Assembly: GCA_964610465.1 (NCBI GenBank) | Contig: CAZSWA010000003.1 | Location: 6,245-70,244, forward strand | Direction: 5' to 3' | Length of the DNA: 64,000 bases | Source: an uncultured Gammaproteobacteria bacterium | GTDB taxonomy: Bacteria > Patescibacteriota > Microgenomatia > Levybacterales > UBA12049 | In this document: piece by piece, positions 1-64,000 of the stretch | Layout: the number at the start of each line of letters is the position of its first letter | How positions within the stretch are numbered: the first letter of the stretch is position 1 | Notes under the pieces: model-generated | What the model was told of the DNA's origin: nothing | The model's database searches: none | What the model saw: the letters and a program-made list of their open reading frames with translations, nothing else | Made by a program: the position numbers and the translations under genes

Positions 1-1
1 A

Positions 2-367
2 ATTGAATGGACTGATGGATCTATTCCGCCAGGACAAAGAGATGACTTTTTGTTTCAAGCACAAGTTCCAGCAAAAGCAACCACACTTAACTGGAAAGCT
101 TATCAGACATATTCTGATGGTAGTGTCGTAGCGTGGAATCATGACCCAAAGTTATCCAAAGGTCCAGACGATGACTCAGCACCACCACCATATTCAACTA
201 CCAAAGTAATAAATGATCTTACGGGTTCCCAAAATGAACTTACTATGACAAATACCAGTACAATGCCGAATAATTCCCAAAACATGAATTTCCCGCTTGA
301 ATTAAGTATCATTGCACTTGCTTTATCAGTTGTCTCACTTGGAATAATTCTTCGAAAAAGAGGTTAA
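2..367 (+). CDS. YcnI/DUF1775-like secreted protein, C-terminal fragment (5' end outside window), C-terminal TM anchor
   Basis: Reading frame is open from position 2. The 'IEWTDGSIPPGQRDDFLF...LNWKAYQTYSDGSVVAWNHDP' segment matches the YcnI-family conserved block (TWTGG-IPpgefdeF...Q.y.dGtvv.W). A hydrophobic C-terminal helix precedes the stop. Confidence 0.5.
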   Translation: MEWTDGSIPPGQRDDFLFQAQVPAKATTLNWKAYQTYSDGSVVAWNHDPKLSKGPDDDSAPPPYSTTKVINDLTGSQNELTMTNTSTMPNNSQNMNFPLELSIIALALSVVSLGIILRKRG

Positions 368-451
368 CAAGGTATATGGATGTTTGGATATAATCCAGCT
401 ACCAGTTTTTTTAAAAAACTCTAGAATTCTTATGTAATTGCCGTCTTTAGT

Positions 452-775
452 TCACTCATCAAGAATAAATGTTCTGCCTAGAGTGAGCTTTTTTTCAAGT
501 TGTCTTCGCTGTATTCTTGCTATTCGTTCTTTTTTCTTTTCCTGCTCTCTATATATTCGTTGTGCATATGACCCTTGTGGTACATAATATTTGCTAAACT
601 CATTAATTGCTTCAAGCTTATTAGATTTTCTAATTTGAGTCTGAGGCGGAGCTTCAAAAATCTGTTTTTCTTCTGGATTGATTTGAGGCTCAACTAGTTT
701 AAGATGAGACCTACTTCGTTCTGTTTTCCCAAGAATATCTCTACCCACTGAGGGTATCAGTTCTGGAATTGCCAT
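452..775 (-). CDS. hypothetical protein (107 aa, basic/charged)
   Basis: ORF only; no recognisable motif. Confidence 0.35.
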   Translation of the reverse strand: MAIPELIPSVGRDILGKTERSRSHLKLVEPQINPEEKQIFEAPPQTQIRKSNKLEAINEFSKYYVPQGSYAQRIYREQEKKKERIARIQRRQLEKKLTLGRTFILDE

Positions 776-838
776 ATACTTATTATAGAGGTAGATTTTA
801 TAAATACAATATACTATCTCAGCTATAAAAATCTTTTT

Positions 839-1123
839 TTACGCAGTTTTTTTGAGCTGCAGGCCTCTACGGTTGCTTCTTCTTTTACGGTTCTCTTCTG
901 CTCGTTCTTCTCTTTCTTTTATTATCTTGTCTTTTTTGTCTTTTGCTTCTTTTATGTCTTTATCAACCTCTTTTTGACATGCTGGATTGGGACAGATATA
1001 GTTAGTATGCTCAACTCTCATTTTCTTTCCTGAAAAGGTAGGTATCCACTCTACCCAGGTTTTTGATGCAACTCTTTCCTGCCCACAATTTACACAAGGA
1101 TTAATAGACTTAACTGTATTCAT
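839..1123 (-). CDS. small zinc-ribbon protein (CxxC...CPxxC) with Lys/Arg/Glu-rich tail
   Basis: Has 'CVNCG' and 'CPNPAC' Cys pairs and a highly charged C-terminus. Confidence 0.45.
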   Translation of the reverse strand: MNTVKSINPCVNCGQERVASKTWVEWIPTFSGKKMRVEHTNYICPNPACQKEVDKDIKEAKDKKDKIIKEREERAEENRKRRSNRRGLQLKKTA

Positions 1124-1158
1124 ATATCTATAAATTCTTTTAAGCTTAACGCTTAGAT

Positions 1159-1458
1159 TTAATATCTATTTCTTTTTGATTGATAAGTATTACCTCTATT
1201 TGGTCTATCTTCTTGAGGTATTGCTTCTTTGACAACGATAGTACGATTACTAAACATGGTATTATTTAATGTATCCATTGCCTTTTTTGCTTCCTCTTCT
1301 GACGCCATTTCAACAAATCCAAAGCCTTTCCCTTGACCGGAATATCTATCTGTAATAACTTTTGCTGAAACTACACTACCAGCTTGTGAAAAATACTCTT
1401 GGAGCTGAGAATCAGTAACACTATATGCGAGACCGCCTACGAATAATTTATTTGACAT
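1159..1458 (-). CDS. RNA-binding protein with RRM domain (RNP-1 KGFGFVEM, RNP-2 LFVGGL)
   Basis: Both canonical RNP-1 and RNP-2 motifs are present. A GGAGG SD sits upstream on the minus strand. Confidence 0.85.
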   Translation of the reverse strand: MSNKLFVGGLAYSVTDSQLQEYFSQAGSVVSAKVITDRYSGQGKGFGFVEMASEEEAKKAMDTLNNTMFSNRTIVVKEAIPQEDRPNRGNTYQSKRNRY

Positions 1459-1721
1459 TTTCCATTCCTCCTTTCCTGAAAAATATAATTAATGGAATAA
1501 ATCGGCTTAAGAAAGATGCAGATATGGTTAGAGGAAAAGACATAGTTTTATTTATATCTTTCACTTTACTAACAAAAATCAATTCAGTATTAAGCAGATA
1601 TATTCCTTCAATCTGCTAATATATAGTATACCAGAATAGTAAGTATAAAGCAAAAATAACGTACTGTTCGAGCGTAATGAAATGAAGTCCCAAACTAAAA
1701 TTAGAAATAATTACAGCATCT

Positions 1722-2081
1722 TTATCTTTCACTTCTCCAAAGAGATTTATCAAGAAACGCTAGGATTGCCTGTTTTGCTTCATTTGCCGTTTTGTAGTCT
1801 CCTTTATTTTCAATTGTTTCAATCTTTCTTTTGGAAATCTGTTCTATGCCATATACGACATGTACTTTATATCTGCCAATTCCATTGTGCAGTTTTCTGG
1901 CAATTGAAATAGCCTTTTGTGGACTTACGGCTCTGTAGGATTTTTTGTTGATGGAAATATAGGTTTTTGGTATTTTTACTCTCTTCCCGATTCTTTTTTT
2001 CACTTTCCTAATCCTTCTCATCCAAACCACCTTTCTTCTCCAATTAGTAAGGATTGTAGCACAAATTAGCCACAAAACCAA
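1722..2081 (-). CDS. hypothetical small basic protein (start uncertain)
   Basis: ORF only; Lys/Arg-rich N-terminus. The true start may be an internal Met. Confidence 0.3.
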   Translation of the reverse strand: MVLWLICATILTNWRRKVVWMRRIRKVKKRIGKRVKIPKTYISINKKSYRAVSPQKAISIARKLHNGIGRYKVHVVYGIEQISKRKIETIENKGDYKTANEAKQAILAFLDKSLWRSER

Positions 2082-2087
2082 GCTAAG

Positions 2088-3779
2088 CTATTTTATTTTA
2101 CGGTTTAGAAAATAGGAATTAAGAAAGAAAAATACCATAAAGAAAAATGTAAAAAATGAAATATCCTCTGCCATAGTCCTCACAAGTGTGTTGGCAAATT
2201 TTACCTCAACTGTATGCTTTCCTTTTGGAATTTGTATTGTCATGGACCCATCTTTGGTTCGTTGGACTGCAGCTGGTATTTTATCAATTTTTGCAGACCA
2301 ACCAGGAAAATATGCTGTTTGTAATAAAACTTTCGCATCATTGGTAACTGAAACAGTAAATATATAATAAGTTGGTATAAATTGTACATCAGAAATTTGG
2401 GCTAGTCCTTTTATAATTTGGATTTTGGAGCTTTCTTTCTTCATAGGTACTGACTTTATCCAAATGGTATTAAATACATTCCCCGGGCTATTGGTTCCAT
2501 CAATAAAATTTGAGCGGGTCGTGTAATATGTATCTTGTCTATAGAGATAATGATCAGGTTTATTGTATCCAAGGCACAAAAAAATACATCCTATGACCAT
2601 AACAGCAATCAGGATTTTTGATTTTAGCGTGTATGCATTGCCTTTCCTTTGGCACAAGATATAGCAGACACTTGCTGCCAGAAAAGAGCAAATGAGTATC
2701 TCAAGACTTAAAAGTCTCCAGGGAAACTGAAAATAATGCATAAGAGGAACACTTTGCCAGATTGAATATGATGATGGCAGCATTAGAGAAAATACGACAA
2801 GAAATGCAATCAAAAAAAAGAAAGAGATTCTAAAAAGTATATTTTTTCTTCTGAAAAGGATAATCGTTGTAATAATACTTGCAAGAAATATCAAGAGATT
2901 GGCAACTCCTATTTGTACAGACATTTCGTCAGATAGAGTGATTCCAAAAATTCCAGAACCCCAGGATGGAAATAGCAGCTGATATAAATCAGGGAAATTA
3001 TTTCGTAAATCAAACACTTGTAATCCTTTCACATATCCTGTTTCCAAAAGCGCAGGCAGCCAAAAGATTGCAGACAAGGCAAGACCTAAAAGAATAACTA
3101 TCCCTGAAATTGCTAAACCTTTTATTATGTCTTTTGTCTGAAAAATTAAAAATATGATATAAAAAAGTGTGAAAATAAAAAAGACAAGACCCAAGATGTT
3201 GTGTGAAAAAATAATAAGTGCGAGAAGTCCAGCTGACGGAAAAAGATAGAGCTTATTTTTTTTAAAAAACAGTTTTGTAATGGTATATAAAAAGGCAGGA
3301 AATAATGCAAGCGCCCATACCTCGCCTACCGAACCTCTGATATATGTATCAACAAAAAAATAAGGTGAAAAGGTATAAAATACCGCGCCAACAAATCCAG
3401 CTGCATCGTCAAAAAATTCTCTTGTCCAAAAATAAAAACTTATTCCGGCTATAAAGAAAGCCACAAACATATTGAGTTTAAAAGCATCAATAAAACTTAC
3501 CCCAAACACATGAAGAAATGCTGCAAAATAATTTGGAAATGGATAAACATAATTAAAAAGCGGAATACCATATCCTGCATTAAAATCAGCTGCCCATCTA
3601 GGATACCAGTCACCAGCCGATAATGTTTTATAAAATTCATAAAACCTTAACACATGATACTCACCGTCATGTGTTGGCATCATACCAGCATGGAGTAAAG
3701 CAAAAGATGCAAAGAGAATAATTGGCAAAAGAAGCAGCAAATAGATATGCTTAAAAAGTAATTTGAATACGCTCATCAT
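2088..3779 (-). CDS. polytopic membrane protein, putative GT-C fold glycosyltransferase (PMT/ArnT-like)
   Basis: At least 10 predicted TM helices. The N-terminal loop 'HDGEYHVLRFYEF' resembles the DE-loop motif of GT39/GT83 enzymes. Transcribed divergently from the next large membrane protein. Confidence 0.45.
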   Translation of the reverse strand: MMSVFKLLFKHIYLLLLLPIILFASFALLHAGMMPTHDGEYHVLRFYEFYKTLSAGDWYPRWAADFNAGYGIPLFNYVYPFPNYFAAFLHVFGVSFIDAFKLNMFVAFFIAGISFYFWTREFFDDAAGFVGAVFYTFSPYFFVDTYIRGSVGEVWALALFPAFLYTITKLFFKKNKLYLFPSAGLLALIIFSHNILGLVFFIFTLFYIIFLIFQTKDIIKGLAISGIVILLGLALSAIFWLPALLETGYVKGLQVFDLRNNFPDLYQLLFPSWGSGIFGITLSDEMSVQIGVANLLIFLASIITTIILFRRKNILFRISFFFLIAFLVVFSLMLPSSYSIWQSVPLMHYFQFPWRLLSLEILICSFLAASVCYILCQRKGNAYTLKSKILIAVMVIGCIFLCLGYNKPDHYLYRQDTYYTTRSNFIDGTNSPGNVFNTIWIKSVPMKKESSKIQIIKGLAQISDVQFIPTYYIFTVSVTNDAKVLLQTAYFPGWSAKIDKIPAAVQRTKDGSMTIQIPKGKHTVEVKFANTLVRTMAEDISFFTFFFMVFFFLNSYFLNRKIK

Positions 3780-4011
3780 TTATGTTTATAGTAGCATATT
3801 TTGGGCAATTTTGGGGTGTAACAAAAATATATCTCATCCGTTATATAATATAGCTGTTTTTATCTATAACTTTACCTCCGCTTTTGTGGTAGAATTATAA
3901 ATTGTTTCTGAGGAATTTATCTTCGTAATTTTCCTTCTGTAATAATTTACTGTTTAGGAATAATTATTCATTCACGAATCTCGAATTTATCTTGCTATAT
4001 CATGAATTATA

Positions 4012-6030
4012 TTGTATATGCGAATAAGTAAATATACTTTTTTGTTTTGGGATTTTATAAACCTCTCTATTCTTCTACTCATTTCTCTTTTTCTCATTTC
4101 TTTCTATTTTAAAGCACATTATATACAAACAAATTATCCTGATTGGATAGTGCATGCTTTTAGAATAAAACTAATAAAAGAGTATGGATTAACTTCTTGG
4201 ACTCATATGTGGTCAAATGGTATTAGCATTTGGAGATCGTATCAATTTATCCCACATTATATTACAATTGGAATCTCTGATATTTTTCACGTAGATGTAT
4301 TACGTGGTATGGTGCTCACTACAATCACTTGCTTCATTTTGTTTCATATGGTTACGTACTGCATATTACGATTATTACAATTTTCTCAACTTGCATCCTT
4401 TATATGTGCCATATTAACATTTGATATTGCTCAGTATTGGGGAGGGTTAAGTGATTATTCTCTCCTGTTTGCATTTACTTTTTTTCCACTTTATTTATTT
4501 CTTTTTGTGAAATATTATCAGGGGAAAATCGGTTTATTATTTCCTTATATAATAGGACTTGGATTCTACATACATCCGCTTTTGGCAGTATACTCAACTG
4601 TACTTTGGATAACAGCGCTTGTTTTTTCTCGCAGGAAACTTCTTAGTATCACAACCTTTACTCAAATTATTGTTTTTCTTGCAGCTTCTACATTATTTTG
4701 GTTTCCATTAATTTTTAAAGGTTCTTATGCCTATTCTTCGAGTACATTTGCAACTGAAGACTTTCTGAAAATGGTGATTAACGGTTATAGTTATCTTGGA
4801 TTAAGTATATTTCTTTTTGTTGCTTTAGCTATCACTGCATTTAGAATGTTTGCTCCTTTACCCAAAAAATTTATCTGGGCGAAGACCTTATTTATTTATA
4901 TAACTACATTCTTAGTATTAATTATAATTGGAATAAATGCCTCTCTCCCAAAATTTATTGACCAGTTTCAATATACAAGAGGTGTTACTATGATCGGTAT
5001 AGCAATTATCTTTACGTTTGCGACCTTTCTTGATTCCTATATATATAAATCTATTTTATTAAAAACTCTTGCTATTTTTTTCTCATCACTTGTTTTAGTA
5101 GAAGGACTTTGGTTTACAAGTATTTATTCACCACAACCAGCAAAAGATAATCTTGAAAGTCCTATTCCACAATTTTTGAAAATAAGTAATGCAGTAAAGA
5201 ATAACAGTGGGCGTTTATGGGTACCAAATATTGATATTTCAAGCTTTATGGCATTAAAAAGTATGCAATTCCCCTATTCATATATGGAACATCTTGAATC
5301 AAACCAAATTCCACCTCGGATATATTCACTTATTCTTTACAGTCCTTTTCTTGATAATATTCCTTCTTCTAATATAAGTCGTATTGATGATTATTTTAAA
5401 ATTACGGGAACGAAGTATGCGATATTTGATGAATTATCACCATTTACTACTGCCTTTAAAGTATATGCAAATCCACAGTATATTGATTTAGGTAAAATAG
5501 AATTACCCCATCAAATCTATCATGTCTTTGAAGCGCCATGGGAATTGCGAAACGCAGTACTTATCAATTCTCAGTATCAAAAAGATATGATGCATTTCCC
5601 ATTCAATCTGGAATTAAGTGATGTGAATGATCAAATTGCACTTGATGATTATGTCAAAAATTTTGATAATGTACTTTACCAGAGCAATAATGTACCCCTT
5701 AGTATTAATTACCCGACTCAGGATTCTATTGAAGTCAAAATTCCAGACAAGAGAAAATCCAATATGGTGTATATAAATGAAAGTTATGATGCATCATGGA
5801 AAGCAATTTTTGATAATAAAGTCCAAAGTATAAAACCAGCAGGACCAAATTATATGCTGGTTACTCTTAACTCTCTCAATAATGGCGGTATTCTGATACT
5901 TAAGCATTACTGGCCGTTATCATTTTATGTCTCTATTTATTTTATTCTTCTTATCCCTATCCTTCTTGCTACAACAGCAATTATGAATAAAATATTGTAC
6001 TTTGCCAAAAAGGAGGAGGTCTATGCATAG
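4012..6030 (+). CDS. large polytopic membrane protein, putative GT-C type glycosyltransferase
   Basis: 672 aa with many TM helices in the N-terminal half and a soluble C-terminal domain. The stop overlaps the start region of the downstream GT2. Confidence 0.35.
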   Translation: MYMRISKYTFLFWDFINLSILLLISLFLISFYFKAHYIQTNYPDWIVHAFRIKLIKEYGLTSWTHMWSNGISIWRSYQFIPHYITIGISDIFHVDVLRGMVLTTITCFILFHMVTYCILRLLQFSQLASFICAILTFDIAQYWGGLSDYSLLFAFTFFPLYLFLFVKYYQGKIGLLFPYIIGLGFYIHPLLAVYSTVLWITALVFSRRKLLSITTFTQIIVFLAASTLFWFPLIFKGSYAYSSSTFATEDFLKMVINGYSYLGLSIFLFVALAITAFRMFAPLPKKFIWAKTLFIYITTFLVLIIIGINASLPKFIDQFQYTRGVTMIGIAIIFTFATFLDSYIYKSILLKTLAIFFSSLVLVEGLWFTSIYSPQPAKDNLESPIPQFLKISNAVKNNSGRLWVPNIDISSFMALKSMQFPYSYMEHLESNQIPPRIYSLILYSPFLDNIPSSNISRIDDYFKITGTKYAIFDELSPFTTAFKVYANPQYIDLGKIELPHQIYHVFEAPWELRNAVLINSQYQKDMMHFPFNLELSDVNDQIALDDYVKNFDNVLYQSNNVPLSINYPTQDSIEVKIPDKRKSNMVYINESYDASWKAIFDNKVQSIKPAGPNYMLVTLNSLNNGGILILKHYWPLSFYVSIYFILLIPILLATTAIMNKILYFAKKEEVYA

Positions 6031-7510
6031 GATAAAACCCAATCATATTCCAAATACTGCATTATTATTTATGCTTATTGCGCCGTTTACGATTCTTTTT
6101 TATGCGTCATATGTATTTAATCCTGAAAATGCGGGCAATATCTATCTGTACGCGGTCCAAATACTTGCAGACACTATCGCAATAATCACAATTGGCACAC
6201 TGTGGCTCACAATTCTTCTTGATATTATCCAACCCGAATATCATAAAAGAGATTTAAAGTATCACAAATCATGGCTTGAAGAAGAAAAACCAACAGTAGA
6301 TATCCTGATTCCAGTGGTCGATGAACCGATTGAAATTATCAAAAATACTCTTACCCATGCAACAAAAGTTGAGTATGCTCATAAAATATATATTCTTGAT
6401 GATGGCAATTCGCCAGAAGTCAGAAGACTTGCAGCCGCACTTCATGTAAAATATATTGCACGACCAGAACATAGAAAAAAACATGCCAAATCAGGAAATT
6501 TAAATTATGCACTCAAGGAGTGTACAGGAGAATTTTTTGCAGTATTTGACGCTGACCATGCTCCAAAAAAAGATTTTCTTATTGAAGTTTTGCCATTTTT
6601 TGAAAATGAAAAAGTAGCACTTGTCCAAACTCCGCAGTTTTATATTAACAAAGATAATTTTATCGCGGAAGGCACTTCTGAAGCACAAGAAATATTTTAT
6701 AAATACATTCAACCTGCAAAAAATAGTTATAATGCTACATTTTGTGTAGGTACCAATATGGTCTATAGACGTTCTGCAATTGATGAGATCGGGGGCATCC
6801 CGTTACTTAATCACTCAGAAGATATCTGGGCAACTATTCTTCTTCATGAAAAAAGATATGAATCAGTGTTTTATAATAAAATTTTAGCTGAAGGACGCGC
6901 ACCTGAATCAATTAGCTCTTTTTTCAGACAACAAAATAGATGGGCGCAGGGAGGATTTTCTATGTTTTTTATGCATAACCCGCTATTTATCCCTGATTTA
7001 ACGCTTGATCAAAAATTACAATATCTATTTTCCAATATCCATTATTTTAGCGGTTTTTCAATGCTTATCTACTTGCTTTTACCAATAGTGTATCTTTTAT
7101 TTGGAATTCATCCTATGGATGTGCTTCATAATAATAGCTGGTTAATCCATTACATTCCATACTTTATTACTGTATATTCACTGCCGCTTTTTCTACTCAA
7201 CAAATTTAAAATTTCAACTATTAGTGTGTCGCTTGCGAGTTTTGCTCCTTATCTAAAAGCTTTCATTTCAACAATTCTTAGAAATAATTATAAATGGATA
7301 GCAACAGAATCCAGGAAAAAACAATTTAGTGTTATAATGCTTCAGATATGGCCGCATGTGTTTATTATCACATTATCATTTTTGGGAATACTTGTCGGCT
7401 GGTACAATCCTGTTGATTTTACCACCACACTTGTGACAACATTTTGGGTTTTTATCAATGCGTACTTCTTGTTTATTTTTTTGAAAAATGGAATCCTGGC
7501 AAAAACTTAG
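6023..7510 (+). CDS. processive family-2 glycosyltransferase, cellulose/curdlan synthase-like (no PilZ domain)
   Basis: Motifs ILDDGNS (DDG), VFDADH (DxD), SEDIW (TED) and QQNRWAQG (QxxRW) are present. Multiple C-terminal TM helices. AGGAGGAGG SD at 6011-6019 lies upstream of the ATG at 6023, which is preferred over the ORF-track start at 6002. Confidence 0.85.
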   Translation: MHRIKPNHIPNTALLFMLIAPFTILFYASYVFNPENAGNIYLYAVQILADTIAIITIGTLWLTILLDIIQPEYHKRDLKYHKSWLEEEKPTVDILIPVVDEPIEIIKNTLTHATKVEYAHKIYILDDGNSPEVRRLAAALHVKYIARPEHRKKHAKSGNLNYALKECTGEFFAVFDADHAPKKDFLIEVLPFFENEKVALVQTPQFYINKDNFIAEGTSEAQEIFYKYIQPAKNSYNATFCVGTNMVYRRSAIDEIGGIPLLNHSEDIWATILLHEKRYESVFYNKILAEGRAPESISSFFRQQNRWAQGGFSMFFMHNPLFIPDLTLDQKLQYLFSNIHYFSGFSMLIYLLLPIVYLLFGIHPMDVLHNNSWLIHYIPYFITVYSLPLFLLNKFKISTISVSLASFAPYLKAFISTILRNNYKWIATESRKKQFSVIMLQIWPHVFIITLSFLGILVGWYNPVDFTTTLVTTFWVFINAYFLFIFLKNGILAKT

Positions 7511-7533
7511 TATAATGAATAAATAGTAATAGT

Positions 7534-8316
7534 ATGAAAAAATTTGCAAGTTTATTTTTAAATTTTATTTTCTTCAGTATTGTGATTCTTCTTGCATTTG
7601 TCATCGCAACAATTGCATTGACAAAAAAAGTCAATGAATATGCACACCGCTATAATCAAAGTATCAAAGGAACAGTAATCAAAGAAACTATTCCAGTCCT
7701 TTCATCAGGAAGCGGAATTGTGAAAAAGATCTATGTCCAAACAGGCCAAGTGGTCAAAAAAGATGACATGTTGATAGAACTTGATAATCAGGTTTTACAA
7801 AATAAAATTGATGTACTCAAACAATATACAGATAATGTCTCAGCCCAAACTGAAGCGCAAATTGCAGAGCAGGAATTGGGAAATCTTAAAATAACTGCAC
7901 CAACTGACGGGATGATAGGAGATATTACTGTTACTGAAGGAACACCTGTTGAAATAACCAATAAATTACTTACGCTTTATTCCAATAAAAATATACGCCT
8001 TTTGGCAGGGTTAACAGTAGATGAATATCAGGCAATTAAAAATATGCAGCAAATCCAAGCCTATGATGAAAGACTCAATCAAAGTTTTTATATTATTCCC
8101 GATATTCTCAATCCCAATGAAAATACTGCAACAGATGTGTCAACCAGTATAACAGAAAAGAAAATCGGATTATTTTTCAAATTTCAGGATCCAAATGATG
8201 CACTCAGTCTTTTAAACGATGAAGATCTAACTCTTGAATTAAACACACAAAATCAAAAAATAAACAAACCAATTGATTACTTTGTCAATTTCTGGAATCA
8301 GTTATTATCAAAGTAA
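7534..8316 (+). CDS. HlyD-like periplasmic adaptor / membrane-fusion protein (biotin-lipoyl-like fold)
   Basis: N-terminal TM helix; 'GSGIVKKIYVQTGQVVKKDDMLIELD' lipoyl-like hairpin; coiled-coil segment; 'ITAPTDGMIGDI' second half-barrel. Confidence 0.55.
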   Translation: MKKFASLFLNFIFFSIVILLAFVIATIALTKKVNEYAHRYNQSIKGTVIKETIPVLSSGSGIVKKIYVQTGQVVKKDDMLIELDNQVLQNKIDVLKQYTDNVSAQTEAQIAEQELGNLKITAPTDGMIGDITVTEGTPVEITNKLLTLYSNKNIRLLAGLTVDEYQAIKNMQQIQAYDERLNQSFYIIPDILNPNENTATDVSTSITEKKIGLFFKFQDPNDALSLLNDEDLTLELNTQNQKINKPIDYFVNFWNQLLSK

Positions 8317-8354
8317 TACAGCAAATAAAACATCGGTAATTAACTTAAAATAAT

Positions 8355-10358
8355 ATGAAAAAATATTTTTTACATATATTGATCTGTGACATCATTGCAG
8401 TAGTCTTTGGAGCTTTTTTCTTTACCCGATTTCTTCCCAATACAAATTCTGTACAAGTAGTCGATTTTAAGGATACTCTCCAGACCACACCAGTATTGTC
8501 ATCAAGCAGTGCAATTATCAATCATTCAATTACTCCTGTAGTATCAAACCAATGGTATAGTTCGATTTATAAAAAATTTCCAACCCAGCCAATTTTTGCC
8601 TTACCACTTGCATATATGCTTTCACCTAATGGAATTTCTTTTTCTTACCCTGATGTAACAGCATCTACCAATACTATCACTGCTCCCTTTAATGAAGACT
8701 TTACAGTAGGATTATCTGACCAGTTTGTAAAACCAAGTATTACCTCAATTGGTGATTGGAATATTGGTATCAGTCTTCTAACCCATACCAATAATTCACT
8801 CTCTTTTATACTCGCTCATGGAGTACCAAGCACTCTGCTTCACGTAAAAGCAAATTCTGTAGTGATTCATTTGCAGGACAATTCCAAAATATATAATCAA
8901 AATAAAACATTAGTTAACTCAAAAACATTCTCTACTGATTCTTTTCTTTTGCAGATACATAATCATAACTACATTCTTGTATTGAATAAAACAAATACTA
9001 TCGCAGTTGATAAAAATACTCTCACTATCGCAAATCCCACAACTCTTTATGTCGGTCTTCTTGATGACAGAAGTCATTATAATAACTTCCTGCAAACAGC
9101 AGATACTGAAATCCTCGGAACTTCGGCAATTCCGACTTTAAGTGACTCAGCACTCAGTGTAAAATATCAATTAGCTACCAACACCGGTAAACAACTTCTT
9201 ATTGCCCTCTATCCTCATCAATATGACACGCTTACTGAAAAAGTAAATGTACTTGGCAAATATGATACTATCCGGGGAAGTCTCAATCTTATAACTGCTG
9301 ATACATTTTCTACATCAATTGCGTTAGTTATGCCACCTGATTCATTTTCCAAATTATCAAGCGCTCATACAGATCTTGTGAATCAAGTAAAAACAGATAT
9401 AGCCGGAGTTTTAAGAAAACCAAAGCCAGATAGCACAGATTATTATCTGGGTACCTGGTTTGGAGAAATTGATAATCTTTTGCTTCTTGCAGATACTTTA
9501 GGATTAACTGAACAGAAAAATGCACTTTTGCAATTTGTAGAACCTATTTTTGTCAAAAGTCTCTCTAATTTCCATTATGATACCAAACAAAATAGTCTTA
9601 TTGCTGATTCTCCTGAATTTGGCAACGAAAAATTAAATGACCATCATTTCCATTATGGGTACTATATTCGTACAGCCTCAGTGCTTGCTAAATTTGACCC
9701 GGCAAGTCTTAGCAAAACCAAAACAATAATTACTAAAATGGTAAATGATATTGCAACTATAGATAGAAATTCAGAAAATTATCCCTATCTTCGCAATTTT
9801 GATGCCTACGAAAGCCACTCCTGGGCTGACGGGTATGCTGACTTTGCAGATGGCAATAATCAGGAGTCTTCATCTGAAGCAATCAACGCCTGGTATGGAA
9901 TGTATTTGTGGAGCAAAGTGACCAATTCCCCAAAACTTGAGCAATACGCTTTATATTTGTACAACTCTGAAATTCTCGGCGCAAAATATTATTGGTTTAA
10001 TAGTACTGGTATTTATGACAAGCCTTACTCACATGCAATTGCTTCTTTAGTTTGGGGAGGCAAAGTAGATTTTGCAACCTGGTTTAGCAATGATACCAAT
10101 ATGAAATATGGTATTCAACTTTTGCCTATTACACCAGCATCTACGTACTTGGGAAGTTTTCAGGATATTGGCAAATATGATAGTGACTATCATGTAAACG
10201 AAGGGGATGAAACAAAATCATGGGGTGATTTATTTACTATCTGGAGGTCATTTTATGATGATAGAAAAGCACTCTCTTTCAAAGATGCAGTAAAGAGTTT
10301 TGATGATAAGAATACGAAGTCAATGCTGCTTTATATACTCTATCTCAATAGTAAATAA
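8355..10358 (+). CDS. glycoside hydrolase family 81 endo-beta-1,3-glucanase, secreted/membrane-anchored
   Basis: 'NDHHFHYGYYIRTASVLAKFD' matches the GH81 signature. 'ESSSEA' places two Glu four residues apart, as in the GH81 catalytic pair. N-terminal hydrophobic anchor. Confidence 0.7.
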   Translation: MKKYFLHILICDIIAVVFGAFFFTRFLPNTNSVQVVDFKDTLQTTPVLSSSSAIINHSITPVVSNQWYSSIYKKFPTQPIFALPLAYMLSPNGISFSYPDVTASTNTITAPFNEDFTVGLSDQFVKPSITSIGDWNIGISLLTHTNNSLSFILAHGVPSTLLHVKANSVVIHLQDNSKIYNQNKTLVNSKTFSTDSFLLQIHNHNYILVLNKTNTIAVDKNTLTIANPTTLYVGLLDDRSHYNNFLQTADTEILGTSAIPTLSDSALSVKYQLATNTGKQLLIALYPHQYDTLTEKVNVLGKYDTIRGSLNLITADTFSTSIALVMPPDSFSKLSSAHTDLVNQVKTDIAGVLRKPKPDSTDYYLGTWFGEIDNLLLLADTLGLTEQKNALLQFVEPIFVKSLSNFHYDTKQNSLIADSPEFGNEKLNDHHFHYGYYIRTASVLAKFDPASLSKTKTIITKMVNDIATIDRNSENYPYLRNFDAYESHSWADGYADFADGNNQESSSEAINAWYGMYLWSKVTNSPKLEQYALYLYNSEILGAKYYWFNSTGIYDKPYSHAIASLVWGGKVDFATWFSNDTNMKYGIQLLPITPASTYLGSFQDIGKYDSDYHVNEGDETKSWGDLFTIWRSFYDDRKALSFKDAVKSFDDKNTKSMLLYILYLNSK

Positions 10359-10365
10359 ACTACTC

Positions 10366-10425
10366 GACAATATATTGTCATACAGAGGCTAAAAGCCGAA
10401 GGATCTCATCTGAAAAGATTCTTCG
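10366..10425. terminator. convergent terminator region: perfect 14-nt palindrome GACAATATATTGTC plus a 10-bp hairpin (CGAAGGATCT..AGATTCTTCG)
   Basis: Lies between the GH81 stop (10358) and the stop of the minus-strand gene at 10456. On the minus strand the hairpin is followed by CTTTT. Confidence 0.35.
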
Positions 10426-10455
10426 CTGTGCTCAGAATGACAAGCTATAATCCAG

Positions 10456-10740
10456 CTATTCTACTGGCTCATCGTACTCCGTATTTTGTAAATCCTCAGC
10501 TCCGGGAATATCTCCTTCAACTGCATTTTCAGGAACGTCTTCACTTTGTCGCATATTGGCTTTTATATAGTCAAACAACTCTTCATCAGTAAGCAATAAA
10601 TCTCCTTGTGTATGCCATTCTTTGTAATGATCTTTCACCAGATGAAACAGAATATTAAATGAATCATATGGTGCATCAGGCTCGTTGTTGTAAACTACAA
10701 TATCTTTTCCGCACTTTGGACAAGAAACACGATAATACAT
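10456..10740 (-). CDS. hypothetical protein with N-terminal CPKCG zinc-ribbon-like motif and acidic C-terminus
   Basis: ORF with native codon usage. Only a single CxxC pair is present. Confidence 0.4.
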   Translation of the reverse strand: MYYRVSCPKCGKDIVVYNNEPDAPYDSFNILFHLVKDHYKEWHTQGDLLLTDEELFDYIKANMRQSEDVPENAVEGDIPGAEDLQNTEYDEPVE

Positions 10741-10813
10741 ACTTTAGATTATTATACACCATGTCAAGTACCCCTTTTGTTATTACGCTAAAATCAGAAT
10801 ATATCCTATAGCT

Positions 10814-10867
10814 TTGACATGCGCTGTGTATTTTGCTATACTCGCCTCGTTTGCACATTGATATAAT
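10814..10867 (+). promoter_or_regulatory. tandem sigma70-like promoters: TTGACA-17-TATACT (10814-10842) and extended -10 TGATATAAT (10859-10867)
   Basis: Consensus -35 with 17-nt spacing to a near-consensus -10. The cassette ORF starts about 100 nt downstream behind an AGGAGG SD. Confidence 0.55.
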
Positions 10868-10967
10868 TTCCACAGGTGGATACGAGATTTAAGGTTTTAA
10901 TAAGTCTTAAGTCTTGTGTCCATCAAAGTGGTGGATACAGAATGGAACATCGCTCAGGAGGACAGCT

Positions 10968-11294
10968 ATGATTGACACAACGGTACTATTTGCAATGCTA
11001 CTAGCAGCGATAGGAATCATCATCCTTATCGCTCTACCGTACCTGATAATCCTAGTAAGAACGCCTGTTGTTACACCAGAAGAACTGGAACAGGCCTGTC
11101 GTAATATGAGAGCAAACGAAGAGAAAACGTTTCGTATAAGAAAACCATACTCTTATAACAATGTACAGTATGTAAACAATGTACCTATCCGGCTTGCAGC
11201 TCAAGGAGGTCATTTCGTCTTTCATTTCTCCAAACCCTGGGTAACAGTCTATTGCAGTCAACCCGTCCATACAAGAACGGATTCTCCTGCATAA
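10968..11294 (+). CDS. small single-pass membrane protein, atypical codon usage
   Basis: Start taken at 'MIDTT', which follows the AGGAGG SD. One N-terminal TM helix. Frequent CTA/ATC/ACG/CCG/CTG codons and higher GC than neighbours. Framed by the consensus promoter and a GC-rich terminator. Confidence 0.5.
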   Translation: MIDTTVLFAMLLAAIGIIILIALPYLIILVRTPVVTPEELEQACRNMRANEEKTFRIRKPYSYNNVQYVNNVPIRLAAQGGHFVFHFSKPWVTVYCSQPVHTRTDSPA

Positions 11295-11333
11295 AGCGCA
11301 GGAAGAAATCGAATGGATGCTGATGTAAACAGA

Positions 11334-11380
11334 GGTCCCGCCCTTTTTCTGGGCGGGACCATTTTCTTTTTTTTATTTTT
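11334..11380 (+). terminator. rho-independent terminator (GGTCCCGCCC-TTTTTCT-GGGCGGGACC followed by a T-run)
   Basis: Perfect 10-bp GC stem followed by a T-rich tract, seen directly in the sequence. Confidence 0.85.
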
Positions 11381-11432
11381 GAAACTAGATATTTGAATTT
11401 ACAATCCTCTCTATTTACGCTATTATTTCAGT

Positions 11433-11834
11433 ATGAATCATATTACAAACTCGAGAAAAACATTTACAAAAACCAAAGACTTTCAGTACTACAAAGGAAC
11501 CATCTGGACTAATCATGCGCTTGAAAGGCTTGAAGAACGTGGATTTACACAAGAGATGGCATATCAGGCCTTTAACAAACCAGATAAAGCAATTCCAGGG
11601 AAAGAGTCGGGAACTACAGAATTTCGAAAACGTTTTGAGAATTCGATTGTTACTGTCATTGCAACCAAAAATGAACACAATGAATGGATAGTTATCTCCT
11701 GCTGGATTGACCCGCCTCTTGAAGGTACAAAAGATGCCGCCAAAAAAGAAGCATATGAAAAGTATCATAAAGCCTCAACTCTTGGGAAACTTTGGATAAT
11801 TTTCTTAAGACAAATCGGATTGGCAAAGTATTAA
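11433..11834 (+). CDS. DUF4258-family protein (RelE/BrnT-like toxin fold candidate), orphan
   Basis: 'TNHALERLEERGFT' matches the DUF4258 'HAleRmeeRgi' core. Confidence 0.5.
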   Translation: MNHITNSRKTFTKTKDFQYYKGTIWTNHALERLEERGFTQEMAYQAFNKPDKAIPGKESGTTEFRKRFENSIVTVIATKNEHNEWIVISCWIDPPLEGTKDAAKKEAYEKYHKASTLGKLWIIFLRQIGLAKY

Positions 11835-11879
11835 AAATTGTCATTTCTAGGAGCAATATTTGTTTTTTCGCTGTTACTT

Positions 11880-12365
11880 TTATTCCACCTTAATTTGAGT
11901 AATTGTATACACAATTTCTCCTGAGGGTGCTTTGACTATTGCTTTATCTCCTACTTTTTTCCCCATCAATGCTTTCCCAAGAGGAGAATTTTGGGATATT
12001 TTCCCGCTACTTGGATCTGCTTCAAAATCTCCAACTATCGTATATGCAACTCTTTTTTCTTTGAAAGTAAGAGTTACTTGAGTTCCCAAAATAACTGTAT
12101 CAGTTGAATTCGCCTCAATAATTTTTGCGTATTTTATAAAATGTGATAAACGTGCAAGATTGCTATCAATTGAAGATAATTTTGCACGGGATGCTTTATA
12201 ATAACCGTTTTCTCGTAGATCTCCCATTTCACGCGAAATCTTTACATGGTAGACTGCGTCTTTCCTGTCTTCCAATAGTTTTTGATATTCTGTTTTGATT
12301 TTTTCATATCCTTCTTTGGTAAAAGGGATAGGATGTATTTTCCTGATAGGACTTGTCCTTCTCAT
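11880..12365 (-). CDS. greA: transcription elongation factor GreA
   Basis: 'GDLRENGYY' coiled-coil motif and a C-terminal FKBP-like 'SPLGKALMGKKVGD'. Confidence 0.9.
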   Translation of the reverse strand: MRRTSPIRKIHPIPFTKEGYEKIKTEYQKLLEDRKDAVYHVKISREMGDLRENGYYKASRAKLSSIDSNLARLSHFIKYAKIIEANSTDTVILGTQVTLTFKEKRVAYTIVGDFEADPSSGKISQNSPLGKALMGKKVGDKAIVKAPSGEIVYTITQIKVE

Positions 12366-12438
12366 ACTGACTCATTGTAACACATCGTAGATATAGATAA
12401 GTCAGCTAAAATACGCTATGATAACAATATAATTTACT

Positions 12439-12963
12439 ATGCGAAAGATACTTATTGCAGGTATTATCTCTTTATTATTTATAAGTGTAACTAATATCAG
12501 CTATGCTGACTCCCCTTATGTGCTGCCCTATCCTTCTACTATGCCTGGAAGTTTTCTGTACAAATTACATGTACTATCAGAACAACTCTTAAAGTATTGG
12601 TATTTCGGAAACTTCGGACAGTTTACCTACAATCTAAAGTTATCAGACAAATATCTGGTGGAAGCAAAAACACTATTTGAATACAAGCAATATCTTCTGG
12701 CTGATAGAGCACTTAAAAAATCAGATAGTTATTTTGTACAAACCATGCCCTATCTCACAAAGCTAAAAGATGAATGTGTTGATATTACTGACAAAAAAAA
12801 TACTTTGCATGATGCTGCTCAAAAACATATAGAAACTCTAGAAAAAGCAAGAGCTGATATTCCTGAATCGTTTGTATGGCGTCCTGAAAAAGCATCAGCG
12901 ACTTCACTTTATCTACAAACTGATATTACAAATGCAATTGCCATACGACAAAAATATTTATGA
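12439..12963 (+). CDS. secreted hypothetical protein (signal peptide)
   Basis: N-terminal signal peptide 'LLFISVTNISYADS'. Overlaps the next gene by 4 nt (ATGA). Confidence 0.45.
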   Translation: MRKILIAGIISLLFISVTNISYADSPYVLPYPSTMPGSFLYKLHVLSEQLLKYWYFGNFGQFTYNLKLSDKYLVEAKTLFEYKQYLLADRALKKSDSYFVQTMPYLTKLKDECVDITDKKNTLHDAAQKHIETLEKARADIPESFVWRPEKASATSLYLQTDITNAIAIRQKYL

Positions 12964-14099
12964 AAAATATAGTGACAATATTCTATAGTGTAACATTATT
13001 CTTGTTTACTGCATTTTCTTATATATTTATTGACCCGAATTTCTTTTATTTTCATACTCTTTACACAGGATTTTATGCATTGCAAAGAATTACAACAACT
13101 TTGTTTTATCTTTTCCTCATTTTAATTCTCTTTGGTATCTACTGGTTTTTCTTAAATTTGGCACGATACAAAAAACTCTCAATGACAGATATCAAAATCT
13201 TGCTCCTTATTACCGTACTCAATTTATTACTTTCTTATCCTGCGATGCTTTCCTTTGATATTTTCAATTACACAACAACAGCAAAAGTGCTGTATCACTA
13301 TCATGAAAACCCTTATATTATAATGCCAATAGAGTTTTCTAATGACCCTTTTCTCCATTATACTCGTGCTGCCAATAAAACAGCTTTGTATGGACCTATA
13401 TGGCTTATGGCAAGTGGTATCCCCTATATGGCAGGTTTTGAAAATTATTTGTTGATTCTTCTTAACTTTAAAGTAATTGCACTATTTTTTTACCTTGCAA
13501 CAATTTGGGTTATCTGGAAATTATCAAAGAGTGTTTTGGCTGTTACTTTTTTTGCATTCAATCCTCTTGTGATTATTGAATCATTGGTCAGTGGACATAA
13601 TGATGTAGTTATGATGTTTTTAGCATTATTTTCATTATATCTTTTATTGCAAAAACGGATAGTGTTATCAGCAGGAACTTTGCTCCTGTCGGTACTAATC
13701 AAATATTCAACCTTTTTTCTTTTACCTGTATATATTTTTGTTTACCTGCAAACGAAGAAACATAAGAAATTACATCATGAAAAAATCTATTTCTACTTAG
13801 CAATCCTTATGCTGGTGATATTTTTCTTGTCTCCTATCCGAGAAGAACTATATTCCTGGTATGCAATATGGTTTTTAAGTTTTATGAGTTTGATATATGG
13901 AAAAAATTTTCTCTCTTATCTTGCACTTGCGCTTTCTTTTGGACTTATGCTTGGATACATTCCATATATGTTGTTTGGTATTTATCTCCCTAAAACAACA
14001 CTTTTAAAGTACATCCTCATCTTTTTACCAGTATGCTATACGTTTATTTATTATTTCTTTCAAACCAAATTCCATTTGAGAAGTACTAAACTCATATAA
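12960..14099 (+). CDS. polytopic membrane protein, DUF2029/GT87-like glycosyltransferase candidate
   Basis: About 10 TM helices. The 'SGHNDVVMMFLAL' motif is typical of DUF2029-type GT-C enzymes. Confidence 0.45.
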   Translation: MKNIVTIFYSVTLFLFTAFSYIFIDPNFFYFHTLYTGFYALQRITTTLFYLFLILILFGIYWFFLNLARYKKLSMTDIKILLLITVLNLLLSYPAMLSFDIFNYTTTAKVLYHYHENPYIIMPIEFSNDPFLHYTRAANKTALYGPIWLMASGIPYMAGFENYLLILLNFKVIALFFYLATIWVIWKLSKSVLAVTFFAFNPLVIIESLVSGHNDVVMMFLALFSLYLLLQKRIVLSAGTLLLSVLIKYSTFFLLPVYIFVYLQTKKHKKLHHEKIYFYLAILMLVIFFLSPIREELYSWYAIWFLSFMSLIYGKNFLSYLALALSFGLMLGYIPYMLFGIYLPKTTLLKYILIFLPVCYTFIYYFFQTKFHLRSTKLI

Positions 14100-14139
14100 G
14101 CATTGTACTTTTGTTTGATTGGTGTACAATAGTCGATAA

Positions 14140-15321
14140 GTGAAAATATTTAATTCTCAAATCGAAAAGAAAGAACTCCTTCATACTATCAACAAAAAAG
14201 AACTCCGTATGTATGTATGTGGTATTACTCCCTATGATACCACTCATTTAGGCCATGCATTTACCTATGTGACTTTTGATGTGTTGTCGCGCTATCTTAC
14301 CTATAAAGGTTATAAAGTTATTTATACACAAAATGTTACAGATATTGACGATGATATTCTCAAAAAAGCAAAAGAAGAAAAAAGAGATTGGAAAGAACTC
14401 GGAGATTTTTGGACAAAAAGATTTCTCAATGATATGCACTCATTTAATATCACTCCACCAACCTATTATGTCAAAGCAACTGACTCAATTCCTAAAATGC
14501 TTGAGATTATTCAAGTGCTCCTGCAAAAAGGCTTTGCGTATGAGAAAGAAAGCAATGTCTATTTTGATGTAACTAAATATCCTGAATATGGAAAGCTTTC
14601 GCATTTAACACCTGAAGAGATGATACCTATTTCAAGAGAACGTGGCGCCAATCCTGAAGACTCTCTTAAGAAAAACCCATTGGACTTTTTGCTTTGGCAA
14701 AAAACTAAAAAAGATGAACCATATTGGCAGAGCCCTTGGGGTAAAGGAAGACCAGGTTGGCACATTGAGTGCTCTTCCATGATTGCACAATACCTTGGCC
14801 CACAAATAGATGTGCATGGAGGTGGATTTGATCTCATTTACCCTCACCATGAAAGTGAAATTGCGCAGTCTGAAAATTACACTGGGAAAATACCTTTTGT
14901 AGGATATTGGATGCATGTTGCAATGCTTCGATATAAAGGTGAAAAAATGTCTAAATCACTTGGTAATCTTGTGATGGTCGATGTTCTTTTACAAAAATAT
15001 ACTGCCAGCGCAATTCGTTATCTTCTATTATCACATCACTATAGAGACACATGGGAATATTTTGAAGAAGAAATGGAAAAAGCCCAAAAAAATATTGAGT
15101 ATATTGGAAAAGCTTGCCAAATTAAAACGAAACAGACTTCATATGAAGTGAATAAAAAGTACAGTGAACGATTTGAATATTTTATGGAAGATGATTTAGA
15201 TACACCCGGAGCATTACGAGTTGTAATGCAACTTGCTAAAAAAGTGAATCAAACAAAAAACTATTCACTGCAAAAAACATTAAAACATCTATTACAGGTA
15301 TTAGGTTTTACTCATTTATAA
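14140..15321 (+). CDS. cysS: cysteinyl-tRNA synthetase (class I; HIGH = TTHLGHAF, KMSKS present), short C-terminus
   Basis: 'MYVCGITPYD..HLGHA', 'NVTDIDDDI', 'KMSKSLGN', Zn-binding 'WHIECS'. Confidence 0.85.
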   Translation: MKIFNSQIEKKELLHTINKKELRMYVCGITPYDTTHLGHAFTYVTFDVLSRYLTYKGYKVIYTQNVTDIDDDILKKAKEEKRDWKELGDFWTKRFLNDMHSFNITPPTYYVKATDSIPKMLEIIQVLLQKGFAYEKESNVYFDVTKYPEYGKLSHLTPEEMIPISRERGANPEDSLKKNPLDFLLWQKTKKDEPYWQSPWGKGRPGWHIECSSMIAQYLGPQIDVHGGGFDLIYPHHESEIAQSENYTGKIPFVGYWMHVAMLRYKGEKMSKSLGNLVMVDVLLQKYTASAIRYLLLSHHYRDTWEYFEEEMEKAQKNIEYIGKACQIKTKQTSYEVNKKYSERFEYFMEDDLDTPGALRVVMQLAKKVNQTKNYSLQKTLKHLLQVLGFTHL

Positions 15322-15324
15322 TTT

Positions 15325-15660
15325 CTATTCATTATATCTGTGGGATTCGTCAGGATATGATTCTTCATTCTCTGATTCAACAATTTTTTCTTCCAGTTTT
15401 TCAACTTGTTTATTAATTCGTACTTCAAATTTCCTTCTATCACTCTCATCTTCAATTCCGTTTATAATATCTTGGCACATTGGACAAAGTCGTTCTTTAT
15501 TTTCAGTGTAATAAATAATGCTTGCGTCTCTATTTCTTAATCCATCCAAAACACGCTCCAAATTATCAATTTGATTGGTTATTTCTGTTGGATCAGTTGG
15601 AATATATGATTCCCATATTCCATGTTCTGTTTTTCTTCCGCATAGCGGACACTCTTCCAT
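15325..15660 (-). CDS. small zinc-ribbon protein (CPLCG ... CPMCQ), acidic
   Basis: Two CxxC pairs about 55 residues apart. Confidence 0.45.
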   Translation of the reverse strand: MEECPLCGRKTEHGIWESYIPTDPTEITNQIDNLERVLDGLRNRDASIIYYTENKERLCPMCQDIINGIEDESDRRKFEVRINKQVEKLEEKIVESENEESYPDESHRYNE

Positions 15661-15781
15661 ATTGTTACCACCTCCTATTACAAATACCCTATTGAAAGCA
15701 GATAAGAAATAAAACTAAAAAAAGTAAGCATTCTGCAAGAAATAGCCTCAAAAACCTTTCAAAAAAATGGTATAATTTTAC

Positions 15782-16948
15782 GTGATGAGAACAAGAATGC
15801 TTGGCATTATTATAGTAATTAGTTTTTTCTTTCTCTTTTTACCCATTTCTCTATCATACGCGATTGTAAATCCCCTTAGTACCCCCAATAATAAAATTGG
15901 GATTCATATCCTTTTTGATACCGAACTTCTGGATGCAGCACGTCTTGTCAATGCCAATGGTGGCGATTGGGGATATATCACTATTCCTATTCAGGCAGGT
16001 GATAAAGATTTAGTAAAATGGCAAAACTTTATGGATATCGCACGAAAATATCATCTTATTCCTATTATTCGGCTCGCCACTGAAGGTGATTATTTCAATA
16101 CGAAAGTATGGCGTAAGCCAACACTTGCAGATGTAGTAGATTTTGCAAATTTCCTGAATTCTCTTCAGTGGCCAACTAAAAACAGATATGTCATTGTATT
16201 TAATGAAGTAAACCGTGCGGATGAATGGGGAGGAACTGTTAATCCTGCCGAATATGCTGATTTATTAAGCTATGCTGTCTCTGTTTTTAAATCTAAAAGC
16301 CCAAATTTTTTTATTATTAGTGCAGGACTTGATAATGCAGCACCAAATCAAGGTACTACTTTTATGGACCATTATGATTATATGACGCAAATGAATACAG
16401 CAATTCCTGGGATATTTAACCAGATTGATGGCTTAGCCAGCCATTCATATCCTAATCCTGCTTTCTCGCAACCTCCAGACATATCGAACCGGATGGGAAT
16501 AGGAAGTTTTGTTTATGAATATCAATTAGCAGATAGTCTTAGCAATAAAAAACTTCCTGTATTTATCACAGAAACCGGCTGGTCTTCTGATACTGTAACA
16601 GATGATACTATTTCGTCATATTATCAACAAACATTTGCAAATATTTGGTCTGACAGTAATATTGTAGCAATAACCCCGTTTCTACTTAAAGCAGGAGAAG
16701 GACCATTTAAACAATTTTCTTTTCTTAAGGAAGATGGAACTCCTTCAAAAATCTATTCTCTCTTCCAAAATATGCAAAAAATCAAAGGGCAACCAGTCCT
16801 TAGCCCTCAAGTACTTGTAGAAGGAATTGATACAAGCAAACAAAAAATACCAGTAAAAGACTTTACCAATAGTAATCTGAATAGACATCTCAAATTTAGC
16901 CCTTCTGAAATTTTAAAGTCAGTATTTGAATGGATATTAAAGATTTAA
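15782..16948 (+). CDS. secreted glycoside hydrolase, clan GH-A (TIM-barrel; acid/base in VFNEVN, nucleophile in ITETGW)
   Basis: Signal peptide/TM at the N-terminus. NE and TE(T)G motifs spaced as in GH5-like enzymes. Confidence 0.55.
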   Translation: MMRTRMLGIIIVISFFFLFLPISLSYAIVNPLSTPNNKIGIHILFDTELLDAARLVNANGGDWGYITIPIQAGDKDLVKWQNFMDIARKYHLIPIIRLATEGDYFNTKVWRKPTLADVVDFANFLNSLQWPTKNRYVIVFNEVNRADEWGGTVNPAEYADLLSYAVSVFKSKSPNFFIISAGLDNAAPNQGTTFMDHYDYMTQMNTAIPGIFNQIDGLASHSYPNPAFSQPPDISNRMGIGSFVYEYQLADSLSNKKLPVFITETGWSSDTVTDDTISSYYQQTFANIWSDSNIVAITPFLLKAGEGPFKQFSFLKEDGTPSKIYSLFQNMQKIKGQPVLSPQVLVEGIDTSKQKIPVKDFTNSNLNRHLKFSPSEILKSVFEWILKI

Positions 16949-16949
16949 T

Positions 16950-17330
16950 ATGGAATGGCATGAAGCATATGATGTAAAACAAGACATTGAACATATTCTC
17001 CAAGTACTCAATCTTACCTATATCGACCCTTCAAGAATCTTTTGTTATAGAACGCATGGTTCATCGGCAAGAGCATATGCTCGCACATGGGCTTTCCCCA
17101 AAATTTTTCAAAAAGCTCTCAATGTACGGCCTGCATATGTAATTGAAGTACTGGCAACTCATTATGACAAACAGTCAGATAATAAAAAAACGGAAATCCT
17201 GATTCACGAATTACTTCATATTCCCAAAAACTTTTCAGGAGTATTGCTTCCCCATCATACAAGAAGTAGAAATTTACATGCAGTAGCTAATAAATTATTT
17301 AAAGAATACCTAAAGGCAACCAAAAGATAA
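16950..17330 (+). CDS. HExxH-motif putative Zn metallohydrolase (SprT/YgjP-like)
   Basis: 'IHELLHIPKNFSGVLLPHH'. Translationally coupled to the upstream GH (2-nt gap). Confidence 0.4.
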   Translation: MEWHEAYDVKQDIEHILQVLNLTYIDPSRIFCYRTHGSSARAYARTWAFPKIFQKALNVRPAYVIEVLATHYDKQSDNKKTEILIHELLHIPKNFSGVLLPHHTRSRNLHAVANKLFKEYLKATKR

Positions 17331-17357
17331 TTTCTATCTGCTACAATAGCTAACTAT

Positions 17358-18053
17358 ATGGTACTACTTATACATGGGGATGATATAACCGCATCACGCA
17401 ATTATTTTCTTGAGGAAAGACAAAAAGATACGAATAGTTTGACTCTAGAAGGTGAAAAACTCACAATAACTGATCTTGCACAAACCGTAGAGGGAGGAGA
17501 TTTATTCAGTACCAATAAAAAAAGTATTTATATTGAACAGTTATTAACGAAACGAAAGAAAAGTAAAGAACTTGAAGAAATTACAAATTTTATTCAAAAA
17601 TATTCAAAGGACAATGACTATGTATTATGGGAAGCAAAGGAGTTGGAACGAAGTCATCTTAATTATTTCAAAAACCCTGTAGTAAAAATTTTTAAATTGC
17701 CGCAAAGTCTTTTTCTGTTTCTCGATACAATAAAACCTGCAAATGGAAAACAGAATGTGCAACTTTTTCATAATTCCATAACTACTTCAGAACCCGAATT
17801 AGTTTTTTTTATGCTAGTTAAAAGGATAAGACTTCTTCTTGCCTTATCCTCAGAGAAAAAACCAGCTATTGATGAAGTAAAAAGACTTTCAGACTGGCAG
17901 CGAAGTAAATTACAGAAACAAGTTCAGTTTTTCGATAAAAATACACTTGTGAATTTGTATACTCGGCTTTTTGAACTTGAATACAAACAGAAAACTGGAA
18001 ATCTACCAGTACCATTATCAGATGCAATTGACTTTTTGCTTATTGCGATTTAA
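17358..18053 (+). CDS. DNA polymerase III delta subunit-like (HolA-like), short
   Basis: N-terminus 'LLIHGDD' resembles the HolA start. Weak call. Confidence 0.35.
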   Translation: MVLLIHGDDITASRNYFLEERQKDTNSLTLEGEKLTITDLAQTVEGGDLFSTNKKSIYIEQLLTKRKKSKELEEITNFIQKYSKDNDYVLWEAKELERSHLNYFKNPVVKIFKLPQSLFLFLDTIKPANGKQNVQLFHNSITTSEPELVFFMLVKRIRLLLALSSEKKPAIDEVKRLSDWQRSKLQKQVQFFDKNTLVNLYTRLFELEYKQKTGNLPVPLSDAIDFLLIAI

Positions 18054-18062
18054 GATAGTGAC

Positions 18063-19451
18063 ATGACAGACATAAATCCTAAGATATTTAAAGCCTATGA
18101 TATACGAGGCATCTATCCTCAAGACCTCAACGAAACAAATGTCAAAGAAATAACGAAAGCAATCTATGCTTTTTTTCTTAATAAATTAGGCACAAATAAT
18201 TTTACAGTTGTTTTAGCACGGGATATGCGTACTTCTTCTCCATCACTTCACAAAGAAGTTTTGGCTACCCTTATTGCGTGTGGAGCACATGTTGTAGATA
18301 TAGGAATAGTTTCAACTCCAACTTTTTATTTTGCGGTTTCTCATTATGGGTATGATACAGGTATTCAAATTACCGCATCACACAATCCTAAAGAATACAA
18401 TGGATTAAAATTTGTAGTCAAAGGGCCAACAGGTCTTATCAAAATTGGAAAGCCAACAGGTATGGAAGATGTGAAAACCCTGGCAGTAAAAGGTGTAACC
18501 ATTTCTTCTAAAAATCCGGGCAAAGTAACCAAAAAAGATACTCAAGCAATTCTTAAAGAAGAAGTCGATAACGCGCTTAAAATTGCAGGAAATCCAAAAA
18601 TCAGTAAATTCAAAATAGTCGCAGATCCTGCGAATGCAATGGGTAGTCAATATGTTGAAGCACTATTTCAAAAAGTTCCAACAGATTTAGTAAAAATGAA
18701 TTTTGAATTGGATGGAACTTTTCCAGCTCATCAGGCAGACCCACTACAAGCTGAAACGCTGGTAGATTTGCAAAAAAGAGTAGTAAAAGAACATGCTGAT
18801 TTAGGACTTGCTCCTGATGGTGATGGGGACAGGTTATTTTTTATTGACGAAAAAGGTCAAATAATTCCTCCTTCTATCATTACTGCATTAGTAGCACGTG
18901 AATTACTCAAGACACATCCTGGAGAACGAGTATTATTTGATATTCGTTATATTTTTACACCGCAAAAAATTGTTGAAGAAAATGGTGGAGCAACAGGTAT
19001 TACAAGAGTAGGTCATGCCTTCATCTCTGAAGAAATGAATAAAAATGGAGGAATCTTTGCAGGAGAATCTTCCTCTCATGCCTTTTTTAGAGAAACTGGG
19101 AATGCAGAATCTCAACTTCCAATGATTATCTTTGTACTTGCCGTTATGACACGGGAGAATAAAAAACTTTCAGAAATTGTTGAGGAATTAAGACGTTCTT
19201 ATGAATCAGGAGAAATTAATTTTAAAGTTACCAATGCACCGAATATCCTTGCAAAACTGAAAGAGAAATATAAAGACGGGAAGCTTAATGATATGGATGG
19301 AATCGCAATATCATATAAAACTTGGCGATTTAGTGTCCGTACATCAAATACTGAACCACTTTTGCGTCTCAATGTGGAAGCATATGACAAAGAAACTATG
19401 GAAAAGAAAAAAAATGAATTAGTGGCTTTCATCAATACTACAAAGAAATGA
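18063..19451 (+). CDS. phosphomannomutase/phosphoglucomutase (alpha-D-phosphohexomutase)
   Basis: Active-site 'TASHNPKEYNG', Mg-binding 'DGDGDR', sugar-binding 'GESSSH'. Confidence 0.85.
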   Translation: MTDINPKIFKAYDIRGIYPQDLNETNVKEITKAIYAFFLNKLGTNNFTVVLARDMRTSSPSLHKEVLATLIACGAHVVDIGIVSTPTFYFAVSHYGYDTGIQITASHNPKEYNGLKFVVKGPTGLIKIGKPTGMEDVKTLAVKGVTISSKNPGKVTKKDTQAILKEEVDNALKIAGNPKISKFKIVADPANAMGSQYVEALFQKVPTDLVKMNFELDGTFPAHQADPLQAETLVDLQKRVVKEHADLGLAPDGDGDRLFFIDEKGQIIPPSIITALVARELLKTHPGERVLFDIRYIFTPQKIVEENGGATGITRVGHAFISEEMNKNGGIFAGESSSHAFFRETGNAESQLPMIIFVLAVMTRENKKLSEIVEELRRSYESGEINFKVTNAPNILAKLKEKYKDGKLNDMDGIAISYKTWRFSVRTSNTEPLLRLNVEAYDKETMEKKKNELVAFINTTKK

Positions 19452-19903
19452 AAACTTTACCTAAATTTGATACATCAAAATTTACCATTACTCCTTATGT
19501 CAAACGGGTTGAAAAACCTTGGGGTTATGAGTTACATTGGGTACCGGAAGATGCTCCTTATATGGGTAAAGTCCTTCATATAAATGCAGGCAAAAGATTA
19601 TCTCTTCAAATTCATGACGCAAAATCTGAAAGCTGGTTTATGATGCATGGACGGGCAAAAGTATTGTGGGATAATGAGAAAGGAGAACTTATTGAAACAG
19701 AACTTCTCAACGGGCGAGGATATACAACACATGTAGGCCAACGTCATAGATTAATTGGAATTACAGATTGTGATATTCTTGAAGTATCAACTCCTGAAAA
19801 AGGCACCACATGGAGACTGGAAGATGACTATAAGAGACCTGATGAGACTGAGGAACTAAGAAAACAGCCCAATCGCGGTTGGGACAACGCTTCAAAAAAA
19901 TAA
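19448..19903 (+). CDS. cupin-type mannose-6-phosphate isomerase (type II PMI cupin domain)
   Basis: 'EKPWGYE', 'QIH', 'ESWFMMHG' cupin motifs. 4-nt overlap with the PMM gene. Confidence 0.6.
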   Translation: MKTLPKFDTSKFTITPYVKRVEKPWGYELHWVPEDAPYMGKVLHINAGKRLSLQIHDAKSESWFMMHGRAKVLWDNEKGELIETELLNGRGYTTHVGQRHRLIGITDCDILEVSTPEKGTTWRLEDDYKRPDETEELRKQPNRGWDNASKK

Positions 19904-19904
19904 C

Positions 19905-20957
19905 ATGTTAAATCTAAATGACATTGAACATCTGAATAAAATTGATCCCCAAAATACAAGAGCATCCAGTGATTTGATTGTCAAACAATGCAAAGCAGCA
20001 TGGGAACAAGTCAATAATCTTGAGATTAAAGAAGACAAGGAAAATATTACCAACATTGTTTTTTGTGGAATGGGGGCATCTATATATGGCGCACTTGTTC
20101 TTAAAGCTCTTATGGGACGCACGATGCCTTTACCTACTGAAATAGTAAGTGATTATTTTTTACCTGATTATGTAGATAACCACACATTGGTTGTCCTAAC
20201 AAGCTACTCAGGTACTACAGAAGAAGTACTTTCCTGTGCAAATGAAGCAAAAGAGAAAAATGCCAAGATGCTTGTTCTTACCAAAGGCGGACCGCTTGCA
20301 GAATTTGCAAAAACCAATAAAGTCCCAGCTTATATTTTTGACAAAAAACTCAATCCTGCTGGAGTACCACGATTGGGAAATGGATATACCATTTTGGGAC
20401 TTATTGGATTACTCAATAAAATAGGTATAATTGACTTGGAAGAGCATGAAATTACGAATGCGATTATTCGTCTTGAAGAAAAATTTGAAGAGATTAAAAA
20501 TCAAGCATTTAATGATTATACAATGTTTGAAAATAAAATCCCGATTGTCTTTACTGCTGAATATTTATCAGGCAACGGACAAATTCTAAGAAACCAGTTC
20601 AATGAAACAAGCAAAGCATTTTCTGCATATTATGTAATTCCTGATCTCAACCATCATTTAATGGAAGGACTCAAATTCCCAAAGAAATCCCCTCTTTATT
20701 TTCTTATCCTTAATTCTCCTAATTTTTCTCCAAAAATTAAGAAGAGAGTTGAGCTGACAATGGATGTAGTAAGACAAAATAAACACAAAATTTATGAATT
20801 TATGACTAGTGGACAAACCATATATGATGATTTTCTGGAAGCTCTTACCTATGGAAGCTTTCTTACCCTCTATCTTTCACTTTCCTACAACCAAAACCCT
20901 GCGATAAATCCTTGGGTAGATTATTTTAAAGAGAAATTAGCTCAAGGAGAGAAATAA
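19905..20957 (+). CDS. bifunctional phosphoglucose/phosphomannose isomerase (SIS domain, archaeal-type PGI/PMI)
   Basis: Two SIS-like halves ('FCGMGASIYGA', 'VLTSYSGTTEE'). Operon position immediately after PMM and cupin PMI. Confidence 0.6.
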   Translation: MLNLNDIEHLNKIDPQNTRASSDLIVKQCKAAWEQVNNLEIKEDKENITNIVFCGMGASIYGALVLKALMGRTMPLPTEIVSDYFLPDYVDNHTLVVLTSYSGTTEEVLSCANEAKEKNAKMLVLTKGGPLAEFAKTNKVPAYIFDKKLNPAGVPRLGNGYTILGLIGLLNKIGIIDLEEHEITNAIIRLEEKFEEIKNQAFNDYTMFENKIPIVFTAEYLSGNGQILRNQFNETSKAFSAYYVIPDLNHHLMEGLKFPKKSPLYFLILNSPNFSPKIKKRVELTMDVVRQNKHKIYEFMTSGQTIYDDFLEALTYGSFLTLYLSLSYNQNPAINPWVDYFKEKLAQGEK

Positions 20958-21371
20958 TTATTGTTTTGAAAGATATATTTTTATTTCCTTTATAAGGTCT
21001 GCTGGAGTTAATTGACTTTTGATAAGATATCCTGTTCCTAACGCAAGTGCTTCTTTTATTTCTACATCATCATTCAAATTAGTCAAAAACACTACGTTTT
21101 TATTTTTAATTGGCAGAAGTCCCTTATCGATGCTTTTTATCACATCGATACCGCTTAATTTTGGAAGTAAAATATCAAGAAGTATTAAATCCCAACCGCC
21201 TTGTTTGATTTTATCGAAGGCTTCTTCTCCATCAGTTGCACTATCTACATTATATCCTTCACCTTTGAGGGCCTCAAGATAAATATCACGCAGTAATTGA
21301 TCGTCTTCTACTACAAGTATTTTTGCTGAGTTCATTGATATAATCCTAGCATTATTATAATAAATAATCAA
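20958..21371 (-). CDS. stand-alone CheY-like response regulator receiver domain
   Basis: 'KILVVEDD', 'DLILLDILLP', conserved K. Probable true start at the internal 'MNSAKI'. Confidence 0.7.
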   Translation of the reverse strand: MIIYYNNARIISMNSAKILVVEDDQLLRDIYLEALKGEGYNVDSATDGEEAFDKIKQGGWDLILLDILLPKLSGIDVIKSIDKGLLPIKNKNVVFLTNLNDDVEIKEALALGTGYLIKSQLTPADLIKEIKIYLSKQ

Positions 21372-21415
21372 CCTAATTTCTAAGAATTTTTTCTGCTATA
21401 ATTATTATTATTTAA

Positions 21416-23446
21416 ATGGTGAATCAACTTCAAACTTATAAAAAAGTGTTTTATTCATGTATCCTTTTTCTGTTTTTCTCCTCTGTTTTTTTTCTTTATT
21501 TACATAATATTACACAAGATATATATAGTGGTGATATTGGAGATTTAGTAACTGCTTCCTATGTCTTTGGAGTACCTCATCCTCCTGGATATCCTCTCTT
21601 TACATTTTTGGGTTTTCTTTTTTCTCATATACCATTTTCTTTTCCTGTTGTATCACGCGTTGCTCTCATCTCATTCTTATCATCGTGGCTTGGTCTCATC
21701 GTTTTGTATAAATTTGCGAAGAAAGTAAGTAATGATATATTTATTTCTCTTCTTGCGACTTCCATTCTTGCATTTTCTTATCTCTATTGGCTACATGCTG
21801 AAGTACCAGAAGCATTTGGATTGAATAATTTTTTTGTAATAGCACTCTTCTATATATCTTATCTTTTTTATAAAGAAAAGAAAGTGTGGCAATTTTATCT
21901 CCTCTGTTTTTGTATGGGATTGTCTCTTACTCATCATCAAACTATTTTGTTTATTTTCCCGGGTTTGTTTTTGCTTCTTTTAAAAAACCTAAAATATGTT
22001 TTTAAGAAGAAAAAAAGGATATTGCTTGCTTTCCTTAGTTTTATTGTAGGATTTTTCCCTTATCTCTATGTTCTCATCGCTGCATCACATAATCCAATTA
22101 TTAACTGGGATAATGCTTATAATTTTCAAAATCTAATTCATTTAATATTAAGAAAAGATTATGGTTTTGCGCCAGCAATTGTAAATGAAGTGCCCTTTGC
22201 GGTCAAAATAATCCAGGTAAAAAGTTATTTTGAGTCGCTTATCATATTTTACTCATATCAAGTACTGTTCTTAGCACTACTTGGGGTTATCAAACTGATA
22301 AAAATTGATAGATTATTATTTGTCAGTCTTTTCATATCTTTCCTGTTTTCTGGACCTGCATATATATTTTATGGCGCAAATATTACTACAGAAGCTGCTG
22401 GTATGGGCATAATTGAACGGTTCTATCTAATATCAGCAATTATCCTCATGTTTTTCGTAATATACGGGCTTGTTTTTGTGAAAGAGTTGTTAAATCACAT
22501 ATTATCAAAAAAAATATATACTTTTATTTTATTATCTTATTTTCTTATTATTCCATTCTTTCTTGTAAAATATAATTTTGAAAAAACCAACCTTTCCCAA
22601 TCACATATTGGTAATAATTTAGCAATAGATATTTTGTCATCTCTCCCTAAAAATGCAGTTATATTCGTGTCAGGAGATACGACATCGTTTAATATTTGGT
22701 ATGTCCATTATGTATTAGGTTTCAGACCTGATGTAAATATTATTAACCCGCCAGGTGTTGGAGGAAATATTTATTTTGATAATCAAATTAACCGCTATCA
22801 CAAACTACATCCTTCAATAAAGCTTACAAACCTTGTTGCTCAAACACTTGAAGATATACGAAAAAGACATAGTGTGTATACTACATATGAAATCTCTTCT
22901 ATTCCCAAACATACAATTCTTCTTCCAAAAGGCTTAATATACGAAATGACATATGATAATGCTATGCCTACTAAACAAGAGTATATTAGAAGTGTTGAAC
23001 CTGTCCTTAATACAATACACCGAGTACGTAGTCAGACATTACTACCATATGATGATAACTTGATTGCTTCTGAAATACCTATGATTTATTCAAATGCATT
23101 AGTAAGAGTTGGAGATTTTTTATTTTCCTATTATCATGATTCAGCAACTCCTGAGCATTATTATAGAAGAGCATTATGGTTTGATGATAAAAATCCTGCT
23201 GCATACGCAGGACTTTCACTTAGCCAATATAAAGCCTACAATGATTGCCCAAACTCTATTGAGAACATGAATTCTGCAATCGATATTTATCCTATATGGA
23301 AAACGTACTATCTTCAACTTTATCTACTCTATAAGAGATGTAACACTTCTCAAAAGATCGTAAATAAGTATAAAGAAAGATACTATTCACTATTTAAAAT
23401 TTCTATAGATACTGACCTTACAAATAGTACAAAAAGAAAGATATAA
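21416..23446 (+). CDS. DUF2723 (TMEM260-like) GT-C membrane protein, putative protein O-mannosyltransferase, C-terminal TPR-like region
   Basis: 'SGDIGDLVTASYVFGVPHPPGYPLF' is the DUF2723 signature. About 11 TM helices. Confidence 0.6.
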   Translation: MVNQLQTYKKVFYSCILFLFFSSVFFLYLHNITQDIYSGDIGDLVTASYVFGVPHPPGYPLFTFLGFLFSHIPFSFPVVSRVALISFLSSWLGLIVLYKFAKKVSNDIFISLLATSILAFSYLYWLHAEVPEAFGLNNFFVIALFYISYLFYKEKKVWQFYLLCFCMGLSLTHHQTILFIFPGLFLLLLKNLKYVFKKKKRILLAFLSFIVGFFPYLYVLIAASHNPIINWDNAYNFQNLIHLILRKDYGFAPAIVNEVPFAVKIIQVKSYFESLIIFYSYQVLFLALLGVIKLIKIDRLLFVSLFISFLFSGPAYIFYGANITTEAAGMGIIERFYLISAIILMFFVIYGLVFVKELLNHILSKKIYTFILLSYFLIIPFFLVKYNFEKTNLSQSHIGNNLAIDILSSLPKNAVIFVSGDTTSFNIWYVHYVLGFRPDVNIINPPGVGGNIYFDNQINRYHKLHPSIKLTNLVAQTLEDIRKRHSVYTTYEISSIPKHTILLPKGLIYEMTYDNAMPTKQEYIRSVEPVLNTIHRVRSQTLLPYDDNLIASEIPMIYSNALVRVGDFLFSYYHDSATPEHYYRRALWFDDKNPAAYAGLSLSQYKAYNDCPNSIENMNSAIDIYPIWKTYYLQLYLLYKRCNTSQKIVNKYKERYYSLFKISIDTDLTNSTKRKI

Positions 23447-23454
23447 TTTTCTTC

Positions 23455-24600
23455 ATGAAACTTGTTTTTTTCACTTATAGCACACTTGAGTATGGAGGCG
23501 GTGTAGCAAGATATTTTATAGATATTGCTTCTCAACTCAAAAAACAACACCGTTCTTTAGATATTACAATTGTTACATTTCATGAATCGTTACTTAAAAA
23601 AATACTATTTGTCTACTCGATATATTTTACAAAAAAAATTGATACAGTCCTTTTTAAAGAGAGAGAAGAATTTGATGAAAAACTTAATAACATTCACTAT
23701 ATAAAAGTGAAAAAACTATCAGAACTTCATAAGTATCTTCAACAGGCAAATAGAATATATACAACAAATAATCTGCTAGAGTTATTAATCCTCAATACAC
23801 TTTCTTATAAATATCTTCTTCCCCAATTTATAATTGGTTTTCATATCCCTATGTATTATCCCATTAGTTCATCTTTCCAAAATAAAATTCATAATAGAAT
23901 ATATAAATCAGTTTTTTATTATAAACTATTATCGAAAGCTGAAAAGCTTCATGTAATAAACATTCATGATGAAAAAATTCTATTGACACATTTTCCTAAA
24001 AATAAAATCTATAAAATATACAATCCTTTTAATTCCCTAGAATTTAATACATTAAAAGAAAAGCTTTCTAAGAGTAGGAATCAGAAAATTAATATCCTCT
24101 GGATAGGACGATTGACAGAACAAAAGGGAGTTTCCGATTTACTTTCTCTTATAGTGAAAATTAACTCTTCCAAATATAAAAATAAACTAACTTGGAACAT
24201 TGTAGGTGAAGGTGAATTACGTTCTCAAATCATATTACTCCAAAAGGACTTTACTAATGTACGTTATTTAGGATATATATCTCATAATCAATTAGCAAGT
24301 ATTTATACAAAAAATGACATATTTATTTGTACAAGTCATTGGGAAAGTTTCCCTTATACACTTTTAGAAGCACAAAGTTTCAATTTACCTGTTATTTCCT
24401 ATAATATAGATGGGTGTAATGATATAATAGAGAACGGAATAAATGGCTATCTTGTAAATACGCTTACTGAATTTGAGAAAAGAATTTTAGAGTTTAGTAA
24501 AAATAATACCTTTAAGAATAAAGATATACGAGGTTACATTAAAAAAAAGTTTGAATATAAAGAGCAACTTAAAAGCTTATATAAGTTATTACACGATTAA
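23455..24600 (+). CDS. glycosyltransferase family 4 (GT-B, retaining)
   Basis: 'WIGRLTEQKG' and the 'ESFPYTLLEAQSFNLPVIS' EX7E-type motif. Confidence 0.75.
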   Translation: MKLVFFTYSTLEYGGGVARYFIDIASQLKKQHRSLDITIVTFHESLLKKILFVYSIYFTKKIDTVLFKEREEFDEKLNNIHYIKVKKLSELHKYLQQANRIYTTNNLLELLILNTLSYKYLLPQFIIGFHIPMYYPISSSFQNKIHNRIYKSVFYYKLLSKAEKLHVINIHDEKILLTHFPKNKIYKIYNPFNSLEFNTLKEKLSKSRNQKINILWIGRLTEQKGVSDLLSLIVKINSSKYKNKLTWNIVGEGELRSQIILLQKDFTNVRYLGYISHNQLASIYTKNDIFICTSHWESFPYTLLEAQSFNLPVISYNIDGCNDIIENGINGYLVNTLTEFEKRILEFSKNNTFKNKDIRGYIKKKFEYKEQLKSLYKLLHD

Positions 24601-24602
24601 CT

Positions 24603-25244
24603 ATGACAAACTATTATGATACTACTTATTTTAAATGGCAAAAAAAAGCAGGCGAATATGGCGCAAATCAAGATTTATGGATGTATAAAGATTATGTAAA
24701 ACCTTCTGATACTGTTCTGGATTTTGGTTGTGGCGGCGGCTACATGCTCAAAAAATTACATTGTAAAAATAAATACGGGATAGATATTAATCCAGTTGCA
24801 AGAAAGTTAGCAAAAGAAAAAGATATCCATGTATTTCAAAGTATTAAACAGCTTCCTAAAAATGTAAAATTTGATGTTATCATTTCTCACCATACCCTTG
24901 AGCATGTCACTGACCCCGCAAATATCTTAAAACAGTTGCGTATTCGTCTTAAGAAAAACGGTACTATTATATGTGTAGTTCCTATTGACGATTGGAGAAC
25001 TCAAAAAAAATATAATGCGGAAGATATAAATCAACATCTCTATACCTGGACTTCTCAACTTCTAGGAAATCTATTTGTAACTTGTGGATATAAAATCAAT
25101 AGCATTAATATACTTTCTTTCATGTGGCTTCCATTAAGCAGATATTATTATCGCTATATACCAAAACCTTTGTATTATTTTATGAGCAGGATTTGGAGTG
25201 AAGTTATATTATCCCGCCAGATTAGAATAGTTGCTCAAATATAA
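24603..25244 (+). CDS. class I SAM-dependent methyltransferase
   Basis: 'VLDFGCGGGYM' motif I. Confidence 0.7.
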   Translation: MTNYYDTTYFKWQKKAGEYGANQDLWMYKDYVKPSDTVLDFGCGGGYMLKKLHCKNKYGIDINPVARKLAKEKDIHVFQSIKQLPKNVKFDVIISHHTLEHVTDPANILKQLRIRLKKNGTIICVVPIDDWRTQKKYNAEDINQHLYTWTSQLLGNLFVTCGYKINSINILSFMWLPLSRYYYRYIPKPLYYFMSRIWSEVILSRQIRIVAQI

Positions 25245-25253
25245 AACTACGAC

Positions 25254-25961
25254 ATGCTAAAACTAAGATTGTTTTTTCATCCTCACTTTGTAATCAAATA
25301 TTATCTTTATAAGGATTTGAAAGCTATTACTAGCAACTATTCATTCAAGGGAAGAATCTTGGATATTGGATGCGGGAATAAACCGTATCAAGACTTATTT
25401 AAACCCGCTATTTATAAAGGAATTGATTTTAAAAAATTTTCAAGTAATTCAGAATTTAGTATCAATAAGCCTGACTATTACTTTCGCGCTCCCTATCTCT
25501 CAACTTTTAAATTACCATTTGTTTCCACTTATTTTGATTCAGTTGTTTCTTTTCAGGTACTTGAACATCATCCAGAAGTAGTTACTTTTATACGCGAAGC
25601 AGTAAGAGTAACAAAAAAGCACGGATTAATCATTATAAGCTTCCCTTTTATTTGGGGATTGCATGAAGAACCAAATGATTATCAACGACTTACTCATTAT
25701 AGTATCATTAGACAATTCAAAAAAAATAAATGTAAGATGATTAAAATAAAGACTCAAGGCTCTATTGCTTCAACAAATATGATGCTTCTCATGGATTATC
25801 TAATTGAACTATCTCATAAAGGGAAAATACATTATATTATTGCTTTATTGCTATACCCATTCTTTTTAGTTGCAAGTTATTTCTCTTTGGCAGTTGATAC
25901 GATATGCAAGTCAAATAAAGTATTTTTGAATTACATAGTAGTAGCACAAAAACTCGAGTAA
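25254..25961 (+). CDS. class I SAM-dependent methyltransferase with C-terminal TM helix
   Basis: 'ILDIGCGNKPY' motif I; hydrophobic tail. Confidence 0.65.
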   Translation: MLKLRLFFHPHFVIKYYLYKDLKAITSNYSFKGRILDIGCGNKPYQDLFKPAIYKGIDFKKFSSNSEFSINKPDYYFRAPYLSTFKLPFVSTYFDSVVSFQVLEHHPEVVTFIREAVRVTKKHGLIIISFPFIWGLHEEPNDYQRLTHYSIIRQFKKNKCKMIKIKTQGSIASTNMMLLMDYLIELSHKGKIHYIIALLLYPFFLVASYFSLAVDTICKSNKVFLNYIVVAQKLE

Positions 25962-25985
25962 TAAAGCTGGCTGATACTACAAGTA

Positions 25986-26990
25986 TTAAACCATTTCTTC
26001 CGCAAAAGTATAGGCCTCTTGAAGTGGAAATTGCTTAATATAATTTATTCGTATTTTCCCTTTTGTATTTATCTTACCGGGTATTGAAAAAAATTCATGT
26101 AATAATCCGGCTGCGTATGAAAAATGAATTAGTGGAAATAATAATGGCATACATAAAACCAAAATTATTTTTTTATATTTGATAGCTGCCTTTACTGAAG
26201 TCGCTATTCCCAATACCAAATACAAAAAGAGGGGTGTTAAATACCAAAAAGGATGAATAATAATAAGACTAAAAATATAAAGGATAAATGCAATCGGGCT
26301 CATCAAGAGAAAATCTTGAGGAATAAATTCTTTTTTTATTTGCTTCATCCGACCGCTTCCATAATGACTAAATTGCTTAATGAGTTGATACACAGTACCC
26401 CTATGATAACGATAGATAAACATACTCTGGTTGTACTCTAATTCATAACCTTTTGTCTTAAGTCTTCGGAGGAGCTCTGTTTCTTCATTTGGCACGATTG
26501 TTTCATCAAATCCTCCCACTTTTAGTACTGCAGTCTTTCGTAATGCAAGATTTGCTCCAATAAGCTGGTATTCATTGGCTTTTGTGACTTTTGTTTTTTG
26601 CCTGCTATAGCGAAAACGCATTCTCATGGCACCAAAATAAGTTTCAAGAGTATAGCCAATAAGTTGGCTCACAAAATTGCCGTCCTTGTAGCTAAAAAGG
26701 CTTGGGCCGCCAACAGCCGCAATATTGGGATTGGTAAAGGCTTTAGCGATAAGTTTAAACGCCTTTGGATTGACTTGTGAATCGTTATCTAAAAGGTAGA
26801 GTATCTTTCCTTTTGAATTTTTTATACCGATATTTCGCTGCTTGGCGATATGTCGTCCTTCTATAATAAGAATCTCAATGAGCTGTTTTGGATAATCTAC
26901 TCTTCGTAAAGACTCTAAAACTACTTGTGGATTGGTATCAGGAAGAATAGGAATATTTACAGATATTCTGGGCAAGTAACTTTTCTGCAC
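25986..26990 (-). CDS. glycosyltransferase family 2 (GT-A) with C-terminal TM helices, same strand and immediately downstream of pilin genes
   Basis: 'ISVNIPILPDTN', 'LLDNDS' DxD. C-terminal hydrophobic segments. Confidence 0.7.
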   Translation of the reverse strand: MQKSYLPRISVNIPILPDTNPQVVLESLRRVDYPKQLIEILIIEGRHIAKQRNIGIKNSKGKILYLLDNDSQVNPKAFKLIAKAFTNPNIAAVGGPSLFSYKDGNFVSQLIGYTLETYFGAMRMRFRYSRQKTKVTKANEYQLIGANLALRKTAVLKVGGFDETIVPNEETELLRRLKTKGYELEYNQSMFIYRYHRGTVYQLIKQFSHYGSGRMKQIKKEFIPQDFLLMSPIAFILYIFSLIIIHPFWYLTPLFLYLVLGIATSVKAAIKYKKIILVLCMPLLFPLIHFSYAAGLLHEFFSIPGKINTKGKIRINYIKQFPLQEAYTFAEEMV

Positions 26991-27051
26991 ATACTAATAA
27001 TAAACTCAAATCAAGAAAAAAAGCAAGAAGAATTTCAAGAAAAACTTAGAG

Positions 27052-27540
27052 CTATCGAGTAACGTTGATCGTAGAACCCAATTCTGCAGCTGGAGCTGAA
27101 ACGGTAAGTCTGTTACTCCCACCTGCACCTGTAATGGCTTGAATGGTATATCCTGTTGTCCATGTGGTACCAGTACATCCTGATGATTGAACAGGTTGTG
27201 CTCCACCCGCTGTTAACGGGTCAACTGGAAGTGCTGCAATATACTGGGGAACTACTGCAGTACAGAATGTATTAAACGCAGTTGCAGCAATAGTTTGGGC
27301 TGTGGTGGTAATCCCTGGAGGCAACGTGCCTTTGTTGTCTGCCATATATTGATTGGTAGCATTCAGGATTGCATTGACATCTGCGCTTCTTTTAGTATTG
27401 TTTGATTGAGAAAACTGTCGCGCCGGGTTAATAGCAATAAGAGTGATTGCGAGTAAGATTGCAAGGATTCCGATGACAACCAAAAGCTCGATAAGAGTAA
27501 ACCCTTTTCCCTGTCTTTTGATAAGCAGTTGTTTATTCAT
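27052..27540 (-). CDS. type IV major pilin (prepilin leader MNKQLLIKRQGKG | FTLIELLVV, Glu5), copy 1
   Basis: Canonical class III signal peptide. Thr/Gly-rich C-terminal region. Confidence 0.85.
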   Translation of the reverse strand: MNKQLLIKRQGKGFTLIELLVVIGILAILLAITLIAINPARQFSQSNNTKRSADVNAILNATNQYMADNKGTLPPGITTTAQTIAATAFNTFCTAVVPQYIAALPVDPLTAGGAQPVQSSGCTGTTWTTGYTIQAITGAGGSNRLTVSAPAAELGSTINVTR

Positions 27541-28212
27541 AATCTATATTAAGATTTACATAAACTCTACCGTTTGTCAAGATATCAGTTTTGTATCTTA
27601 CAGATTTCATACCAGCCACTTGATTTCTTTATATAGTACAAAAAAAAGAATATTCTTGTTTAATTCTGTTTTAAGTTTTATCTTGTTACTGTAATCGTAG
27701 AACCCAATTCTGCAGCTGGAGCTGAAACGGTAAGTCTGTTACTCCCTGCAATTTGTTGAATCATATATCCTGTTGTCCATGTGGTACCAGTACATCCTGA
27801 TGATTGAACAGGTTGTGCTCCACCCGCTGTTAACGGGTCAACTGGAAGTGCTGCAATATACTGGGGAACTACTGCAGTACAGAATGTATTAAACGCAGTT
27901 GCAGCAATAGTTTGGGCTGTGGTGGTAATCCCTGGAGGCAACGTGCCTTTGTTGTCTGCCATATATTGATTGGTAGCATTCAGGATTGCATTGACATCTG
28001 CGCTTCTTTTAGTATTGTTTGATTGAGAAAACTGTCGCGCCGGGTTAATAGCAATAAGAGTGATTGCGAGTAAGATTGCAAGGATTCCGATGACAACCAA
28101 AAGCTCGATAAGAGTAAACCCTTTTCCCTGTCTTTTGATAAGCAGTTGTTTATTCATAATCTATATTAAGATTTACATAAACTCTACCGTTTGTCAAGAT
28201 ATCAGTTTTGCG
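27068..28212. repeat. tandem direct duplication (about 520-530 bp unit, period about 620 bp) containing a pilin gene plus its 55-bp upstream region
   Basis: 27068-27595 and 27692-28212 are near-identical. They differ only near the pilin 3' end (a 9-nt indel plus substitutions). Confidence 0.9.
27678..28157 (-). CDS. type IV major pilin, copy 2 (identical to copy 1 over about the first 130 residues)
   Basis: Same leader and core as copy 1. The C-terminus reads 'YMIQQIAGSNRLTVS...TITVTR' versus 'YTIQAITGAGGSNRLTVS...TINVTR'. Confidence 0.85.
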   Translation of the reverse strand: MNKQLLIKRQGKGFTLIELLVVIGILAILLAITLIAINPARQFSQSNNTKRSADVNAILNATNQYMADNKGTLPPGITTTAQTIAATAFNTFCTAVVPQYIAALPVDPLTAGGAQPVQSSGCTGTTWTTGYMIQQIAGSNRLTVSAPAAELGSTITVTR

Positions 28213-28246
28213 TGCTCAGTTTACATTCGTGACACAGGTCACTGGA

Positions 28247-29482
28247 TTATAAATTGAGTTTGACAAGAAGAATATCAACTCTATAACCTGTTACACTTGT
28301 ATCTTCATGTACAATAGTATCTGTAGTAAATTTACCTATTATTGAGAGTATTTCATCCCGTATATCCTGAGGAACTTTTTTAGAAAAATTTATTACCGTT
28401 TTTAAAGATGTAGTGGAAGACGAATCTTGTACTGTTACTTTTTTATATCCACTCTGTGTTAAACTCTCTTTGAGTATATTTACTTGTTTTGCCGTGTTGC
28501 TCGTATTGATAATTGTAACTGTTAGAGATTTTTCCTTAAGCAAGGCTGAACTACTTGATATAAGAGCAGCTGAAGAACTTGCTTCAGGCGTAACAATAGG
28601 TGGAAGTAGTGTTGGAGATGACACTACCACAGACGGTGTAGTAACAGCAGGTTTTGAAGGTGACTGATTGGATATAATATAGACTGCAATAAGAACCCCG
28701 ATAAGAATGACAAAAATTCCAAGAAGAATAAAAACGCGTAAATTACCGGAGGATTTTTTCGCAGCAGGAGGAGATAGAGATATTGTGTCAGTATTTGCGG
28801 CTTGTTCTGCCTGGGCCTGGATTTCGATATTGGTTTTTGAGGCAAGAAGATTTTCCTGTTTAAAACTGTCAAGTTTTTTAAAAACCATATTTGCTGTCTC
28901 TTTATTTAAATCACTTGTTAATTTTATTTTGGGTTCATAAAGAAATGCCGGAATTACCAAATCTATATGAAAGTCATATTTTTCAAAAACTGATTTAATC
29001 GCTTGATAAAAATTACTATTGGCAGCAAGTACTCTTATTCCGTTTTGTATAGGATATCTCTTACTTATAATATCTTCAAAAGGTACCGCATCAAGATAAT
29101 TTTTAATTGATGTTTCTAAGTCTTCCTGAGGAGCTGTTGGGGAGGCCGATTGATTTGCAGAAGTCCCAGTAGTTTGTGCAGATTTTTGTGGTTTTTTATT
29201 GGCCTGGTCTTTTGCGGAAGATTTAGAAAATTCTTTTATAAAAAGCGTGTCATTGGAAAGTATGATAGCCAAATTACGTGAAGTAATTTTGTTGGTATCC
29301 AAAAATTGCTTTATCCTGGTATCAAGAATTTCTTTATTGATAATATCAGTGTGCAGTATTGCATCCGTTTCAAATGTAAATTGATAAACAGATGGCAAGT
29401 CCGGAGCGTACAGATTTAATTTATCTCTTTGTAAATAAAGTATTCCTGATTGACCTTTTGTCATTAGTAAATTACCCTCCAT
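28247..29482 (-). CDS. pilus-operon membrane protein: cytoplasmic N-domain, single TM, S/T/P-rich linker, C-terminal LytR_C-like domain (PilM/PilN-like candidate)
   Basis: Domain layout is read from the sequence. Overlaps the upstream minor pilin gene. Confidence 0.4.
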   Translation of the reverse strand: MEGNLLMTKGQSGILYLQRDKLNLYAPDLPSVYQFTFETDAILHTDIINKEILDTRIKQFLDTNKITSRNLAIILSNDTLFIKEFSKSSAKDQANKKPQKSAQTTGTSANQSASPTAPQEDLETSIKNYLDAVPFEDIISKRYPIQNGIRVLAANSNFYQAIKSVFEKYDFHIDLVIPAFLYEPKIKLTSDLNKETANMVFKKLDSFKQENLLASKTNIEIQAQAEQAANTDTISLSPPAAKKSSGNLRVFILLGIFVILIGVLIAVYIISNQSPSKPAVTTPSVVVSSPTLLPPIVTPEASSSAALISSSSALLKEKSLTVTIINTSNTAKQVNILKESLTQSGYKKVTVQDSSSTTSLKTVINFSKKVPQDIRDEILSIIGKFTTDTIVHEDTSVTGYRVDILLVKLNL

Positions 29483-29880
29483 GTTTGTATTGATAGTACA
29501 TTATTCACCCAATTCACTGTTGCTTGTACCTTTCTTACAAAATTTCCTTCCTGACCTTGCGATAGTATGATATAAGGATTTCCTCCACTTACCTGCACAG
29601 TCGCTGATGGAGTCGCAATCGATCCAGATGGACTTCCTACATATAATGTTTCACCTTTATAAGTAGGATCCCTCAACAATCTTAGTATAGCATTTTCTAC
29701 ACCACTTTCTGCAACCATATATGCAATTTCACCTTCCTGAATTTTTGTACTGGAGTTTGTGTTTAAAACTATAATAATTACACTCGCAGAAATAATCGTT
29801 ACTGCAACCACTACGAAAAGTAAAAGCGTAATTAATGCTTGCCCTTTTTGTAATTTTTTTATCTGTAAGTTTTTTTTCAT
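29464..29880 (-). CDS. PilX-like minor pilin (prepilin-like N-terminus without Glu5)
   Basis: 'KLQKGQALITLLLFVVVAVTII' is a PilX_N-type helix. Confidence 0.55.
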   Translation of the reverse strand: MKKNLQIKKLQKGQALITLLLFVVVAVTIISASVIIIVLNTNSSTKIQEGEIAYMVAESGVENAILRLLRDPTYKGETLYVGSPSGSIATPSATVQVSGGNPYIILSQGQEGNFVRKVQATVNWVNNVLSIQTWRVIY

Positions 29881-30398
29881 TGTAAACCAACTGTTGTACT
29901 AAAATTCCGTGTTTCAGGTTTTCCTGTAGTACGACTAGTTTTGCTAGTGACAGTAAATGTGATTTTAACTGTATCAGTATTGCTTCCTCCATTGCCTATT
30001 CGTAAGAAATTGAGATTTGATACTGTAGTGTCATAGCTATTTAAATTATCTGTGCCATTTGCATCTGTAATCTGGAAATTACCATTACCGTCAGTTGCAT
30101 AGGTATAGTTTATCGCGTTGGAAGTAATTTGCAATGTAGCACCTTGCTGACCAGGACTTGCAGGGACATTGATAGTATCCGCTGAATTTATATCATATAG
30201 AAGTCTTGATAGAATAAATTTCCCGTCCTGTTCAACATCTGATGAAGATTGAGATTCAAGTCCCACATCTAAAACAGTAGAAAAAATACTTGAAAGGCTT
30301 GCAATAAGCAAGGTCAATACTCCCATATAGATAAGTAACTCAATAAGAGTATATCCTTTCGCATAAGATTGTTTTCTATATTTTGCAAAAATTTTCAT
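29877..30398 (-). CDS. minor (pseudo)pilin with prepilin cleavage/methylation motif
   Basis: 'KGYTLIELLIYMGVLTLL'. Confidence 0.7.
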   Translation of the reverse strand: MKIFAKYRKQSYAKGYTLIELLIYMGVLTLLIASLSSIFSTVLDVGLESQSSSDVEQDGKFILSRLLYDINSADTINVPASPGQQGATLQITSNAINYTYATDGNGNFQITDANGTDNLNSYDTTVSNLNFLRIGNGGSNTDTVKITFTVTSKTSRTTGKPETRNFSTTVGLQ

Positions 30399-32434
30399 GG
30401 TGAATGATTTACACTAACATCATAAAGTACAGGCGTGAGATTTGAATCATTGGTCGTAAAATATGCTTTATATCGCATACACCATCCAGGATTGGTATAA
30501 CTTGGATTGTAATTACCAAAAGGTATTGCAGCAGAAATCGATGCAGCAACAGGAGTAAAGTAGGAAGCAGGATTTCCATTTGGTCCTACATAAGTATATG
30601 TCGCATTATTGCAATTACCGTTTACTGCCTGGGATGCAGCAACCTGTATCTGAATTGTAGTATTGGAAGGTTGATTGATGGTGGCAACTAATCTATTGAA
30701 TGTCATCTGGTGAGTTGGAGGTTGAGTAAGCGCAAAATTTCTGGATTCAAATGTTCCGCTGCTTGAATAGGTACCTCCTGACCCTCCTTCAACTATTTGC
30801 ACTTCTGCGCTTGCATTATCAGTAAGTATATACGAAAAATGATCACCATCTGTTTCTATTACAGGAGAGATTGCATAAATAGTATTTACACCAGGAATTG
30901 TAATTCCGCCGCATCGGACTGGCACACTGGCATTACTTACGTCAATTACCTGATAGACCTGACCACTTGAACCGCCGATTGCTACTCTATTTCCTGGAAT
31001 TGCAACTACTGCTTTTGGACTCATATTTTGTACTGTAGTATAATTTCCGACAATTGTATTGTTAGAAAGATCAATAATAAAAAGGTCAGGCTCTGTTGAT
31101 AAATAATTGGTAACTACATAGGCATACGTTGCAGCCTGGGAAACATACACATCATTTGCTCCGAGACTATTCCCAAGATTAATATCAGCAATATCTGTAA
31201 GACGAGTTGGATCTAAGGCGTTGATAATTTGCAACTGTTTGGTGGTACTTGATGTTGCGATATACACAGTAGTTCCTACGACAAAGACTTTGTTACCAGT
31301 TCCTGCCAAATTAAATACACCAAGTTGTGTTTGGCTGCTTGAACCTTGTATTGATTTTAGATCAAATGTGTAAAGCTTACTTCCAATTGTGACATACCCT
31401 ACATTGCCGCCATAGGAAGTATTATTGGCCACATATACACTGGTTCCTGTGCCACCTGGATCAAAATATCCTGCTTTTGTAAAATTTGGCGGATTTTGTA
31501 TATTAAGAATATCTACTGACGGACCTGGATTAGCTGCTGCAAGATATGCATATTGTGAATCAGCATAAAGTCCATAGGTTTTTATATTTTCTGTAGTATA
31601 AGACCCGTTATAGGAAATTACAGGAGGACTGGGATTAGGCGGGTCACTCACTACTGCGCTCTCCATAGGATTACCGGAAGAATTACCTCCTGTAGTTGAA
31701 TAAATCGTATTTTTATTTGCACCAACAAAGGTAGTAATAGCAGTAGCGATAGCGGAGCCTGGTAAATTATATGTTAAAGATGCGGTAGGTGTAGCGGGTT
31801 GACACCAATCACCATGTCCACCTGCACCAAGCTGTACCTGTCCATCATTAGGCGTTCCACTCGGAATAGTATTTACTACTGCCACTCCTGACAAAACATT
31901 TCCTGCATTAAAATCAGTAGTAGTTGTATCAGTGTCTGAAATATTATCCTGATGGGTAAGATATAAGGTAGAAGTAATAGAACTTGCATACGGCTGTGTC
32001 CATGAAATAGTAATAGCTATTTGTTTGGTTGAAGGATCAAGCGTCCCTGCAGGAGAAGCGACAATTGCGCCGGTTGATGCTCTATTTACATCACTAATAT
32101 CTATTCTTTGTGTCAAGCCATTTATAGTCTGTGTACCTGATACTAACATCCAGGCATTCCCGGAAGTTGTGGCATAGTATGTCCCATCAGTTGTGATGGC
32201 ATTCCAGTTATTATTGCGTATGCTTTTGATTGCTTCTTCACTTTCTTTAAGAAATTGTATTGCCTGGATTCGTTGTAATTCTTGTGGTTTTCCGCTGCGT
32301 GAAGCCACAACTCCTGTAAGAATCGCTGGGAATATGATTGCCGCAAGACCAATAGCAAGCAACACTTCTACAAGTGTTTGTCCCTTTTCCAAAAAGTTCT
32401 TATACTTTGTGTTAATTAACTTGAGTAATTGCAC
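30395..32434 (-). CDS. giant pseudopilin (679 aa), putative pilus tip or adhesin subunit
   Basis: 'EKGQTLVEVLLAIGLAAIIF' is a prepilin-type N-terminus with Glu5. The long Ser/Thr/Gly/Asn-rich extracellular region reads as beta-rich. Confidence 0.55.
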   Translation of the reverse strand: MQLLKLINTKYKNFLEKGQTLVEVLLAIGLAAIIFPAILTGVVASRSGKPQELQRIQAIQFLKESEEAIKSIRNNNWNAITTDGTYYATTSGNAWMLVSGTQTINGLTQRIDISDVNRASTGAIVASPAGTLDPSTKQIAITISWTQPYASSITSTLYLTHQDNISDTDTTTTDFNAGNVLSGVAVVNTIPSGTPNDGQVQLGAGGHGDWCQPATPTASLTYNLPGSAIATAITTFVGANKNTIYSTTGGNSSGNPMESAVVSDPPNPSPPVISYNGSYTTENIKTYGLYADSQYAYLAAANPGPSVDILNIQNPPNFTKAGYFDPGGTGTSVYVANNTSYGGNVGYVTIGSKLYTFDLKSIQGSSSQTQLGVFNLAGTGNKVFVVGTTVYIATSSTTKQLQIINALDPTRLTDIADINLGNSLGANDVYVSQAATYAYVVTNYLSTEPDLFIIDLSNNTIVGNYTTVQNMSPKAVVAIPGNRVAIGGSSGQVYQVIDVSNASVPVRCGGITIPGVNTIYAISPVIETDGDHFSYILTDNASAEVQIVEGGSGGTYSSSGTFESRNFALTQPPTHQMTFNRLVATINQPSNTTIQIQVAASQAVNGNCNNATYTYVGPNGNPASYFTPVAASISAAIPFGNYNPSYTNPGWCMRYKAYFTTNDSNLTPVLYDVSVNHSP

Positions 32435-32909
32435 CTCTTCTGTTTATTGTTATAGTTTTTTGAACATTCGATTGCGTATCTTTAAGAATAACTGTGTTTG
32501 ATCCAACACTAAATCCTATGATTTCACCGCTTCCACTGGCAAAAATAACTGAAGAGTTAGGAAATGTAATACCAGTAAATTGCAATGTATCTGGCAAAGA
32601 AGCCGAAAAATTTGTCGTATCTGAAGATGAGTAACTTGCTCCATGAAACAGCACATAACTATTGGCACTAAAGTAGATTCCATAGCTATCCATTACTCCC
32701 CGGCCTTCTGTATCCCCTGTCATCGCTTTGATTTGCTGGTTTTTGATATCTGCAATAAGTGAATTAATCGTGGTAGATAGAGAACTATTGTGTTTAAATT
32801 CCAAAAGATTTACGGTAATAAGTAGGGCAAGCAAAGAAAAAATTGTCATCACGAGAAGCAATTCGATAAGTGTAAACCCTTGAAATTTCTGCTGAAAAGG
32901 ATATTTCAT
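32412..32909 (-). CDS. minor (pseudo)pilin with prepilin cleavage/methylation motif
   Basis: 'QGFTLIELLLVMTIFSLLALL'. Confidence 0.7.
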   Translation of the reverse strand: MKYPFQQKFQGFTLIELLLVMTIFSLLALLITVNLLEFKHNSSLSTTINSLIADIKNQQIKAMTGDTEGRGVMDSYGIYFSANSYVLFHGASYSSSDTTNFSASLPDTLQFTGITFPNSSVIFASGSGEIIGFSVGSNTVILKDTQSNVQKTITINRRGAITQVN

Positions 32910-33962
32910 TCATCGTCCTCCTACTTGACCAATCATACTGTAAATAGGAGCAATAATAGACATCATCATACCGCCAACCATAACTCCGACAAATACCAAC
33001 ATAAGAGGTTCCATTAATGCAGTTACTGTTTTTAATGAGTTTGATACTTGGTAATCCAGATATTCAGATGCATCAAGCATCGATTTATCAAGTGATCCGC
33101 TTCGTTCTCCTGCCTCTGTGATTTTTATGACAATACTTGGGATAACATTTTTTGAATATTTAAGACTCTCTGAAAGTTTTTTCCCATCAGCAACCGTATT
33201 CTTTGCATGCTTAATTGCTTTCTGAATATCTTTCTTAACTACTACTTCTTCTGTAAGTTCAAGCGCAGTAATAATCGGGATCCCCGCATTAAGAAGTAAA
33301 TATAAACTTCTCGTAAACCGGGTAAGATCTATATCCTTGGCAAGTTGCGAAACTACAGGTAACGAAATTAGGATGTATATAAACAACCTTTTGTTTTTCC
33401 TGTAGAGAAAAGCAATAATAGCTCCAATAACTCCAACCCCTATGATTACTTCAAGCGTATGAGTAAGCAATAAACTCGACAGAAATATCATGATTTTTGT
33501 AGGTAATGGAAGTGTTACATTTAAACGCGAGAAAACTGTTGAGATTTTCGGAACCACCACTACGAGAATAACTAGCATTACTGCGATAAATACAAAAAGA
33601 ATAAATACCGGATAGATAAGAGCTGATTTTATCTTATCTGCAAATTCCTGTTCTTTACGAATATTCACTTTAATGTCATTGAGGGTAACATCAAGCGTTC
33701 CTGCTTCTTCTGATGCTTTGATGATATTTATTGTTACCTTATCAAATACTCCTGGAAATTTTGAAAAGCTATAATATACATGTTGTCCTTGAGTTAAATC
33801 TTCTTTTAGTGTAGTAAGTATCTTTTTCATATTACCCTTTGAATCATCAAGAAGCGAATTTACTGTCTCAAGAATGGGAATTCCTGAGGTCAACATCGTA
33901 TGCATATTACTAACAAGAGTAATTTTATCATTTCCTGATAATGAAATATTTTGAGTTTTCAT
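32910..33962 (-). CDS. pilC: type IV pilus inner-membrane platform protein PilC / GspF family
   Basis: Two GspF-like repeats and three TM segments. Operon position next to pilB. Confidence 0.75.
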   Translation of the reverse strand: MKTQNISLSGNDKITLVSNMHTMLTSGIPILETVNSLLDDSKGNMKKILTTLKEDLTQGQHVYYSFSKFPGVFDKVTINIIKASEEAGTLDVTLNDIKVNIRKEQEFADKIKSALIYPVFILFVFIAVMLVILVVVVPKISTVFSRLNVTLPLPTKIMIFLSSLLLTHTLEVIIGVGVIGAIIAFLYRKNKRLFIYILISLPVVSQLAKDIDLTRFTRSLYLLLNAGIPIITALELTEEVVVKKDIQKAIKHAKNTVADGKKLSESLKYSKNVIPSIVIKITEAGERSGSLDKSMLDASEYLDYQVSNSLKTVTALMEPLMLVFVGVMVGGMMMSIIAPIYSMIGQVGGR

Positions 33963-35644
33963 AACGCTTCCACCTTTGTAACTCTTAATACTTCTTCTAT
34001 TGTTGTCACACCTTTGACGACCTTGTCCAATCCATCCTCAAGCATGGTAGTCATACCTTCTGTAACTGCTTGTTTCAAAATTACGTCTGCGTCATTTTTG
34101 GCTGTGATGAGTTTTCGTATTTCATTACTGACTTCAAGCACTTCAAATACCCCAAGCCTTCCTGAATAACCGGTAAAATGACATACGTCACAACCTTTGC
34201 CGCTATAAATTGTTGCTTCTTTTGCATTGCCAAAATATTTTTTAATTAAGTCTTTTGATAGGTTTTTTGAAAGGTCATCATATGGAACAAGGAGTGAACT
34301 TTTGCACATCTCACATATTTTCCTCACAAGTCTTTGGGCAACGATGACATTAACAGTTGATGCAACGAGAAATGGTTCAACTTTCATATCTGACAAACGG
34401 GGCAAAGCAGTTGCAGCGTCATTGGTATGTAGAGTAGAAACTACTAAATGGCCTGTAAGTGCTGCATTTACTGCAATACCTGCTGTTTCAATATCGCGGA
34501 TTTCTCCCACAAAAATTATATTTGGATCCTGTCGCAAAATAGAACGAAGCCCACTGGCAAAGGTGAGCTCTGTTTTAGCATTGGTCTGAATTTGATTGAC
34601 ACCCTTCATTCTATATTCAACCGGATCTTCAATCGTCGTGATATTTTTATCTCTGGTGTTTAAGATTTTGAGAACTGCGTAGATAGAGGTCGTCTTTCCA
34701 CTACCCGTTGGGCCAGTTGAAAGAATCATTCCGTAGGATTTCGCGTATGCTTTTTCAACTTTTGCTAAATCTTTTTCATTCATTCCTAAATCAACTAGTG
34801 AGAATTGCCTGAATTTGGAAGCAAGAAGTCTTAATACTATCTTCTCACCATGAACAATGGGCACTATTGAGACACGGATATCTAAATCTTCTTCATCTAA
34901 ATGGATTTTCATCTTTCCATCCTGTGGTGCCATATGCTCATCAGTTCTCAAGTTAGATAGCACTTTGATTCTTGAGGTAACCTGCTCATGCAGATTTTTG
35001 GGTAAAAATAATACATCATGCAAAATACCATCGACGCGAAAGCGTACAAGGGAATCTTTTTCCTCAGGCTCAATATGCACATCTGATGCTCTATCCTGAT
35101 AGGCATAATTTACAATCAAATCAACTATCTTGGCAATTGGCGCTTCTAATGATTCAACTTTCCCTGCATTGCCCAGCTCATTTCGTATCAATGCATCAAA
35201 AGTTTTTTGCAAGTCTTTTCTATATATCCAAAGCTTATTGAAAATATCTCTTTCTGTTGCCAGGTATGCAGTTATTTTTTCTTTGGTTTTTTGAGCGACA
35301 AGTTCGGTAATTAGCGTATTCCCTGGATCGACCATTGCGACTTTCAATCCATCATTGTCGCGGGCAAAAGGAATTACTTTGTATTTTCTGGCTATTCTTT
35401 CCGGGATTACTTTAAATATTTCCTCAGGAATGGAAATTTTAGCAAGAACAATATAGGGAACTTTAAGGTAATCAGCAATTACGATACCTAACTTTTCATC
35501 AGTTATGATGTCTTTTTCAATTAACGCATCTTGAAATGTGATGTTGGCATTTTTGGCATAATCGAGTACTTCCTGTAACTTTGCTTCATCAGTAAGTTTG
35601 AGACCCGTGATTAACGTTTTTAGTTGTTCGTCTGTAACACCCAT
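33959..35644 (-). CDS. pilB: type IV pilus assembly ATPase PilB / GspE family
   Basis: Walker A 'GPTGSGKTT', 'IFVGEIRD', and a tetracysteine 'C..C...C..C'-like region near the C-terminus. Confidence 0.85.
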   Translation of the reverse strand: MGVTDEQLKTLITGLKLTDEAKLQEVLDYAKNANITFQDALIEKDIITDEKLGIVIADYLKVPYIVLAKISIPEEIFKVIPERIARKYKVIPFARDNDGLKVAMVDPGNTLITELVAQKTKEKITAYLATERDIFNKLWIYRKDLQKTFDALIRNELGNAGKVESLEAPIAKIVDLIVNYAYQDRASDVHIEPEEKDSLVRFRVDGILHDVLFLPKNLHEQVTSRIKVLSNLRTDEHMAPQDGKMKIHLDEEDLDIRVSIVPIVHGEKIVLRLLASKFRQFSLVDLGMNEKDLAKVEKAYAKSYGMILSTGPTGSGKTTSIYAVLKILNTRDKNITTIEDPVEYRMKGVNQIQTNAKTELTFASGLRSILRQDPNIIFVGEIRDIETAGIAVNAALTGHLVVSTLHTNDAATALPRLSDMKVEPFLVASTVNVIVAQRLVRKICEMCKSSLLVPYDDLSKNLSKDLIKKYFGNAKEATIYSGKGCDVCHFTGYSGRLGVFEVLEVSNEIRKLITAKNDADVILKQAVTEGMTTMLEDGLDKVVKGVTTIEEVLRVTKVEAL

Positions 35645-35650
35645 GGGCAG

Positions 35651-36028
35651 TTATTGTAAATAATTGTCTTTATTTAAATTTTGCACTTTTTTCCATAATT
35701 TTTCAAAATCAAAAAAGCTTTTGTTGATATAGTCCCGTGCTCCCAGTTTTTTGGCTTTTTCTACATCTGATTGCTGACCAAGTGTAGAGAACACAAGAAC
35801 TGGTATCTTCTTCAATTCCGTACTTTCTGACAAATCTTTCAACACTCCAAAGCCGTCTTTTTTGGGCATAATAAGATCCAGAAGTATTACATCAGGTTTT
35901 ACTTCTTTAATCTTGGCTATGCCTTCTTCTCCATCGGCTGCCTCATACACTTCTACTTTTTGTTCCTTAAATTTCGATGCGTAAAACTGTCTGAAAAATT
36001 TATCGTCCTCTACTAATACTATACGCAT
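35651..36028 (-). CDS. CheY-like response regulator receiver (stand-alone)
   Basis: 'RIVLVEDD', 'DVILLDLIMP', 'KLGARDYI'. Confidence 0.75.
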   Translation of the reverse strand: MRIVLVEDDKFFRQFYASKFKEQKVEVYEAADGEEGIAKIKEVKPDVILLDLIMPKKDGFGVLKDLSESTELKKIPVLVFSTLGQQSDVEKAKKLGARDYINKSFFDFEKLWKKVQNLNKDNYLQ

Positions 36029-36041
36029 ATATGAAAATGAA

Positions 36042-36440
36042 TTACAAGTCGGGTTTTATACCGGTTACTTTCTCAAGTTGAGCAATTTCTTGTGTCATTG
36101 CTATTTCAGTTTTTTCATTTTTAATCTTATCAAGAGATTTTTGGAGAATTTCTGCAGTATTTTGAAGATACTTGAGAATTTCGTGAGTAAGAGTCAATTT
36201 ATCGTCCTTATAATTACGAAATATATTCTCTATGATATTGCATACCTTCCCAAAACTCTTGTATCCCATGACTATACTTTGGCTTTTTAGAGAATGGGCA
36301 TCAAGATGCACTTCGTCAATTGCTTTTTTGTTTTGCGGGTTTTTCATAAGCTCAGCAAGATTTTTCTTCATATTATCAAGATATTCCTGTGAGGTCTGAA
36401 TAAACAAATCCTGAAATTTATTTAAATCAAAATCAGCCAT
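36042..36440 (-). CDS. HPt (histidine phosphotransfer) domain protein
   Basis: 'HLDAHSLKSQS' matches the HPt phospho-His motif (H..KG). All-helical, about 130 aa. Confidence 0.55.
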   Translation of the reverse strand: MADFDLNKFQDLFIQTSQEYLDNMKKNLAELMKNPQNKKAIDEVHLDAHSLKSQSIVMGYKSFGKVCNIIENIFRNYKDDKLTLTHEILKYLQNTAEILQKSLDKIKNEKTEIAMTQEIAQLEKVTGIKPDL

Positions 36441-36571
36441 AAATATTGTGAATTTTATTTATTTCACTATACTGAGCTATTATACCATTGTCAACATATC
36501 TTGTGCTGAAGAAGTAAGTACTATTTTGCATTTTTTGTAAGTTAATAAGAAAACATTGTATATTTTCTATT

Positions 36572-37021
36572 ATGACGCAAGAAGAATTAAATCAAATGAG
36601 ACAAATATTTTGGGAAGAACAAAAACCCTTGCTGGATAGGATGGATAATATTGAGAAGAAACAAAAACGAATGCAAAGAGATATATTCTACATTAAAAAA
36701 ACTCAAAATGTAACGATAGCTCATTTTGATAAGGGGATATTGTCCATGAAAAAAGAATTAAAGCACTTGAAGAACATATCTTATATAAGCATTACTATGC
36801 TTATGCTTAAAGAACCGTTGCAGTTAGTAGCAGATAGATTTACAAAACACATAAAAGAAGAATATCTAGGGGGTGAACGGCAAAAAGAGTTAAGAACACA
36901 AGAAACTAATAATAATGGGATTTCGCCTTTTTTCCATACAGATGTATTTGATCTCAGAACATGGGGTGGCTATAGTATAGCAGGAAGACATATACAACCA
37001 GATACCCTCATGCAGAAATAG
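36572..37021 (+). CDS. hypothetical protein (coiled-coil N-terminus)
   Basis: ORF only. Confidence 0.35.
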   Translation: MTQEELNQMRQIFWEEQKPLLDRMDNIEKKQKRMQRDIFYIKKTQNVTIAHFDKGILSMKKELKHLKNISYISITMLMLKEPLQLVADRFTKHIKEEYLGGERQKELRTQETNNNGISPFFHTDVFDLRTWGGYSIAGRHIQPDTLMQK

Positions 37022-37332
37022 ATATCACTGTTTCTCCCTTGACATGAAAAGTTACTGTACATGCTAAAACGAAAGACACTGAAGAAGAGAAATCTAAAGG
37101 AACGTTTCAAAAAGTGTATCTTGTATATAAAACAGTCTTAGTAAAACATGCAGATGTTTTTACTGTCCTAAACATAAAGCTTCAGTTTTATATAGGAAAA
37201 GATGCAACTTCAGCAAGAGAAGATATGGATAGCGGAAGGAAAGGTAAAAAGCTTTTCGTAAGAATACGATAACTTCTTCTTAGTTGGATTTCTCAGACTT
37301 GATTCACTAAACTTTACTCCATATAATTAAAT

Positions 37333-39642
37333 TTGATGAGTAGAAACCGTTCTGTCCTATGGTTTTCTGAGGTTGATAAAGAAGATGTTCCCCTTGTTGG
37401 CAAAAAAGGCGCAGAGCTTGGAGAAATGAGTCATGCCGGGATTCCAATTCCGAATGGATTCCTTATCTCATCTCAGGCATATTTCCATTTCATGAAAGAA
37501 AATAATCTTTCACTGGCTATTAAACAACTTCTCTCAACTGTAAATTATGAACGGCCAGACTCACTCCATCAGGTTTCATTTCATATAAAAAAACTTATTA
37601 AGGAAGGAGATCTCTCTCCTGAGTTTGTAACCGAAATCAATACAGCATACAGAAAATTAGGCGCGATACTTAGGGACGCGGTTGTCACTGTACAATCTTC
37701 AATCATCCTTTCTGAAGCATTTGCCGGTCCGCAAAAAACATTTTCCCATGTACATGGCGAAGCAAATCTTATACTCAAAATAAGAGAAATCTGGGCATCT
37801 TTGTTTGACCCTCACGCAATTTTGTATCGTTATCAACATCATTTTGAAAATTTCAGAGAAGGTACTGCGGTAACGGTACAACGAATGATTGCTATAGAAC
37901 GCTCAGGAATGATTTTTACTATTCATCCTAAAACTCAGGATAAATCCTGTATGGTAATAGAAGCACTTTATGGATTGCCGGAACTTCTGGTACACAAGAA
38001 AGTCATACCTGATTATTTTGAAGTGAGAAAGTCAGACCTGGCAACTGCACAGAAGATCATTAACAAACAGGATTTTATGCTCAAAGAACATGGTGAAAAG
38101 ATAAAAGAAATTCCTATTTCAGCCAAAGATGCAATAAAACCAAAATTAACACACGATGAGGTTCTTGAGCTTGCAAAAATTGGAAAAAAACTTGAACATC
38201 AATCATATTTCCCTCAACAAGTTGAATGGGCTATTGAGAAAAAAAAGATATATATTCTTCATTCACAAACCATGACACCTCTCCATAATCAACCGTTAAA
38301 TCCTCCAAAATCAAACCCTGCTCCAAAGGAATCATCTGCATTTCTTACCGGTGTCCCCTCTTCTCCTGGAATAAAAACAGGTCCAGTAAAAATAATTCAC
38401 AATACCCATGAATTACAAAAAGTAACATCAGGAGATGTGTTGGTTACCTCACAAACCAATCCTGAATACTTACCTGCAATGAAAAAAGCAATTGCAATCG
38501 TGACTGAAAAAGATGGAAAGACATCTCATGCCGCTATGATTGCTCGAGAGCTTGGCATCCCTGCAGTAGTAGGCGTAGAAAATGCGGTAAAGATTCTAAA
38601 ACCTAACAACATAATTACTGTCAATGGCACTCAAGGTGAAATTTATAAAGGCGGGCTTCTTGGCACATTAAAAGCCAACAAACCTGCACCTGAAAAGATA
38701 AAAACCAAAACTGCAACCAAACTGTATGTAGACATCGGTCAATCAACCATTGCAGAACAAGTGGCAAAAGAAGATATGGATGGAATCGGACTCTTACGAG
38801 CTGAATTTATGCTTACAGATATTGGCGTTCATCCAAAACAAGTTATTAAAGAAGGAAAAAAAACTATGTATATCAATAGACTTGCACAGCATCTTGAAGT
38901 ATTTTGTAAAGCATTTCATCCACATCCTGTGATATATAGACCTTCAGATTTTAAGAGTAATGAATACAAAAAACTTATTGGTGGCGATGACTTTGAATCA
39001 GATGAACCAAATCCTACCCTTGGATATCGCGGAGCTTTCCGCTTTGTGAATGACGCTGATGTATTTGAACTCGAACTTGAAGCTATAAAAGTTGTGAGGA
39101 ATAAAAAAGGACTGAAAAATCTCTGGATGATGCTGCCGTTTGTCCGCACAGTAAAAGAACTTATGGAAATAAAACGGATCATCTCAGCAGCCGGACTGTA
39201 TCGTTCACCTACTTTTAAACTTTGGATAATGGTAGAAACTCCTGCAAATGTAATCCTTCTTGATAAATTTATAGAAGTTGGCATAGATGGAGTTTCAATT
39301 GATTTGAATGATGTAACTATGCTTATAACAGGGGTTGATAAAGACAGCAATGAAGTCTCACGCGCTTTTGATGAGCAGAATGAGGCAGTACTTTGGGCAT
39401 TACAACAAACTATAAAAACTTCTCATGCTCACAACATCACATCCTCTATCTTTGGAGAGGCTTTATCTTTATACCCGGAACTTCTTGAAAAAGTAATTCA
39501 TTGGGGTATTACAAGTATTACCACTACTCCTGATATACTAAATGATATGCGGCAATCTATTGCAAAAGCAGAACATACTATACTTGATATAGATAAAAAA
39601 CTCATTCTCAATATTGATAAAAACTATTATGGCAAAAATTAA
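37333..39642 (+). CDS. ppsA: phosphoenolpyruvate synthase / pyruvate, water dikinase
   Basis: N-terminal PPDK_N nucleotide-binding region; phospho-His mobile domain 'GGKTSHAAMIARELGIPAVVG'; C-terminal PEP-utilising TIM barrel. Confidence 0.85.
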   Translation: MMSRNRSVLWFSEVDKEDVPLVGKKGAELGEMSHAGIPIPNGFLISSQAYFHFMKENNLSLAIKQLLSTVNYERPDSLHQVSFHIKKLIKEGDLSPEFVTEINTAYRKLGAILRDAVVTVQSSIILSEAFAGPQKTFSHVHGEANLILKIREIWASLFDPHAILYRYQHHFENFREGTAVTVQRMIAIERSGMIFTIHPKTQDKSCMVIEALYGLPELLVHKKVIPDYFEVRKSDLATAQKIINKQDFMLKEHGEKIKEIPISAKDAIKPKLTHDEVLELAKIGKKLEHQSYFPQQVEWAIEKKKIYILHSQTMTPLHNQPLNPPKSNPAPKESSAFLTGVPSSPGIKTGPVKIIHNTHELQKVTSGDVLVTSQTNPEYLPAMKKAIAIVTEKDGKTSHAAMIARELGIPAVVGVENAVKILKPNNIITVNGTQGEIYKGGLLGTLKANKPAPEKIKTKTATKLYVDIGQSTIAEQVAKEDMDGIGLLRAEFMLTDIGVHPKQVIKEGKKTMYINRLAQHLEVFCKAFHPHPVIYRPSDFKSNEYKKLIGGDDFESDEPNPTLGYRGAFRFVNDADVFELELEAIKVVRNKKGLKNLWMMLPFVRTVKELMEIKRIISAAGLYRSPTFKLWIMVETPANVILLDKFIEVGIDGVSIDLNDVTMLITGVDKDSNEVSRAFDEQNEAVLWALQQTIKTSHAHNITSSIFGEALSLYPELLEKVIHWGITSITTTPDILNDMRQSIAKAEHTILDIDKKLILNIDKNYYGKN

Positions 39643-40900
39643 ACAAATACTCGCACATGAAATCTTGAATTCACGGGGAGAACCTTCTATTGAAACTACT
39701 GTTGTCTTAAATGATGGTACGGTCGGAATTGCATCAAGTCCAAGCGGTATTTCAGTTGGCAAATATGAGGCGTTAGAACTTCGAGATGGCGATACTGCTC
39801 ATTTTCAGGGGTTAGGTGTCTTAAAAGCAATTGAAAATATAAAAAATTTCATTGCTCCAAAAATTATTGGCATGGACGCAACCAAACAACAGGAAATTGA
39901 TAGTATTATTATTCAAATTGATGGGACCCAAAACAAGAATAAACTTGGCGCGAATGCGACCCTTAGTGTATCAATGGCAGTAGCAAAAGCTGCTGCGAAA
40001 AGCTCTGTACTTCCTCTTTATTTATATCTAAGAGAATTTACTAAAAATGAAAAGCTTCCTCTCAAAATTCCAATTCCTATGTTTAATCTTATCAATGGTG
40101 GCAAACATGCAGGAAACAATGTCAATTTTCAGGAATTTCATGTAATTCCTGCAACATTTAAAACTTATAATGAGTCACTCCAAATTGGCACGACTGTTAT
40201 GCGAAATTTAAAAGATCTTTTAGGGAAAAATGGTTTTCCTGTTATTACAGGTGAAGAAGGTGGATTTGGACCAACTCTTGCCACCAATGATGATGGACTT
40301 GCACTTCTCTCAGAAGCTATTAGCGCTTCCAATTATCGTCTTGGTTATGACGCATTTATGGGAATTGATGCTGCGGCAACTAATTTCTGTGATGAAAATA
40401 AATATCAAATAAAAGATAAATCTATGCGTCTTAATGCACAGGAACTTATTGATTTTTATGGAGAGCTCGTGAAGAAATATCATATTCTCTATCTTGAAGA
40501 CCCGCTTGCGGAAGATGATTGGGATGGCTGGTCAACAATAAGTCTTAAGATAAGTCCTGAAACAATGATTGTAGGTGATGATTTAACCGTTACCAACCCA
40601 TATAGATTACAAATGGCACTTGATAAAAAAGCTATTAGTGCTATTATCATCAAGCCAAATCAGATTGGTACAGTACTTGAAGCATTGGCAGTTGTTGAAG
40701 TAGCAAGAATTGCAGGACTTAAAATCGTTGTTTCACATAGAGGTGCTGAGACAAATGATGACTTTATCGCAGATTTTGCAGTTGCAGTTGCAGCGGATTA
40801 TGTAAAATTCGGCGCTCCATCAAGAGGCGAGAGAGTTGCCAAATACAACAGGCTTTTGGAGATAGAACCGCAACTCGCAACGCTCAAGATTAAAACATAA
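39629..40900 (+). CDS. eno: enolase
   Basis: 'ILNSRGEPSIETTV' N-terminus and the 'SHRGAETNDDFIADFAVA' signature. Start at 39629 (MAKIKQ) overlaps ppsA by 14 nt. Confidence 0.9.
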   Translation: MAKIKQILAHEILNSRGEPSIETTVVLNDGTVGIASSPSGISVGKYEALELRDGDTAHFQGLGVLKAIENIKNFIAPKIIGMDATKQQEIDSIIIQIDGTQNKNKLGANATLSVSMAVAKAAAKSSVLPLYLYLREFTKNEKLPLKIPIPMFNLINGGKHAGNNVNFQEFHVIPATFKTYNESLQIGTTVMRNLKDLLGKNGFPVITGEEGGFGPTLATNDDGLALLSEAISASNYRLGYDAFMGIDAAATNFCDENKYQIKDKSMRLNAQELIDFYGELVKKYHILYLEDPLAEDDWDGWSTISLKISPETMIVGDDLTVTNPYRLQMALDKKAISAIIIKPNQIGTVLEALAVVEVARIAGLKIVVSHRGAETNDDFIADFAVAVAADYVKFGAPSRGERVAKYNRLLEIEPQLATLKIKT

Positions 40901-40913
40901 AAGTATAACAATC

Positions 40914-41540
40914 ATGACATATCTTGTTCTTGTGAGACATGGTGAATCAGAATGGAATGCAAAGTCCTTATGGACTGGGTGGACTGATGTGTCATTAACT
41001 GAAAATGGGCGTGAGCAGGCAAGAACTGCAGGCAAACTTCTTATAGATATTCATTTTGATATTGCATTTACTTCAGCTCTAAAACGAGCTAAGCAGACAT
41101 GGGATGAAATACGTAAAATTATAGGAGCTGATTCTCTTCCTACCACTGAAGATAAAGCACTCAACGAACGTAATTATGGAGATCTTACAGGAAAAAATAA
41201 ATGGACAATAAAAGAAGAATATGGTGAAGAACAATTTACCAAATGGAGACGGAGCTGGGATGTTCGCCCGCCAAATGGAGAATCCCTTCATGATGTCTAC
41301 AATCGTGTAATTCCTTATTTTCAAAAAAACATTTTGCCTGAACTTGAAAATGGAAAAAATGTTATTGTCGTAGCTCATGGGAATAGTTTGCGGGCGTTGA
41401 TAAAATATCTTGATGATATAGCAGATAATGAAATTGCAAAACTTGAGCTGGGACTTTCAGAACCATATGTATATCAGATTGATGAAAAAGGGAATGTTAT
41501 CTCAAAACAAATCCGCTCTATTGGCACTGTCGCTCCATAA
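40914..41540 (+). CDS. gpmA: 2,3-bisphosphoglycerate-dependent phosphoglycerate mutase
   Basis: 'LVLVRHGESEWN' RHG catalytic motif and 'VVAHGNSLRAL'. Confidence 0.8.
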   Translation: MTYLVLVRHGESEWNAKSLWTGWTDVSLTENGREQARTAGKLLIDIHFDIAFTSALKRAKQTWDEIRKIIGADSLPTTEDKALNERNYGDLTGKNKWTIKEEYGEEQFTKWRRSWDVRPPNGESLHDVYNRVIPYFQKNILPELENGKNVIVVAHGNSLRALIKYLDDIADNEIAKLELGLSEPYVYQIDEKGNVISKQIRSIGTVAP

Positions 41541-41554
41541 ATACTTTTATGTAT

Positions 41555-42283
41555 TTATACACTTAGATTAAAAAGTACTATCATTTCTCCTTTTGGTGCA
41601 TATTTTTCAAAATGAATTATGGCCTCAGTAATGGAAAATCGTAAAATTTCTTCATTCATTTTTGTAAGTTCTCTTGTGATTACTATTTCAATATCTCCAA
41701 ACGATTCTTTCATTTCAGCAAGAGTTGTGAGAAGTTTGTGAGGCGCTTCAAAGAGTATTACTGTTGATTTCACAATTTCCTGTGCAGTCTTTATTTGCTC
41801 AAAGAATTTTTTTCTATGCCCTATTTTTCGCGGTGGATATCCAATAAACAAAAATTTATCAGTGGGCAGACCTGATGTAACAAGGGAGGTGATAACAGAT
41901 GACGGGCCTGGAATTGCTTCAACTTTTATCCCGTGTCTGATACATTCTCTTATTAGTTTAAACCCGGGATCTGAAATTGCAGGAGTTCCTGCATCTGATA
42001 CCAATGCCACATGTTCACCCTTGTGCAGAAAAGATAAAATTTCAGGAATTCTTCGAAGCTCATTGTGTTCAAAGTATGATAGAAGTTTTGGCCGACCTTT
42101 ATGGATATGGTCTTCATTGCGGATAAATGTCTCATAGGGAATATGCATGGTTTCAAGTAAGATTCCTGTTCTCCGTGTATCTTCGCAGGCAATCACATCC
42201 ACTTCAAAAAGTGTTTTGATTGCTCTCCAGGTCATATCCTGAAGGTTACCAATTGGAGTTGATACTATATATAAGATACCCAT
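41555..42283 (-). CDS. rsmI: 16S rRNA (cytidine1402-2'-O)-methyltransferase RsmI (tetrapyrrole methylase fold)
   Basis: 'LYIVSTPIGNLQDMTWRA...IACEDTRRTGILL'. Start moved to the internal Met (MGILYIV). Confidence 0.8.
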   Translation of the reverse strand: MGILYIVSTPIGNLQDMTWRAIKTLFEVDVIACEDTRRTGILLETMHIPYETFIRNEDHIHKGRPKLLSYFEHNELRRIPEILSFLHKGEHVALVSDAGTPAISDPGFKLIRECIRHGIKVEAIPGPSSVITSLVTSGLPTDKFLFIGYPPRKIGHRKKFFEQIKTAQEIVKSTVILFEAPHKLLTTLAEMKESFGDIEIVITRELTKMNEEILRFSITEAIIHFEKYAPKGEMIVLFNLSV

Positions 42284-42355
42284 GTGATAGTAAGAACTGA
42301 TTATATATACAAAGATGTATCTTGACAATAGACGGAAGGAGATTTAATATTATTT

Positions 42356-42583
42356 TTGGTTATGGCATCAGCAGAAAGACGTACCCCAACAAGTATAATT
42401 GCAGATATCGAAAAAGACTTTGAAGCCTTACATCAAAAACATACACCTAATCGATATGCAGAAAAAAAAGAAATATTTAATCAAAAAAAAGAAGAAGCAT
42501 TAAAAGATGGTATAGCACGAGCTGTTATAGATGCAAGAACAAAAATGGGTGGAACTGTAAGAAGATTAAAGACTTATAAATAA
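42356..42583 (+). CDS. hypothetical small protein (75 aa)
   Basis: ORF only. Confidence 0.3.
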   Translation: MVMASAERRTPTSIIADIEKDFEALHQKHTPNRYAEKKEIFNQKKEEALKDGIARAVIDARTKMGGTVRRLKTYK

Positions 42584-42614
42584 ACTTTTATCAATTTTTG
42601 CTTCTTTGTTTATT

Positions 42615-43244
42615 TTATAAAAACTTCCTAATTAAACTCACTACTTTTCCTTGTATTTTCACACTTTTAGGATAAATAGGTGACATACTGGAATTTGCTG
42701 GTTTGAGGATTACTCTGCCATTTTCAAGATAAAATCTTTTAAGGGTTGCAAGATTATCATCAACCAATGCTACAACTATCTCACCATTGCTTGCCTGTTG
42801 TACCCGCTCAACTACTACATAATCTCCATCCAAAATTCCATCCTCAATCATTGACTCACCTTTTACTTGCAATACGTATGCCGTTCTTTTTCCGCTTACG
42901 AGTGATGCTGAGACTTGAAATGTTGCATTTGGATCAATGTGGGGTTCAAGCGGTTTACCTGCTGCAATATATCCCATGAGCGGTAATTCAATAGATGGTT
43001 CAACTCCAAGAAAAGTAGAAGTTATAGTTTGATCCATAATTTTAAGTACTCTTGAGTTACCGTCTACTTTTTGGACGTATCCTTTATCAACTAAACTTCT
43101 GATAATGACATGTACCGTTGAAACACTCCTATGTCCTGTTGCTTTAGCAATCTCTACAAGGGTTGGAGAATATCCATATTTGCTTTGAAACTGAGCGAGG
43201 TACTCAAGGATTAATCTTTCTTTTCGATAAAGTACTCCAGGCAT
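42615..43244 (-). CDS. lexA: LexA repressor (wHTH plus S24 peptidase)
   Basis: N-terminal wHTH 'SPTLVEIAKATGHRSVSTVHVIIRSLVDKGY'. Cleavage site 'AAG'. Ser-Lys dyad region 'GESMIEDGILDGDYVVVER...LKRF'. Confidence 0.9.
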   Translation of the reverse strand: MPGVLYRKERLILEYLAQFQSKYGYSPTLVEIAKATGHRSVSTVHVIIRSLVDKGYVQKVDGNSRVLKIMDQTITSTFLGVEPSIELPLMGYIAAGKPLEPHIDPNATFQVSASLVSGKRTAYVLQVKGESMIEDGILDGDYVVVERVQQASNGEIVVALVDDNLATLKRFYLENGRVILKPANSSMSPIYPKSVKIQGKVVSLIRKFL

Positions 43245-43267
43245 ATTTAGAATAAAATGTGTACTAG

Positions 43268-43295
43268 AAATTTATACGATATTTCGTATAAATTT
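43268..43295. promoter_or_regulatory. perfect 12-4-12 palindrome AAATTTATACGA-TATT-TCGTATAAATTT overlapping the spacer and -10 of the lexA promoter; candidate LexA operator
   Basis: Seen directly in sequence. Lies 24 nt upstream of the lexA start and about 80 nt upstream of uvrB. The minus-strand -35 TTGACA is at 43295-43300. Confidence 0.6.
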
Positions 43296-43375
43296 GTCAA
43301 TAATGCTAATTGATACAAAAGATATCAATAAAAGAATTTTGTGCTACAATACGAATGACAAAAGAGAATATTCGC

Positions 43376-45376
43376 ATGAGTTTTAAACTAAAATCCAATT
43401 TCAAACCTACAGGTGATCAACCCCAAGCAATAGAAAAATTAGCGAACAATCTTAAATCAGGTGCTAAAAATCAGGTTTTGCTTGGAGTTACAGGTAGTGG
43501 AAAAACCTTTACAATGGCCAATGTAATCCAAAAAGTGCAAAGACCAACCCTTGTTATTTCCCATAATAAAACTCTTGCAGCACAGCTTTATCAGGAATTT
43601 AGAGAATTTTTCCCGGATAATGCAGTTTGTTATTTTGTTTCATACTATGATTACTATCAACCAGAAGCTTACATTCCCCAAACTGATACTTACATTGAAA
43701 AAGAAGCAGAAATTAATGACGAGATTGATAAATTACGGCTTTCAGCAACAACCAATCTTTTAACACGAAAAGATGTCATCGTAGTTGCATCTGTTTCCTG
43801 CATTTACAATTTGGGCTCACCCGTTGAATATGGAAAATTTGTATTAGAGCTTAAAGCAGGAGTTAAGATCCAACAAAAGGATATTCTTATGAGACTTACT
43901 GATTTGCAGTATGAAAGAAATGATTATGAATTCAGACGAGGGACATTTCGTATGCGTGGTAATATGATAGATTTATTTCCGGCATATATGGATACCGGAA
44001 TTCGGATTCAAATGGATGATGAGAAGATAACCAAACTCCATGAATTTGATCCCCTTACAGGAGACATCGTCAAGATTCTTGATGGTACTGTAATTTATCC
44101 TGCTAAACATTATATGACTGACCCGCGGACATATCAGGATGCGTTTGCCCATATCAATAGCGACTTGGACAAAAGAGTAGCAGAACTGAGAAGTCAAAAC
44201 AAAATTCTTGAAGCACAACGCTTAACTCAGCGGACTCACTTTGATCTGGAAATGATTCGGGAAGTAGGATATGTCAACGGCATCGAAAATTATTCTATTT
44301 ACTTTGACGGCCGAAAACCTGGAGATCCTCCTTATACACTTATTGATTATTTCGATGCTGCATCTGATAATTGGCTATTTCTGGTTGATGAATCGCATAT
44401 CACTATTCCTCAACTTCGCGGTATGTACAATGGGGATAGAGCAAGAAAACAATCTCTTATTGAGTATGGCTTCAGGCTTCCATCAGCCCTTGATAACCGT
44501 CCCCTTCGTTTTGAGGAAGTTATGAGACGGGTAAAACAGGCAATCTATATTAGTGCAACTCCTGATGAATATGAGAGGTCTCTTGCCAAAGAAACAAATG
44601 ATGGCATTGTAGAACAGCTTATCCGCCCAACAGGTTTGGTTGACCCAAAAGTCATAGTTAAGCCAACCAAAGGACAAATTGTTGATTTGATGGAAGAGAT
44701 TCAAAAACGGGTAAAGAAAAAGCAAAGAATACTCGTCACCACACTTACCAAACGTATGGCTGAGGAATTATCTAGTTATCTTGAAGAACGGGATATCAAA
44801 GTCTCCTATCTTCATTCAGATATCCAGACACTTGAAAGACAGGATGTATTGGATAGGTTGCGTCTTGGCGAATATGATGTGCTGGTTGGGATAAACCTTC
44901 TTCGTGAAGGCCTGGATTTGCCTGAAGTATCCCTTGTTGCCATACTTGATGCAGATAAAGAAGGATTCTTGAGAAGCCGCACTTCTCTTATTCAAACAAT
45001 GGGACGCGCAGCACGTAATATTGACGCAGAAGTTATTATGTATGCAGATGTTATGACCAACTCTATGAAAGCAGCAATTGATGAAGTTGAAAGACGACGA
45101 GAGATTCAGCTTGAATATAATAAAAAACACGGTATAACACCAAAAAGTATCAAGAAATCTATTAGAGCCAAACTGGTTGAAGAGGAAAAAGAAGAAAAAG
45201 GCAATGAATCTCTGGACTTCTTAATTGAAATGAGTGATAAAGAAGTTCTTTTACCCGATGAAAAAGATGATTTGGTAATCAAACTTCGAAAAGAAATGAA
45301 ACAGGCAGCAGAACGTTTAGATTTTGAAACAGCAATTTATCTTCGCGACAGGATAAAAACTGTTCAGAATAAATAA
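43376..45376 (+). CDS. uvrB: excinuclease ABC subunit B
   Basis: '[19 protein letters not shown]' is a typical UvrB start. Walker A '[10 protein letters not shown]', helicase motifs and a C-terminal UvrC-interaction coiled coil. The ORF-track start at 43310 is a TTG; the ATG at 43376 is preferred. Confidence 0.85.
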
Positions 45377-45787
45377 CTAGGACTTATCATCACTTTTTGT
45401 CTTCCTCTGATTTCTAGAAACTTCATATATTACAAAATTACTGGTATATCTACGGATATTTATTTGGAAGCCTGCATTTAGTAGCTCATTTTGTAATTTT
45501 TCATCACCTTTTCCATTATCATCAAGTAAATTATTAAATTCAGCATTAAGTTTTTTTATTTCGCCTACAGTTTCACGTCTGGAAATTTCATGGGGATATT
45601 TATATATAGTTTGGAGCTTTGTCCATTGTCTTCCTATTTCTACAACCTGACCTACACCAATAAATACATTAGCTTTAGGAGTATTTACTGGAATTCCTGT
45701 CTCTATTCCGTCAGAAGTCTTTCTCTGGGCATCTACCCATATGACTACATTTCCCAACTGTAAATTAAGTTCACTTCTTGTAGCCAT
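45377..45787 (-). CDS. hypothetical protein (136 aa)
   Basis: ORF only. Confidence 0.35.
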   Translation of the reverse strand: MATRSELNLQLGNVVIWVDAQRKTSDGIETGIPVNTPKANVFIGVGQVVEIGRQWTKLQTIYKYPHEISRRETVGEIKKLNAEFNNLLDDNGKGDEKLQNELLNAGFQINIRRYTSNFVIYEVSRNQRKTKSDDKS

Positions 45788-45795
45788 ACACTTCC

Positions 45796-47199
45796 CTATG
45801 CTCTCTCAACGTAAATGAGGTTTGTGGTTCCACTTTCTCCAAATGGCATTCCTGCAACTATGACAAAAGGCTCATCTTTCTCAAGCGGCAAAATTGTATT
45901 CTCTACTGCAATTTCTCTTGCCTGCTCCATCATATGATTAAAGTCTTGAGTTGTTTTTATAAGCTTTGGATAAACACCCCATGTAAAATTAAGTTTCCTA
46001 AGGGTTGATTCATCTGGAGAAAGTGCAATAATCGCTTGTGCATGTCTGTGCCGTGCAATACGCAGTGCAGTAATTCCGCTTTGAGTAAACGCAATGATAA
46101 GTTTTGAATTTAGTTTATCCGCTATCACACCTGCAGAAGAACTTACCGCAGTTGGTGCAGTATCTTCATCTTTGTAGATTCTTGGAGCAACATGTGGAAC
46201 TGTTGCCCGGATGATTTTAACCATTGTGTTCACCGTGTGTACTGGAAATTCCCCTACTGCTGTCTCTCCTGAAAGCATAACAGCATCTGTTCCATCAAGA
46301 ATTGCGTTTGCGACATCGGTAACTTCAGCTCTTGTGGGAATTGGATTATGTGTCATTGATTCAAGCATTTGGGTCGCAATAATAACTGGTTTTGTCTTGG
46401 CAAGACATAAATTAATGAGTTTTTTTTGAAGCAGAGGTACCTCAGCAATTGGGACTGCAAGACCCAAGTCTCCTCTTGCTACCATTATTCCATCTGTTGC
46501 ATCAATAATTTCCTCAATATTTTCAACTGCTTTTTCTGTTTCGATTTTAGCAATAAGGACGATTGGAGAATCTTTTGGCAATACATCTCTTACTCTCTTT
46601 ATATCCTCAGCTGTTTGGACAAAGGAAACCGCCAATGCATCAGCTTTTGCCTCAACCATTATTTCTATATCCTGTCTATCTTTTGGAGATAACTCTGGTA
46701 ATGAAAGAAAAATTCCTTGTGCGTGAAATCCTTTATATGGCTTAAGTGGCCCACCAACCAATACTCGTGCTTCCACGATTCCATTTTTTTCCTCTTTTTC
46801 TACAACTAACTTAAGCACTCCATCGTTAATATATACTTCTGCTCCTTTTTTAAGTTGTTTTACAATAGAGGGATAATTTAAAGAAAATATTTCGGAGTTA
46901 CCAAATACGTCCTGTTCTGAAATTTTTACTGTTTTCCCGTTTTCAAGTATTACATCTTCTGAGATATTGCCTATGCGGATTTTTGGTCCTGCCAAATCAC
47001 CCATTATTGTCAAAGGTTTTTGTATTTTCTTTTCAGCGGAACGTATATCTTGTACAATTCGGAGAATTTCTTCCCTTTTCTGGTGGGAAAGGTTGATACG
47101 GAATATATCAACTCCTTCTTCGGCTAATTTTGTAATAATCTCAGCACTACTGCTTGCTGGCCCAAGTGTTGCAATGATTTTTACTCTTTTTAGTCTCAC
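45796..47199 (-). CDS. pyk: pyruvate kinase
   Basis: 'KIIATLGPAS', 'MVARGDLG', and 'GE..VGEFP' motifs; about 470 aa. Confidence 0.85.
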   Translation of the reverse strand: MRLKRVKIIATLGPASSSAEIITKLAEEGVDIFRINLSHQKREEILRIVQDIRSAEKKIQKPLTIMGDLAGPKIRIGNISEDVILENGKTVKISEQDVFGNSEIFSLNYPSIVKQLKKGAEVYINDGVLKLVVEKEEKNGIVEARVLVGGPLKPYKGFHAQGIFLSLPELSPKDRQDIEIMVEAKADALAVSFVQTAEDIKRVRDVLPKDSPIVLIAKIETEKAVENIEEIIDATDGIMVARGDLGLAVPIAEVPLLQKKLINLCLAKTKPVIIATQMLESMTHNPIPTRAEVTDVANAILDGTDAVMLSGETAVGEFPVHTVNTMVKIIRATVPHVAPRIYKDEDTAPTAVSSSAGVIADKLNSKLIIAFTQSGITALRIARHRHAQAIIALSPDESTLRKLNFTWGVYPKLIKTTQDFNHMMEQAREIAVENTILPLEKDEPFVIVAGMPFGESGTTNLIYVERA

Positions 47200-47302
47200 A
47201 AATATGCAAGTATACTCTCAACTAATATTTTTTTCAAGATCTATTGAGATTACCTCGTTATTGCTATCTAGCTTTATTGTCACTGCATCGATTCGCATAA
47301 GA

Positions 47303-47581
47303 TCAGGCAATTTTTGGATGTTTGAGTTTATAAAATTCTGCAGCTCGTATAAGAGAACGTATCTTCCATGGAGTAATTGCTTCAAGTGATGAACCAAACT
47401 TAGTAGTCTTGCGTGCTTTTACCTCAACAAAAACCAGGGTATCAGTATCAATTGCTACAATATCAATTTCTCCTCCTCTTATTCGATAATTTCTTTCAAT
47501 TATTTCATACCCTTTTTTTCGTAAGTATGTACAAGCCAAATCTTTGCCTTTATTGCCAGTAATAAGCTTGAGATTATCCAT
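47303..47581 (-). CDS. YraN/UPF0102-family putative endonuclease
   Basis: 'GEIDIVA..D..LVFVEVKAR' PD-(D/E)xK core. Confidence 0.6.
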   Translation of the reverse strand: MDNLKLITGNKGKDLACTYLRKKGYEIIERNYRIRGGEIDIVAIDTDTLVFVEVKARKTTKFGSSLEAITPWKIRSLIRAAEFYKLKHPKIA

Positions 47582-47789
47582 AGCTTATCTAGTGTAACAG
47601 AATAAAAACAAAAAATAATGCAAAGTGTAAAGCGAAAAGCGTAAAATAATAATTTAAAGTTCAAAATAAATTATTATTTTTGAATTTTAAATTTTACTTT
47701 TGAGTTTTCCTTTTGACTTTTGAATTTATCTGAAGTTGTTATTAGATGTTGCAGTATATATTCCCTTAATTCCTGATTCTTGATTCAAA

Positions 47790-48071
47790 TTATTGTGTGG
47801 CTCTCAGGTAGTAGAGTTTTGCGCGTCTGACTCTTTTTCGTGGATGTTCCTTGACTTCTACTTTTTCAATATTGGGAGATGAGATAGGCCAGATTCTTTC
47901 AATTGCGATATGACCTACGAGTTTTCTGACAGTAAAACTCTTATTTTCTCCACGGCCTTTGATAGCAAGTACTGTGCCTTCAAATACCTGAATACGAGTC
48001 TTATCCCCTTCCTGAATTTTCTGATGAACTCGTACAATATCTCCTGGTGCAAAATTAATAGTTGTTGACAT
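47790..48071 (-). CDS. rplS: 50S ribosomal protein L19
   Basis: Sequence 'GDIVRVHQKIQEGDKTRIQVFEGTVLAIKGRG...FTVRKL' is the L19 family signature region. Confidence 0.9.
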   Translation of the reverse strand: MSTTINFAPGDIVRVHQKIQEGDKTRIQVFEGTVLAIKGRGENKSFTVRKLVGHIAIERIWPISSPNIEKVEVKEHPRKRVRRAKLYYLRATQ

Positions 48072-48284
48072 ACAAACGATATTATAGCGGAAAATCCGGA
48101 TTTACTCAAGGTTTAAATGTGTTTCGGGTTGGAGGAGTACCCGATATTACTCGGACAACTCCTCCGAAAAAATCCGCTAGAAGTGGAAACGCACTACTGT
48201 ACTTTCATGGTTCCGCAATTCTTGCGGTTATTTGCTGCTTGTTAACTATTTCATCTCCTTAAGCACTTTCATGCGCTTTTGTAA
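48072..48284 (-). other. GC-enriched, hairpin-rich 5' leader region upstream of rplS (possible r-protein leader or structured ncRNA)
   Basis: Hairpins GGAGGAGT..ACTCCTCC (with inner CCGA/TCGG), CCGCAA-TTC-TTGCGG, and the palindrome AAATCCGGATTT. Confidence 0.3.
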
Positions 48285-48899
48285 CTACTCTTCAATGCAT
48301 TGCTCTAAGCCGGGATCTGCTTCAAGAGCATATTCAACAGCATGAGCAGCATTAGTAACAGTATCATCAACTTCAGCTCCACGTGTGTGAATAGCTGCAT
48401 CAGCACTCTGAGCGGCCCACGCAGCATTAGCCGCTGCCTGAGCAGCAAGATAAGCTGGACCAGAAACATCGACAGCAACAGCACCCGGCAATGCAGCAAA
48501 ACGATTGTATATGGTGGAATGCTGCATTACCTGTTTTGCTGCCTCAATTGCTATCCTTGGACAACTGTCAGTTGGATAGTACTTGTTGAACTTTCTGAGC
48601 ACTTGCTCAGCCGAAAAGATAGCTAGAGCCGCATAGTCTTTCACCTTCCATCTCCAAGCACGAACTACGCGTAACTGCAACCGTGGTTGGTCATTAACTG
48701 ACCAAGCTCTAATTTCAACTTCCGCAAGGATTTCTCCTCGCGAATACATGAATGCATCCAATATGGATGTGGAACAATAAAGCTCCCTGCTATAAAGAGC
48801 AGCAAGTTCTTGTACTGTGTGCCATTTCCCAATGTCCCAATGGATTTCTCCATTTTCTGAGACAGGTCTTTCTTGATACCGCACAAACTTGTACAGCAT
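48285..48899 (-). CDS. hypothetical protein with Ala-rich C-terminal region (204 aa)
   Basis: Longest ORF in a locally GC-rich stretch. Third codon positions remain A/T-biased (GCT/GTT/GAT), indicating native coding. Overlapping ORFs in other frames are composition artefacts. Confidence 0.45.
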   Translation of the reverse strand: MLYKFVRYQERPVSENGEIHWDIGKWHTVQELAALYSRELYCSTSILDAFMYSRGEILAEVEIRAWSVNDQPRLQLRVVRAWRWKVKDYAALAIFSAEQVLRKFNKYYPTDSCPRIAIEAAKQVMQHSTIYNRFAALPGAVAVDVSGPAYLAAQAAANAAWAAQSADAAIHTRGAEVDDTVTNAAHAVEYALEADPGLEQCIEE

Positions 48900-49064
48900 G
48901 TCACTGCTCCTTCGAAAGTCACTACCATATCAAAAAGGCAGCGACCCTTGTGACTCTTCCGGAATCACAAGAGAACTACCTTTTTGGAAAAGCTTAATTA
49001 CAATAATTTAAAGAGCAAACATGAAGAGCATACTATGTATATAGGCCTTTTGTAAAGCTATGGG

Positions 49065-50789
49065 CTATTTTGAAGAGCTTGTGCGAAGCTGAGACAGAGA
49101 AGCTTGGGAAGTCTGATTGTCAACGCACGCCTTGATGAAACCCAAAAATATAGGATGGGGCTTGAGCGGTCTACTCTTGTATTCTGGATGACCCTGTGTT
49201 CCAAGATAGAACGGATGTTCATTTTGTGGAAGCTCAATTATTTCAACCAGACTTTCATTGACTGAACGGGCGCTTATAATAAGTCCTTTGTCTTCAAATT
49301 CCTTAGCAAATTTATTGTTAAATTCATATCTGTGCCTATGCCGTTCACTGGTCAATCCTTTCTTCTCATCGATAAATTCATTGTACTTCTTGTACAAACT
49401 ATCAGCCAATGTGCCTTTCTTGACTATCGCATCCCATGCACCAAGCCTCATTGTGCCTCCATAGGCTCGTCTTTCCATAAATTCTTTTTGAGCTGGAATA
49501 AGATACACCACAGGATGGGAAGATTTGGGATCGTTTTCTGATGTGTTGGCATCTTTCCACCCCAATACATCTCGAGCGAAAGCGACCACTGCCAGCTGCA
49601 TGCCAAAACAAAGTCCAAGATAAGGAAATTTTTTCTCTCGTGCATATCCTGCTGCCTGTATCATCCCTTCTGCTCCCCGTTCTCCCCAACCAATTGGTAC
49701 TATTATGCCATCAGGTTTGCCAATTACTTTTTCTGCTCCTTCTTTCTCTACTTGTTCAGCACTTACCCATACAGTATCTACATCAACTCCAAGCTGCCAT
49801 TTGGCATGATCAATTGCATCAAAAAGCGCTGCATAGGAATCACGAAGCTGATAATCTCCAGTACCAAAGTACTTTCCGACAATTGCAATCTTCAGTTTTG
49901 TATCCTTTTTTGCCTCAATTTTTTTAAGAAGGCCTCGCCATGGATCAAGTTTTGGTTCTCTGACAGGCAATTTAAGTTTTTGAAGAATTCTTGTGTCCAA
50001 TTCCTGTTCATGAAGCATCAAAGGTATTTCATATGGTGAAGTTAAATCTGGGTTGGAAATAATATCTTCAGGATGCATATTGCAGAAAAGCGCAAATCTA
50101 TCCCGCCGTCTTTTGTCCAGGTATTTTTCAGAACGGGCAACAATAAAATCGGGCTGAATACCCATAGAATTCAAAGTTCGTACAGAAAGTTGAGTAGGTT
50201 TTGTCTTCGGTTCACCCAGATGTCCGGGTGTTGGTACATAACTTACATGAATATGCAGTACGTCTCCTGGTTTGCGAAGCGTCATGATACGTGCCGTTTC
50301 ATAATAAAGGACATTTTGATACTCGCCTGCTGTCCCTCCAAGCTCTATCACGACAATATCAGCATCCATTTTTTGAGCAACATTTTCAATTCGTGAAGTA
50401 ATCTCATCTGTGATATGCGGTATTGCTTCAACATCTTCTCCTTTATATTCAAATCTACGTTCCCGCTCTATAACTGTTGTATAGATACTCCCCATCGTGA
50501 CAAAATTATTCCGTCCTAAGTCCTGATCCAGAAACTTCTCATAGGTCCCAATATCCATATCAGCTTCAGTCCCGTCTTCACAAAGAAACGGATCACCATG
50601 CTCGATGGGATTGATAGTCCCTGCATCAACATTGAGATAGTTTTCAAATTTAATGGGTGCAATTTTATAACCTGCGAGCTTGAGAAGAAGAGAGATTGAA
50701 GCTGCGGTGGTACCTTTGCCGATTCCTGAGATTACCCCGCCTGAGACAAATATATACTTTGTGCTTTTTTTAGAATTGTTAAGCGGCAC
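49065..50789 (-). CDS. pyrG: CTP synthase
   Basis: 'KYIFVSGGVISGIGKGTTAAS' N-terminal P-loop-like motif and a C-terminal glutamine amidotransferase region with 'GLCFGMQ'. Confidence 0.9.
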   Translation of the reverse strand: MPLNNSKKSTKYIFVSGGVISGIGKGTTAASISLLLKLAGYKIAPIKFENYLNVDAGTINPIEHGDPFLCEDGTEADMDIGTYEKFLDQDLGRNNFVTMGSIYTTVIERERRFEYKGEDVEAIPHITDEITSRIENVAQKMDADIVVIELGGTAGEYQNVLYYETARIMTLRKPGDVLHIHVSYVPTPGHLGEPKTKPTQLSVRTLNSMGIQPDFIVARSEKYLDKRRRDRFALFCNMHPEDIISNPDLTSPYEIPLMLHEQELDTRILQKLKLPVREPKLDPWRGLLKKIEAKKDTKLKIAIVGKYFGTGDYQLRDSYAALFDAIDHAKWQLGVDVDTVWVSAEQVEKEGAEKVIGKPDGIIVPIGWGERGAEGMIQAAGYAREKKFPYLGLCFGMQLAVVAFARDVLGWKDANTSENDPKSSHPVVYLIPAQKEFMERRAYGGTMRLGAWDAIVKKGTLADSLYKKYNEFIDEKKGLTSERHRHRYEFNNKFAKEFEDKGLIISARSVNESLVEIIELPQNEHPFYLGTQGHPEYKSRPLKPHPIFLGFIKACVDNQTSQASLSQLRTSSSK

Positions 50790-50842
50790 GACTTATGTTA
50801 TCAAATCATGACGTGAAGAGTCAATAAGAGATAAAAGACGTG

Positions 50843-50914
50843 AGCGGCGGACCGGATTCGAACCGGCGACCTTCTCCTTGGGAAGGAGACATTCTACCAC
50901 TGAACTACCGCCGC
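50843..50914 (-). tRNA. tRNA-Gly (anticodon CCC)
   Basis: Folds as GCGGCGG acceptor, GTTC D-stem, anticodon loop TT-CCC-AA, T-arm GCCGG-TTCGAAT-CCGGT. Discriminator U; no encoded CCA. Confidence 0.85.
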
Positions 50915-51130
50915 AAATACGTTTTTCTCTTATTTACTACCAAAATGATAGCATAAAACCTGCGTATTTACAGTAGTTTTGTCCGTCTCCATGCAAATAG
51001 TTTCCAAATCCCTTTTGATTCGCATATGTGTTTACACTTTTGCGAAAATATATGAATGTTCAGAGCTGATTTGGATATCTTAGAAAAAACTAACAATGTA
51101 ACTTTAATGAAAACTAGCCGTTGATGTCTC

Positions 51131-51958
51131 TTAGCCGTTTCTTGGAATTTTAAGCATATTACCTGAATGAATAATATCTGGGTTATCTAGATTATTTGCT
51201 TTTGCGATATCTACCCATTTATATCCATCTCCATATGCTCGTACCGCTATATTCCAAAGACTATCGCCTTTTACAATTGTATAGGTATTTCCCGTTATTC
51301 TGTTTGTTATAACAGTATTTGTTTGAGGAGCAGCTGTTATTGTAACGGTTGCAATTTTTGGTTCAACACTTGGTATTACCAACTTGCTTCCTTTATAAAT
51401 TGTTCCAGGGTCGGTAATATTGTTTGCCTTTGCGATATCCACCCAATTATATCCACTTTTGTATTCCTTTTCTGCAATTACCCAGAGATTATCACCTGCA
51501 GCTACTGTATACGTTTGACCTTTAACTGGTTTTGCTACTGGATTGGTAGTTACTGTTTTCTTCTTTTGATTGGTTTTTTGTGCTATTGCTTTGGTAATGG
51601 TTGGTACTTGTGTGAGAGTTGGTGTTAGAGCAAAAGTTACCTTTACAGTAGGTACAATAGTGACAGTTGGTGATAAATGAACAGTTGGCGATATCTGTTT
51701 AGGTGCTTTGGAAACATTTTGAGTATTTTGGGCAATTTGTTGATTTGATTGACTGACTTTGTTTACTTTATTACTTTTCGCAAATGATAATAACAAGATT
51801 GTTGAGATAACTACTACTATGATTCCTAAAAGTAAACTGGTATATGATTCACCTAACTTAAAGAAGTCCAAAAAGCTTTGACGAGTGACTCCTTTTTGAG
51901 AAGATACCCGTGATGTTTTTGTTGTTTGAGATTTTTTGTTTCCTGCCTTTTTTGCCAT
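51131..51958 (-). CDS. LysM-domain peptidoglycan-binding protein (N-terminal TM, two C-terminal LysM repeats)
   Basis: Two 'YTV..GD.LW.IA...Y..GY.WVDIAKAN' LysM repeats. GGAGGTG SD upstream. Confidence 0.8.
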   Translation of the reverse strand: MAKKAGNKKSQTTKTSRVSSQKGVTRQSFLDFFKLGESYTSLLLGIIVVVISTILLLSFAKSNKVNKVSQSNQQIAQNTQNVSKAPKQISPTVHLSPTVTIVPTVKVTFALTPTLTQVPTITKAIAQKTNQKKKTVTTNPVAKPVKGQTYTVAAGDNLWVIAEKEYKSGYNWVDIAKANNITDPGTIYKGSKLVIPSVEPKIATVTITAAPQTNTVITNRITGNTYTIVKGDSLWNIAVRAYGDGYKWVDIAKANNLDNPDIIHSGNMLKIPRNG

Positions 51959-52184
51959 TATTGTTATTCACCTCCCTTCGCCATCCGAAGCTTTACGCGA
52001 AGGATGGTTTCGCTCCTCATTTTCTTTCTCTAAATATACCTAGTTGAGGTTCTAGGCTTCGGGGACCTTCGGCCCCCTTTCTCTTTTTTTAATTTAAAAT
52101 AACAAAAGTATTGCAATGTCGCAGAATTGCGACGCCTTTTTAGGCAGATTTATTTATATATGAGTTGGAGCAAAATGCTCTTTG

Positions 52185-52258
52185 CGGGGCCGACGGGACT
52201 CGAACCCGCGACCTCTTCCGTGACAGGGAAGCGCTCTAACCAACTGAGCTACGACCCC
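52185..52258 (-). tRNA. tRNA-Asp (anticodon GUC)
   Basis: GGGGTCG acceptor (one G-U pair), anticodon loop CT-GTC-AC, T-arm GCGGG-TTCGAGT-CCCGT. Discriminator G. Confidence 0.85.
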
Positions 52259-52330
52259 ATATTAAAAATATAAAAAAAACGGCTTACCGAAAAGCCCACA
52301 GTATCGTATCAAATTATTGCAGCTGCGTCA

Positions 52331-54118
52331 ATGCTCTGCTACACTCATTGTATGACAAATGACGAGATTACAAAGCTATTACGTAATGTCGCAGCAGCTT
52401 ACAGTATAAAAGATGAAAAAAAATATCGCTTTCAAATACTTGCCTATCAAAAAGCAGCAGATTCTATAGAACATTTGACAACTGAATTGCAAGAACTTCA
52501 TAATTTAGATAAGTTACACCATATTCCAGGCATCGGCCCTTCAATTCAGGCTCATCTTGAAGAATTGTTTAAAACAGGTAAAGTAAAACATTTTGAAGAA
52601 ATTCTCAAAGGAGTTCCTGAGGCAGTATTTCCCCTTCTTCAGATACCTTCCTTCGGACCAAAAAAAGCATTTCGCTTGGTTGATGCATTTAAACTCAAAA
52701 ATCCTGAAACAGTGATGCAAGATATTGTCATGCTTGGTGCTGAAGGAAAAATTGCCCAACTTGATGGCTTTGGGGAAAAATCTCAAGACGATATATTACA
52801 GGCAATAAGTGAGTTTGGACAAGGCAAAACCAAAACTGCTCGTATGGTGCTTCCTTATGCCAGTGAACTGGCAGACAAAATTGTTGAATATCTTAAAAAA
52901 TCAAGTGCAGTAAAACAAATTTCTCCTCTAGGCAGCTTACGAAGACGAGTTTCGACTATTGGAGATGTTGATATTGCAGTCGCAACAGAAAAACCTGAGG
53001 AAGTACTTGAATATTTTACAAAATATCCACATAAAGAACGGGTTATTGAACGAGGTGAGAGAACCTCTTCAATTCTTGTAGCAGGCGGCAAACAGATTGA
53101 CCTTATGACACAGCCGGTAAAGGGTTTTGGTGCGCTTCTGCAGCATTTTACAGGCAGTAAAGCGCATAATATCCACCTTCGTGACTATGCGTTATCAAAA
53201 GGGCTTTCCTTATCAGAATACGGGATTAAGAAAAAAGGTAGTATGGAAATTACGATGTATGATTCAGAAGAGAATTTTTATGATGCATTAGGTATGCAAT
53301 GGATTCCTCCTGAGATAAGAGAAAACACAGGAGAGATTGAACTGGCAATACAGCATAACTTACCAACATTGGTAGAGTTGAAAGATATTAAAGGTGATTT
53401 CCATATTCACTCAAATTACCCAATTGAACCAAGCCATGACTTAGGAATTAACTCAATGGAGGATATGATAAAAAAAGCAATAAAGCTTAATTATACGTTC
53501 CTTGCATTCTCAGAACATAATCCAAGTATTTCTAAGCATACGCCACAACAAATTTTCTCTATTCTTGAAAAAAGGAGTAAATATATTGAACACTTGAGGC
53601 TAGAGTACAATAAATATATTCGGTTATTTATTTTACTCGAGACCGATATTTTACCAAACGGAAAGTTGGCAATCGATAACGATGCGTTATCACTTCTTGA
53701 TGGCACAATTGTTTCAGTACATAGTTCTTTTGGGATGGATAAAAAAACAATGACTGAAAGGGTGCTGAAAGGATTATCACATCCCAAAGCAAAAATACTA
53801 GCACACCCGACTGGAAGACTTTTAAATCAAAGACCCGGATATGATTTGGAATGGGACAGGCTATTTGAGTTCTGCCAAAAAGAAGATAAAGCAATTGAGA
53901 TAAACGCATGGCCTTTACGCCTTGACTTACCGGATGTACTTGTACGAGAAGCTATAAATAAAGGAGTAAAAATGGTTATAGATACCGATAGTCACGCAGT
54001 AAACCATATGAATTTGATGCAATATGGAGTATCTGTTGCGCGTCGGGGTTGGGCAACAAGAAGTGACATTTGTAACACATTTGACTATAATGAAATTGAG
54101 AAATGGTTTAAAAAGTAA
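52331..54118 (+). CDS. polX: family X DNA polymerase with C-terminal PHP phosphoesterase domain (PolX)
   Basis: HhH 'IPGIGPSIQAHL', nucleotidyltransferase 'GSLRRRVSTIGDVDIAV', and PHP His/Asp clusters ('DFHIHSNY', 'FSEHNP', 'DTDSH'). Confidence 0.85.
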   Translation: MLCYTHCMTNDEITKLLRNVAAAYSIKDEKKYRFQILAYQKAADSIEHLTTELQELHNLDKLHHIPGIGPSIQAHLEELFKTGKVKHFEEILKGVPEAVFPLLQIPSFGPKKAFRLVDAFKLKNPETVMQDIVMLGAEGKIAQLDGFGEKSQDDILQAISEFGQGKTKTARMVLPYASELADKIVEYLKKSSAVKQISPLGSLRRRVSTIGDVDIAVATEKPEEVLEYFTKYPHKERVIERGERTSSILVAGGKQIDLMTQPVKGFGALLQHFTGSKAHNIHLRDYALSKGLSLSEYGIKKKGSMEITMYDSEENFYDALGMQWIPPEIRENTGEIELAIQHNLPTLVELKDIKGDFHIHSNYPIEPSHDLGINSMEDMIKKAIKLNYTFLAFSEHNPSISKHTPQQIFSILEKRSKYIEHLRLEYNKYIRLFILLETDILPNGKLAIDNDALSLLDGTIVSVHSSFGMDKKTMTERVLKGLSHPKAKILAHPTGRLLNQRPGYDLEWDRLFEFCQKEDKAIEINAWPLRLDLPDVLVREAINKGVKMVIDTDSHAVNHMNLMQYGVSVARRGWATRSDICNTFDYNEIEKWFKK

Positions 54119-54241
54119 ACTCTTGTAAAAGATGTAGTAAGTCTTAGCCATTAGAACATTTCTTTATTTGATAGAATAAAAAACTAAAGAAAGGAGGACG
54201 AAAATCCCTAAGAGTGAGAAAGACGAAGGGGAGAAAAATAT

Positions 54242-54793
54242 ATGTCATTACCAGTCATAGGAATAATAGTTATTGTCGCTTTTCTTCTTTACATGTGGTA
54301 CGTGTACAATAGCCTGATTACTGCCAAGTACCGAGTTTCCGAAGCATTTTCTCAAATAGATGTTCAGCTCAAAAGAAGAACAGATCTTATTCCCAATCTT
54401 GTTGAGACAGTTAAAGGATATGCCAAACATGAAAAGGAACTATTTGAAAATGTCACAAAAGCACGCGCAAGTCTTATGTCTGCTTCATCAGCAACAGATA
54501 AGGCAAAGGCTAATAATCAACTTTCAGAAACGCTTAAGTCACTTTTTGCAGTCGCAGAAAATTATCCTGATTTAAAAGCAAGCCAAAGCTTTTTAAGTTT
54601 GCAGGAAGAGCTTTCAGATACAGAAAATAAGATTGCCTACTCAAGGCAATTTTACAATTCAAATGTTCTTGATTATAATAGCAAACTTGCAATATTCCCA
54701 AGTGTGTTTTTTGCAAGAATGTTGAATTTTAAGCCAACAGACTTTTTTGAAGCAGAGGAAAATGAGAAGAAGCCGGTGAAAGTGAATTTCTAA
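54242..54793 (+). CDS. lemA: LemA family membrane protein
   Basis: N-terminal TM plus the conserved 'YN..I....[31 protein letters not shown]' LemA core. Confidence 0.85.
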
Positions 54794-54887
54794 TTTTTGT
54801 TATAAATTAATCCTGAGGATTGCAAAACGAAGAATTTAGAAACAGAAATGAATGTTGAACGTAAAAGTTTAGCATGATATTTTATTT

Positions 54888-55787
54888 ATGAATATTTATT
54901 CTGCAATTAGAGGTAATGTTTTGAAGAGCTGGGTAATTATGGCTCTATTTGTTATCTTTGTGACTACAATCGCATATGTGATTGGCAAAGCTACAGGCTA
55001 TGGAATCCCATTCACATTTATTGCTCTTGTCATTGCAGTAGTATCAAGTGTAGGCAGTTATTATTACTCAGATCAAGTAGTCCTCAGTACTTCACAAGCT
55101 GAACCAATTGAGAAAAAGGATAACCCAGAGCTTTATAGAATTGTTGAAAATCTCGCAATTGGTGACGGGTTACCTACACCCAAAGTCTATATTATTAATG
55201 ATCCTTCTCCAAATGCCTTTGCAACTGGACGTGACACAAAGCATGCATCAGTTGCAGTAACCAGCGGAATTCTGGAGCGCTTGAATAAGTCAGAACTGGA
55301 AGGAGTGATAGCGCATGAGTTATCACATGTGAAAAATTTTGATACGCGTCTTATGATGATTACGGCGGTACTCGTTGGATTTGTGGCAATACTTGGTGAG
55401 ATATTTACACGAAACCTTATCTGGGGAAATGTAAGACGACGTGATGATGAAGAAAACCGCGTGCAAGTAATATTCTTGATTCTTGGGCTTATTTTTGCCA
55501 TACTTTCGCCTCTTATTGCAAGTCTTATTCAAGTGGCAATATCTAGAAAAAGAGAATTCCTCGCTGATGCATCAGGTGCGCTTTTGACTAGGTATCCTGA
55601 AGGATTGGCAAATGCTCTTGAAAAAATCTCATCAGATCCAAGACCGCTTAAAAGTGCTTCTAACGCAACTGCTCACCTTTTTATTGTAAATCCGTTTAAG
55701 GGCAAAGGGTTACAAGGATGGTTTGCCTCATTATTTAATACTCATCCGCCTGTTGAAGAAAGAATCAAAATTTTAAGGTCAATGTAA
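54888..55787 (+). CDS. htpX: M48-family membrane zinc metalloprotease HtpX
   Basis: 'HELSHVKNFD' HExxH, four TM segments and a distal Glu in 'REFLADA'. Classic lemA-htpX pairing. Confidence 0.85.
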   Translation: MNIYSAIRGNVLKSWVIMALFVIFVTTIAYVIGKATGYGIPFTFIALVIAVVSSVGSYYYSDQVVLSTSQAEPIEKKDNPELYRIVENLAIGDGLPTPKVYIINDPSPNAFATGRDTKHASVAVTSGILERLNKSELEGVIAHELSHVKNFDTRLMMITAVLVGFVAILGEIFTRNLIWGNVRRRDDEENRVQVIFLILGLIFAILSPLIASLIQVAISRKREFLADASGALLTRYPEGLANALEKISSDPRPLKSASNATAHLFIVNPFKGKGLQGWFASLFNTHPPVEERIKILRSM

Positions 55788-55860
55788 TATATAAAAATCT
55801 GAATATCGAAATTCGAAATATTATTTTCCTTAATTCGTAATTCTGATTCTTACTTCTTTT

Positions 55861-57153
55861 ATGTTTAATCTGTTACTCATTACCATTGGCAAACTTATTA
55901 CCCAACTCAGCAAACTTCTAAATTTAGGTAATGGTTCCACATGGCCTGGACATATTGCCTTATCTCTCAATAAAAATTTCATCAGGGAAATTGTAAAAAA
56001 TTCCAATCTTAAAATCATCCTTATCGCAGGAACTAATGGCAAAACGACTACCTCACGCCTTTCCCGCTCAATTCTCCTCCATAGTGGAAAGAACGTGCTC
56101 CTCAATGAATCAGGCGCAAATTTACTTAATGGCATTGCTTCAACTCTTCTTTTGCATACAAATTTAGAAGGAAAAGTAAATAAAGAATATGCAATTTTTG
56201 AAATAGATGAGAATACTCTACCACTTATTCTTAAAGAACTAACACCAGACTTTGTGGTGCTTCTTAATCTCTTTCGTGATCAACTTGATAGATATGGAGA
56301 AGTCGATAATATTGCCAGAAACTGGAAGACAGCATTCGCTGCATTACCTGCATCTACTACCCTTATCTTAAATGCTGATGATCCTCAAATTGCCTATCTT
56401 GGTGAAGAAATCAAAGCGCGAACTATATACTTTGGTCTTGATGATAAGAAATCAATTCAAACTATGCCGCAACATGCATCAGACTCGATTTATTGTCCAA
56501 GATGTTCAGAACGACTCTTTTTTAAAACAGTCTATTTCTCCCATATTGGAATTTGGGAATGCAGGAATTGTAAACTGAAACGGCCGACACTCAATATTAA
56601 TTCCTATTCGTACTATCCTCTTCCTGGTGTCTATAACAAATACAATATTCATGCAGTAGTACTTCTTACCAGAACGCTTGGGATAGACAATACAGATATT
56701 GATGAAGCAGTCAAAAACTTCAAACCTGCATTTGGCAGACAGGAAATTGTGAAGTATAAAAATAAACAGATTCGTATTTTTCTTTCCAAAAATCCAACCA
56801 GCTACAATGAATCACTAAGAACTGTACAAGAACTTGATGCAAAAACAGTGCTTCTTATACTAAACGACCATATTGCTGACGGAAGGGACGTTTCATGGAT
56901 TTGGGATATTGATATGGAAAAATATCTTCCCTCTTTTGAACATATTTTGATAACAGGCACTAGAGCATATGATATGGGATTAAGAGTAAAATACGCGACA
57001 GGAAGTCAAAAGTTTACACTATTGGAAAATATACAAGAAGCGGTTGAACAAGGAATACAGAGCTTAAAGGATAGTGAAACTTTATATATTTTGCCAACTT
57101 ATACAGCGATGCTTGATGTAAGAAAAATTATAACAGGAAGGAAGATTTTATAA
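55861..57153 (+). CDS. murT: lipid II isoglutaminyl synthase subunit MurT (Mur ligase domain plus DUF1727, Cys4 ribbon)
   Basis: 'IAGTNGKTTT', 'NESGAN', 'FRDQLDRYGEVD', 'LNADDP', and 'CPRC...C..C' track Staphylococcus MurT closely. Confidence 0.85.
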   Translation: MFNLLLITIGKLITQLSKLLNLGNGSTWPGHIALSLNKNFIREIVKNSNLKIILIAGTNGKTTTSRLSRSILLHSGKNVLLNESGANLLNGIASTLLLHTNLEGKVNKEYAIFEIDENTLPLILKELTPDFVVLLNLFRDQLDRYGEVDNIARNWKTAFAALPASTTLILNADDPQIAYLGEEIKARTIYFGLDDKKSIQTMPQHASDSIYCPRCSERLFFKTVYFSHIGIWECRNCKLKRPTLNINSYSYYPLPGVYNKYNIHAVVLLTRTLGIDNTDIDEAVKNFKPAFGRQEIVKYKNKQIRIFLSKNPTSYNESLRTVQELDAKTVLLILNDHIADGRDVSWIWDIDMEKYLPSFEHILITGTRAYDMGLRVKYATGSQKFTLLENIQEAVEQGIQSLKDSETLYILPTYTAMLDVRKIITGRKIL

Positions 57154-57705
57154 ATGAAACACCTGAATTCCTTAACTTTTATAACCGGTAATCTTAACAA
57201 AGTAAAATGGTTACAGGAATACCTGGAAATTCCAATTACCCATCAGGAAATAGATTTAGTGGAAATCCAATCACTGGATTTAAAAGAAATAGTAACATAC
57301 AAGGCAAAAGAAGCATATGCGCAAATAAAAAAAACTGTTTTGGTTGAAGATACCTCACTTACTTTTTCTGCAATGGGCAAACTTCCCGGCCCTCTTATTA
57401 AATGGTTTCTGCAAGAACTTGGAAATGAAGGATTATGTATATTATTAAATGCGTATCAAGACAGAACTGCACTTGCGGAAGTTCTGTTTGGCTTATATGA
57501 TGGAAAAGAATTACATCTCTTTGAAGCCAAGAAAAAAGGCACAATAGCTGATTCACCTGAAGGAAGCTTTGGATTTGGTTGGGACAGCATATTTATCCCT
57601 GAAGGAAGTAGAAAAACGTGGGGACAAATGACAAAAGACGAATTAAAAGAGACCTCTCTTCGAAGACTGGCACTGGAAAAACTAGAAAAATACTTACAAC
57701 AATAA
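57154..57705 (+). CDS. rdgB: non-canonical purine NTP pyrophosphatase (Ham1/RdgB/ITPase family)
   Basis: 'ITGNLNK' substrate-binding start, 'VLVEDTSL', 'PGPLIKWF', and 'GFGWDSIFIPEG' motifs. Confidence 0.7.
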   Translation: MKHLNSLTFITGNLNKVKWLQEYLEIPITHQEIDLVEIQSLDLKEIVTYKAKEAYAQIKKTVLVEDTSLTFSAMGKLPGPLIKWFLQELGNEGLCILLNAYQDRTALAEVLFGLYDGKELHLFEAKKKGTIADSPEGSFGFGWDSIFIPEGSRKTWGQMTKDELKETSLRRLALEKLEKYLQQ

Positions 57706-57709
57706 ATTT

Positions 57710-58492
57710 ATGAGAAACACAAAAGATCATAAATTAACCATCGGTTGGCTGTATCCTGACCTTATGAGTATTTATGGAGATAGAGGAAATATCATTACGC
57801 TTATAAAGCGCTGCGAATGGCGTGGTATTGATATAAAAGTCAAAACTATCTCACTTCATACATCAGTAAACGAACTTAAAAGCTGTGATTTGCTTTTTAT
57901 GGGAGGAGCACAGGATAGACAGCAAAAAATCGTTTCAGAAGATCTGGTGAAAAAAGCAAAAACGCTCTTTGACATGATAGAAAAAGGTATCCCAGGACTG
58001 TATATTTGTGGAGCGTTTCAGTTTTTGGGCAAATATTATAAAGAAGCTGATGGGACAATAGTTGATGGGCTTGGAATTTTGGATCTTTATACAGTTAATC
58101 CTGGTTTTAGTGCCAAACGTCTTATTGGTAATGTAGTAGCAAAAGCTGAGAAAAATTGGTTTAGGGGAAGTGATGAGCTGTCGTATATTGTCGGCTTTGA
58201 AAATCATGGAGGACGAACGTATCTTGGAGAGAATATCCAACCCATGAGTAAAGTAGTAAAGGGCTATGGTAATAATGGAGAAGATGGGACAGAAGGTGCA
58301 GTATATAAAAATAGTTTTGGCAGTTATTTTCATGGTCCAATACTCCCTAAAAACCCTCAATTTGCTGACTATTTGATAGAAAAAGCATTAGAAATAAAAT
58401 ATGAAGATACAGTTGAGATAACTCCACTTGATGAATCATTGGAATTACAAGCAGTAAGTGTGATTGCGAAACGTTTAGGCCTTGAGCTATAA
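57710..58492 (+). CDS. gatD: lipid II isoglutaminyl synthase glutaminase subunit GatD (CobB/CobQ-like GATase)
   Basis: 'YICGAFQFLG' (catalytic Cys), 'GFENHGGRTY' and 'YGNNGEDGTEG' match S. aureus GatD almost motif-for-motif. Confidence 0.85.
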   Translation: MRNTKDHKLTIGWLYPDLMSIYGDRGNIITLIKRCEWRGIDIKVKTISLHTSVNELKSCDLLFMGGAQDRQQKIVSEDLVKKAKTLFDMIEKGIPGLYICGAFQFLGKYYKEADGTIVDGLGILDLYTVNPGFSAKRLIGNVVAKAEKNWFRGSDELSYIVGFENHGGRTYLGENIQPMSKVVKGYGNNGEDGTEGAVYKNSFGSYFHGPILPKNPQFADYLIEKALEIKYEDTVEITPLDESLELQAVSVIAKRLGLEL

Positions 58493-58499
58493 TAGCTTC

Positions 58500-58784
58500 A
58501 TGAAAATCAATGTAAAACATGTGGCAAAACTTGCCAATCTTCCTCTTATTGACAAAGAGATTACCAAATTTGAACCTCAACTTTCAGAAGTCTTAGAGTA
58601 TATAAAAAAACTTGAGGAAGTAAAAACCAAAGATGTTGACCCTACAAGTCAGGTAACTGGTCTTGAAAACGTAGTTCGGAATGATGAAACTGTTTCTTCT
58701 CTACCACAGGATGAAGCATTGTCAAATGCCAAAGCACAACACAATGGATTTTTCCAGGTGAAAGGAATTTTTGATAATGAATAG
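58500..58784 (+). CDS. gatC: Asp/Glu-tRNA amidotransferase subunit C
   Basis: 'V.HVAKLA.L.L.D.E...F..QL..VL.Y...L.EVD....DP' GatC pattern. Start taken at MKINVKHV. Confidence 0.75.
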   Translation: MKINVKHVAKLANLPLIDKEITKFEPQLSEVLEYIKKLEEVKTKDVDPTSQVTGLENVVRNDETVSSLPQDEALSNAKAQHNGFFQVKGIFDNE

Positions 58785-59415
58785 TCAGCTTACTACATTT
58801 TATATCGTTCGGCATGGAGAATCTGAAGCAAATGTAAAAGAAGAAAAAAGAGAAGAATATCAGACCCCAGGAGAATATGGACCGCCATTGACCAAAAATG
58901 GTAAACAGCAAGTATCTCTTTTGGCAAAGAAGTTAAAAAATATTCATTTTGATGTGGTATTCTCATCTGATCTGCTACGTGCCAAAGAAACAGCTGAAAT
59001 ACTCACTCTTGAAAGAAAAATCGCAATACAGACCACACACATAATTCGAGAACGTAATTTTGCAAGTTATCATGGGAAATGGCATATAGTCAAAAAAGAA
59101 GTACTAAGAGAGATTGCAAAACTTATTGAGGAGGAAAAAATGAAATATAAATTTGCAGATTTGGAAACAGAAGAAGATGCAGTCAATCGTTTAATTACTT
59201 TTGTCAGAGAGCTAGCTGTCGCATATAGCGGGAAAACTGTATTAATAGCAAGCCACGGAACTATTATGCGCATGTTTTTAATTAAACTAGGATATGCGAA
59301 ATATGATGAATTACCATCAGGAAGTATAAAAAATGCTGGATATTTTGTAGTACAAAGTGACGGGACAGACTTTTTTCTCAAAGAAACACAGGGAATAAAT
59401 AAGAAAGAAAACTAA
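58771..59415 (+). CDS. histidine phosphatase superfamily (PGM branch) protein, paralog 1
   Basis: 'FYIVRHGESEAN' RHG motif and a C-terminal 'ASHGTIMR'. Confidence 0.7.
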   Translation: MIMNSQLTTFYIVRHGESEANVKEEKREEYQTPGEYGPPLTKNGKQQVSLLAKKLKNIHFDVVFSSDLLRAKETAEILTLERKIAIQTTHIIRERNFASYHGKWHIVKKEVLREIAKLIEEEKMKYKFADLETEEDAVNRLITFVRELAVAYSGKTVLIASHGTIMRMFLIKLGYAKYDELPSGSIKNAGYFVVQSDGTDFFLKETQGINKKEN

Positions 59416-59416
59416 T

Positions 59417-60055
59417 ATGGATACAAAACAGAATTTAACTACATTTTATATTGTTCGACATGGCGAAACAGAATGGAATGTATCTGGTATTATACAAGGT
59501 CAACTTGATTCACAATTAACAGTGAGAGGTTTGCAACAAGCTCAAGAAACTGCTCAAGAATTAAGAGAGATTCCCTTCGATGCAATTTTTTCTTCAGATT
59601 TATTGCGCGCGAAAAGAACGGCAGAGATAATTAAACTAAACAGACAACTTGCTATAGTTACCAAAAAAGCCTTAAGAGAAAGGACTTTTGGCGATTACGA
59701 TGGGAAATCTGCTGAAGAATACAAAAAAGAAACAAAACATTTATTTGAGAAATATCAACAGTTATCAGAACAGGAACAGTGGAAGTTTAAATTTACAGAA
59801 GGATATGAAAGCGATGAAAAGCTTCTAAGTCGCTTTATTACTTTCATAAGAGAAATAGCGATTGCTTTTCCCAATAAAACTATACTTGTAGTAACACACG
59901 GTGGAACAATTCGAACATTTTTAATGCATATTGGTTTTGCAAATTATGGTGAATTAGTAGCAGGTACTTTTAATAATGCAGGCTATATTAACATGCAAAG
60001 CGATGGAGTAGATTTTTTTGTGAAAGAAGTGAAAGGTCTTAAGAAAAAAAAATGA
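59417..60055 (+). CDS. histidine phosphatase superfamily (PGM branch) protein, paralog 2
   Basis: 'FYIVRHGETEWN' and 'VTHGGTIR'. Same architecture as the upstream paralog. Confidence 0.7.
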   Translation: MDTKQNLTTFYIVRHGETEWNVSGIIQGQLDSQLTVRGLQQAQETAQELREIPFDAIFSSDLLRAKRTAEIIKLNRQLAIVTKKALRERTFGDYDGKSAEEYKKETKHLFEKYQQLSEQEQWKFKFTEGYESDEKLLSRFITFIREIAIAFPNKTILVVTHGGTIRTFLMHIGFANYGELVAGTFNNAGYINMQSDGVDFFVKEVKGLKKKK

Positions 60056-61470
60056 CTACTATGGATATTGCAAATTTAACCATTAAAGAAACTTTACAGA
60101 AATTACAGAGAAAAGAAATTTCGTCTGTTGAGCTTACAAAAGCATATATTGAACGGATTAAGAAACTCAATCCAAAATTAAATGCGTTTATTACTATTTC
60201 TGAAAAAGAAGCATTTGATGCTGCTAAAAGAGCTGATGAAATTCTTGCAAATGGAAGTACTCTTCCTCTTCTTGGAATTCCGGTTGCGTTAAAAGATTTA
60301 TATCTCACAAAAGGCATACGTACGACTGCAGCATCGAAAGTTTTGGATAATTATATTCCTCAATATGACGCGACTGCAGTTAAAAAACTCAAAGAAGCGG
60401 GTGCTGTAATACTTGGAAAAGCCAACTGTGATGCATGGGCACATGGGTCATCTGGTGAAAATTCAGATTATGGTGCAGCCAAAAATCCGTATAACACTGA
60501 TTTTGTTCCAGGAGGTTCATCAAGTGGTTCTGCTGCTGCAGTTGCAGCTGATATGGCACTTATGGCGACTGGGACAGATACCGGCGGCTCTATCAGACTC
60601 CCTGCAAGTTTTTGTAATGTCGTTGGACTCAAACCAACCTACGGCAGAGTAAGCCGCTATGGAGTTGTGGCAATGGCATCATCGCTTGATTCAATCGGAC
60701 ATTTTACGAAAACTGTTGAAGACAATGCACTGATACTCAAAATAACTGCAGGTCATGATGATTTTGATGCCACTACTCCGCAAGTTAAAGTGCCTGACTA
60801 TACAAAAGGTATTGAGAAAGGCGTAAAAGGACTTAAAATTGGAGTTCCAAAAGAGTATTTTGTTGAGGGGATGGATGAACAGGTAAAAGATTTGACCAAA
60901 AAAGTACTTGCGTTTTATGAATCAAAAGGCGCAGAACTTATAGATATCTCACTTCCCCACACAGAATATGCAATTGCTGTGTATTATATAGTCCAGACTG
61001 CAGAAGTTTCATCCAATCTCGCGCGATATGACGGTATACGATATGGTAATGACAGAAGTCATTTTGGAGATGAAGCCAAACGCAGAATTATGCTTGGCAC
61101 CTATGTCTTGTCTGCTGGATATTATGATGCATATTATAAAAAGGCCATGCAAGTTCGAACACTTATCAAAAAAGATTATGAAGATGCATGGAAAAAGGTT
61201 GATGTCATTATGGCACCTGCCTCACCTACTCTCCCTTGGAAATTGGGAGAAAAAGTCAATGACCCGCTCAAGATGTATTTATCAGATATTTTTACCGTAA
61301 CCGGAAACTTAGCAGGAATTCCAGGACTTTCAATTCCTGGCGGGTTTATTGATGGCTTACCGGTTGGGATACAGATTCTTGGCAAACAATTTTCAGAAGA
61401 CATGCTCTATCGAGTTGCGTATGCGTTTGAAAGAGAAAATCCTTTCTGGAAGGAAAAACCAAAAATATGA
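60052..61470 (+). CDS. gatA: Glu/Asp-tRNA amidotransferase subunit A (amidase signature family)
   Basis: 'GGSSSGSAAAVAA' amidase signature; Ser-cisSer-Lys triad context. Confidence 0.9.
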   Translation: MTTMDIANLTIKETLQKLQRKEISSVELTKAYIERIKKLNPKLNAFITISEKEAFDAAKRADEILANGSTLPLLGIPVALKDLYLTKGIRTTAASKVLDNYIPQYDATAVKKLKEAGAVILGKANCDAWAHGSSGENSDYGAAKNPYNTDFVPGGSSSGSAAAVAADMALMATGTDTGGSIRLPASFCNVVGLKPTYGRVSRYGVVAMASSLDSIGHFTKTVEDNALILKITAGHDDFDATTPQVKVPDYTKGIEKGVKGLKIGVPKEYFVEGMDEQVKDLTKKVLAFYESKGAELIDISLPHTEYAIAVYYIVQTAEVSSNLARYDGIRYGNDRSHFGDEAKRRIMLGTYVLSAGYYDAYYKKAMQVRTLIKKDYEDAWKKVDVIMAPASPTLPWKLGEKVNDPLKMYLSDIFTVTGNLAGIPGLSIPGGFIDGLPVGIQILGKQFSEDMLYRVAYAFERENPFWKEKPKI

Positions 61471-62810
61471 AATACTTACCAATCATTGGACTTGAAGTAC
61501 ATGTGGAGCTCAAAACAGCATCCAAAATGTTTTGCAGATGTTCTGCTGATTATTTTGGCAAAGAACCAAATACTCATACTTGTCCTGTATGTCTTGGTTT
61601 ACCTGGCGCATTACCGGTACCAAACAAAAAAGCAATTGAATGGTGTGTTGCGATAGGAATTGCATTACATTGTGAAATTAATGGCTTTTCCAAATTTGAC
61701 AGGAAAAATTATTTTTATCCTGATTTGGCAAAAGGTTATCAGATAAGCCAGTATGATTTACCGTTTGGAAGTAATGGATATGTAGTGCTCGCAAATGGCA
61801 AAAAAATCCATATCAGACGAGTGCATATGGAAGAAGATACAGGCAAACTGATTCATCAGGAAGTGCATGGAGAAAAAGTAAGTTTGATTGATTTTAATAG
61901 AAGCGGGGTTCCACTTGTCGAGATAGTAACCGAACCTGATTTCCATGAGGCTTTAGAAGTCAAAGAATATCTGCAAAAACTTCAACAAATAGTACGATAT
62001 TTGGATGTCTCAAATGCTGATATGGAAAAAGGTGACATGCGCCTTGAACCAAATATTTCATTACAAAAAATTGATGCAAAAGAATTACCAAATTATAAAG
62101 TAGAAGTAAAAAATATTAATTCTTTCCGTTTTGTAGAAAAAACAATAAATTATGAACTAAAGCGCCAGGAAGAAATTTTGGAAAAAGGAGAAACTCCCTT
62201 GCAGGAAACTCGCGGGTGGAATGAAACAAAACAGAAAACATTTTCTCAAAGAGTAAAAGAAGAAGCCAATGATTATCGCTATTTCCCAGAACCTGATATT
62301 CCGCCGATCTTGTTCACCAATGTACAGATTAGCAATATAAGAAAGCTTGTGCCAGAATTACCGGACCAGAAAATTGCCCGTTTCCAGAGAGAGTATGCAC
62401 TTCCCTACTATGATGCGGAAATTCTCACACGAGAAAAATCTCTTGCCGATTATTTTGAAGAAGCAGTAAAGATATGTCAAGAATTAAAAAACAAAAACCA
62501 TGAAACAATAGACGCAAAAGTTGTTGTGAATTGGATTATTAATAAAAAAGTGAATACGACAATAACTCTTCCGGCACAACTTATTGCGCTGATACTTTCT
62601 GCCAAACAAACAGTTCAGGTCGATGAAAAAGAACTGGAAAAAATAATTGATGGAGTGCTAAAAGAAAATGCAAAAGCAGTTGAAGATTATAAAAAAGGTA
62701 AAGAAGCATCCCTTATGTTTTTGCTTGGACAAGTAATGAGAAACTTCAAACAAAAAGTCGATGCAAAAATAGTTAGAGAGAAAATAGAAAAAAAACTTAA
62801 ATCTACTTAA
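61467..62810 (+). CDS. gatB: Glu/Asp-tRNA amidotransferase subunit B
   Basis: 'IGLEVHVEL.T.SK.FC.C' N-terminus, 'CPVCLGLPG' and the 'HMEEDTGK' region. Confidence 0.85.
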   Translation: MKYLPIIGLEVHVELKTASKMFCRCSADYFGKEPNTHTCPVCLGLPGALPVPNKKAIEWCVAIGIALHCEINGFSKFDRKNYFYPDLAKGYQISQYDLPFGSNGYVVLANGKKIHIRRVHMEEDTGKLIHQEVHGEKVSLIDFNRSGVPLVEIVTEPDFHEALEVKEYLQKLQQIVRYLDVSNADMEKGDMRLEPNISLQKIDAKELPNYKVEVKNINSFRFVEKTINYELKRQEEILEKGETPLQETRGWNETKQKTFSQRVKEEANDYRYFPEPDIPPILFTNVQISNIRKLVPELPDQKIARFQREYALPYYDAEILTREKSLADYFEEAVKICQELKNKNHETIDAKVVVNWIINKKVNTTITLPAQLIALILSAKQTVQVDEKELEKIIDGVLKENAKAVEDYKKGKEASLMFLLGQVMRNFKQKVDAKIVREKIEKKLKST

Positions 62811-63664
62811 TGCGAGAAATAGAAAATTCAGACGCAAATATACCCTCAAAGCTTAAAAATCCTGCGGACAGGCATGAACGAGTCACAAGAAGAATAAATG
62901 TTGTAAAAAAATATGCTCTTTCTCATGGAGTAAAAATACCAGAAGAAGTAGTTGAAGATGAACATTTCTGGTATAGACTGATGGAGAAATATTATCCTGT
63001 GACACAAGATATTGATAGAAATATACCTAATAAAAATACGAGAAGAGCTGTTTCTTTTAAAATAGCCGTACGACATACTAAGGAAATTCTCACAGAAGAG
63101 AAAGAAAAGTTAACTGATGGATTAACAGGTGCATGGTCTAGAAAAGCTTTAGAAAACTATATTGATAATATTATGACTCATATTAGAGAGAATCAAAGCT
63201 TAGGACTTATTTTTATAGATATTGATGATTTTAAGAAATATAATACTGAATATATGTATAGCACAGGAGATGTAGTACTTATGCAGCTTACAAATTTAAT
63301 AAATCAAAATATTTCTGATATCGATATGTTGGGGAGGTATGGCGGAGATGAATTTGTAGTAGTAATGCCACGGCTTACTCACCGAAAAGCTGTTTTGAAT
63401 AAAGCAAAAAGATTAAAACGGGTATTAAATAAACAGTTAAAAGCAAATGTAAAAACAAACCTCATTATAAAAGACGAAACATTAATAGAAAAATTTGAGC
63501 ATGATACGGTTACAGTCAGTGCGGGGGTTGGTATATTAACTTCACAAGATAAAGGAAAACCAGCCTTAGAGCTCTTAGACACAACAAGTAAACATATACA
63601 TGAAGCAAAAGGTGAAGGAAAAGATATGATAGTTGGTGAAATAGATTTACAAAAAAAAGTTTAA
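62810..63664 (+). CDS. GGDEF-domain diguanylate cyclase (no obvious sensor domain; RYGGDEF A-site)
   Basis: 'DGLTGAWSRKALENYI', 'FIDIDDFKKYN' and 'RYGGDEFVVV'. Confidence 0.8.
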   Translation: MREIENSDANIPSKLKNPADRHERVTRRINVVKKYALSHGVKIPEEVVEDEHFWYRLMEKYYPVTQDIDRNIPNKNTRRAVSFKIAVRHTKEILTEEKEKLTDGLTGAWSRKALENYIDNIMTHIRENQSLGLIFIDIDDFKKYNTEYMYSTGDVVLMQLTNLINQNISDIDMLGRYGGDEFVVVMPRLTHRKAVLNKAKRLKRVLNKQLKANVKTNLIIKDETLIEKFEHDTVTVSAGVGILTSQDKGKPALELLDTTSKHIHEAKGEGKDMIVGEIDLQKKV

Positions 63665-63700
63665 AAATCAAGAAAATGATATATAATAGGATAGACCTAT

Positions 63701-64000
63701 ATGTCCGATTTTGTTCATCTCCATAACCATTCTGAATATTCTCTTCTTGATGGTCTTTCTAAAGTGAAAGATATGGTTAATCGCGCGAAAGAATTGAAGA
63801 TGCCTGCTTTGGCGATAACAGATCATGGCAATATGTATGGCACAATAAAATTCTACAAAGCCTGTCTTGAAACAAATGTCAAACCTATTATCGGTTGTGA
63901 AATTTATATTGCCAAACGCTCCTTGCATGATAAAGATACGGTCCTTGATAAAGATTATAACCATCTTATTTTATTGGCTGAAAATAACACCGGTTATAAA
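63701..64000 (+). CDS. dnaE: DNA polymerase III alpha subunit (DnaE-type), N-terminal PHP domain fragment running off the window end
   Basis: '[45 protein letters not shown]' is the canonical PHP start. No stop before the window end, so it is absent from the ORF track. Confidence 0.8.

Follow-up and report, generated by a model that had tools for sequence, protein, structure and literature searches.

A predicted beta-glucan synthase cassette with an HlyD-like adaptor and a GH81 enzyme in monoderm bacteria

Background

In synthase-dependent polysaccharide operons there is commonly a gene for a hydrolase that acts on the polymer produced; CcsZ reportedly plays this part, as cognate hydrolase, for the clostridial cellulose synthase. 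A cognate endoglucanase is likewise part of the BcsA-BcsB-BcsZ system, where BcsG, complexed with BcsA in PDB 9fmz, is a polytopic modifier of the nascent chain at the outer face. Agrobacterium crdASC associates a PilZ-less BcsA-like GT2 with an HlyD-family membrane protein. The bgsBA system of Sinorhizobium/Rhizobium makes a mixed-linkage beta-glucan and is a diderm system that requires TolC (PMC13438883); the gene of its HlyD-like adaptor BgsB (410 aa) comes first, the synthase BgsA (664 aa) has a c-di-GMP-binding C-terminus, and there is no glucanase gene. In cyanobacteria, operons are described that contain a synthase, an HlyD-like component as well as an endoglucanase (type IV bcs, or XcsA-XcsB-XcsC; PMC12430437). 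XcsA carries a PilZ domain and makes cellulose, its hydrolase is a cellulase, and a TolC-like outer channel has been proposed.

The locus analyzed here also associates a synthase with an HlyD-like protein, which the earlier note on this DNA had taken for an undescribed architecture. This point does not stand: BgsB and XcsB are already known as partners of beta-glucan synthases, and the orthologue of CrdA is itself an HlyD-family protein. No published description of the cassette presented below was found in the literature.

Results

Organization and conservation of the cassette

The window, i.e. the whole stretch of 64 kb that was analyzed, comes from a small uncultivated bacterium of the CPR (Patescibacteria) and contains at positions 4012-10358 four co-directional genes on the forward strand. 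They encode successively a GT-C-fold membrane glycosyltransferase, a processive BcsA-like GT2 predicted to be a glucan synthase-translocase, a short adaptor of HlyD-like (membrane fusion protein) type with a membrane anchor, and a membrane-anchored GH81, a predicted endo-beta-1,3-glucanase. All ORF positions given earlier match the ORF calls. The GT-C ORF opens at TTG 4012 (672 aa); a database protein of 670 aa (P0121) points to ATG 4018 as the likely start of the gene (4018..6030). The GT2 gene (6023..7510) has alternative ORF starts at 6002 and 6023, and a database protein of 495 aa (P0001) fits ATG 6023. The end of the GT-C gene and the start of the GT2 gene overlap by 8 nt (stop/start), with a strong GGAGGAGG ribosome-binding site before ATG 6023, inside the GT-C 3' end. 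Gaps of 23 nt and 38 nt separate the following genes, those of the adaptor (7534..8316, 260 aa) and of the GH81 (8355..10358, 667 aa). The AT-rich intergenic region upstream of the operon (3780..4017) is a presumed promoter; its part between the divergent ORFs, 3780-4011, has the expected length of 232 bp. Promoter-like hexamers are not more frequent in 3780-4017 than in shuffled sequence, so the promoter role is read from the gene layout only.

In an NJ tree, the GT2s linked to GH81 form one superclade, apart from BcsA, BgsA and CrdS, and on this sequence comparison the superclade of the three-gene core (GT2, HlyD-like, GH81) is distinct from these synthases. Wherever 2.8 kb or more of downstream sequence is available in the superclade (23 loci), the three genes occur together; they do so in none of the 28 other BcsA-like loci. 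The earlier grouping of these genes into one module is thus upheld in relatives. In the superclade, the HlyD-like gene follows the GT2 gene at each of the 31 loci whose downstream sequence reaches at least 0.9 kb. The core was found in cultured Actinomycetota (Cellulosimicrobium and Leifsonia) and in Chloroflexota/Ktedonobacter MAGs, and every named carrier of the superclade belongs to Actinomycetota, Chloroflexota or CPR. Because of these carriers, and of the MurT/GatD genes present within the window, the context is considered as monoderm. We propose that the locus is probably a synthase-dependent beta-glucan cassette adapted to monoderm (single-membrane) bacteria, whose most likely product is a linear curdlan-type beta-1,3-glucan.

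The GT2 synthase

The GT2 (Pfam Glyco_trans_2_3, 3e-23) begins with two TM helices, continues with a cytosolic GT-A domain and ends in a bundle of TM helices. The catalytic motifs DDG126, DAD176, SED265 (ED conserved) and QQNRW303 are present in the GT-A domain, and HAKSGN, QTPQ and FCVGT motifs were also identified. Of the motif set announced earlier, DDG, DxD and QxxRW are indeed there, whereas the TED reads SED, invariant across the family alignment of 25 sequences. As anticipated, Pfam and NCBIfam profiles give no match to PilZ, nor to any other C-terminal regulatory domain, and the chain stops just past its last TM helix (469-487 of 495).

The best NCBIfam match is CelA (TIGR03030), at 266 bits and under the cut-off of 699; PRK11498, like it a profile for UDP-forming cellulose synthase, scores 217 bits and does not reach its cut-off of 992. 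BcsA of the PDB is matched over residues 89-482 (E 2e-54). The AF2 model (pLDDT 87.9) gives Foldseek TMq values of 0.75-0.78 to BcsA chains 9b8v, 4p00 and 4hg6, and of about 0.70 to plant CesA. In this model the GT domain is joined to a TM bundle that would form a translocation channel, as in BcsA. The Bcs system thus shares with the cassette the synthase fold and the predicted channel architecture, and it differs by its PilZ domain; the cassette GT2 also stays below the CelA cut-off. Moreover, no ORF of the 64-kb window has a phmmer match to BcsB at E values up to 10, and the neighbours in the cassette carry other domains.

A product other than a glucan, e.g. PNAG-, chitin- or hyaluronan-like, could be considered: the D, D, D, QxxRW signature is common to all processive GT2 synthases, and NCBIfam gives weak matches, of 57 bits for PgaC and 34 bits for NodC. 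These scores are to be compared with the 266 bits of CelA, and the TMq values decrease from those of BcsA to about 0.5 for hyaluronan synthase and about 0.43 for chitin synthase. In addition, the cognate hydrolase is of a beta-1,3-glucanase family and the cassette is devoid of a deacetylase. We therefore consider a non-glucan product as very improbable; by profile scores and structure comparison, the GT2 groups with glucan synthases, as the earlier note had supposed, rather than with those that make hyaluronan, chitin or PNAG. In the proposed glucan pathway the GT2 would take UDP-glucose from the cytoplasm, polymerize it and, like BcsA, pass the chain across the membrane by way of a TM channel of its own. 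Its control is presumably transcriptional, since there is no PilZ gate.

The HlyD-like adaptor

The adaptor passes the Pfam cut-offs of Biotin_lipoyl_2 (36.2 bits for 29.8), HlyD_D23 (31.5 for 30) and HlyD_3 (30.0 for 22.2, a partial match). It consists of a single N-terminal TM helix (residues 11-29) and a lipoyl/barrel-sandwich domain whose alpha-hairpin is vestigial, followed by a beta-rich domain at the C-terminus. The profile of its family (A4) matches the lipoyl halves of MexC, MexA, AcrA, EmrA and MacA. These halves are separated in the adaptor by just about 25-35 residues, and the profile alignment leaves 48 residues of the MexC (9j3d) hairpin unpaired. The long alpha-hairpin that contacts outer-membrane factors therefore appears to be absent.

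The described adaptors were compared with this one. Over its TM anchor and the first of the lipoyl halves it is detectably homologous to BgsB (hhalign probability 92%), and the match of the family profile to the CrdA orthologue is non-significant. The latter, found in locus L089 next to a CrdS orthologue identified by residue numbering, is annotated as HlyD family and passes Pfam HlyD_3; it is 484 aa long, compared to 260 aa in the cassette. Unlike the Xcs system with its proposed TolC-like outer channel, the cassette has no outer membrane partner, and the near absence of the hairpin fits an envelope that lacks an outer-membrane channel for it to reach. The adaptor, held by its one TM anchor, may act as an outer-face partner of the synthase that replaces BcsB, in analogy to BgsB, CrdA and XcsB.

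The GH81 enzyme and the nature of the product

The assignment to GH81 withstood the profile search (Glyco_hydro81C, PF17652, E 4.8e-51, 174.5 bits for a cut-off of 25.6). Among relatives of solved structure the closest is 6fop, a GH81 from C. thermocellum (E 4e-66, residues 62-641), and BH0236 is matched at E 4e-45. Motifs DHHFHYGY and NNQESSSE are intact and align to both. We take the catalytic acids to be the Asp of the first motif and the two Glu of the second; 6fop has an Ala at the first of these Glu positions, which fits an engineered inactive mutant. The protein starts with a TM anchor followed by a complete GH81 architecture. Across clades the cassette enzymes retain the motifs (DHHFHYG in 12 of 12 checked, the NNQES.SE pattern in 11 of 12) and their tethering, the N-terminus at the other loci being always a TM anchor or lipobox-like. 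Characterized GH81 enzymes are to date endo-beta-1,3-glucanases (PMC8949617), and the same activity is predicted here at the level of the family. The surface-tethered enzyme would cut the emerging polymer and so release or size it, in parallel to BcsZ and CcsZ.

The linkage specificity of GT2 glucan synthases is not readable from their sequence (PMC6821405; PMC10374906), and the beta-1,3 linkage is inferred here from the association of the GT2 with its cognate hydrolase. Alternatively, the GT2 might make cellulose or a mixed-linkage beta-1,3/1,4-glucan, GH81 cutting the beta-1,3 bonds or having drifted in specificity. The best named profile and structural matches of the GT2 are cellulose synthases, and BgsA, also partnered by an HlyD-like protein, makes a mixed-linkage glucan. 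So does a Gram-positive BcsA-like GT2, for which the authors state that their model equally fits cellulose synthesis (PMC10374906). This alternative is however unlikely in view of the strict GT2-GH81 linkage, restricted to the superclade, and of the separation of this superclade from BcsA and BgsA in the NJ tree. It also agrees poorly with the superclade having SED and FCVGT as in the CrdS orthologue, where BcsA and BgsA have TED and FFCGS/FCCGS (FCCGS in BgsA). Known cellulose operons, moreover, have GH8, GH5 or GH6 enzymes as hydrolase partners.

For the preferred beta-1,3-glucan, crdASC is the system with the same predicted product. The sharing of SED and FCVGT with CrdS is a correlation established on one reference CrdS lineage, and a GT2 group without GH81 (L048) likewise carries SED. 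The two systems differ in several respects: the cassette GT2 falls in a separate NJ clade from the CrdS orthologue and has 495 aa without C-terminal cytoplasmic extension, compared to 655 aa; the cassette contains a GH81, of which there is none in the crd locus L089; and its host is monoderm. No CrdC homologue was detected in the 64-kb window.

The GT-C protein of the CPR cassettes and the divergent neighbour

The 670-aa protein and each of 35 relatives are without Pfam or NCBIfam match. It thus lies, in profile searches, outside the curated families PMT_2, YfhO, PTPS_related and others, and it has no sequence-level membership in the families of GT-Cs acting on polysaccharide acceptors (mycobacterial AftA, AftB, AftD and EmbA; ArnT; YfhO). 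Fold comparison bore out the earlier guess that 4012-6030 encodes a GT-C. Its architecture includes about 11-12 TM helices and, outside the cytoplasm, a domain of alpha/beta plus beta-sandwich type; a TM helix lies at the C-terminus. D42 (YPDW), located between TM1 (residues 2-30) and the helix 41-61, is invariant in 35 sequences; this acidic residue of the first extracytoplasmic loop may be catalytic.

Among the loci examined, the 670-aa GT-C is present in CPR-clade copies of the cassette only, and the four-gene set is kept in CPR loci with GT2 identities of 48-75%. To our knowledge, the coupling of a GT-C gene to the gene of a processive GT2 synthase has not been described before. In the CPR lineage, the upstream, translationally coupled GT-C would work at the outer face with a sugar donor on polyprenyl phosphate, and would decorate the glucan or attach it to an envelope acceptor. 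BcsG offers a conceptual parallel, with the difference that the modifier would here have a GT-C fold instead of being a phosphoethanolamine transferase. No gene for a polyprenyl-phosphate glycosyltransferase or for donor synthesis was identified beside the cassette. A processive glucan pathway coupled, physically and genetically, to an outer-face GT-C using a lipid-linked sugar is a tentative suggestion that we judge rather unlikely. If true, the product could be a branched or capped glucan (e.g. beta-1,3 with side residues) or be grafted covalently onto an envelope acceptor, and it could supply a surface polymer for the attachment of episymbionts to their hosts. Such a pathway would combine the synthase-dependent route with the polyprenyl-dependent one, a hybrid of which we are aware of no described example for a bacterial exopolysaccharide.

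The GT-C might also be a mere neighbour, an unrelated envelope glycosyltransferase, the functional unit in CPR being the three-gene core. Indeed the core stands without it in Actinomycetota and Chloroflexota. One contig in the CPR-like clade (P0087) also lacks the GT-C gene, which indicates that the core function does not require it. GT-C genes are furthermore numerous in CPR genomes, with two more in the window besides that of the 670-aa protein. We find this explanation improbable given the 8-nt overlap with the GT2 gene and the ribosome-binding site inside the GT-C 3' end. The protein is also of a narrow family, in which each member with an examined locus adjoins a GT2, and it keeps this position over the whole range of GT2 identities, even in L094 where the order is rearranged to GH81, GT-C, GT2, HlyD. 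For several other members of the family, the longest contig has the same length as that of a listed GT2 homologue.

The divergent gene on the reverse strand (2088..3779, 563 aa) encodes a GT-C membrane protein of PTPS_related/YfhO type (Pfam PTPS_related PF10131, 8e-22, plus a C-terminal match to YfhO PF09586), without significant similarity to the 670-aa GT-C. Two GT-C flanks had been attributed to the module. The one at 4012-6030 overlaps the GT2 gene and is kept together with it in CPR; the one at 2088-3779 is not seen beside the cassette elsewhere, no homologue being detected at any related locus, including the CPR loci that show upstream sequence. In L003, L004, L005, L094 and L095 other genes occupy the position upstream of the cassette, and the divergent gene is probably outside it.

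Gene organization and host

The cassette at 4012-10358 is, with high confidence, a beta-glucan synthase cassette. It is formed by four co-directional, tightly packed genes: a GT-C gene (4012/4018-6030, +; database protein P0121, 670 aa), the GT2 synthase gene (6023-7510, +; database protein P0001, 495 aa), an HlyD-like adaptor gene (7534-8316, +; 260 aa) and a GH81 gene (8355-10358, +; 667 aa). The fifth ORF claimed for this region in the earlier note, a YfhO/PTPS_related gene (2088-3779, -; 563 aa), is also present and divergent, and the 232-bp gap announced between it and the cassette was recovered and is AT-rich. The TAG stop of the GT-C gene (6028-6030) lies downstream of the GT2 ATG (6023), an overlap of 8 nt, and the ribosome-binding site of GT2 (GGAGGAGG) is located inside the 3' end of the GT-C gene. 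Gaps of 23 and 38 nt separate GT2 from the adaptor and the adaptor from GH81. Promoter and terminator scans gave matches no better than in shuffled sequence.

The G+C content of the window is about 30-38%, and the best homologues are found in Patescibacteria/CPR MAGs, including Levybacteria and Parcubacteria. Other genes of the window encode MurT/GatD, type IV pilus components and a reduced set of glycolytic enzymes, which fits a CPR bacterium having a Gram-positive-type wall. The MurT-like ligase and GatD-like amidotransferase (55861-57153 and 57710-58492, +) support a monoderm-type wall, this pair being responsible for lipid II amidation in Gram-positive bacteria. The T2SSE ATPase and T2SSF platform genes (type IV pilus/T2SS; 30395-35644, -) adjoin a 679-aa protein without Pfam match. 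Rfam matches across the 64-kb window are limited to two tRNA genes, 50843-50914 and 52185-52258 (-).

Conservation and distribution of the cassette

A search of genome contigs with the single window GT2 returned two loci; synteny was taken from a metagenome scan and exact look-ups. The scan, run with a GT2 alignment, gave 80 loci on which local phmmer and hmmsearch were then used. Loci were considered of the superclade type, i.e. of the tree group holding the GH81-linked GT2s, when their GT2 reached a score of 280 bits or more against the window GT2 (n=34). Adaptor family and GH81 were both present in 23/23 of those having at least 2.8 kb downstream, and the adaptor in all 31 having at least 0.9 kb downstream. 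Of the other 58 BcsA-like GT2 loci, 28 had a downstream stretch of equivalent length, and none of these contained the adaptor family; GH81 was found nowhere in the 58. The three genes, GT2, adaptor and GH81, are therefore conserved together in relatives, as the earlier note had anticipated. In a neighbour-joining tree of the catalytic core, all GH81-linked GT2s form one superclade, apart from BcsA, BgsA, the CrdS orthologue and the HlyD-linked GT2 of pAtC58.

All four cassette genes occur together in CPR loci with GT2 identities of 48-75% to the window (for example L001, L003, L004, L005/6, L007, L095 and L096). GH81 is inverted in L005, the order in another CPR locus, L094, is GH81, GT-C, GT2, adaptor, and one CPR-clade contig carries the three-gene core only. 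The closest relative is L096, with a GT2 identity of 75%; here the cassette is directly followed by genes for a Polysacc_synt/MatE-type flippase and a GH5 'Cellulase' (5366-7756). Carriers outside CPR include Chloroflexota/Ktedonobacter MAGs and cultured Micrococcales: Cryobacterium, Salinibacterium, Leifsonia, Cellulosimicrobium and Demequina. The gene context of the cassette was confirmed in culturable Cellulosimicrobium and Leifsonia, which makes genetics feasible.

The GT2 synthase

The window GT2 matches Pfam Glyco_trans_2_3 and Glycos_transf_2. Its top NCBIfam match is CelA (266 bits, far under the equivalog cut-off of 699), with PgaC at 57 bits and NodC at 34 bits. A PDB sequence search gave BcsA chains only (E ~1e-54 to 1e-51, residues 89-482). 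The AlphaFold model (25 homologues, pLDDT 87.9) aligns with BcsA at a TMq of 0.75-0.78 and with plant CesA at ~0.70, against ~0.5 or less for hyaluronan or chitin synthases. CelA bits and TMq values agree in placing the protein nearer to glucan synthases than to the hyaluronan, chitin or PNAG type, as had been supposed.

DDG, DAD, QQNRW, HAKSGN and QTPQ motifs were found; the motif previously read as TED is actually SED, invariant across the family. Two transmembrane (TM) helices lie at the N-terminus and a bundle of them at the C-terminus. The protein stops at its last TM helix, so that the reported lack of PilZ holds, and there is no other regulatory tail either. The window encodes a GGDEF diguanylate cyclase (62810-63664, +), the GT2 having neither PilZ nor another recognisable c-di-GMP-binding domain; no evident link between the GGDEF protein and control of the glucan synthase was seen. 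The Chloroflexota GH81-linked GT2 of L028 (7641-9650) is a 669-aa protein with an N-terminal zinc-ribbon, which is missing from CPR and actinobacterial versions.

The GH81 enzyme and the nature of the polymer

The proposed GH81 assignment is borne out by a match to PF17652 (E ~5e-51). Among solved structures the closest is 6fop, the GH81 of C. thermocellum (E 4e-66), aligned over residues 62 to 641; as this alignment starts from residue 62, the GH81 N-terminal sandwich is also present. The window enzyme keeps DHHFHYGY and NNQESSSE, whose acidic residues we take to be the GH81 catalytic residues; the first Glu position of NNQESSSE is Ala in 6fop, consistent with an engineered inactive mutant. 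DHHFHYG is kept in all 12 cassette GH81s checked and the NNQES.SE pattern is matched in 11 of them. The window GH81 begins with a TM anchor, and in carriers outside CPR the N-terminus is a TM anchor or lipobox-like. Two Chloroflexota GH81s (L028 10341-12398 and L030 6312-8321) score 659 and 636 bits against the window GH81, above some CPR GH81s (262-510 bits), although the GT2s of these loci are more distant from that of the window; the two genes may thus have different histories, e.g. through gene exchange inside the cassette.

Concerning the polymer, a beta-1,3-linked product is moderately likely. It is favoured by the strict, clade-specific link to GH81, a family whose characterised members are endo-beta-1,3-glucanases (PMC8949617). 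In addition, synthase-dependent operons commonly encode the hydrolase of their own product, CcsZ being one example. Beta-1,3-glucan is also favoured by SED and FCVGT variants common to the superclade and the CrdS orthologue, where BcsA and BgsA have TED and FFCGS/FCCGS. This orthologue was identified by exact fit to the published AtumCrdS numbering (F262, F421, W422, H442, W521). The motif link to CrdS is a weak, correlative indication; a GT2 group without GH81 (L048) also has SED. Linkage is not yet readable from GT2 sequence (PMC10374906, PMC6821405). A count of aromatic channel residues for telling BcsA from CrdS (PMC6821405) was dropped, as the TM alignment to RsBcsA was too gappy and the criterion is modelling-derived. 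Cellulomonas, also a member of Micrococcales, makes curdlan, and a 2013 genome paper reports GT2s 35-39% identical to CrdS, each genome having two such GT2s as well as two GH81s; these per-genome counts are a lead that fits the cassette.

The HlyD-like adaptor and relation to known systems

The adaptor has a single TM helix, at its N-terminus, and exceeds the Pfam cut-offs for its lipoyl/HlyD matches. A profile built from 20 family members matches the lipoyl halves of MexC, MexA, AcrA, EmrA and MacA, and 48 residues of the MexC alpha-hairpin are unmatched in the alignment; judged from these alignments, the adaptor is a membrane fusion protein of minimal form with almost no hairpin. An HlyD-like partner had been considered an undescribed architecture, which is refuted: cyanobacterial operons that, like the cassette, combine synthase, HlyD-like protein and endoglucanase are already described (PMC12430437), and the CrdA orthologue of the crd system is itself of the HlyD family. 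The latter belongs to a plasmid crdASC-like cluster of A. tumefaciens pAt1 (L089 3063-7996), is annotated as HlyD family, passes Pfam HlyD_3, and agrees in length with the 1458 bp published for crdA. A comparison by hhalign of the adaptor family with this orthologue gave no significant similarity. The function of CrdA was still given as not known in 2023 (PMC10819609).

The observation of the earlier note is confirmed and its core reading supported, with three corrections and with a product that is predicted. The cassette is a variant within synthase-dependent beta-glucan systems, widespread, and open to genetic work in cultured Actinomycetota. It differs from the known ones by its distinct GT2 lineage, minimal synthase plus adaptor, GH81 hydrolase, monoderm distribution and, in CPR, the extra GT-C gene. 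No published description of it was found (GH81 with CPR, curdlan or cellulose synthase, exopolysaccharide) in a search outside which most subscription journals lie. It provides a concrete testable candidate for the curdlan-type beta-1,3-glucan machinery of Gram-positive bacteria. BcsB-less beta-glucan synthases of monoderms are also accompanied by HlyD-like adaptors, in a hairpin-poor minimal form, which bears on the role of adaptors where no outer membrane exists. A surface beta-glucan is predicted in CPR bacteria, whose envelope and attachment chemistry are almost unknown.

Proposed mechanism

GT2 would polymerise UDP-glucose, the presumed donor, and thread the chain through its own channel, a step that the modelled fold shows to be BcsA-like. 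Anchored beside it, the adaptor would probably be the outer-face partner, the role of BcsB in proteobacteria; it largely lacks the alpha-hairpin with which diderm adaptors reach TolC. By analogy, the tethered GH81 may cut the chain for release or sizing. Without PilZ, control of the cassette is probably transcriptional. The CPR GT-C, predicted to be translationally coupled, would use a lipid-linked sugar on the outer side of the membrane and either decorate the glucan or join it to an envelope acceptor, a role suggested by its fold and by its nearest structural relatives, the polysaccharide-acting Aft enzymes.

The GT-C proteins and neighbouring sugar genes

Neither the 670-aa GT-C protein nor its 34 aligned relatives has a Pfam or NCBIfam match. 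Among the loci of the metagenome scan this family is restricted to the CPR subset, and it is a new GT-C family, without annotation, that goes with the predicted CPR surface glucan. In the first outer loop D42 (YPDW) is an invariant Asp, accompanied by many other invariant residues, the pattern expected of a GT-C active site; an outer domain of ~270 residues precedes the last TM helix. BLASTP without significant similarity excludes that the 670-aa and 563-aa GT-C-like proteins are recent paralogues. The divergent 563-aa gene, previously listed as flanking the module, was left out of the unit because the related loci showed no homologue of it and the cassette is preceded by different genes in different loci.

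In two CPR relatives, L004 (2832-5898) and L095 (1897-5045), two extra unannotated co-directional genes (~490-536 aa) are present directly upstream of the GT-C homologue and themselves come after GT2, deacetylase or PIG-L genes, an arrangement that points to a longer operon in some lineages. A second sugar cluster of the window (18063-26990) comprises a phosphoglucomutase/phosphomannomutase, an SIS-type phosphoglucose isomerase, a GT4, two methyltransferases, a TMEM260-like GT-C (21416-23446) and a minus-strand GT2 of 334 aa. This cluster could be a source of precursors or of a lipid-linked donor.

Follow-up and report, generated by a model that had tools for sequence, protein, structure and literature searches.

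We propose, with a probability of about 0.65, that a GH81 protein encoded in a 64,000-nucleotide stretch of DNA (hereafter, the window) serves as the dedicated hydrolase in a synthase-dependent operon for a beta-1,3-glucan (curdlan-like) exopolysaccharide, and that it is tethered outside the cytoplasmic membrane. Most likely, the operon serves to synthesize and trim a beta-1,3-glucan surface polymer of the bacterium itself. Taken by itself, the GH81 protein is an ordinary member of a well-defined family, and an identical protein, encoded on an 80,202-bp contig, has already been deposited in NCBI. The proposal predicts that genome-reduced Patescibacteria devote four genes to the making and trimming of beta-1,3-glucan, a polymer not usually linked with them. 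The relevant features of the window are as follows.

4018..6030, + strand: gene 1, predicted GT-C-fold membrane protein (670 aa, polytopic, first gene of the operon)
6023..7510, + strand: BcsA-like processive GT2, predicted beta-glucan synthase (495 aa from ATG 6023)
6398-6406, 6548-6556, 6815-6823, and 6929-6943, + strand: GT2 motifs DDG, DAD, SED, and QQNRW, respectively
7534..8316, + strand: short HlyD-type membrane-fusion/adaptor protein (260 aa, TM helix at residues 11-29)
8355..10358, + strand: GH81 endo-beta-1,3-glucanase homologue (667 aa, ATG start, terminal gene of the operon)
8367..8423, + strand: N-terminal hydrophobic helix of the GH81 protein (residues 5-23, FLHILICDIIAVVFGAFFF, after the MKK start)
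9639..9662, + strand: DHHFHYGY block (residues 429-436; D429-H430-H431 invariant)
9864..9881, + strand: predicted catalytic center E504-S-S-S-E508-A (residues 504-509, inside NNQESSSEAINAW)

Family, fold, and catalytic residues of the GH81 protein

A preliminary description of this DNA had assigned the terminal gene to GH81, and the Pfam profile, PDB matches, sequence motifs, and predicted fold all agree with this assignment. Pfam PF17652 matches residues 338-644 with E=4.8e-51 and 174.5 bits, compared to a cut-off of 25.6. GH81 chains in the PDB, comprising eight distinct sequences, match with E=4e-66 to 1.9e-21. The strongest of these alignments, to CtLam81A of Clostridium thermocellum (6FOP), spans residues 62-641, and BhGH81 of Bacillus halodurans (BH0236, 5T49 series) is matched at E=3.8e-45. 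The window protein is 40-53% identical to more than 100 homologues of comparable length. The Pfam, PDB, and homologue matches exclude an ORF arising by chance, and the encoded protein is, by sequence, a full-length GH81 predicted to be catalytically competent.

No NCBIfam model matches the window protein. The N-terminal GH81 model of Pfam, PF03639, likewise gave no match at E<=0.01, whereas several close homologues are annotated with it. The N-domain is judged to be present from the 6FOP alignment and the AlphaFold (AF2) model rather than from a family HMM, with an all-beta domain modeled at residues ~80-323 within a 647-column superposition (TMq 0.83). The AF2 model (pLDDT 86.4, pTM 0.85) runs from a membrane anchor through a low-confidence linker, a beta-sandwich domain, and a small linking domain to an (alpha/alpha)6 catalytic domain, and its three-domain fold is held in common with CtLam81A and BhGH81. 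Foldseek returned TMq values of 0.83 for CtLam81A, 0.82 for BhGH81, and 0.79 for RmLam81A, with structural alignments to the first two at 23-26% identity, and the top 15 matches were all GH81 (E 8e-39 to 2e-28). The window protein contains neither a CBM nor a C-terminal extension; extra modules are known as a two-domain organization in CtLam81A and as CBM6 plus CBM56 in BH0236 (PMC9609564; PMC7915573). The preliminary description had named two outcomes that would count against GH81, namely the lack of an HMM hit and alignment of the motif region to another (alpha/alpha)6 family. The PF17652 match disposes of the former, and the latter is ruled out by the structural matches beyond GH81, the first of which already falls at TM <0.27.

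The DHHFHYGY block, correctly recognized in the preliminary description, aligns with NDHHFHYGY of CtLam81A and BhGH81, and both catalytic blocks of these enzymes, NDHHFHYGY and NNQESSSEA, are identical to those of the window protein. E504 corresponds to the position mutated in 6FOP ("Mutant E515A", NNQASSSE) and to that mutated in entry 5UPI of the BhGH81 series (NNQQSSSE). In barley GBP1, the substitution E500A at the first Glu of the equivalent block abolishes laminarin hydrolysis (bioRxiv 10.1101/2023.04.12.536646). On the basis of the mutant PDB sequences, the entry title, and the barley mutagenesis, we assign E504 and E508 as the catalytic pair, in keeping with the E-x3-E pair suggested earlier. 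Alignment A1 shows no variation at E504, S505, S507, or E508, and the E-x3-E pair and the DHH block are kept in 84/84 loci examined. We infer enzymatic activity from family, residues, and fold.

The N-terminal segment had previously been described as a membrane anchor or signal peptide. A Kyte-Doolittle scan gives a mean of 2.47 for residues 5-23, the lone hydrophobic helix of the protein, and no obvious AxA cleavage site follows it; we read this helix as a signal anchor. In the AF2 model, a helix at residues 2-25 is followed by residues 27-52 at pLDDT <50, which probably form a flexible tether. An equivalent N-terminal segment is found in 15/19 aligned GH81 family members, and synthase-linked GH81s across loci carry either a strong N-terminal hydrophobic segment or a lipobox-like motif.

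The operon and its predicted synthase, adaptor, and GT-C-like proteins

The GH81 gene is the last of four same-strand genes, with strand switches at both ends. Gene 1 and the GT2 gene overlap by 8 nt, and gaps of 23 and 38 nt separate GT2 from HlyD and HlyD from GH81, respectively. This spacing, along with the synteny described below, points to an operon. A scan of positions 3600-11000 yielded 39 promoter-like sites versus 39.3 expected and 2 terminator-like sites versus 3.7 expected, an excess of neither. The window is AT-rich, as was noted before, with a GC content of 0.29-0.43 and mostly ~0.34. Recent gain of the GH81 gene from a eukaryote is ruled out by bacterial closest relatives, a local base composition, and a bacterial operon conserved across phyla.

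The named relatives of the GH81 and UvrB proteins suggest that the source organism is Patescibacteria-like. The UvrB relatives are named Patescibacteria or Levybacteria and have longest contigs of ~1.0-1.6 Mb, which would fit a tiny genome. The window also encodes MurT/GatD; from this and from general knowledge of Patescibacteria, we assume a single-membrane envelope. No TolC-like gene is present in the operon or among the scanned ORFs of the 64-kb window.

For gene 1, the mechanical ORF starts at TTG 4012, whereas the NCBI protein (P0121) starts at ATG 4018. Its sequence predicts ~10 TM helices together with an extracytoplasmic domain of ~280 aa, and it ends in a TM helix at the C-terminus. 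Pfam gave no match to it even at E<=10, its homologues are all "hypothetical" and lack a Pfam domain, and BLASTP against a neighboring YfhO/PTPS-related protein was not significant (E=0.23). The AF2 model of gene 1 (pLDDT 83.8) retrieved AftD, DPY19, PglB, AftA, OST/STT3, and ArnT as the top PDB matches in Foldseek, with a probability of 1.0 and moderate TMq values of 0.40-0.49. The first loop contains the invariant residues D12 and Y40-P-D42-W43 (nt 4135-4146). The fold comparison was the one search to yield matches. We place gene 1 in the GT-C glycosyltransferase superfamily by its modeled fold and by its first-loop acidic residue (D42 of YPDW).

The second gene has the features expected of a processive BcsA-family GT2: the D, D, D, and QxxRW motifs together with the membrane channel. 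Homologue lengths of 492-495 aa favor the start at 6023 over an alternative TTG at 6002. The protein matches Glyco_trans_2_3, Glycos_transf_2, and Cellulose_synt in Pfam; its residues 96-489 align with solved BcsA, including the membrane channel (E=3.5e-54), and 2+4 TM helices are predicted. Its identity to BcsA, a BgsA-like synthase, and actinobacterial GT2s is approximately equal (31-36%). The GT2 scores well below the equivalog cut-off of TIGR03030 CelA (4.3e-79, 266 bits versus 699) and below that of NF008558 (217 bits versus 992), and PilZ had no Pfam match in it. Unlike Bcs and Ccs systems, the operon encodes neither BcsB nor BcsC. With no PilZ domain, no BcsB-like gene, and scores below the equivalog cut-offs, the window system does not appear to be a canonical Bcs cellulose synthase.

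The third gene product matches Biotin_lipoyl_2 (residues 58-84), HlyD_D23 and HlyD_3 (residues 119-176), and TIGR01730 RND_mfp (8e-15). As read from the Pfam boundaries, its lipoyl-like halves lie ~33 residues apart, leaving no long coiled-coil hairpin.

Distribution and phylogeny of the cassette

We scanned for GH81 relatives using one genome per species. At least 580 bacterial species representatives encode such relatives, and among the matches listed are Patescibacteria, Verrucomicrobiota, Planctomycetota, Bacillota, Actinomycetota, and Chloroflexota. The view in the preliminary description that GH81 is mostly eukaryotic with sporadic bacterial members is therefore not borne out, although characterized bacterial GH81s remain few (PMC9609564). 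Among 87 loci, the cassette adjoins GH81 in every testable Patescibacteria-type locus, in two gene orders, and gene 1 is syntenic with GT2-HlyD-GH81 in Patescibacteria loci. In three loci (L001, L003, and L005), synteny is kept even though the flanking genes differ. The core of GT2, short HlyD-like protein, and GH81 also occurs in seven Actinomycetota loci, in one Ktedonobacteraceae (Chloroflexota) locus, and in locus L007; a Cellulomonas locus (L067) carries the GT2-HlyD-GH81 cassette. In the Actinomycetota and Chloroflexota loci, the adaptor counterpart encoded between GT2 and GH81 is 229-245 aa long. The actinobacterial adaptors were missed by tblastn with the window HlyD protein and were recovered by examining the intervening ORFs with a Pfam scan.

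Trees were built by simple neighbor joining, without support values. In the GH81 tree, 46/46 stand-alone enzymes, from Verrucomicrobiota, Planctomycetota, and Paenibacillus, fall in one clade, which we take to be catabolic, and all synthase-linked enzymes fall outside it. "Unlinked" members within the linked clades are contig-edge cases only. The stand-alone enzymes carry C-terminal extensions nearly throughout (56-332 aa, with one of 2 aa). The linked GT2s of three phyla cluster, scoring 280-310 bits to the window GT2, whereas a BgsA-like synthase scores 212 and BcsA scores 200, and GT2 and GH81 appear to be co-inherited. This division would separate a "biosynthetic" GH81 clade (tethered, lacking CBM-sized extensions, and synthase-linked) from a degradative clade that includes the Paenibacillus enzymes, and would sharpen the CAZyme-based inference of "glucan degradation" from metagenomes.

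Proposed function, known systems, and alternative explanations

In the mechanism we propose, GT2 would polymerize UDP-glucose, and a beta-glucan with beta-1,3 runs would be extruded via the synthase's own channel. The extracytoplasmic part of the machine would be formed by the short HlyD-like protein, joined in Patescibacteria by the GT-C protein; such an arrangement would fit an envelope that has one membrane and lacks a TolC-type partner. The anchor and flexible linker would hold GH81 at the outer face of the cytoplasmic membrane, where it could cut nascent or accumulated glucan beside the synthase. Its role could be release, chain-length control, clearing of stalled chains, or recovery of the polymer as carbon. 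The linkage type of a GT2 product cannot be read from sequence. We predict a beta-1,3 product because of the specificity of GH81 and the literature on curdlan and CrdS-like GT2s in Cellulomonas. No activity other than endo-beta-1,3-glucanase has been reported for GH81, and neither barley mixed-linkage glucan nor cellulose is cut by PsLam81A (PMC9609564).

Several features of this proposal have counterparts in cellulose systems. BcsZ (GH8, bcsABZC) and CcsZ (GH5, ccs) are endoglucanases encoded in operons with a BcsA-type synthase and act outside the membrane on the product of that synthase, as we suggest here, and CcsZ, from clostridial ccs operons, is membrane-tethered in a Gram-positive organism (PMC8892547). 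A typical bcsQ-A-B-Z-C neighborhood was observed for comparison. The window GH81 gene follows the same-strand adaptor gene after 38 nt; its product bears an N-terminal anchor, and its linkage to the cassette is kept across three phyla, as would befit an operon hydrolase. It would fill the role held by BcsZ, CcsZ, and the cyanobacterial BcsZ homologue in cellulose synthesis, but differs in family (GH81) and in details of the fold, with beta-1,3- rather than beta-1,4-glucan as its predicted substrate. Hydrolases inside synthase operons and HlyD-like partners of GT2 synthases both have precedents (PMC8892547; PMC13438883), and the present case would add another hydrolase family, and a predicted linkage type new to such systems, to the general pattern in which an exopolysaccharide operon built around a synthase also encodes its own hydrolase.

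The synthase-adaptor pair most closely recalls bgsBA of Sinorhizobium meliloti, in which a BcsA-family GT2 likewise has an HlyD-type MFP instead of BcsB (PMC13438883), and a comparable GT2 and MFP pair is present in Rhizobium. A cyanobacterial cellulose system is described as comprising BcsA, an HlyD-like protein, TolC, and a BcsZ homologue (Maeda 2018 via PMC8892547). Both systems are diderm and TolC-dependent, and the rhizobial tolC lies outside the bicistronic bgsBA operon (PMC13438883). The rhizobial MFP in locus L088 has 410 aa compared to 260 aa for the window adaptor, which it resembles weakly (E=7e-5). BgsA has a c-di-GMP-binding C-terminal domain (PMC13438883), whereas the window GT2 ends soon after its last TM helix; at 495 aa versus 664 aa for the rhizobial homologue, it has no room for an extra C-terminal domain. 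Unlike the window operon, bgsBA contains no hydrolase gene.

The window operon shares with curdlan synthesis (crdASC of Agrobacterium; Cellulomonas) a linear beta-1,3-glucan as its predicted product and a BcsA-like GT2 as its predicted synthase. The crdASC genes are not known to include a GH81 or HlyD-like gene. Cellulomonas produces curdlan; two CrdS-like GT2s and two GH81s are encoded in every sequenced species (PMC3544764). The supplement of that paper gives family counts only, and we do not equate the published CrdS-like GT2s with the GH81-linked GT2s. The cassette is a candidate for the genes with which Cellulomonas makes and turns over curdlan, a matter left open by the genome paper, which called curdlan re-use "unclear" (PMC3544764). 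As for other GH81s, CtLam81A and BhGH81 are secreted and degradative, whereas the window enzyme is predicted to be anchored, is encoded within the operon of a synthase, and falls in another clade of the family. The fungal GH81 Eng1/Dse4 is a secreted wall enzyme of eukaryotes, encoded outside any operon and not coupled to a synthase.

We found no published description of a GT-C/GT2/HlyD/GH81 module. A bolder proposal, to which we give somewhat less than even odds, is that the four-gene cassette represents an undescribed type of synthase-dependent beta-1,3-glucan machine that is specific to single-membrane bacteria (Patescibacteria, Actinomycetota, and Chloroflexota). It would supply the missing genetic basis for the synthesis and re-use of Cellulomonas curdlan and, in ultra-small Patescibacteria, a curdlan-like surface layer modified or anchored by the GT-C protein, possibly for host attachment or as an external carbon store. 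Beta-1,3-glucan, if made by Patescibacteria, would be a candidate for their surface layer, for host attachment, or for external carbon storage.

The preliminary description had offered two substrates for the enzyme, self-made glucan and the cell wall of a host or partner. We favor the former because GH81 ends a conserved synthase operon. The latter belongs to a broader alternative that we consider unlikely, in which GH81 is a catabolic or attack enzyme that degrades foreign beta-1,3-glucan (fungal or algal wall, laminarin, or host or partner material), feeding or attaching an episymbiotic Patescibacterium, with the adjacent synthase being incidental. Patescibacteria are widely thought to be host-dependent, and the Patescibacteria-like nature of the source organism would suit such a lifestyle. 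In addition, four of the four biochemically characterized bacterial GH81s are secreted degradative enzymes (PMC9609564). Against an incidental synthase stand the GT2-HlyD linkage, which all testable Patescibacteria-type loci show and which recurs in free-living Actinomycetota and Chloroflexota, and the apparent co-inheritance of GT2 and GH81. The window enzyme also falls outside the stand-alone clade, differs from stand-alone enzymes in having no CBM and no C-terminal extension (PMC9609564), and is predicted to be tethered rather than released.

A somewhat less improbable alternative, though still one that we doubt, keeps the logic of the operon and changes the polymer to a mixed-linkage beta-1,3/1,4-glucan (as for BgsA and RiGT2), cellulose, or a heteropolymer, with a shifted specificity in this GH81 clade. 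The closest characterized two-gene analogue with an HlyD partner, bgsBA, makes mixed-linkage glucan (PMC13438883); rhizobial MFP and CelA-like pairs are among the best plasmid matches to the window GT2; bacterial GT2s with BcsA-like motifs can produce mixed-linkage glucan (PMC10374906); and some GH81s are reported to act to a minor extent on barley glucan or CMC (PMC9609564). A shift in specificity is at odds with the reported restriction of GH81 activity to beta-1,3 linkages, including the inactivity of PsLam81A noted above, and with a catalytic core very similar to those of CtLam81A and BhGH81 (181.9 and 138.7 bits over 200 residues, respectively). Moreover, the linked GT2s form a group separate from BcsA and the BgsA-like synthase, and the cassette is present in the curdlan-producing genus Cellulomonas. 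The role of hydrolases in synthase operons has been called enigmatic (PMC8892547), and the GH81 proteins of plants were originally described as binding glucan (bioRxiv 10.1101/2023.04.12.536646), so that GH81 might instead be imagined to serve the secretion machine as a glucan-binding or scaffolding subunit without hydrolytic activity, or as a transglycosylase. We regard this as very improbable, given that no examined locus has lost either catalytic glutamate or the DHH block, as expected for an active enzyme, and that the plant glucan-binding GH81 proteins are also active hydrolases (bioRxiv 10.1101/2023.04.12.536646).

The GH81 enzyme and its organism

The open reading frame at exactly 8355..10358 (+) has 667 codons and an ATG start. 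It matches PF17652, the Pfam GH81 C-terminal domain (E=4.8e-51; 174.5 bits, cut-off 25.6), and eight distinct solved GH81 sequences, best CtLam81A (6FOP; E=4e-66, residues 62-641), and more than 100 homologues, 40-53% identical to it, are of similar length. These matches show that it is not a chance reading frame. NCBI already lists an identical protein (P0001), encoded on an 80-kb contig. The AlphaFold2 model, based on 19 homologues (mean pLDDT 86.4, pTM 0.85) has four parts:

GH81 residues 2-25: N-terminal helix
GH81 residues 27-52: low-confidence linker
GH81 residues about 80-323: all-β domain
GH81 residues about 339-666: helical barrel

The top 15 Foldseek matches in the PDB were all GH81 (CtLam81A TMq 0.83, BhGH81 0.82, RmLam81A 0.79). 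Structures of other families all gave TM <0.27, ruling out placement of the motif region in another (α/α)6 family. The family assignment in the preliminary description is secure, and the protein adds one more member to a known family. The N-terminal GH81 domain is more weakly indicated, by the 6FOP pairwise alignment and the model; PF03639, its Pfam family, had no match in the Pfam scan. The proposed membrane anchor or signal peptide agrees with the modelled helix and with one strongly hydrophobic segment (residues 5-23) after the MKK start. Both motifs described earlier were located:

residues 429-436, nt 9639-9662 (+): DHHFHYGY
residues 504-509, nt 9864-9881 (+): ESSSEA

The window's NNQESSSEA aligns with NNQ-A-SSSE of 6FOP, a PDB entry titled 'Mutant E515A', and with NNQ-Q-SSSE of the BhGH81 mutant series 5UPI/5UPM/5UPN/5UPO. 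E504 is therefore equivalent to the residue that structural biologists knocked out, in keeping with the reading of the E-x3-E pair as the catalytic glutamates. D429-H430-H431, E504, S505, S507 and E508 are invariant across the 19-sequence GH81 alignment, and the E-x3-E pair is retained in 84/84 GH81 loci examined. Judged from these residues, the catalytic centre is intact.

GH81 had been called mostly eukaryotic and only sporadic in bacteria. We scanned bacteria and archaea at one genome per species and found at least 600 pattern matches, at least 580 of which encode a relative. Bacterial GH81 is not unusual; what stands of the claim is that few bacterial enzymes are characterised. Those (TfLam81A, BH0236, CtLam81A, PsLam81A) are all secreted and degradative (PMC9609564). 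Named sources among the matches listed are Patescibacteria (Levyibacteriota, Gottesmanbacteria, Moraniibacteriota, Woesebacteria), Verrucomicrobiota, Planctomycetota, Paenibacillus, Tumebacillus, Actinomycetota and Ktedonobacteraceae (Chloroflexota).

The window is AT-rich, as described (GC mostly about 0.34), and encodes housekeeping proteins (CysRS, GreA, UvrB, PyrG, pyruvate kinase, PPDK, enolase, GatA), type IV pilus genes and MurT/GatD. At 75-79% identity, the UvrB relatives with organism names come from 'Patescibacteria group bacterium' and 'Candidatus Levybacteria', and the nearest named GH81 relatives among the matches listed are Levyibacteriota and Gottesmanbacteria. These relatives identify the organism as a Patescibacterium, probably of the Microgenomatia lineage. 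The sizes of related contigs (0.4-1.6 Mb) fit a small genome.

A synthase-glucanase cassette

The GH81 gene closes a run of four closely spaced genes on the same strand, and the coding strand changes on either side of the run, at 3779/4018 and 10358/10456:

4018-6030 (+): gene 1, polytopic membrane protein of 670 aa, predicted GT-C glycosyltransferase fold
6023-7510 (+): gene 2, BcsA-like processive GT2 with DDG, DAD, SED and QQNRW, 2+4 TM helices
7534-8316 (+): gene 3, HlyD-type adaptor of 260 aa, one N-terminal TM helix
8355-10358 (+): gene 4, GH81

Genes 1 and 2 share 8 nt across the stop of gene 1; the intervals are 23 nt between genes 2 and 3 and 38 nt between gene 3 and GH81. The gene 1 protein has no Pfam match, even at E<=10, and its family is annotated only as 'hypothetical', without a Pfam domain. 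Its model (pLDDT 83.8) best matches AftD, DPY19, PglB, AftA, STT3 and ArnT (probability 1.0, TMq 0.40-0.49) and includes an extracytoplasmic β-rich domain of roughly 280 aa and a C-terminal TM helix; YPDW in the first loop is invariant. Its role may be that of a BcsB-like co-subunit, or of an enzyme branching or anchoring the glucan. The GT2 alignment with solved BcsA extends through the channel region; Pfam found no PilZ domain, and the score lies far under the BcsA equivalog cut-offs.

In three loci of other genomes the GH81 homologue is preceded by the same genes, with the four-gene set kept and flanking genes differing (L001, 608-kb contig, 52% GH81 identity to the window protein; L003, 421 kb, 49%; L005, 1.0-Mb contig, 40%). 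A tblastn survey of 87 loci recovered the cassette in every Patescibacteria-type locus with flank available, as gene 1-GT2-HlyD-GH81 or, in some Moraniibacteriota-type loci, GH81-gene 1-GT2-HlyD. L016, L024, L027 and L043 have this permuted order on one strand, keeping the association. Seven Actinomycetota loci (Nocardioidaceae, Galbitalea, Cellulomonas, Lysinimonas, Marisediminicola, two Microbacteriaceae), one Ktedonobacteraceae locus and L007 carry a GT2, 32-37% identical, ~1 kb upstream of GH81. The ORF between encodes 229-245 aa with an N-terminal TM helix, and all four scanned against Pfam (L060, L007, L067, L044) match HlyD_3, HlyD_D23, Biotin_lipoyl or Biotin_lipoyl_2 (best E-values 7e-14 to 1e-5). 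A core of GT2, short HlyD-like protein and GH81 is therefore common to three phyla; the GT-C gene is added in Patescibacteria and present only in their versions of the cassette. The same survey of 87 loci found no synthase at any Verrucomicrobiota, Planctomycetota or Paenibacillus GH81 locus.

MAGs titled 'uncultured Gammaproteobacteria', 'Bdellovibrionales' or 'Pseudomonadales' (L009, L011, L014, L015, L017, L018, L021-L023, L026, L041, L043) carry a Patescibacteria-type cassette with GH81 identity of 30-48%, and some GH81 homologues bear the names Methylomirabilota, Sulfotelmatobacter or Chloroflexi; these taxonomic labels are probably wrong. The cassette's neighbours in L001 (441-3419) and L005 (9951-14330 and 16504-17007) include predicted surface proteins of very large size, carrying PA14, GSDH and PKD domains, and in L005 also a sortase, which hints at a cell-surface gene neighbourhood in related genomes.

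A neighbour-joining tree of 83 GH81 cores places all 46 stand-alone enzymes, encoded without a nearby synthase, in one clade and all synthase-linked ones outside it. A C-terminal extension is present in nearly all stand-alone enzymes: 56-114 aa in Verrucomicrobiota/Planctomycetota, where one enzyme has just 2 aa, and 237-332 aa in Paenibacillus and Tumebacillus. The longer extensions have room for carbohydrate-binding modules such as those described in PMC9609564. Linked enzymes mostly have 0-37 residues after the domain (67-71 in three actinobacterial ones). Outside the stand-alone clade, just two enzymes count as 'unlinked', both at contig edges: in L011 the adaptor and the final part of a GT2 remain visible, and the L022 gene begins at base 56. 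Linked enzymes have a strongly hydrophobic N-terminal segment, and a lipobox-like motif (LAGC, LVGC, AAGC, LAAC) occurs in 5/7 Actinomycetota loci; in Cellulomonas the motif is a looser GGGC, and L044 lacks one. Matches to the pattern also occur in five Patescibacteria-type loci. Membrane tethering therefore looks common to the linked enzymes.

The linked GT2s of the three phyla group together, at 280-310 bits to the window GT2 (rhizobial BgsA-like synthase 212; annotated BcsA 200), which indicates that synthase and glucanase were inherited as a unit. The GH81s of L007 and L008 (Ktedonobacteraceae) group with Microgenomatia-type Patescibacteria GH81s (43-45% identity), and their GT2s instead group beside those of Actinomycetota; this incongruence suggests gene exchange or recombination within the module.

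Predicted product and role

The main interest lies in the conserved GT-C/GT2/short-HlyD/GH81 operon. Endo-β-1,3-glucanase is the only activity reported in GH81 (PMC9609564). Because the cassette's GH81 is always encoded with, and apparently tethered beside, a processive glucan synthase, the product is predicted to contain runs of β-1,3 linkages, as a curdlan-like glucan. The role of GH81 would be to free the nascent chain, set its length or clear it, or to reclaim the polymer as a carbon source. Analogues of such a role are BcsZ, the membrane-tethered GH5 CcsZ of clostridia and a cyanobacterial BcsA/HlyD/TolC/BcsZ-homologue system (PMC8892547). The bgsBA system is a precedent for an HlyD-like partner of a GT2 glucan synthase, and there TolC is also needed (PMC13438883). 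The window adaptor has 260 aa, whereas the rhizobial membrane-fusion protein in L088 has 410, and their similarity is weak. Because it is short and the halves of its lipoyl-like domain lie ~33 residues apart, it appears to lack a TolC-docking hairpin; it would fit a single-membrane envelope.

Independent support comes from Cellulomonas, which carries a GT2-HlyD-like-GH81 cassette (L067). Its species make curdlan, and each sequenced one encodes two GH81s and two GT2s with 35-39% identity to the curdlan synthase of Agrobacterium; the genome paper called it unclear how C. flavigena re-uses the curdlan it makes (PMC3544764). A curdlan maker with the cassette backs a curdlan-like product, the published GT2s being only candidates for the linked ones.

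The most serious rival is a mixed-linkage or other glucan as the GT2 product: linkage is not readable from a GT2 sequence. On the enzyme side, PsLam81A showed no cleavage of barley mixed-linkage glucan, pustulan or cellulose (PMC9609564). The preliminary description had offered self-made glucan or that of a host or partner as substrate. Attack on foreign glucan retains some probability, yet is disfavoured by context, as it leaves unexplained the conserved synthase linkage in free-living Actinomycetota, the absent CBM, the tether and the separate clade. A non-catalytic role is unlikely given the universal retention of the catalytic residues. Self-made glucan is the supported option, since GH81 sits in a conserved synthase operon, and the prediction is that Patescibacteria make a β-1,3-glucan. 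The module is best described as a variant within a known class, synthase-dependent exopolysaccharide systems carrying their own hydrolase. The literature found describes neither a synthase-linked GH81 nor the cassette, a weak negative because the search missed most subscription-journal papers.

Other genes in the window

Divergent from the operon, 2088-3779 (-) encodes a further large membrane protein that matches PTPS_related and YfhO in Pfam, another GT-C-like family, with no significant sequence similarity to gene 1. A second glycan-related cluster (21416-26990) brings the GT-C-type proteins to three within 25 kb:

21416-23446: TMEM260-like GT-C protein
23455-24600: GT4
24603-25961: two SAM methyltransferases
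25986-26990: 334-aa GT2, on the strand opposite to the rest of the cluster

Some 8-10 kb downstream of the operon, 18063-20957 (+) encodes a phosphoglucomutase/phosphomannomutase, a small mannose-6-phosphate-isomerase-like cupin and a PGI/SIS protein, hexose-phosphate genes relevant to sugar-nucleotide supply; GalU was not found among the window ORFs scanned. Neither PilZ nor any other recognisable c-di-GMP-binding domain occurs in the glucan synthase, despite a GGDEF diguanylate cyclase in the window (62810-63664, +); a stand-alone response-regulator receiver lies at 20958-21371 (-). At 55861-58492 (+) are a MurT-like ligase and a CobB/CobQ-type glutamine amidotransferase (GatD-like). The MurT/GatD pair amidates peptidoglycan precursors in Gram-positive bacteria, and its presence is consistent with a single-membrane envelope. 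Amid housekeeping genes, a 126-aa ORF at 16950-17330 (+) matches 'putative phage metallopeptidase' PF18894 (E=8.6e-19). Type IV pilus/type II secretion genes at 32910-35644 (-) encode a T2SSE ATPase with an MshEN domain and a T2SSF platform protein.

Follow-up and report, generated by a model that had tools for sequence, protein, structure and literature searches.

A candidate horizontally acquired expression cassette for an orphan single-pass membrane protein in a Patescibacteria genome

We describe a monocistronic unit of ~0.5 kb that encodes an orphan 108-aa single-pass membrane protein and is most likely a horizontally acquired, moron-like cassette, a reading to which we assign a probability of about 0.6. 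It lies in a 64-kb stretch of Patescibacteria DNA, here called the window, and is unlike its host in promoter type, leader, mode of translation initiation, termination and codon usage. An earlier note on this DNA, prepared from the sequence alone, had proposed a compact, autonomous cassette of foreign composition with atypical expression signals, and that description is supported by the analysis reported here. Neither a donor, a homologue, a mobile-element gene nor a significant flanking repeat was found, and the argument for acquisition is therefore made only from composition and expression signals, which make a foreign origin plausible.

Results

Layout and promoters of the cassette

The cassette occupies the interval between a gene for a 94-aa protein on the minus strand (10456-10740) and a DUF4258-like gene (11433-11834). 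The genes around it include those for GH81, a small CxxC protein, the DUF4258-like protein, GreA and CysS. Two promoters are predicted on the plus strand. P1 (10814-10842) combines a perfect −35 box, TTGACA (10814-10819), with an extended −10 box, TGcTATACT, in which TATACT (10837-10842) follows the −35 box after 17 nt and the TG is located at 10834-10835. In silico, 11 of 12 positions match, and transcription would begin near 10849. When both strands of the window were scanned (128 kb in all), seven sites matched at 11 or more of the 12 positions, P1 among them, and only P1 carried the TG. P2 (10859-10867) is an extended −10 box, TGaTATAAT (TGATATAAT), whose predicted start near 10874 falls 1-2 nt 5′ of the leader hairpin described below; no other TG-extended TAnAAT box occurs on the plus strand of the cassette. 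Across positions 9500-13000, promoter-like sites were no more frequent than in shuffled sequence. On the minus strand, prediction alone gave no antisense promoter match within the cassette and no TAnAAT box across 10757-11440. The pairing of TTGACA-17-TATACT with a second extended −10 box had been reported in the earlier note, and both elements are present where it placed them, as is the AGGAGG that it recorded upstream of the ORF.

The open reading frame and its product

This AGGAGG (10956-10961, plus strand) is a Shine-Dalgarno (SD) sequence separated by a 6-nt spacer from the ATG of an ORF at 10968-11294 on the same strand. The ORF encodes 108 aa followed by a stop; the previous figure of 109 codons includes the stop codon, but the ORF itself and its single transmembrane (TM) helix were correctly recognized. 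The N-terminal TM helix spans residues ~6-30 (10983-11057); a C-terminal alpha/beta domain of ~77 aa comes after it. The best 19-residue Kyte-Doolittle window in the product scores 2.99, a value reached by none of 20,000 random ORFs of the same composition (P < 5e-5). AlphaFold2 places a helix at residues 4-31, followed in its model by one short helix and six strands, with low confidence (pLDDT 66-67).

An open stretch of at least 126 codons arose in 0.9% of shuffles of the transcript. With a codon model derived from the host, the frame of the ORF was the best of the six (−0.03 versus −0.28 or lower), and in base composition its codon positions 1 and 2 are like those of host genes. Together, the ideal SD spacing, the length of the ORF, the frame signal and the TM helix make coding very likely, and we regard the ORF as a real gene whose product is a single-pass membrane protein. 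Positive charge is absent from the N-terminal flank, MIDTT, and the net charge of the C-terminal domain is +4. This distribution of charge suggests a topology in which the N-terminus is outside and the 77-aa C-terminal domain is cytoplasmic. As to what the protein does, our best guess, held with low confidence, is a part in conflict or exclusion as an accessory, dispensable membrane protein; the more specific roles of superinfection exclusion or membrane toxin are guesses.

Stop-codon stem-loop and terminator

The transcript is predicted to end in two adjacent structures. A stem-loop at 11264-11319 (plus strand) holds the TAA stop codon (11292-11294) in its loop, and the segment from 11255 to 11375 folds at −45.5 kcal/mol (z = −5.4). 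The stem-loop over the stop codon is an addition to the earlier description. Downstream lies an intrinsic terminator (11334-11380, plus strand) formed by the stem GGTCCCGCCC / GGGCGGGACC with a 7-nt loop, followed by a T-rich tract. Its hairpin (11334-11360) has a stability of −23 kcal/mol. It had been called a textbook terminator with a 10-bp all-GC stem, and this is correct except for base composition, in that the 10-bp stem contains nine G-C pairs and one T-A pair. On scanning both strands of the 64 kb we found no other strong intrinsic terminator; the three remaining candidates have 4 G-C pairs and about −10 kcal/mol each, and all are intragenic. The terminator is predicted to insulate the downstream, leaderless DUF4258-like gene. 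For promoters and terminator alike, function is predicted from matches to consensus only.

Leader hairpin and repeat

The predicted leader of the cassette is 95-120 nt long and contains an RNA hairpin at 10875-10924 (plus strand) with 23 contiguous base pairs, 6 of them G-U, and the loop UAAU. It folds at −28.2 kcal/mol (z = −7.5) on the plus strand and at −9.6 kcal/mol on the minus strand. The much greater stability on the plus strand, which is also that of the ORF, points to structure at the level of RNA. Among the 25,576 sliding 60-nt windows folded across both strands (mean −7.1, sd 3.6), the leader hairpin ranked third in stability and the terminator fourth. The hairpin is absent from the earlier description, which had noted in this region a direct repeat, "GTGGATAC", with copies about 45 nt apart. 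Two copies are indeed present, although the repeat is really a 9-mer, GGTGGATAC, at 10875-10883 and 10930-10938, with 46 nt between copies. The first copy forms the foot of the leader hairpin, and the second (10930-10938, plus strand) is an alternative pairing partner for the 3′ arm of the hairpin, GTGTCCATC (10916-10924). As a motif, GGTGGATAC is not enriched within the 64-kb window, and it is better explained as part of the hairpin than as an independent repeat. We propose that the hairpin acts as a 5′-terminal stabiliser; it could also be a substrate for RNase III.

Composition and expression signals of the host

As a baseline for composition we used size-matched segments of 48 host genes in the window. 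The GC content of the ORF is 42.3%, compared with 35.7% in the gene segments (top 4.4%), and GC3 is 35% versus 25%. The ORF scores −0.02 in mean log relative codon usage, against a host distribution of 0.176 ± 0.059, which places it in the bottom 0.8%. The higher local GC claimed for the cassette was thus borne out. So was its use of atypical codons, all of which are rare in the host: CTA, CTG, ACG, CCG and ATC account for 6.7%, 6.4%, 7.9%, 12.6% and 19.6% of their respective synonymous sets. The GC excess, taken by itself, is moderate, with ~4% of native gene segments equalling it. Comparison of codon statistics with those of highly expressed genes had been set beforehand as a possible refutation, and here the cassette differs from the presumed highly expressed genes for L19 (0.17) and enolase (0.21). 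Because both are host-typical in codon usage, high expression does not explain the deviation of the cassette.

The window also provides a picture of how host genes are expressed. No SD-like motif precedes 47 of its 60 genes, and a strong SD is found at only ~5 of the 60. A −10-like box ends 4-13 nt before the start codon in 20 of 61 genes, compared with 8.5% at random positions; boxes this close to start codons imply that leaderless mRNAs are widespread in the host. Native promoters have weak −35 boxes, with mostly 2-3 of 6 positions matching. From its sequence, the host genome appears to be largely leaderless, SD-poor and terminator-poor. This character had been missed in the earlier note, and against it the cassette is more conspicuous than could be appreciated at the time.

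Relatives and genomic context

Searches for homologues of the 108-aa protein returned only the query itself, whether among 5.8 billion clusters or, with full HMMER, among 1.84 billion representatives. Nothing significant was found for it in Pfam, PHROGs, PADLOC, NCBIfam or PDB sequences, and neither BFVD nor fold searches yielded a relative. Phage and plasmid collections, queried by translated and DNA searches, contained no match. Viral contigs gave no match and no exact occurrence of the leader or terminator patterns, and metagenome contigs held neither a relative of the ORF nor the leader pattern. The specific link to a phage or plasmid that had been suggested is therefore left without support from PHROG, PADLOC, phage, plasmid or viral-contig comparisons, and the flanking genes, GH81 and GreA, are non-prophage in character.

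The collections contain no close relative of the organism: its GreA protein is at most 60% identical to anything in 15 billion proteins, and its best matches are in Gottesmanbacteria, Levyibacteria and other Microgenomates/Patescibacteria. At 80 GreA loci of GTDB representatives, synteny comparison revealed no common neighbours except CysS, at two. The boundaries of the cassette were examined for traces of insertion. The sequence TTACGCTA...TCAG, present on both flanks, is not significant as a target-site duplication (P = 0.45), inverted repeats flanking the cassette are likewise not significant, and no mobile-element genes were found nearby.

The downstream gene had been regarded as an orphan, toxin-like DUF4258 gene. 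Its assignment to DUF4258 falls below threshold (Pfam, 22.9 bits against a cutoff of 25; E = 1e-4). With 35 homologues at 48-62% identity, the protein belongs to a well-conserved Patescibacteria family in which the motifs TNHAL.R...R and W..S.WIDPP..G..D are invariant and an amphipathic tail at the C-terminus is conserved. In six other genomes, homologues occur in six different, mostly housekeeping contexts, and no partner resembling the cassette ORF is found beside any of the six. The gene also carries a separate −10 box, 6 nt upstream of its ATG. A conserved family with no fixed partner offers no support for a toxin or conflict reading.

Discussion

How else might the cassette be explained? 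It could be a native, lineage-specific gene that belongs to a minority class with 5′ leaders and SD-dependent initiation, tightly regulated or highly expressed, whose unusual signals reflect constraints of regulation and RNA structure. We consider this unlikely. In its favour, a gene on the minus strand at 48285-48899, encoding 204 aa, has a similar layout, with atypical, GC-rich codons behind an SD and a leader hairpin. That hairpin (−32.4 kcal/mol), ~30 nt upstream of the start, is the window's most stable; the SD is GAAGGAG, the GC content is 46%, the codon score is 0.00, and a GC-rich hairpin is found at the 3′ end of the gene. A LysM gene (51131-51958, minus strand) has its SD within a leader hairpin, and in an organism without sampled relatives most small proteins would look orphan. 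In contrast, the codon deviations of the cassette ORF and of the gene at 48285-48899 are uncorrelated (r = 0.00). On the same grounds, we rejected a shared origin for the two. Moreover, the SD-bearing gene at 15325-15660 and the LysM gene are host-like in codon usage (0.23 and 0.20), so that a leader and an SD alone do not explain the composition of the cassette, and a canonical terminator and a perfect −35 box are absent from the other SD-bearing genes examined. The cassette and the gene at 48285-48899 thus represent either two independent imports or a native minority class with 5′ leaders.

Other explanations concern what the transcript does. It could be the mRNA of a type I toxin-antitoxin membrane toxin with a switch in its leader: when the 5′ arm of the hairpin is lost or occupied, for instance through cutting of the 23-bp duplex by RNase III or binding of a trans-acting RNA, the 3′ arm would occlude the translation start and silence the gene. 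The product is small and has a TM helix, and RNase III is retained by genomes of the candidate phyla radiation (CPR; PMC12641178). Three regions complement the 3′ arm (10914-10928): the 5′ arm, the second copy of GGTGGATAC and the SD/start region, in which 10966-10980 matches it at 13 of 15 positions. Once the 5′ arm is removed, the 3′ arm is predicted to pair with the GGACA beside the SD in the minimum-free-energy fold and with the second repeat copy in the centroid fold. However, the shortened leader shows no unusual degree of structure (z = +0.26), complementarities this large are common in the 1.6 kb scanned (27 pairs), no antisense −10-like box or promoter match is present in the cassette, and 108 aa with a folded C-terminal domain exceed the usual size of less than ~60 aa. 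We consider this explanation improbable. We give equally little credence to a related three-way RNA switch controlling a toxic or conflict membrane protein, in which the 3′ arm would be an anti-SD element that is locked by the 5′ arm and, once freed by RNase III, 5′ trimming or a trans-acting factor, pairs with either the decoy repeat or the SD/start region. It is more doubtful still that the transcript is mainly a structured non-coding or dual-function RNA in which the ORF is incidental. The strength of the promoter and terminator, a GC content above that of the AT-rich genome, near-random codons, the lack of protein homologues and a folding z of −5.35 for the whole transcript would all fit. 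Yet it is the leader hairpin and the 3′ end that account for the fold signal (z = −1.7 for the 391-nt body), and SD spacing, ORF length, frame signal and TM helix favour coding. At gathering thresholds, Rfam gave no match to the cassette, and at E values up to 10 only chance-level matches appeared, all driven by the terminator; ARAGORN found no tmRNA. A non-coding RNA gene was rejected, there being no Rfam family or tmRNA and no significant structure in the body of the transcript. The same Rfam and ARAGORN scans detected two distant tRNAs. Least credible of all is that the ORF encodes an antitoxin or immunity partner of the DUF4258-like gene, a member of the BECR/RelE-fold group. The ORF is directly upstream on the same strand, the position that the antitoxin typically has relative to the toxin in DUF4258 modules (PMC11980606), and the amphipathic tail of the DUF4258-like protein could bring that protein to the membrane. 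Nevertheless, the ORF has no DNA-binding or known antitoxin domain, and the family is about as conserved as GreA and so looks core rather than like an addiction module. Pairing of the two as toxin and antitoxin was rejected: a strong terminator and a separate, leaderless-type promoter intervene between the genes, and the six homologous loci have differing neighbours, none of them similar to the ORF.

Returning to the cassette as a horizontally acquired unit, we infer promoter activity, a stabilising role for the leader hairpin, the membrane topology and a horizontal origin, and expression would proceed as follows. A sigma-70-type RNA polymerase would initiate at P1 (near 10849), at P2 (near 10874), or at both. 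The first 50 nt would fold into the 23-bp hairpin at or near the 5′ end of the transcript and shield the mRNA from 5′-end-dependent decay by an enzyme such as RNase J, which CPR genomes retain along with RNase III and PNPase (PMC12641178). Ribosomes would then initiate through the canonical AGGAGG, whereas most host genes apparently use leaderless mRNAs instead. The N-terminal hydrophobic helix would anchor the product in the membrane, with the 77-aa domain probably cytoplasmic. At the other end of the message, the stop-codon stem-loop and the strong intrinsic terminator would protect the 3′ end and block read-through into the next gene.

Taken alone, the cassette is one more hypothetical small membrane protein. 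In a host where most genes appear to lack leaders, SD sequences, strong −35 boxes and intrinsic terminators, a full set of canonical signals marks a candidate import far more clearly than composition does, and this contrast in expression signals could serve as a practical marker of horizontal acquisitions in CPR/Patescibacteria genomes, which are rich in orphan genes and offer few data for comparison. The cassette would also be a rare worked example of control at the level of mRNA in a little-studied group, should its leader hairpin be a stabiliser or a switch.

Among known systems, phage morons provide one comparison. Morons, a concept of Hendrix, Juhala and colleagues, are independent promoter-gene-terminator units inserted between phage genes, and many encode small membrane proteins. 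The cassette resembles them in consisting of a single small gene with its own sigma-70-type promoter and factor-independent terminator, and in differing from its neighbours in composition. It differs from them in lying outside any recognisable prophage and in having no similarity to PHROGs, phages or viral contigs. The leader invites a second comparison. Stabiliser stem-loops at 5′ termini are found in the E. coli ompA 5′ UTR, in the Bacillus subtilis aprE and ermC leaders and in the phage SP82 stabiliser, and RNase J is a 5′-end-dependent nuclease that is blocked by such hairpins. In the cassette, too, the hairpin lies within a few nt of the 5′ end as predicted, with a strong SD downstream of it, and the host clade keeps RNase J (PMC12641178). 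In this case, however, the start is only predicted, and the 23-bp stem is long enough for RNase III.

Type I toxins such as Hok, TisB, Fst and ZorO are hydrophobic peptides, typically of less than ~60 aa. The cassette shares with them a small protein with one TM helix and a highly structured leader with alternative pairings able to mask the translation start, but its protein, with an additional folded domain, is twice as large as usual, and neither a promoter for an antisense RNA nor homology was found. With type II modules containing DUF4258 (PF14076, of the RelE/ParE BECR superfamily; PMC11980606), the likeness lies in the presence of a small gene immediately upstream, in the usual position of the antitoxin. 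Here the two genes are separate transcription units, the cassette protein is membrane-anchored and has no DNA-binding domain, and the DUF4258-like family is partnerless in other Patescibacteria. Set beside these systems, the cassette is an orphan instance of a familiar kind, a moron-like accessory gene.

Expression Signals and Genes Flanking the Cassette

Most genes across the whole window lack an SD sequence, and intrinsic terminators are almost absent from it. A TAnAAT-like box ending 4–13 nt 5′ of the start codon was found at 20 of 61 genes, as compared with 8.5% of random positions, and the −35 boxes of genes with this arrangement are weak. Examples of genes without an SD sequence or with a start-proximal box begin at 775(−), 10740(−), 11433, 12365(−), 12439, 14140, 15782, 17358, 23455, 37333 and 48071(−). 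Judged from sequence, leaderless mRNAs appear to predominate in this genome; some of the apparently leaderless genes in the window start with GTG or TTG.

The DUF4258-like gene downstream of the cassette (11433–11834) is likely to be leaderless as well, since a −10 box lies 6–9 nt 5′ of its ATG, both in the window and in three other genomes (loci L081, L083 and L084). It belongs to a conserved Patescibacteria family in which the motifs TNHAL.R...R and W..S.WIDPP..G..D are invariant and the amphipathic C-terminal tail (KAGFWGKxW...QLGF) is conserved. Its neighbours are not conserved, and it therefore has the appearance of a core gene, not of the toxin of a toxin-antitoxin pair.

On the other side, a 94-residue protein is encoded at 10456–10740 on the − strand. 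This gene is transcribed divergently from the cassette, shares with it the intergenic region that holds both cassette promoters, P1 and P2, and has a −10 box 10 nt 5′ of its ATG. At 90% identity this protein, too, is a singleton. It carries a single CPxCG knuckle close to the N-terminus, gives weak zinc-ribbon-like matches and has a very acidic C-terminal tail; it could be a regulator. Among the annotations seen near the cassette, just one is phage-flavoured: 5.6 kb away, a 126-residue protein (16950–17330, + strand) clearly matches PF18894, the 'putative phage metallopeptidase' domain (E = 9e-19).

Small Features within the Cassette

A 31-codon upstream ORF (10876–10971, + strand) starts with a GTG 8 nt downstream of the P2 −10 box, a leaderless-type spacing, and ends in a TGA that overlaps the ATG of the cassette ORF (ATGA). 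Because its GTG sits within the 23-bp stem of the leader hairpin, this upstream ORF is probably due to chance. Within the cassette ORF, two copies of the 10-mer AACAATGTAC lie 18 nt apart (11157–11184, + strand), in segments encoding NNVQYV and NNVPIR, and look like a small internal duplication.

Other Loci in the Window

Two pilin-like genes lie in tandem on the − strand (27052–27540 and 27678–28157), each encoding an N-terminal methylation motif. The 25 nt upstream of the two are identical and the GC content of the genes is raised (43–44%), a combination that suggests a recent tandem duplication. At the LysM gene (51131–51958), a leader hairpin (52010–51951, − strand) pairs CCAUCCUUCGC with GCGAAGGGAGG and partly sequesters the SD sequence GGGAGGUG; this hairpin may serve in translational control.

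A second compositional outlier, between pyrG and rplS, resembles the cassette in layout (region 48131–49060). Its 204-residue ORF (48285–48899, − strand) has 46% GC, a codon score (mean log relative codon usage) of 0.00 and a weak Pfam match to the immunity protein Imm5. Approximately 30 nt upstream of its start lies a hairpin (48990–48931, − strand) that, at −32.4 kcal/mol, is the window's most stable; the SD sequence is GAAGGAG, and a GC-rich hairpin (48131–48165, − strand) follows 3′ of the ORF.

Follow-up and report, generated by a model that had tools for sequence, protein, structure and literature searches.

The region described here lies in a window of 64,000 nucleotides, the whole stretch of DNA that was analysed, from a Microgenomates-group CPR bacterium whose closest named relatives are Candidatus Roizmanbacteria. 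Gene identities were established by Pfam and NCBIfam HMM searches of the proteins of the region, which confirmed each gene call of the original prediction (a DUF2723 protein, a GT4, two SAM methyltransferases, a GT2, the pilins and an upstream sugar-phosphate trio).

The trio occupies the plus strand and is composed of a four-domain PMM/PGM (18063-19451), a 151-aa cupin matching the mannose-6-phosphate isomerase C-terminal domain (19448-19903, E 1.9e-8) and a SIS-type bifunctional PGI/PMI (19905-20957), the first and last assigned by Pfam/NCBIfam. It is followed on the minus strand by a receiver-only response regulator (20958..21371; PF00072, E 2e-20), which the earlier gene list had left out, though its start coordinate, 20958, includes this gene. 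The likely ATG start moves the end of the gene to 21335 and gives a protein of 125 aa, a length that matches the gene call on an identical Logan contig. The receiver gene is divergent from the GT-C gene in the window, and a receiver gene is found at the equivalent position in the related loci L002, L003, L008, L010, L088 and L089.

Four genes then follow on the plus strand: a TMEM260-family (DUF2723) GT-C of 676 aa (21416..23446; PF11028, E 4.9e-21), a GT4 glycosyltransferase (23455..24600; PF00534, E 4.8e-28) and two class I SAM methyltransferases, 1 (24603..25244; PF13489, E 1.7e-19) and 2 (25254..25961; PF08241, E 3e-10). They converge, at 25961/25986, with minus-strand genes that include a membrane GT2 with a GTG start (25986..26990; PF13632, E 1e-19) and, beyond a T-rich spacer of 61 nt (26991..27051), prepilin copy 1 of 162 aa (27052..27540; PF07963). 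Prepilin copy 2 (27678..28157, minus strand, 159 aa) shares with copy 1 a 300-nt stretch that is 98% identical, and the two proteins differ near the C-terminus only. In the spacer between them (27541..27677, minus strand), copy 2 is followed by a weak AAGAATATTCTT + T8 hairpin, and a duplicated TTGACA region that resembles a promoter precedes copy 1.

The remainder of the type IV pilus superlocus (28247..36440) is also on the minus strand and comprises a 411-aa protein that has one TM segment and a linker rich in Ser, Thr and Pro (28247-29482), minor pilins and a 679-aa protein (29464-32909), PilC (32910-33962), PilB (33959-35644), a response regulator of the pilus locus (35651-36028) and Hpt (36042-36440). 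The same order is repeated in L003, L005 and L010.

The TMEM260-family GT-C enzyme

The GT-C scores 75.7 bits against PF11028, whose curated cut-off is 24.2, and belongs to this family, as the DUF2723 call had implied. Precomputed matches to PF11028 and PF28495 (TMEM260_2) are also recorded for it, and its PMT_2 match is sub-threshold. The human TMEM260 structure 9rql_A was matched by phmmer with E 1.5e-36, residues 21-445 aligning to 33-465, and a profile search against TMEM260 gave E 2.8e-62. Mutagenesis and cryo-EM of the human enzyme identified six essential residues, D52, H67, R264, Y267 and R355, which bind the donor, and D441, the catalytic base (bioRxiv 10.64898/2026.03.17.711096). They align to D40, H55, R246, Y249, R335 and D421 of the GT-C, residues invariant in 17 CPR homologues (alignment A1) and conserved in 28-29 of the 29 members of the species-representative subfamily, which are otherwise only 26-55% identical. 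As judged from these alignments, the residues with which human TMEM260 binds its donor, and its catalytic base, have been retained in the GT-C.

Eleven hydrophobic segments extend up to residue 384; the C-terminal part behind them is about 290 aa long and has TPR profile matches at residues 550-640, and in the Rossmann-like part the TMEM260 alignment reaches residue 445 only. In general layout the protein agrees with TMEM260, the 11 TM segments leading into a soluble C-terminal part with TPR, which, given the homology, would be placed outside the cell. A catalytically dead GT-C, serving the CPR pilus machine as a structural or assembly factor such as a TPR scaffold, might be envisaged, as many CPR arrangements are without obvious PilMNOPQ components and TPR proteins serve as pilus assembly factors in other bacteria; the conservation of the six essential residues in proteins so divergent makes it very improbable.

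Among known enzymes, the human protein O-mannosyltransferase TMEM260 (9rql/9rqm/9rqn) is directly homologous in sequence to the GT-C, throughout the GT-C core and into the beginning of the lumenal domain, and agrees with it in all six essential residues and in the C-terminal part with TPR that follows. It differs in being an ER enzyme that uses dolichol-P-mannose and modifies the IPT domains of plexins, cMET and RON, whereas the bacterial gene has variable glycosyltransferase and methyltransferase partners. The second counterpart is the pilin arabinosyltransferase TfpW of P. aeruginosa group IV, a GT-C of proven function with 646 aa, 11 TM segments and a C-terminal TPR, encoded immediately downstream of pilA (bioRxiv 10.1101/2020.04.19.049825). 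Compared by architecture alone, the two proteins are of similar size (646 and 676 aa), with the same number of TM segments and the C-terminal TPR, and each has an acidic motif in its first outer loop; most relatives of the GT-C likewise have the gene directly downstream of the major pilin, and sugar-biosynthesis genes are sometimes clustered alongside. On the other hand, the window enzyme is demonstrably a TMEM260/PF11028 member from a CPR host, and in its lineage the gene and the pilin converge, an island of other genes separating them. The donor of TfpW is decaprenyl-P-D-arabinofuranose, which TfpW also polymerises, and no DprE-type genes are present here.

The en-bloc pilin O-oligosaccharyltransferases TfpO/PilO and PglL, also pilin-linked membrane transferases, for which an accessory gene island could make a lipid-linked oligosaccharide, are a third point of comparison; they are of the O-antigen-ligase type and have been described as unrelated to TfpW. 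No protein of the region gave a Pfam match to the O-antigen-ligase (Wzy_C) domain.

Association with pilin genes and candidate acceptors

Species-representative genomes were scanned, and 29 loci of the close subfamily (Microgenomates and other CPR) were compared with 51 distant DUF2723 loci. A prepilin gene lies within 150 bp of the GT-C in 23 of the 29 subfamily loci, in 20 of these directly upstream on the same strand, and within 6 kb in 28; the corresponding counts for the distant loci are 2/51 and 5/51. The Fisher p values, which ignore the shared ancestry of the loci, were 1.7e-12 (150 bp) and 2e-15 (6 kb). Throughout the subfamily, the association of the GT-C gene with pilin genes goes far beyond chance.

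The pairing persists through at least four gene orders: the convergent order of the window, L002-L004, L010, L088 and L089; a pilus operon that ends with a pilin and then the GT-C (L005); PilB-PilT-PilC-pilin-GT-C-minor pilins (L024-L033); and pilin-GT-C-PMT_2-like-PilD-pilins (L013). The kinship of the loci, which the Fisher statistics leave aside, would allow the adjacency to be inherited synteny with no functional link. This is barely credible, since the pair is preserved in both orientations and with completely different flanks, and pilins are missing from the loci of L051, a paralogue in Roizmanbacteria, and of distant family members.

A glycosyltransferase gene adjoining the major pilin gene, as in a TfpW-type cassette, was found in 23/29 loci; in the window this holds only for the GT2, since about 3.6 kb and four genes separate the GT-C from the closest pilin gene, which is on the opposite strand. 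As to the original prediction's proviso that the cluster should not be conserved beside unrelated genes, one case without pilins exists: at L006 a close homologue (41% identity) is accompanied by GT2-MT-MT-GT2, yet no pilin is encoded within 10 kb. Because the GT-C stands next to pilins in nearly all of the ultra-small CPR relatives examined, it is likely to be a pilus-glycosylating enzyme.

The leader of pilin copy 1 is cleaved after G13. In the pilin alignment (A3) T80 is nearly invariant, and C93 and C122 are invariant. An AF2 model shows a helix at residues 16-68 and a loop at 69-81, so that the T78-T80 cluster (mature residues 65-67) would be inside the predicted alpha-beta loop, after helix alpha-1. 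On this model T78-T80 would be the best candidate acceptor site, a position that matches the targets of TfpW in the mature pilin of Pa5196, Thr64/Thr66.

The mature pilin beyond residue 55 contains 25.5% Ser+Thr, compared with about 10-12% in cytoplasmic enzymes. The Thr-rich strings quoted in the original prediction are indeed present, but the composition does not single out the pilin, because Ser/Thr contents of a similar order (16-24%) are seen in every exported protein of the pilus. The stretch after the single TM helix of the 411-aa protein has Ser, Thr or Pro at 18 of 30 residues, and as an extended acceptor-like segment it is more typical than that of the pilin.

It may therefore be asked whether the GT-C modifies some other exported protein (a minor pilin, the 411-aa protein, or an S-layer or wall component), its adjacency to the major pilin reflecting shared expression. 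Besides the Ser/Thr richness common to the exported proteins and the pilin-less module of L006, this would agree with the binding by TMEM260 of extended, proline-containing segments like that of the 411-aa protein (bioRxiv 10.64898/2026.03.17.711096). Orthologues of the 411-aa protein, however, were detected in Roizman- and Levy-type loci only, while a prepilin is the immediate neighbour in most of the subfamily, mostly in the upstream, same-strand arrangement of proven pilin glycosyltransferases, and a target other than the major pilin is considered unlikely.

The accessory island and the sugar-phosphate genes

Between the GT-C and the pilin is an island of 0-5 genes (GT4, methyltransferase, GT2) that varies between loci. 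It contains no genes in L010, one unrelated GT2 in L003, GT4, one methyltransferase and GT2 in L002 and L009, GT4, two methyltransferases and GT2 in the window and L004, and GT4, a DegT aminotransferase and three GT2 in L008; the GT4 was found in L002, L004, L009, L088 and L089 and is missing from L003 and L010. The view of these genes as one dedicated, fixed pathway is not upheld by such variation.

The GT4 has no TM segment and is soluble, and is therefore taken to be cytoplasmic; methyltransferase 1 is soluble, and methyltransferase 2 has one C-terminal TM segment (residues 192-210). The AF2 model of the GT2 (pLDDT 85) consists of a GT-A domain followed by four membrane-embedded C-terminal helices. 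Its best Foldseek matches were BcsA, hyaluronan synthases (HAS) and PcManGT (6yv7), the top 50 PDB matches including also TarP and GalNAc-T, and its profile matches were TarS, PglI, heparosan synthase and PcManGT; GtrB and DPMS were not among the matches listed in either search.

The GT2 starts 61 nt past the stop of pilin copy 1 and is read in the same direction; in all four related loci examined besides the window (L002, L004, L088 and L089) an exact orthologue likewise follows a pilin on its strand, at a distance of 24-85 nt. No terminator-like hairpin was detected by a terminator scan of 26991..27051, and the spacer folds at -9 kcal/mol (z = +1.5), no better than shuffles, so that both approaches agree with the earlier statement that no convincing terminator separates the two genes. 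In known pilin-accessory cassettes the pilin gene is followed by an attenuating terminator (PMC11841053), and even a terminator would hence leave the link standing. The GT2 and the pilin are probably transcribed together.

Three-component systems of the Gtr type (GtrB GT2, GtrA flippase and GT-C; CsbB/YfhO; Ppm1/Pmt) likewise bring a membrane GT2 and a GT-C together, and Chloroflexota triads of DUF2723, LPG_synthase_TM and GT2 (L082) are of a similar kind. Here, in contrast, the listed matches of the GT2 are of another type, and GT4 and methyltransferases are additional. Domain searches of the 64-kb window identified no flippase, GtrA-like proteins included, and no priming phosphoglycosyltransferase.

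Only the GT-C might be pilus-related, the GT4, methyltransferases and GT2 being an unrelated surface polysaccharide or glycolipid pathway wedged in between in this lineage. The fold and profile matches of the GT2 to polymer or lipid-linked-glycan transferases fit with this, as do the attachment of one non-elongated sugar by TMEM260-type enzymes and the lack of a glycosyltransferase or methyltransferase gene beside the GT-C in most subfamily loci. Nevertheless, GT2/methyltransferase sets are found beside the GT-C in the differently arranged L005, L006, L008, L009 and L023 and also in Chloroflexota (L070 and L082), Roizman-type loci always have the island exactly between GT-C and pilin, and the GT2 orthologue keeps its place behind the pilin; a separate pathway is regarded as quite unlikely.

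The genes of the supposed mannose-activation trio are present, but as a part of a conserved module they do not hold, being an occasional neighbour only: they adjoin the module in the window, in L088 and, without the cupin, in L006, and are missing from L002-L005 and L089. They sit in a housekeeping block (holA-PMM-PGI, near PPDK-enolase). Neither a GDP-mannose pyrophosphorylase nor a DPM1-type synthase was found by domain searches in the 64-kb window. PMM, PMI and PGI belong to general sugar-phosphate metabolism and are not dedicated to a pilus glycan, although they may feed the glycosylation pathway.

Proposed system and significance

Taken as a whole, the region is best read as a TfpW-like pilin O-glycosylation arm of the type IV pilus superlocus, built on a TMEM260-family GT-C (probability about 0.6); its acceptor, its sugar and the role of its island are what we infer. 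The GT-C would take a polyprenyl-phosphate-linked sugar, a hexose such as mannose being the most economical guess, on the outer side of the cytoplasmic membrane and move it onto Ser/Thr of the membrane-anchored pilin ahead of pilus assembly, while its TPR/Rossmann-like lobe would grip an extended pilin segment. On the cytoplasmic side the lipid-linked donor could be built or decorated by the GT4, the membrane GT2 and the two SAM methyltransferases, of which one is anchored in the membrane, and the pilus glycan would consequently vary between species. TMEM260 adds a single, non-elongated mannose (bioRxiv 10.64898/2026.03.17.711096), which leaves the cytoplasmic GT4, GT2 and methyltransferases without an obvious role. 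A methylated mannose glycan on pilin, as envisaged in the original prediction, is likewise inferred.

It is tempting to speculate, at slightly less than even odds, that the CPR TMEM260/DUF2723 proteins are dedicated pilin O-mannosyl (hexosyl) transferases, ancestral and near-universal in Microgenomates pilus loci, and that the islands diversify the glycan for host recognition or phage evasion. If so, the prokaryotic relatives of the metazoan TMEM260 pathway would be represented by this family.

No surface organelle of CPR/Patescibacteria is better conserved than the type IV pilus, which serves host binding and motility in cultivated Saccharibacteria and whose glycosylation there has only been guessed at via predicted sites (PMC11623550). 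In the literature searched, no description of a TMEM260-type enzyme glycosylating CPR pili was found and no function was assigned to bacterial DUF2723, a name confined there to the paper on human TMEM260, which goes no further than noting 'distant homologs in bacteria'. DUF2723 is a widespread bacterial family, and the conserved pairing of pilin and GT-C offers its first concrete, testable bacterial substrate. The prediction that follows is that CPR pili carry O-glycans whose decoration differs from species to species, and for a human disease enzyme (SHDRA syndrome) the CPR GT-C offers a prokaryotic model that is tractable.

Layout of the pilus and glycosylation region

The gene identities named in the original prediction were all confirmed by ORF listing and HMM scans. 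PMM/PGM (18063-19451), a cupin of 151 aa matching the C-terminal domain of mannose-6-phosphate isomerase (19448-19903) and a SIS-type bifunctional PGI/PMI (19905-20957) lie on the forward strand and are followed by a receiver-only response regulator on the reverse strand (20958-21335/21371), which falls within the start coordinate of the predicted cluster and had gone unmentioned. The forward strand then carries the 676-aa GT-C protein (21416-23446), whose DUF2723 assignment was upheld by PF11028 ('TMEM260-like') at 75.7 bits (cut-off 24.2), a GT4 (23455-24600) and two class I SAM methyltransferases, 1 (24603-25244) and 2 (25254-25961). The GT2 (25986-26990, GTG start) is located on the strand opposite to the GT-C, as are the prepilin copies 1 (27052-27540) and 2 (27678-28157). 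After the pilins, the type IV pilus operon comprises a 411-aa protein, minor pilins, a 679-aa protein, PilC and PilB, and is closed by a response regulator and then an Hpt protein (run to 36440).

The two single-domain response regulators (20958-21371, 35651-36028) and the Hpt protein (36042-36440) bracket the pilus-plus-glycosylation superlocus, with no histidine kinase adjoining them in the window; the same bracket occurs in the related loci L003, L005 and L010. The pilin genes represent a tandem duplication (27052-28240) with identical upstream sequence before each copy, including a promoter-like TTGACA region. Over a 300-nt stretch the two copies are 98% identical, and they diverge only in the last ~25 codons. 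The edge of this repeat, 107 bp upstream of the GT2, is where a public Logan assembly of this organism breaks off. L004 and L088 likewise have two or three pilin copies in tandem.

The G+C content of the window is low (29-42%), and the closest named GT-C homologues (50-55% identity) belong to Candidatus Roizmanbacteria and other Microgenomates. The title 'uncultured Gammaproteobacteria bacterium' on many loci (among L008-L021 and others) looks like a placeholder or a wrong label, their GT-C being most similar to that of Microgenomates and their pilus-gene order that of named CPR loci. Elsewhere in the window, a possible cluster for beta-glucan synthesis and turnover (4012-10358, forward strand) opens with an unannotated 672-aa protein and contains candidate genes for a cellulose-synthase-like processive GT2 (6002-7510), an HlyD-like protein (7534-8316) and a GH81 endo-beta-1,3-glucanase-type protein (8355-10358), all on the forward strand. 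Three histidine-phosphatase genes (His_Phos_1, PGAM-like) were located at 40914-41540, 58771-59415 and 59417-60055, the latter two in tandem.

The GT-C protein and its association with pilins

Sequence comparison shows true homology between the DUF2723 protein and human TMEM260, structures of which are now deposited in the PDB. A phmmer search aligned its residues 21-445 with residues 33-465 of 9rql_A (E 1.5e-36), and the profile of 17 CPR homologues matched the TMEM260 structure with E 2.8e-62, residues 550-640 matching TPR proteins. The 11 hydrophobic segments, equal in number to the TM helices of TMEM260, are followed by a soluble C-terminal part of ~290 aa. The residues essential in TMEM260, namely D52 and H67 of the sugar-recognition motif, R264, Y267, R355 and the catalytic base D441 (bioRxiv 10.64898/2026.03.17.711096), correspond in the HMMER alignment to D40, H55, R246, Y249, R335 and D421. 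None of the six varies among the 17 CPR sequences, and they are kept in 28-29 of 29 species-representative relatives, at an overall identity of only 26-55%. We take the protein to be an active transferase, which would use a polyprenyl-phosphate-sugar donor and extended peptide segments at the membrane's outer face.

The genomic context of the gene was surveyed with one genome per species (GTDB representatives), the GT-C alignment being the query and the best 80 loci being kept; prepilins were marked in called ORFs by a G-F/Y-T-L-x-E motif plus a hydrophobic stretch, and PilB and PilC by phmmer. In the close subfamily (E < 1e-58, 29 loci) a prepilin lies within 150 bp in 23 cases and within 6 kb in 28, the sole exception being a 2.8-kb contig, and in 20 of the 23 adjacent cases the pilin gene immediately precedes that of the GT-C in the same orientation. 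The 51 more distant DUF2723 loci, from Verrucomicrobiota, Gemmatimonadota, Elusimicrobia, Chloroflexota, Myxococcota and others, gave 2 and 5 such cases, respectively (Fisher p 1.7e-12 at 150 bp and 2e-15 at 6 kb, both ignoring phylogeny). One of these five is a false positive of the motif: the supposed pilin next to the verrucomicrobial gene of L042 is actually an EamA transporter.

The original prediction had proposed a comparison with relatives having other pilus arrangements, and in these the GT-C does stay beside the pilins, the pair being kept in at least four gene orders. These are the convergent Roizman-type order of the window (L002-L004, L010, L088, L089); Hpt-RR-PilB-PilC-minor pilins-pilin followed by the GT-C in the Levybacteria contig L005; PilB-PilT-PilC-pilin-GT-C-minor pilins in Gottesman-, Woese- and Paceibacteria-type loci; and pilin-GT-C-PMT_2-like-prepilin peptidase-pilins in L013. 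The GT-C gene is the conserved pilin partner across Microgenomates. A Roizmanbacteria paralogue with no pilin nearby (L051) indicates that the link belongs to one clade of the DUF2723 family.

The cluster was found away from pilins, which the original prediction had named as evidence against it, in one case. Locus L006 (JGI Ga0209726_10000004, 56397-78421; 41% identity) carries the GT-C with GT2-MT-MT-GT2, where MT denotes methyltransferase, and no pilin within 10 kb; its synteny, UvrB-LexA-TP_methylase-enolase-PPDK-PGI-PMM-holA, is that of the window minus the entire pilus block. The module sits there between holA and a PhageMetallopep gene, and its position without the pilus block suggests that it moves as a unit.

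DUF2723 paralogues in tandem groups of two or three, away from any pilin, were observed in L048, L052, L054, L064, L074 and L078, from Elusimicrobia, Endomicrobiales, Pseudohongiellaceae and Bacteroidota. Other GT-C families were also encountered: a YfhO/PTPS-related membrane protein is encoded in the window (2088-3779, reverse strand), YfhO-like genes are convergent to the DUF2723 gene in the CPR loci L025 (11850-14135) and L034 (12000-14153), and an additional PMT_2-like GT-C lies among the pilin genes of L013 and L088, so that several GT-C families gather at CPR pilus loci.

Accessory island, GT2 and possible donor supply

In Roizman-type loci the space between GT-C and pilin holds zero to five genes: none in L010, one GT2 of a different subfamily in L003, GT4+MT+GT2 in L002 and L009, GT4+MT+MT+GT2 in the window and L004, and GT4, a DegT aminotransferase and three GT2 in L008. 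The accessory genes are a variable island. Methyltransferase 2 has a C-terminal TM segment; methyltransferase 1 and the GT4 are soluble. Since steps dependent on SAM or nucleotide sugars are necessarily cytoplasmic, the island could serve a pilin glycan only via a lipid-linked donor, which its enzymes would build or decorate ahead of flipping. Such a role does not fit easily with the chemistry of TMEM260, which transfers a single mannose.

The GT2 begins 61 nt past pilin copy 1, and in each of the four other related loci that were examined its orthologue (47-60% identity) follows a pilin on the same strand after 24-85 nt. As originally stated, there is no convincing terminator between the two genes: the scan revealed no terminator-like site in the spacer, which folds no better (in fact worse) than shuffled sequence. 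As a decisive test of the pilin-GT2 link the terminator was nevertheless dropped, because in known pilin-accessory cassettes the pilin gene is followed by an attenuating terminator (PMC11841053), so that a hairpin, whether there or not, is not diagnostic. A distant GT2 homologue, P0173 (34% identity), occurs in an unrelated purine-biosynthesis context.

The GT2 model (pLDDT 85) shows a GT-A domain and then four C-terminal helices. Structurally it comes closest to bacterial cellulose synthase, hyaluronan synthases and PcManGT, a minimal cellulose-synthase-like mannosyltransferase, and its profile matches TarS, PglI, heparosan synthase and PcManGT. From these matches it looks like a membrane transferase for a lipid-linked or polymeric acceptor and, GtrB and DPMS being absent from the matches listed, does not look like a donor synthase of that type. 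GT2 genes related to that of the window (HMM E 1.8e-11 and 5e-16) accompany the Chloroflexota DUF2723 genes of L082 (9902-13393) and L070 (461-3544), respectively. An LPG_synthase_TM protein between DUF2723 and GT2 in L082 is possibly a flippase, which would give a Gtr-like three-component arrangement without pilins.

The mannose-activation trio, originally read as part of the pathway, did not hold as a dedicated donor supply. Apart from the window, the trio neighbours the module only in L088 and, minus the cupin, in L006; the flank in other loci is quite different, for example an arginine decarboxylase and a histidine kinase. Neither a GDP-mannose pyrophosphorylase nor a DPM1-type synthase was found within the window. 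PMM/PMI/PGI are best read as general sugar-phosphate metabolism, and the emphasis placed earlier on the GT2 and the trio should move to the TMEM260-family GT-C.

Candidate acceptors and related systems

The pilins are Thr/Ser-rich as described in the original prediction; this richness is common to all exported pilus proteins and does not discriminate an acceptor. Among relatives the pilin family shows 60-80% identity; the Cys pair C93 and C122 is invariant, and T80 in the segment 'LPxG-I-x-T-T-A-Q-T-I' is nearly so. The AF2 model (pLDDT 75) has helix alpha-1 at residues 16-68, followed by a loop (69-81) that contains T78-T80. These are mature positions 65-67, close to Thr64 and Thr66, which are arabinosylated in the Pa5196 pilin of P. 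aeruginosa. The model and this analogy are suggestive of T78-T80 as a candidate acceptor site. The 411-aa protein (28247-29482, reverse strand) is conserved in pilus loci and has one TM helix (residues 252-270), after which 18 of 30 residues are Ser/Thr/Pro (SPSKPAVTTPSVVVSSPTLLPPIVTPEASS). This stretch, denser than that of the pilin, makes it an alternative candidate for O-glycosylation. Its Levybacteria phmmer match has a weak LytR_C hit.

By its described architecture and gene position, TfpW appears to be the closest functional analogue. This GT-C, which has 11 TM segments and ends in a TPR domain, is needed for pilin glycosylation and is encoded immediately downstream of pilA (bioRxiv 10.1101/2020.04.19.049825); the window protein is alike in its 11 segments, C-terminal TPR region and pilin association. 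A plasmid tblastn for a relation between TfpW and PF11028 gave only one irrelevant Parabacteroides DUF2723 fragment, and the 'pilin + 620-aa' pairs of the gammaproteobacterial locus L077, considered as TfpW-like, proved to be TPR-sulfotransferase or unannotated proteins and not GT-C. Full-text literature searches returned 'DUF2723' solely in the TMEM260 discovery paper, and no paper that connects TMEM260 homologues or O-mannosyltransferases with pilins or that reports a pilin glycosyltransferase from CPR bacteria.

The comparative context gives good support to the central idea, a glycosylation system linked with the pilins. We give a probability of roughly 60% to pilin glycosylation by the TMEM260-family GT-C, in which the pilin would be the acceptor, a hexose or mannose the putative sugar, and the island may contribute to the glycan.
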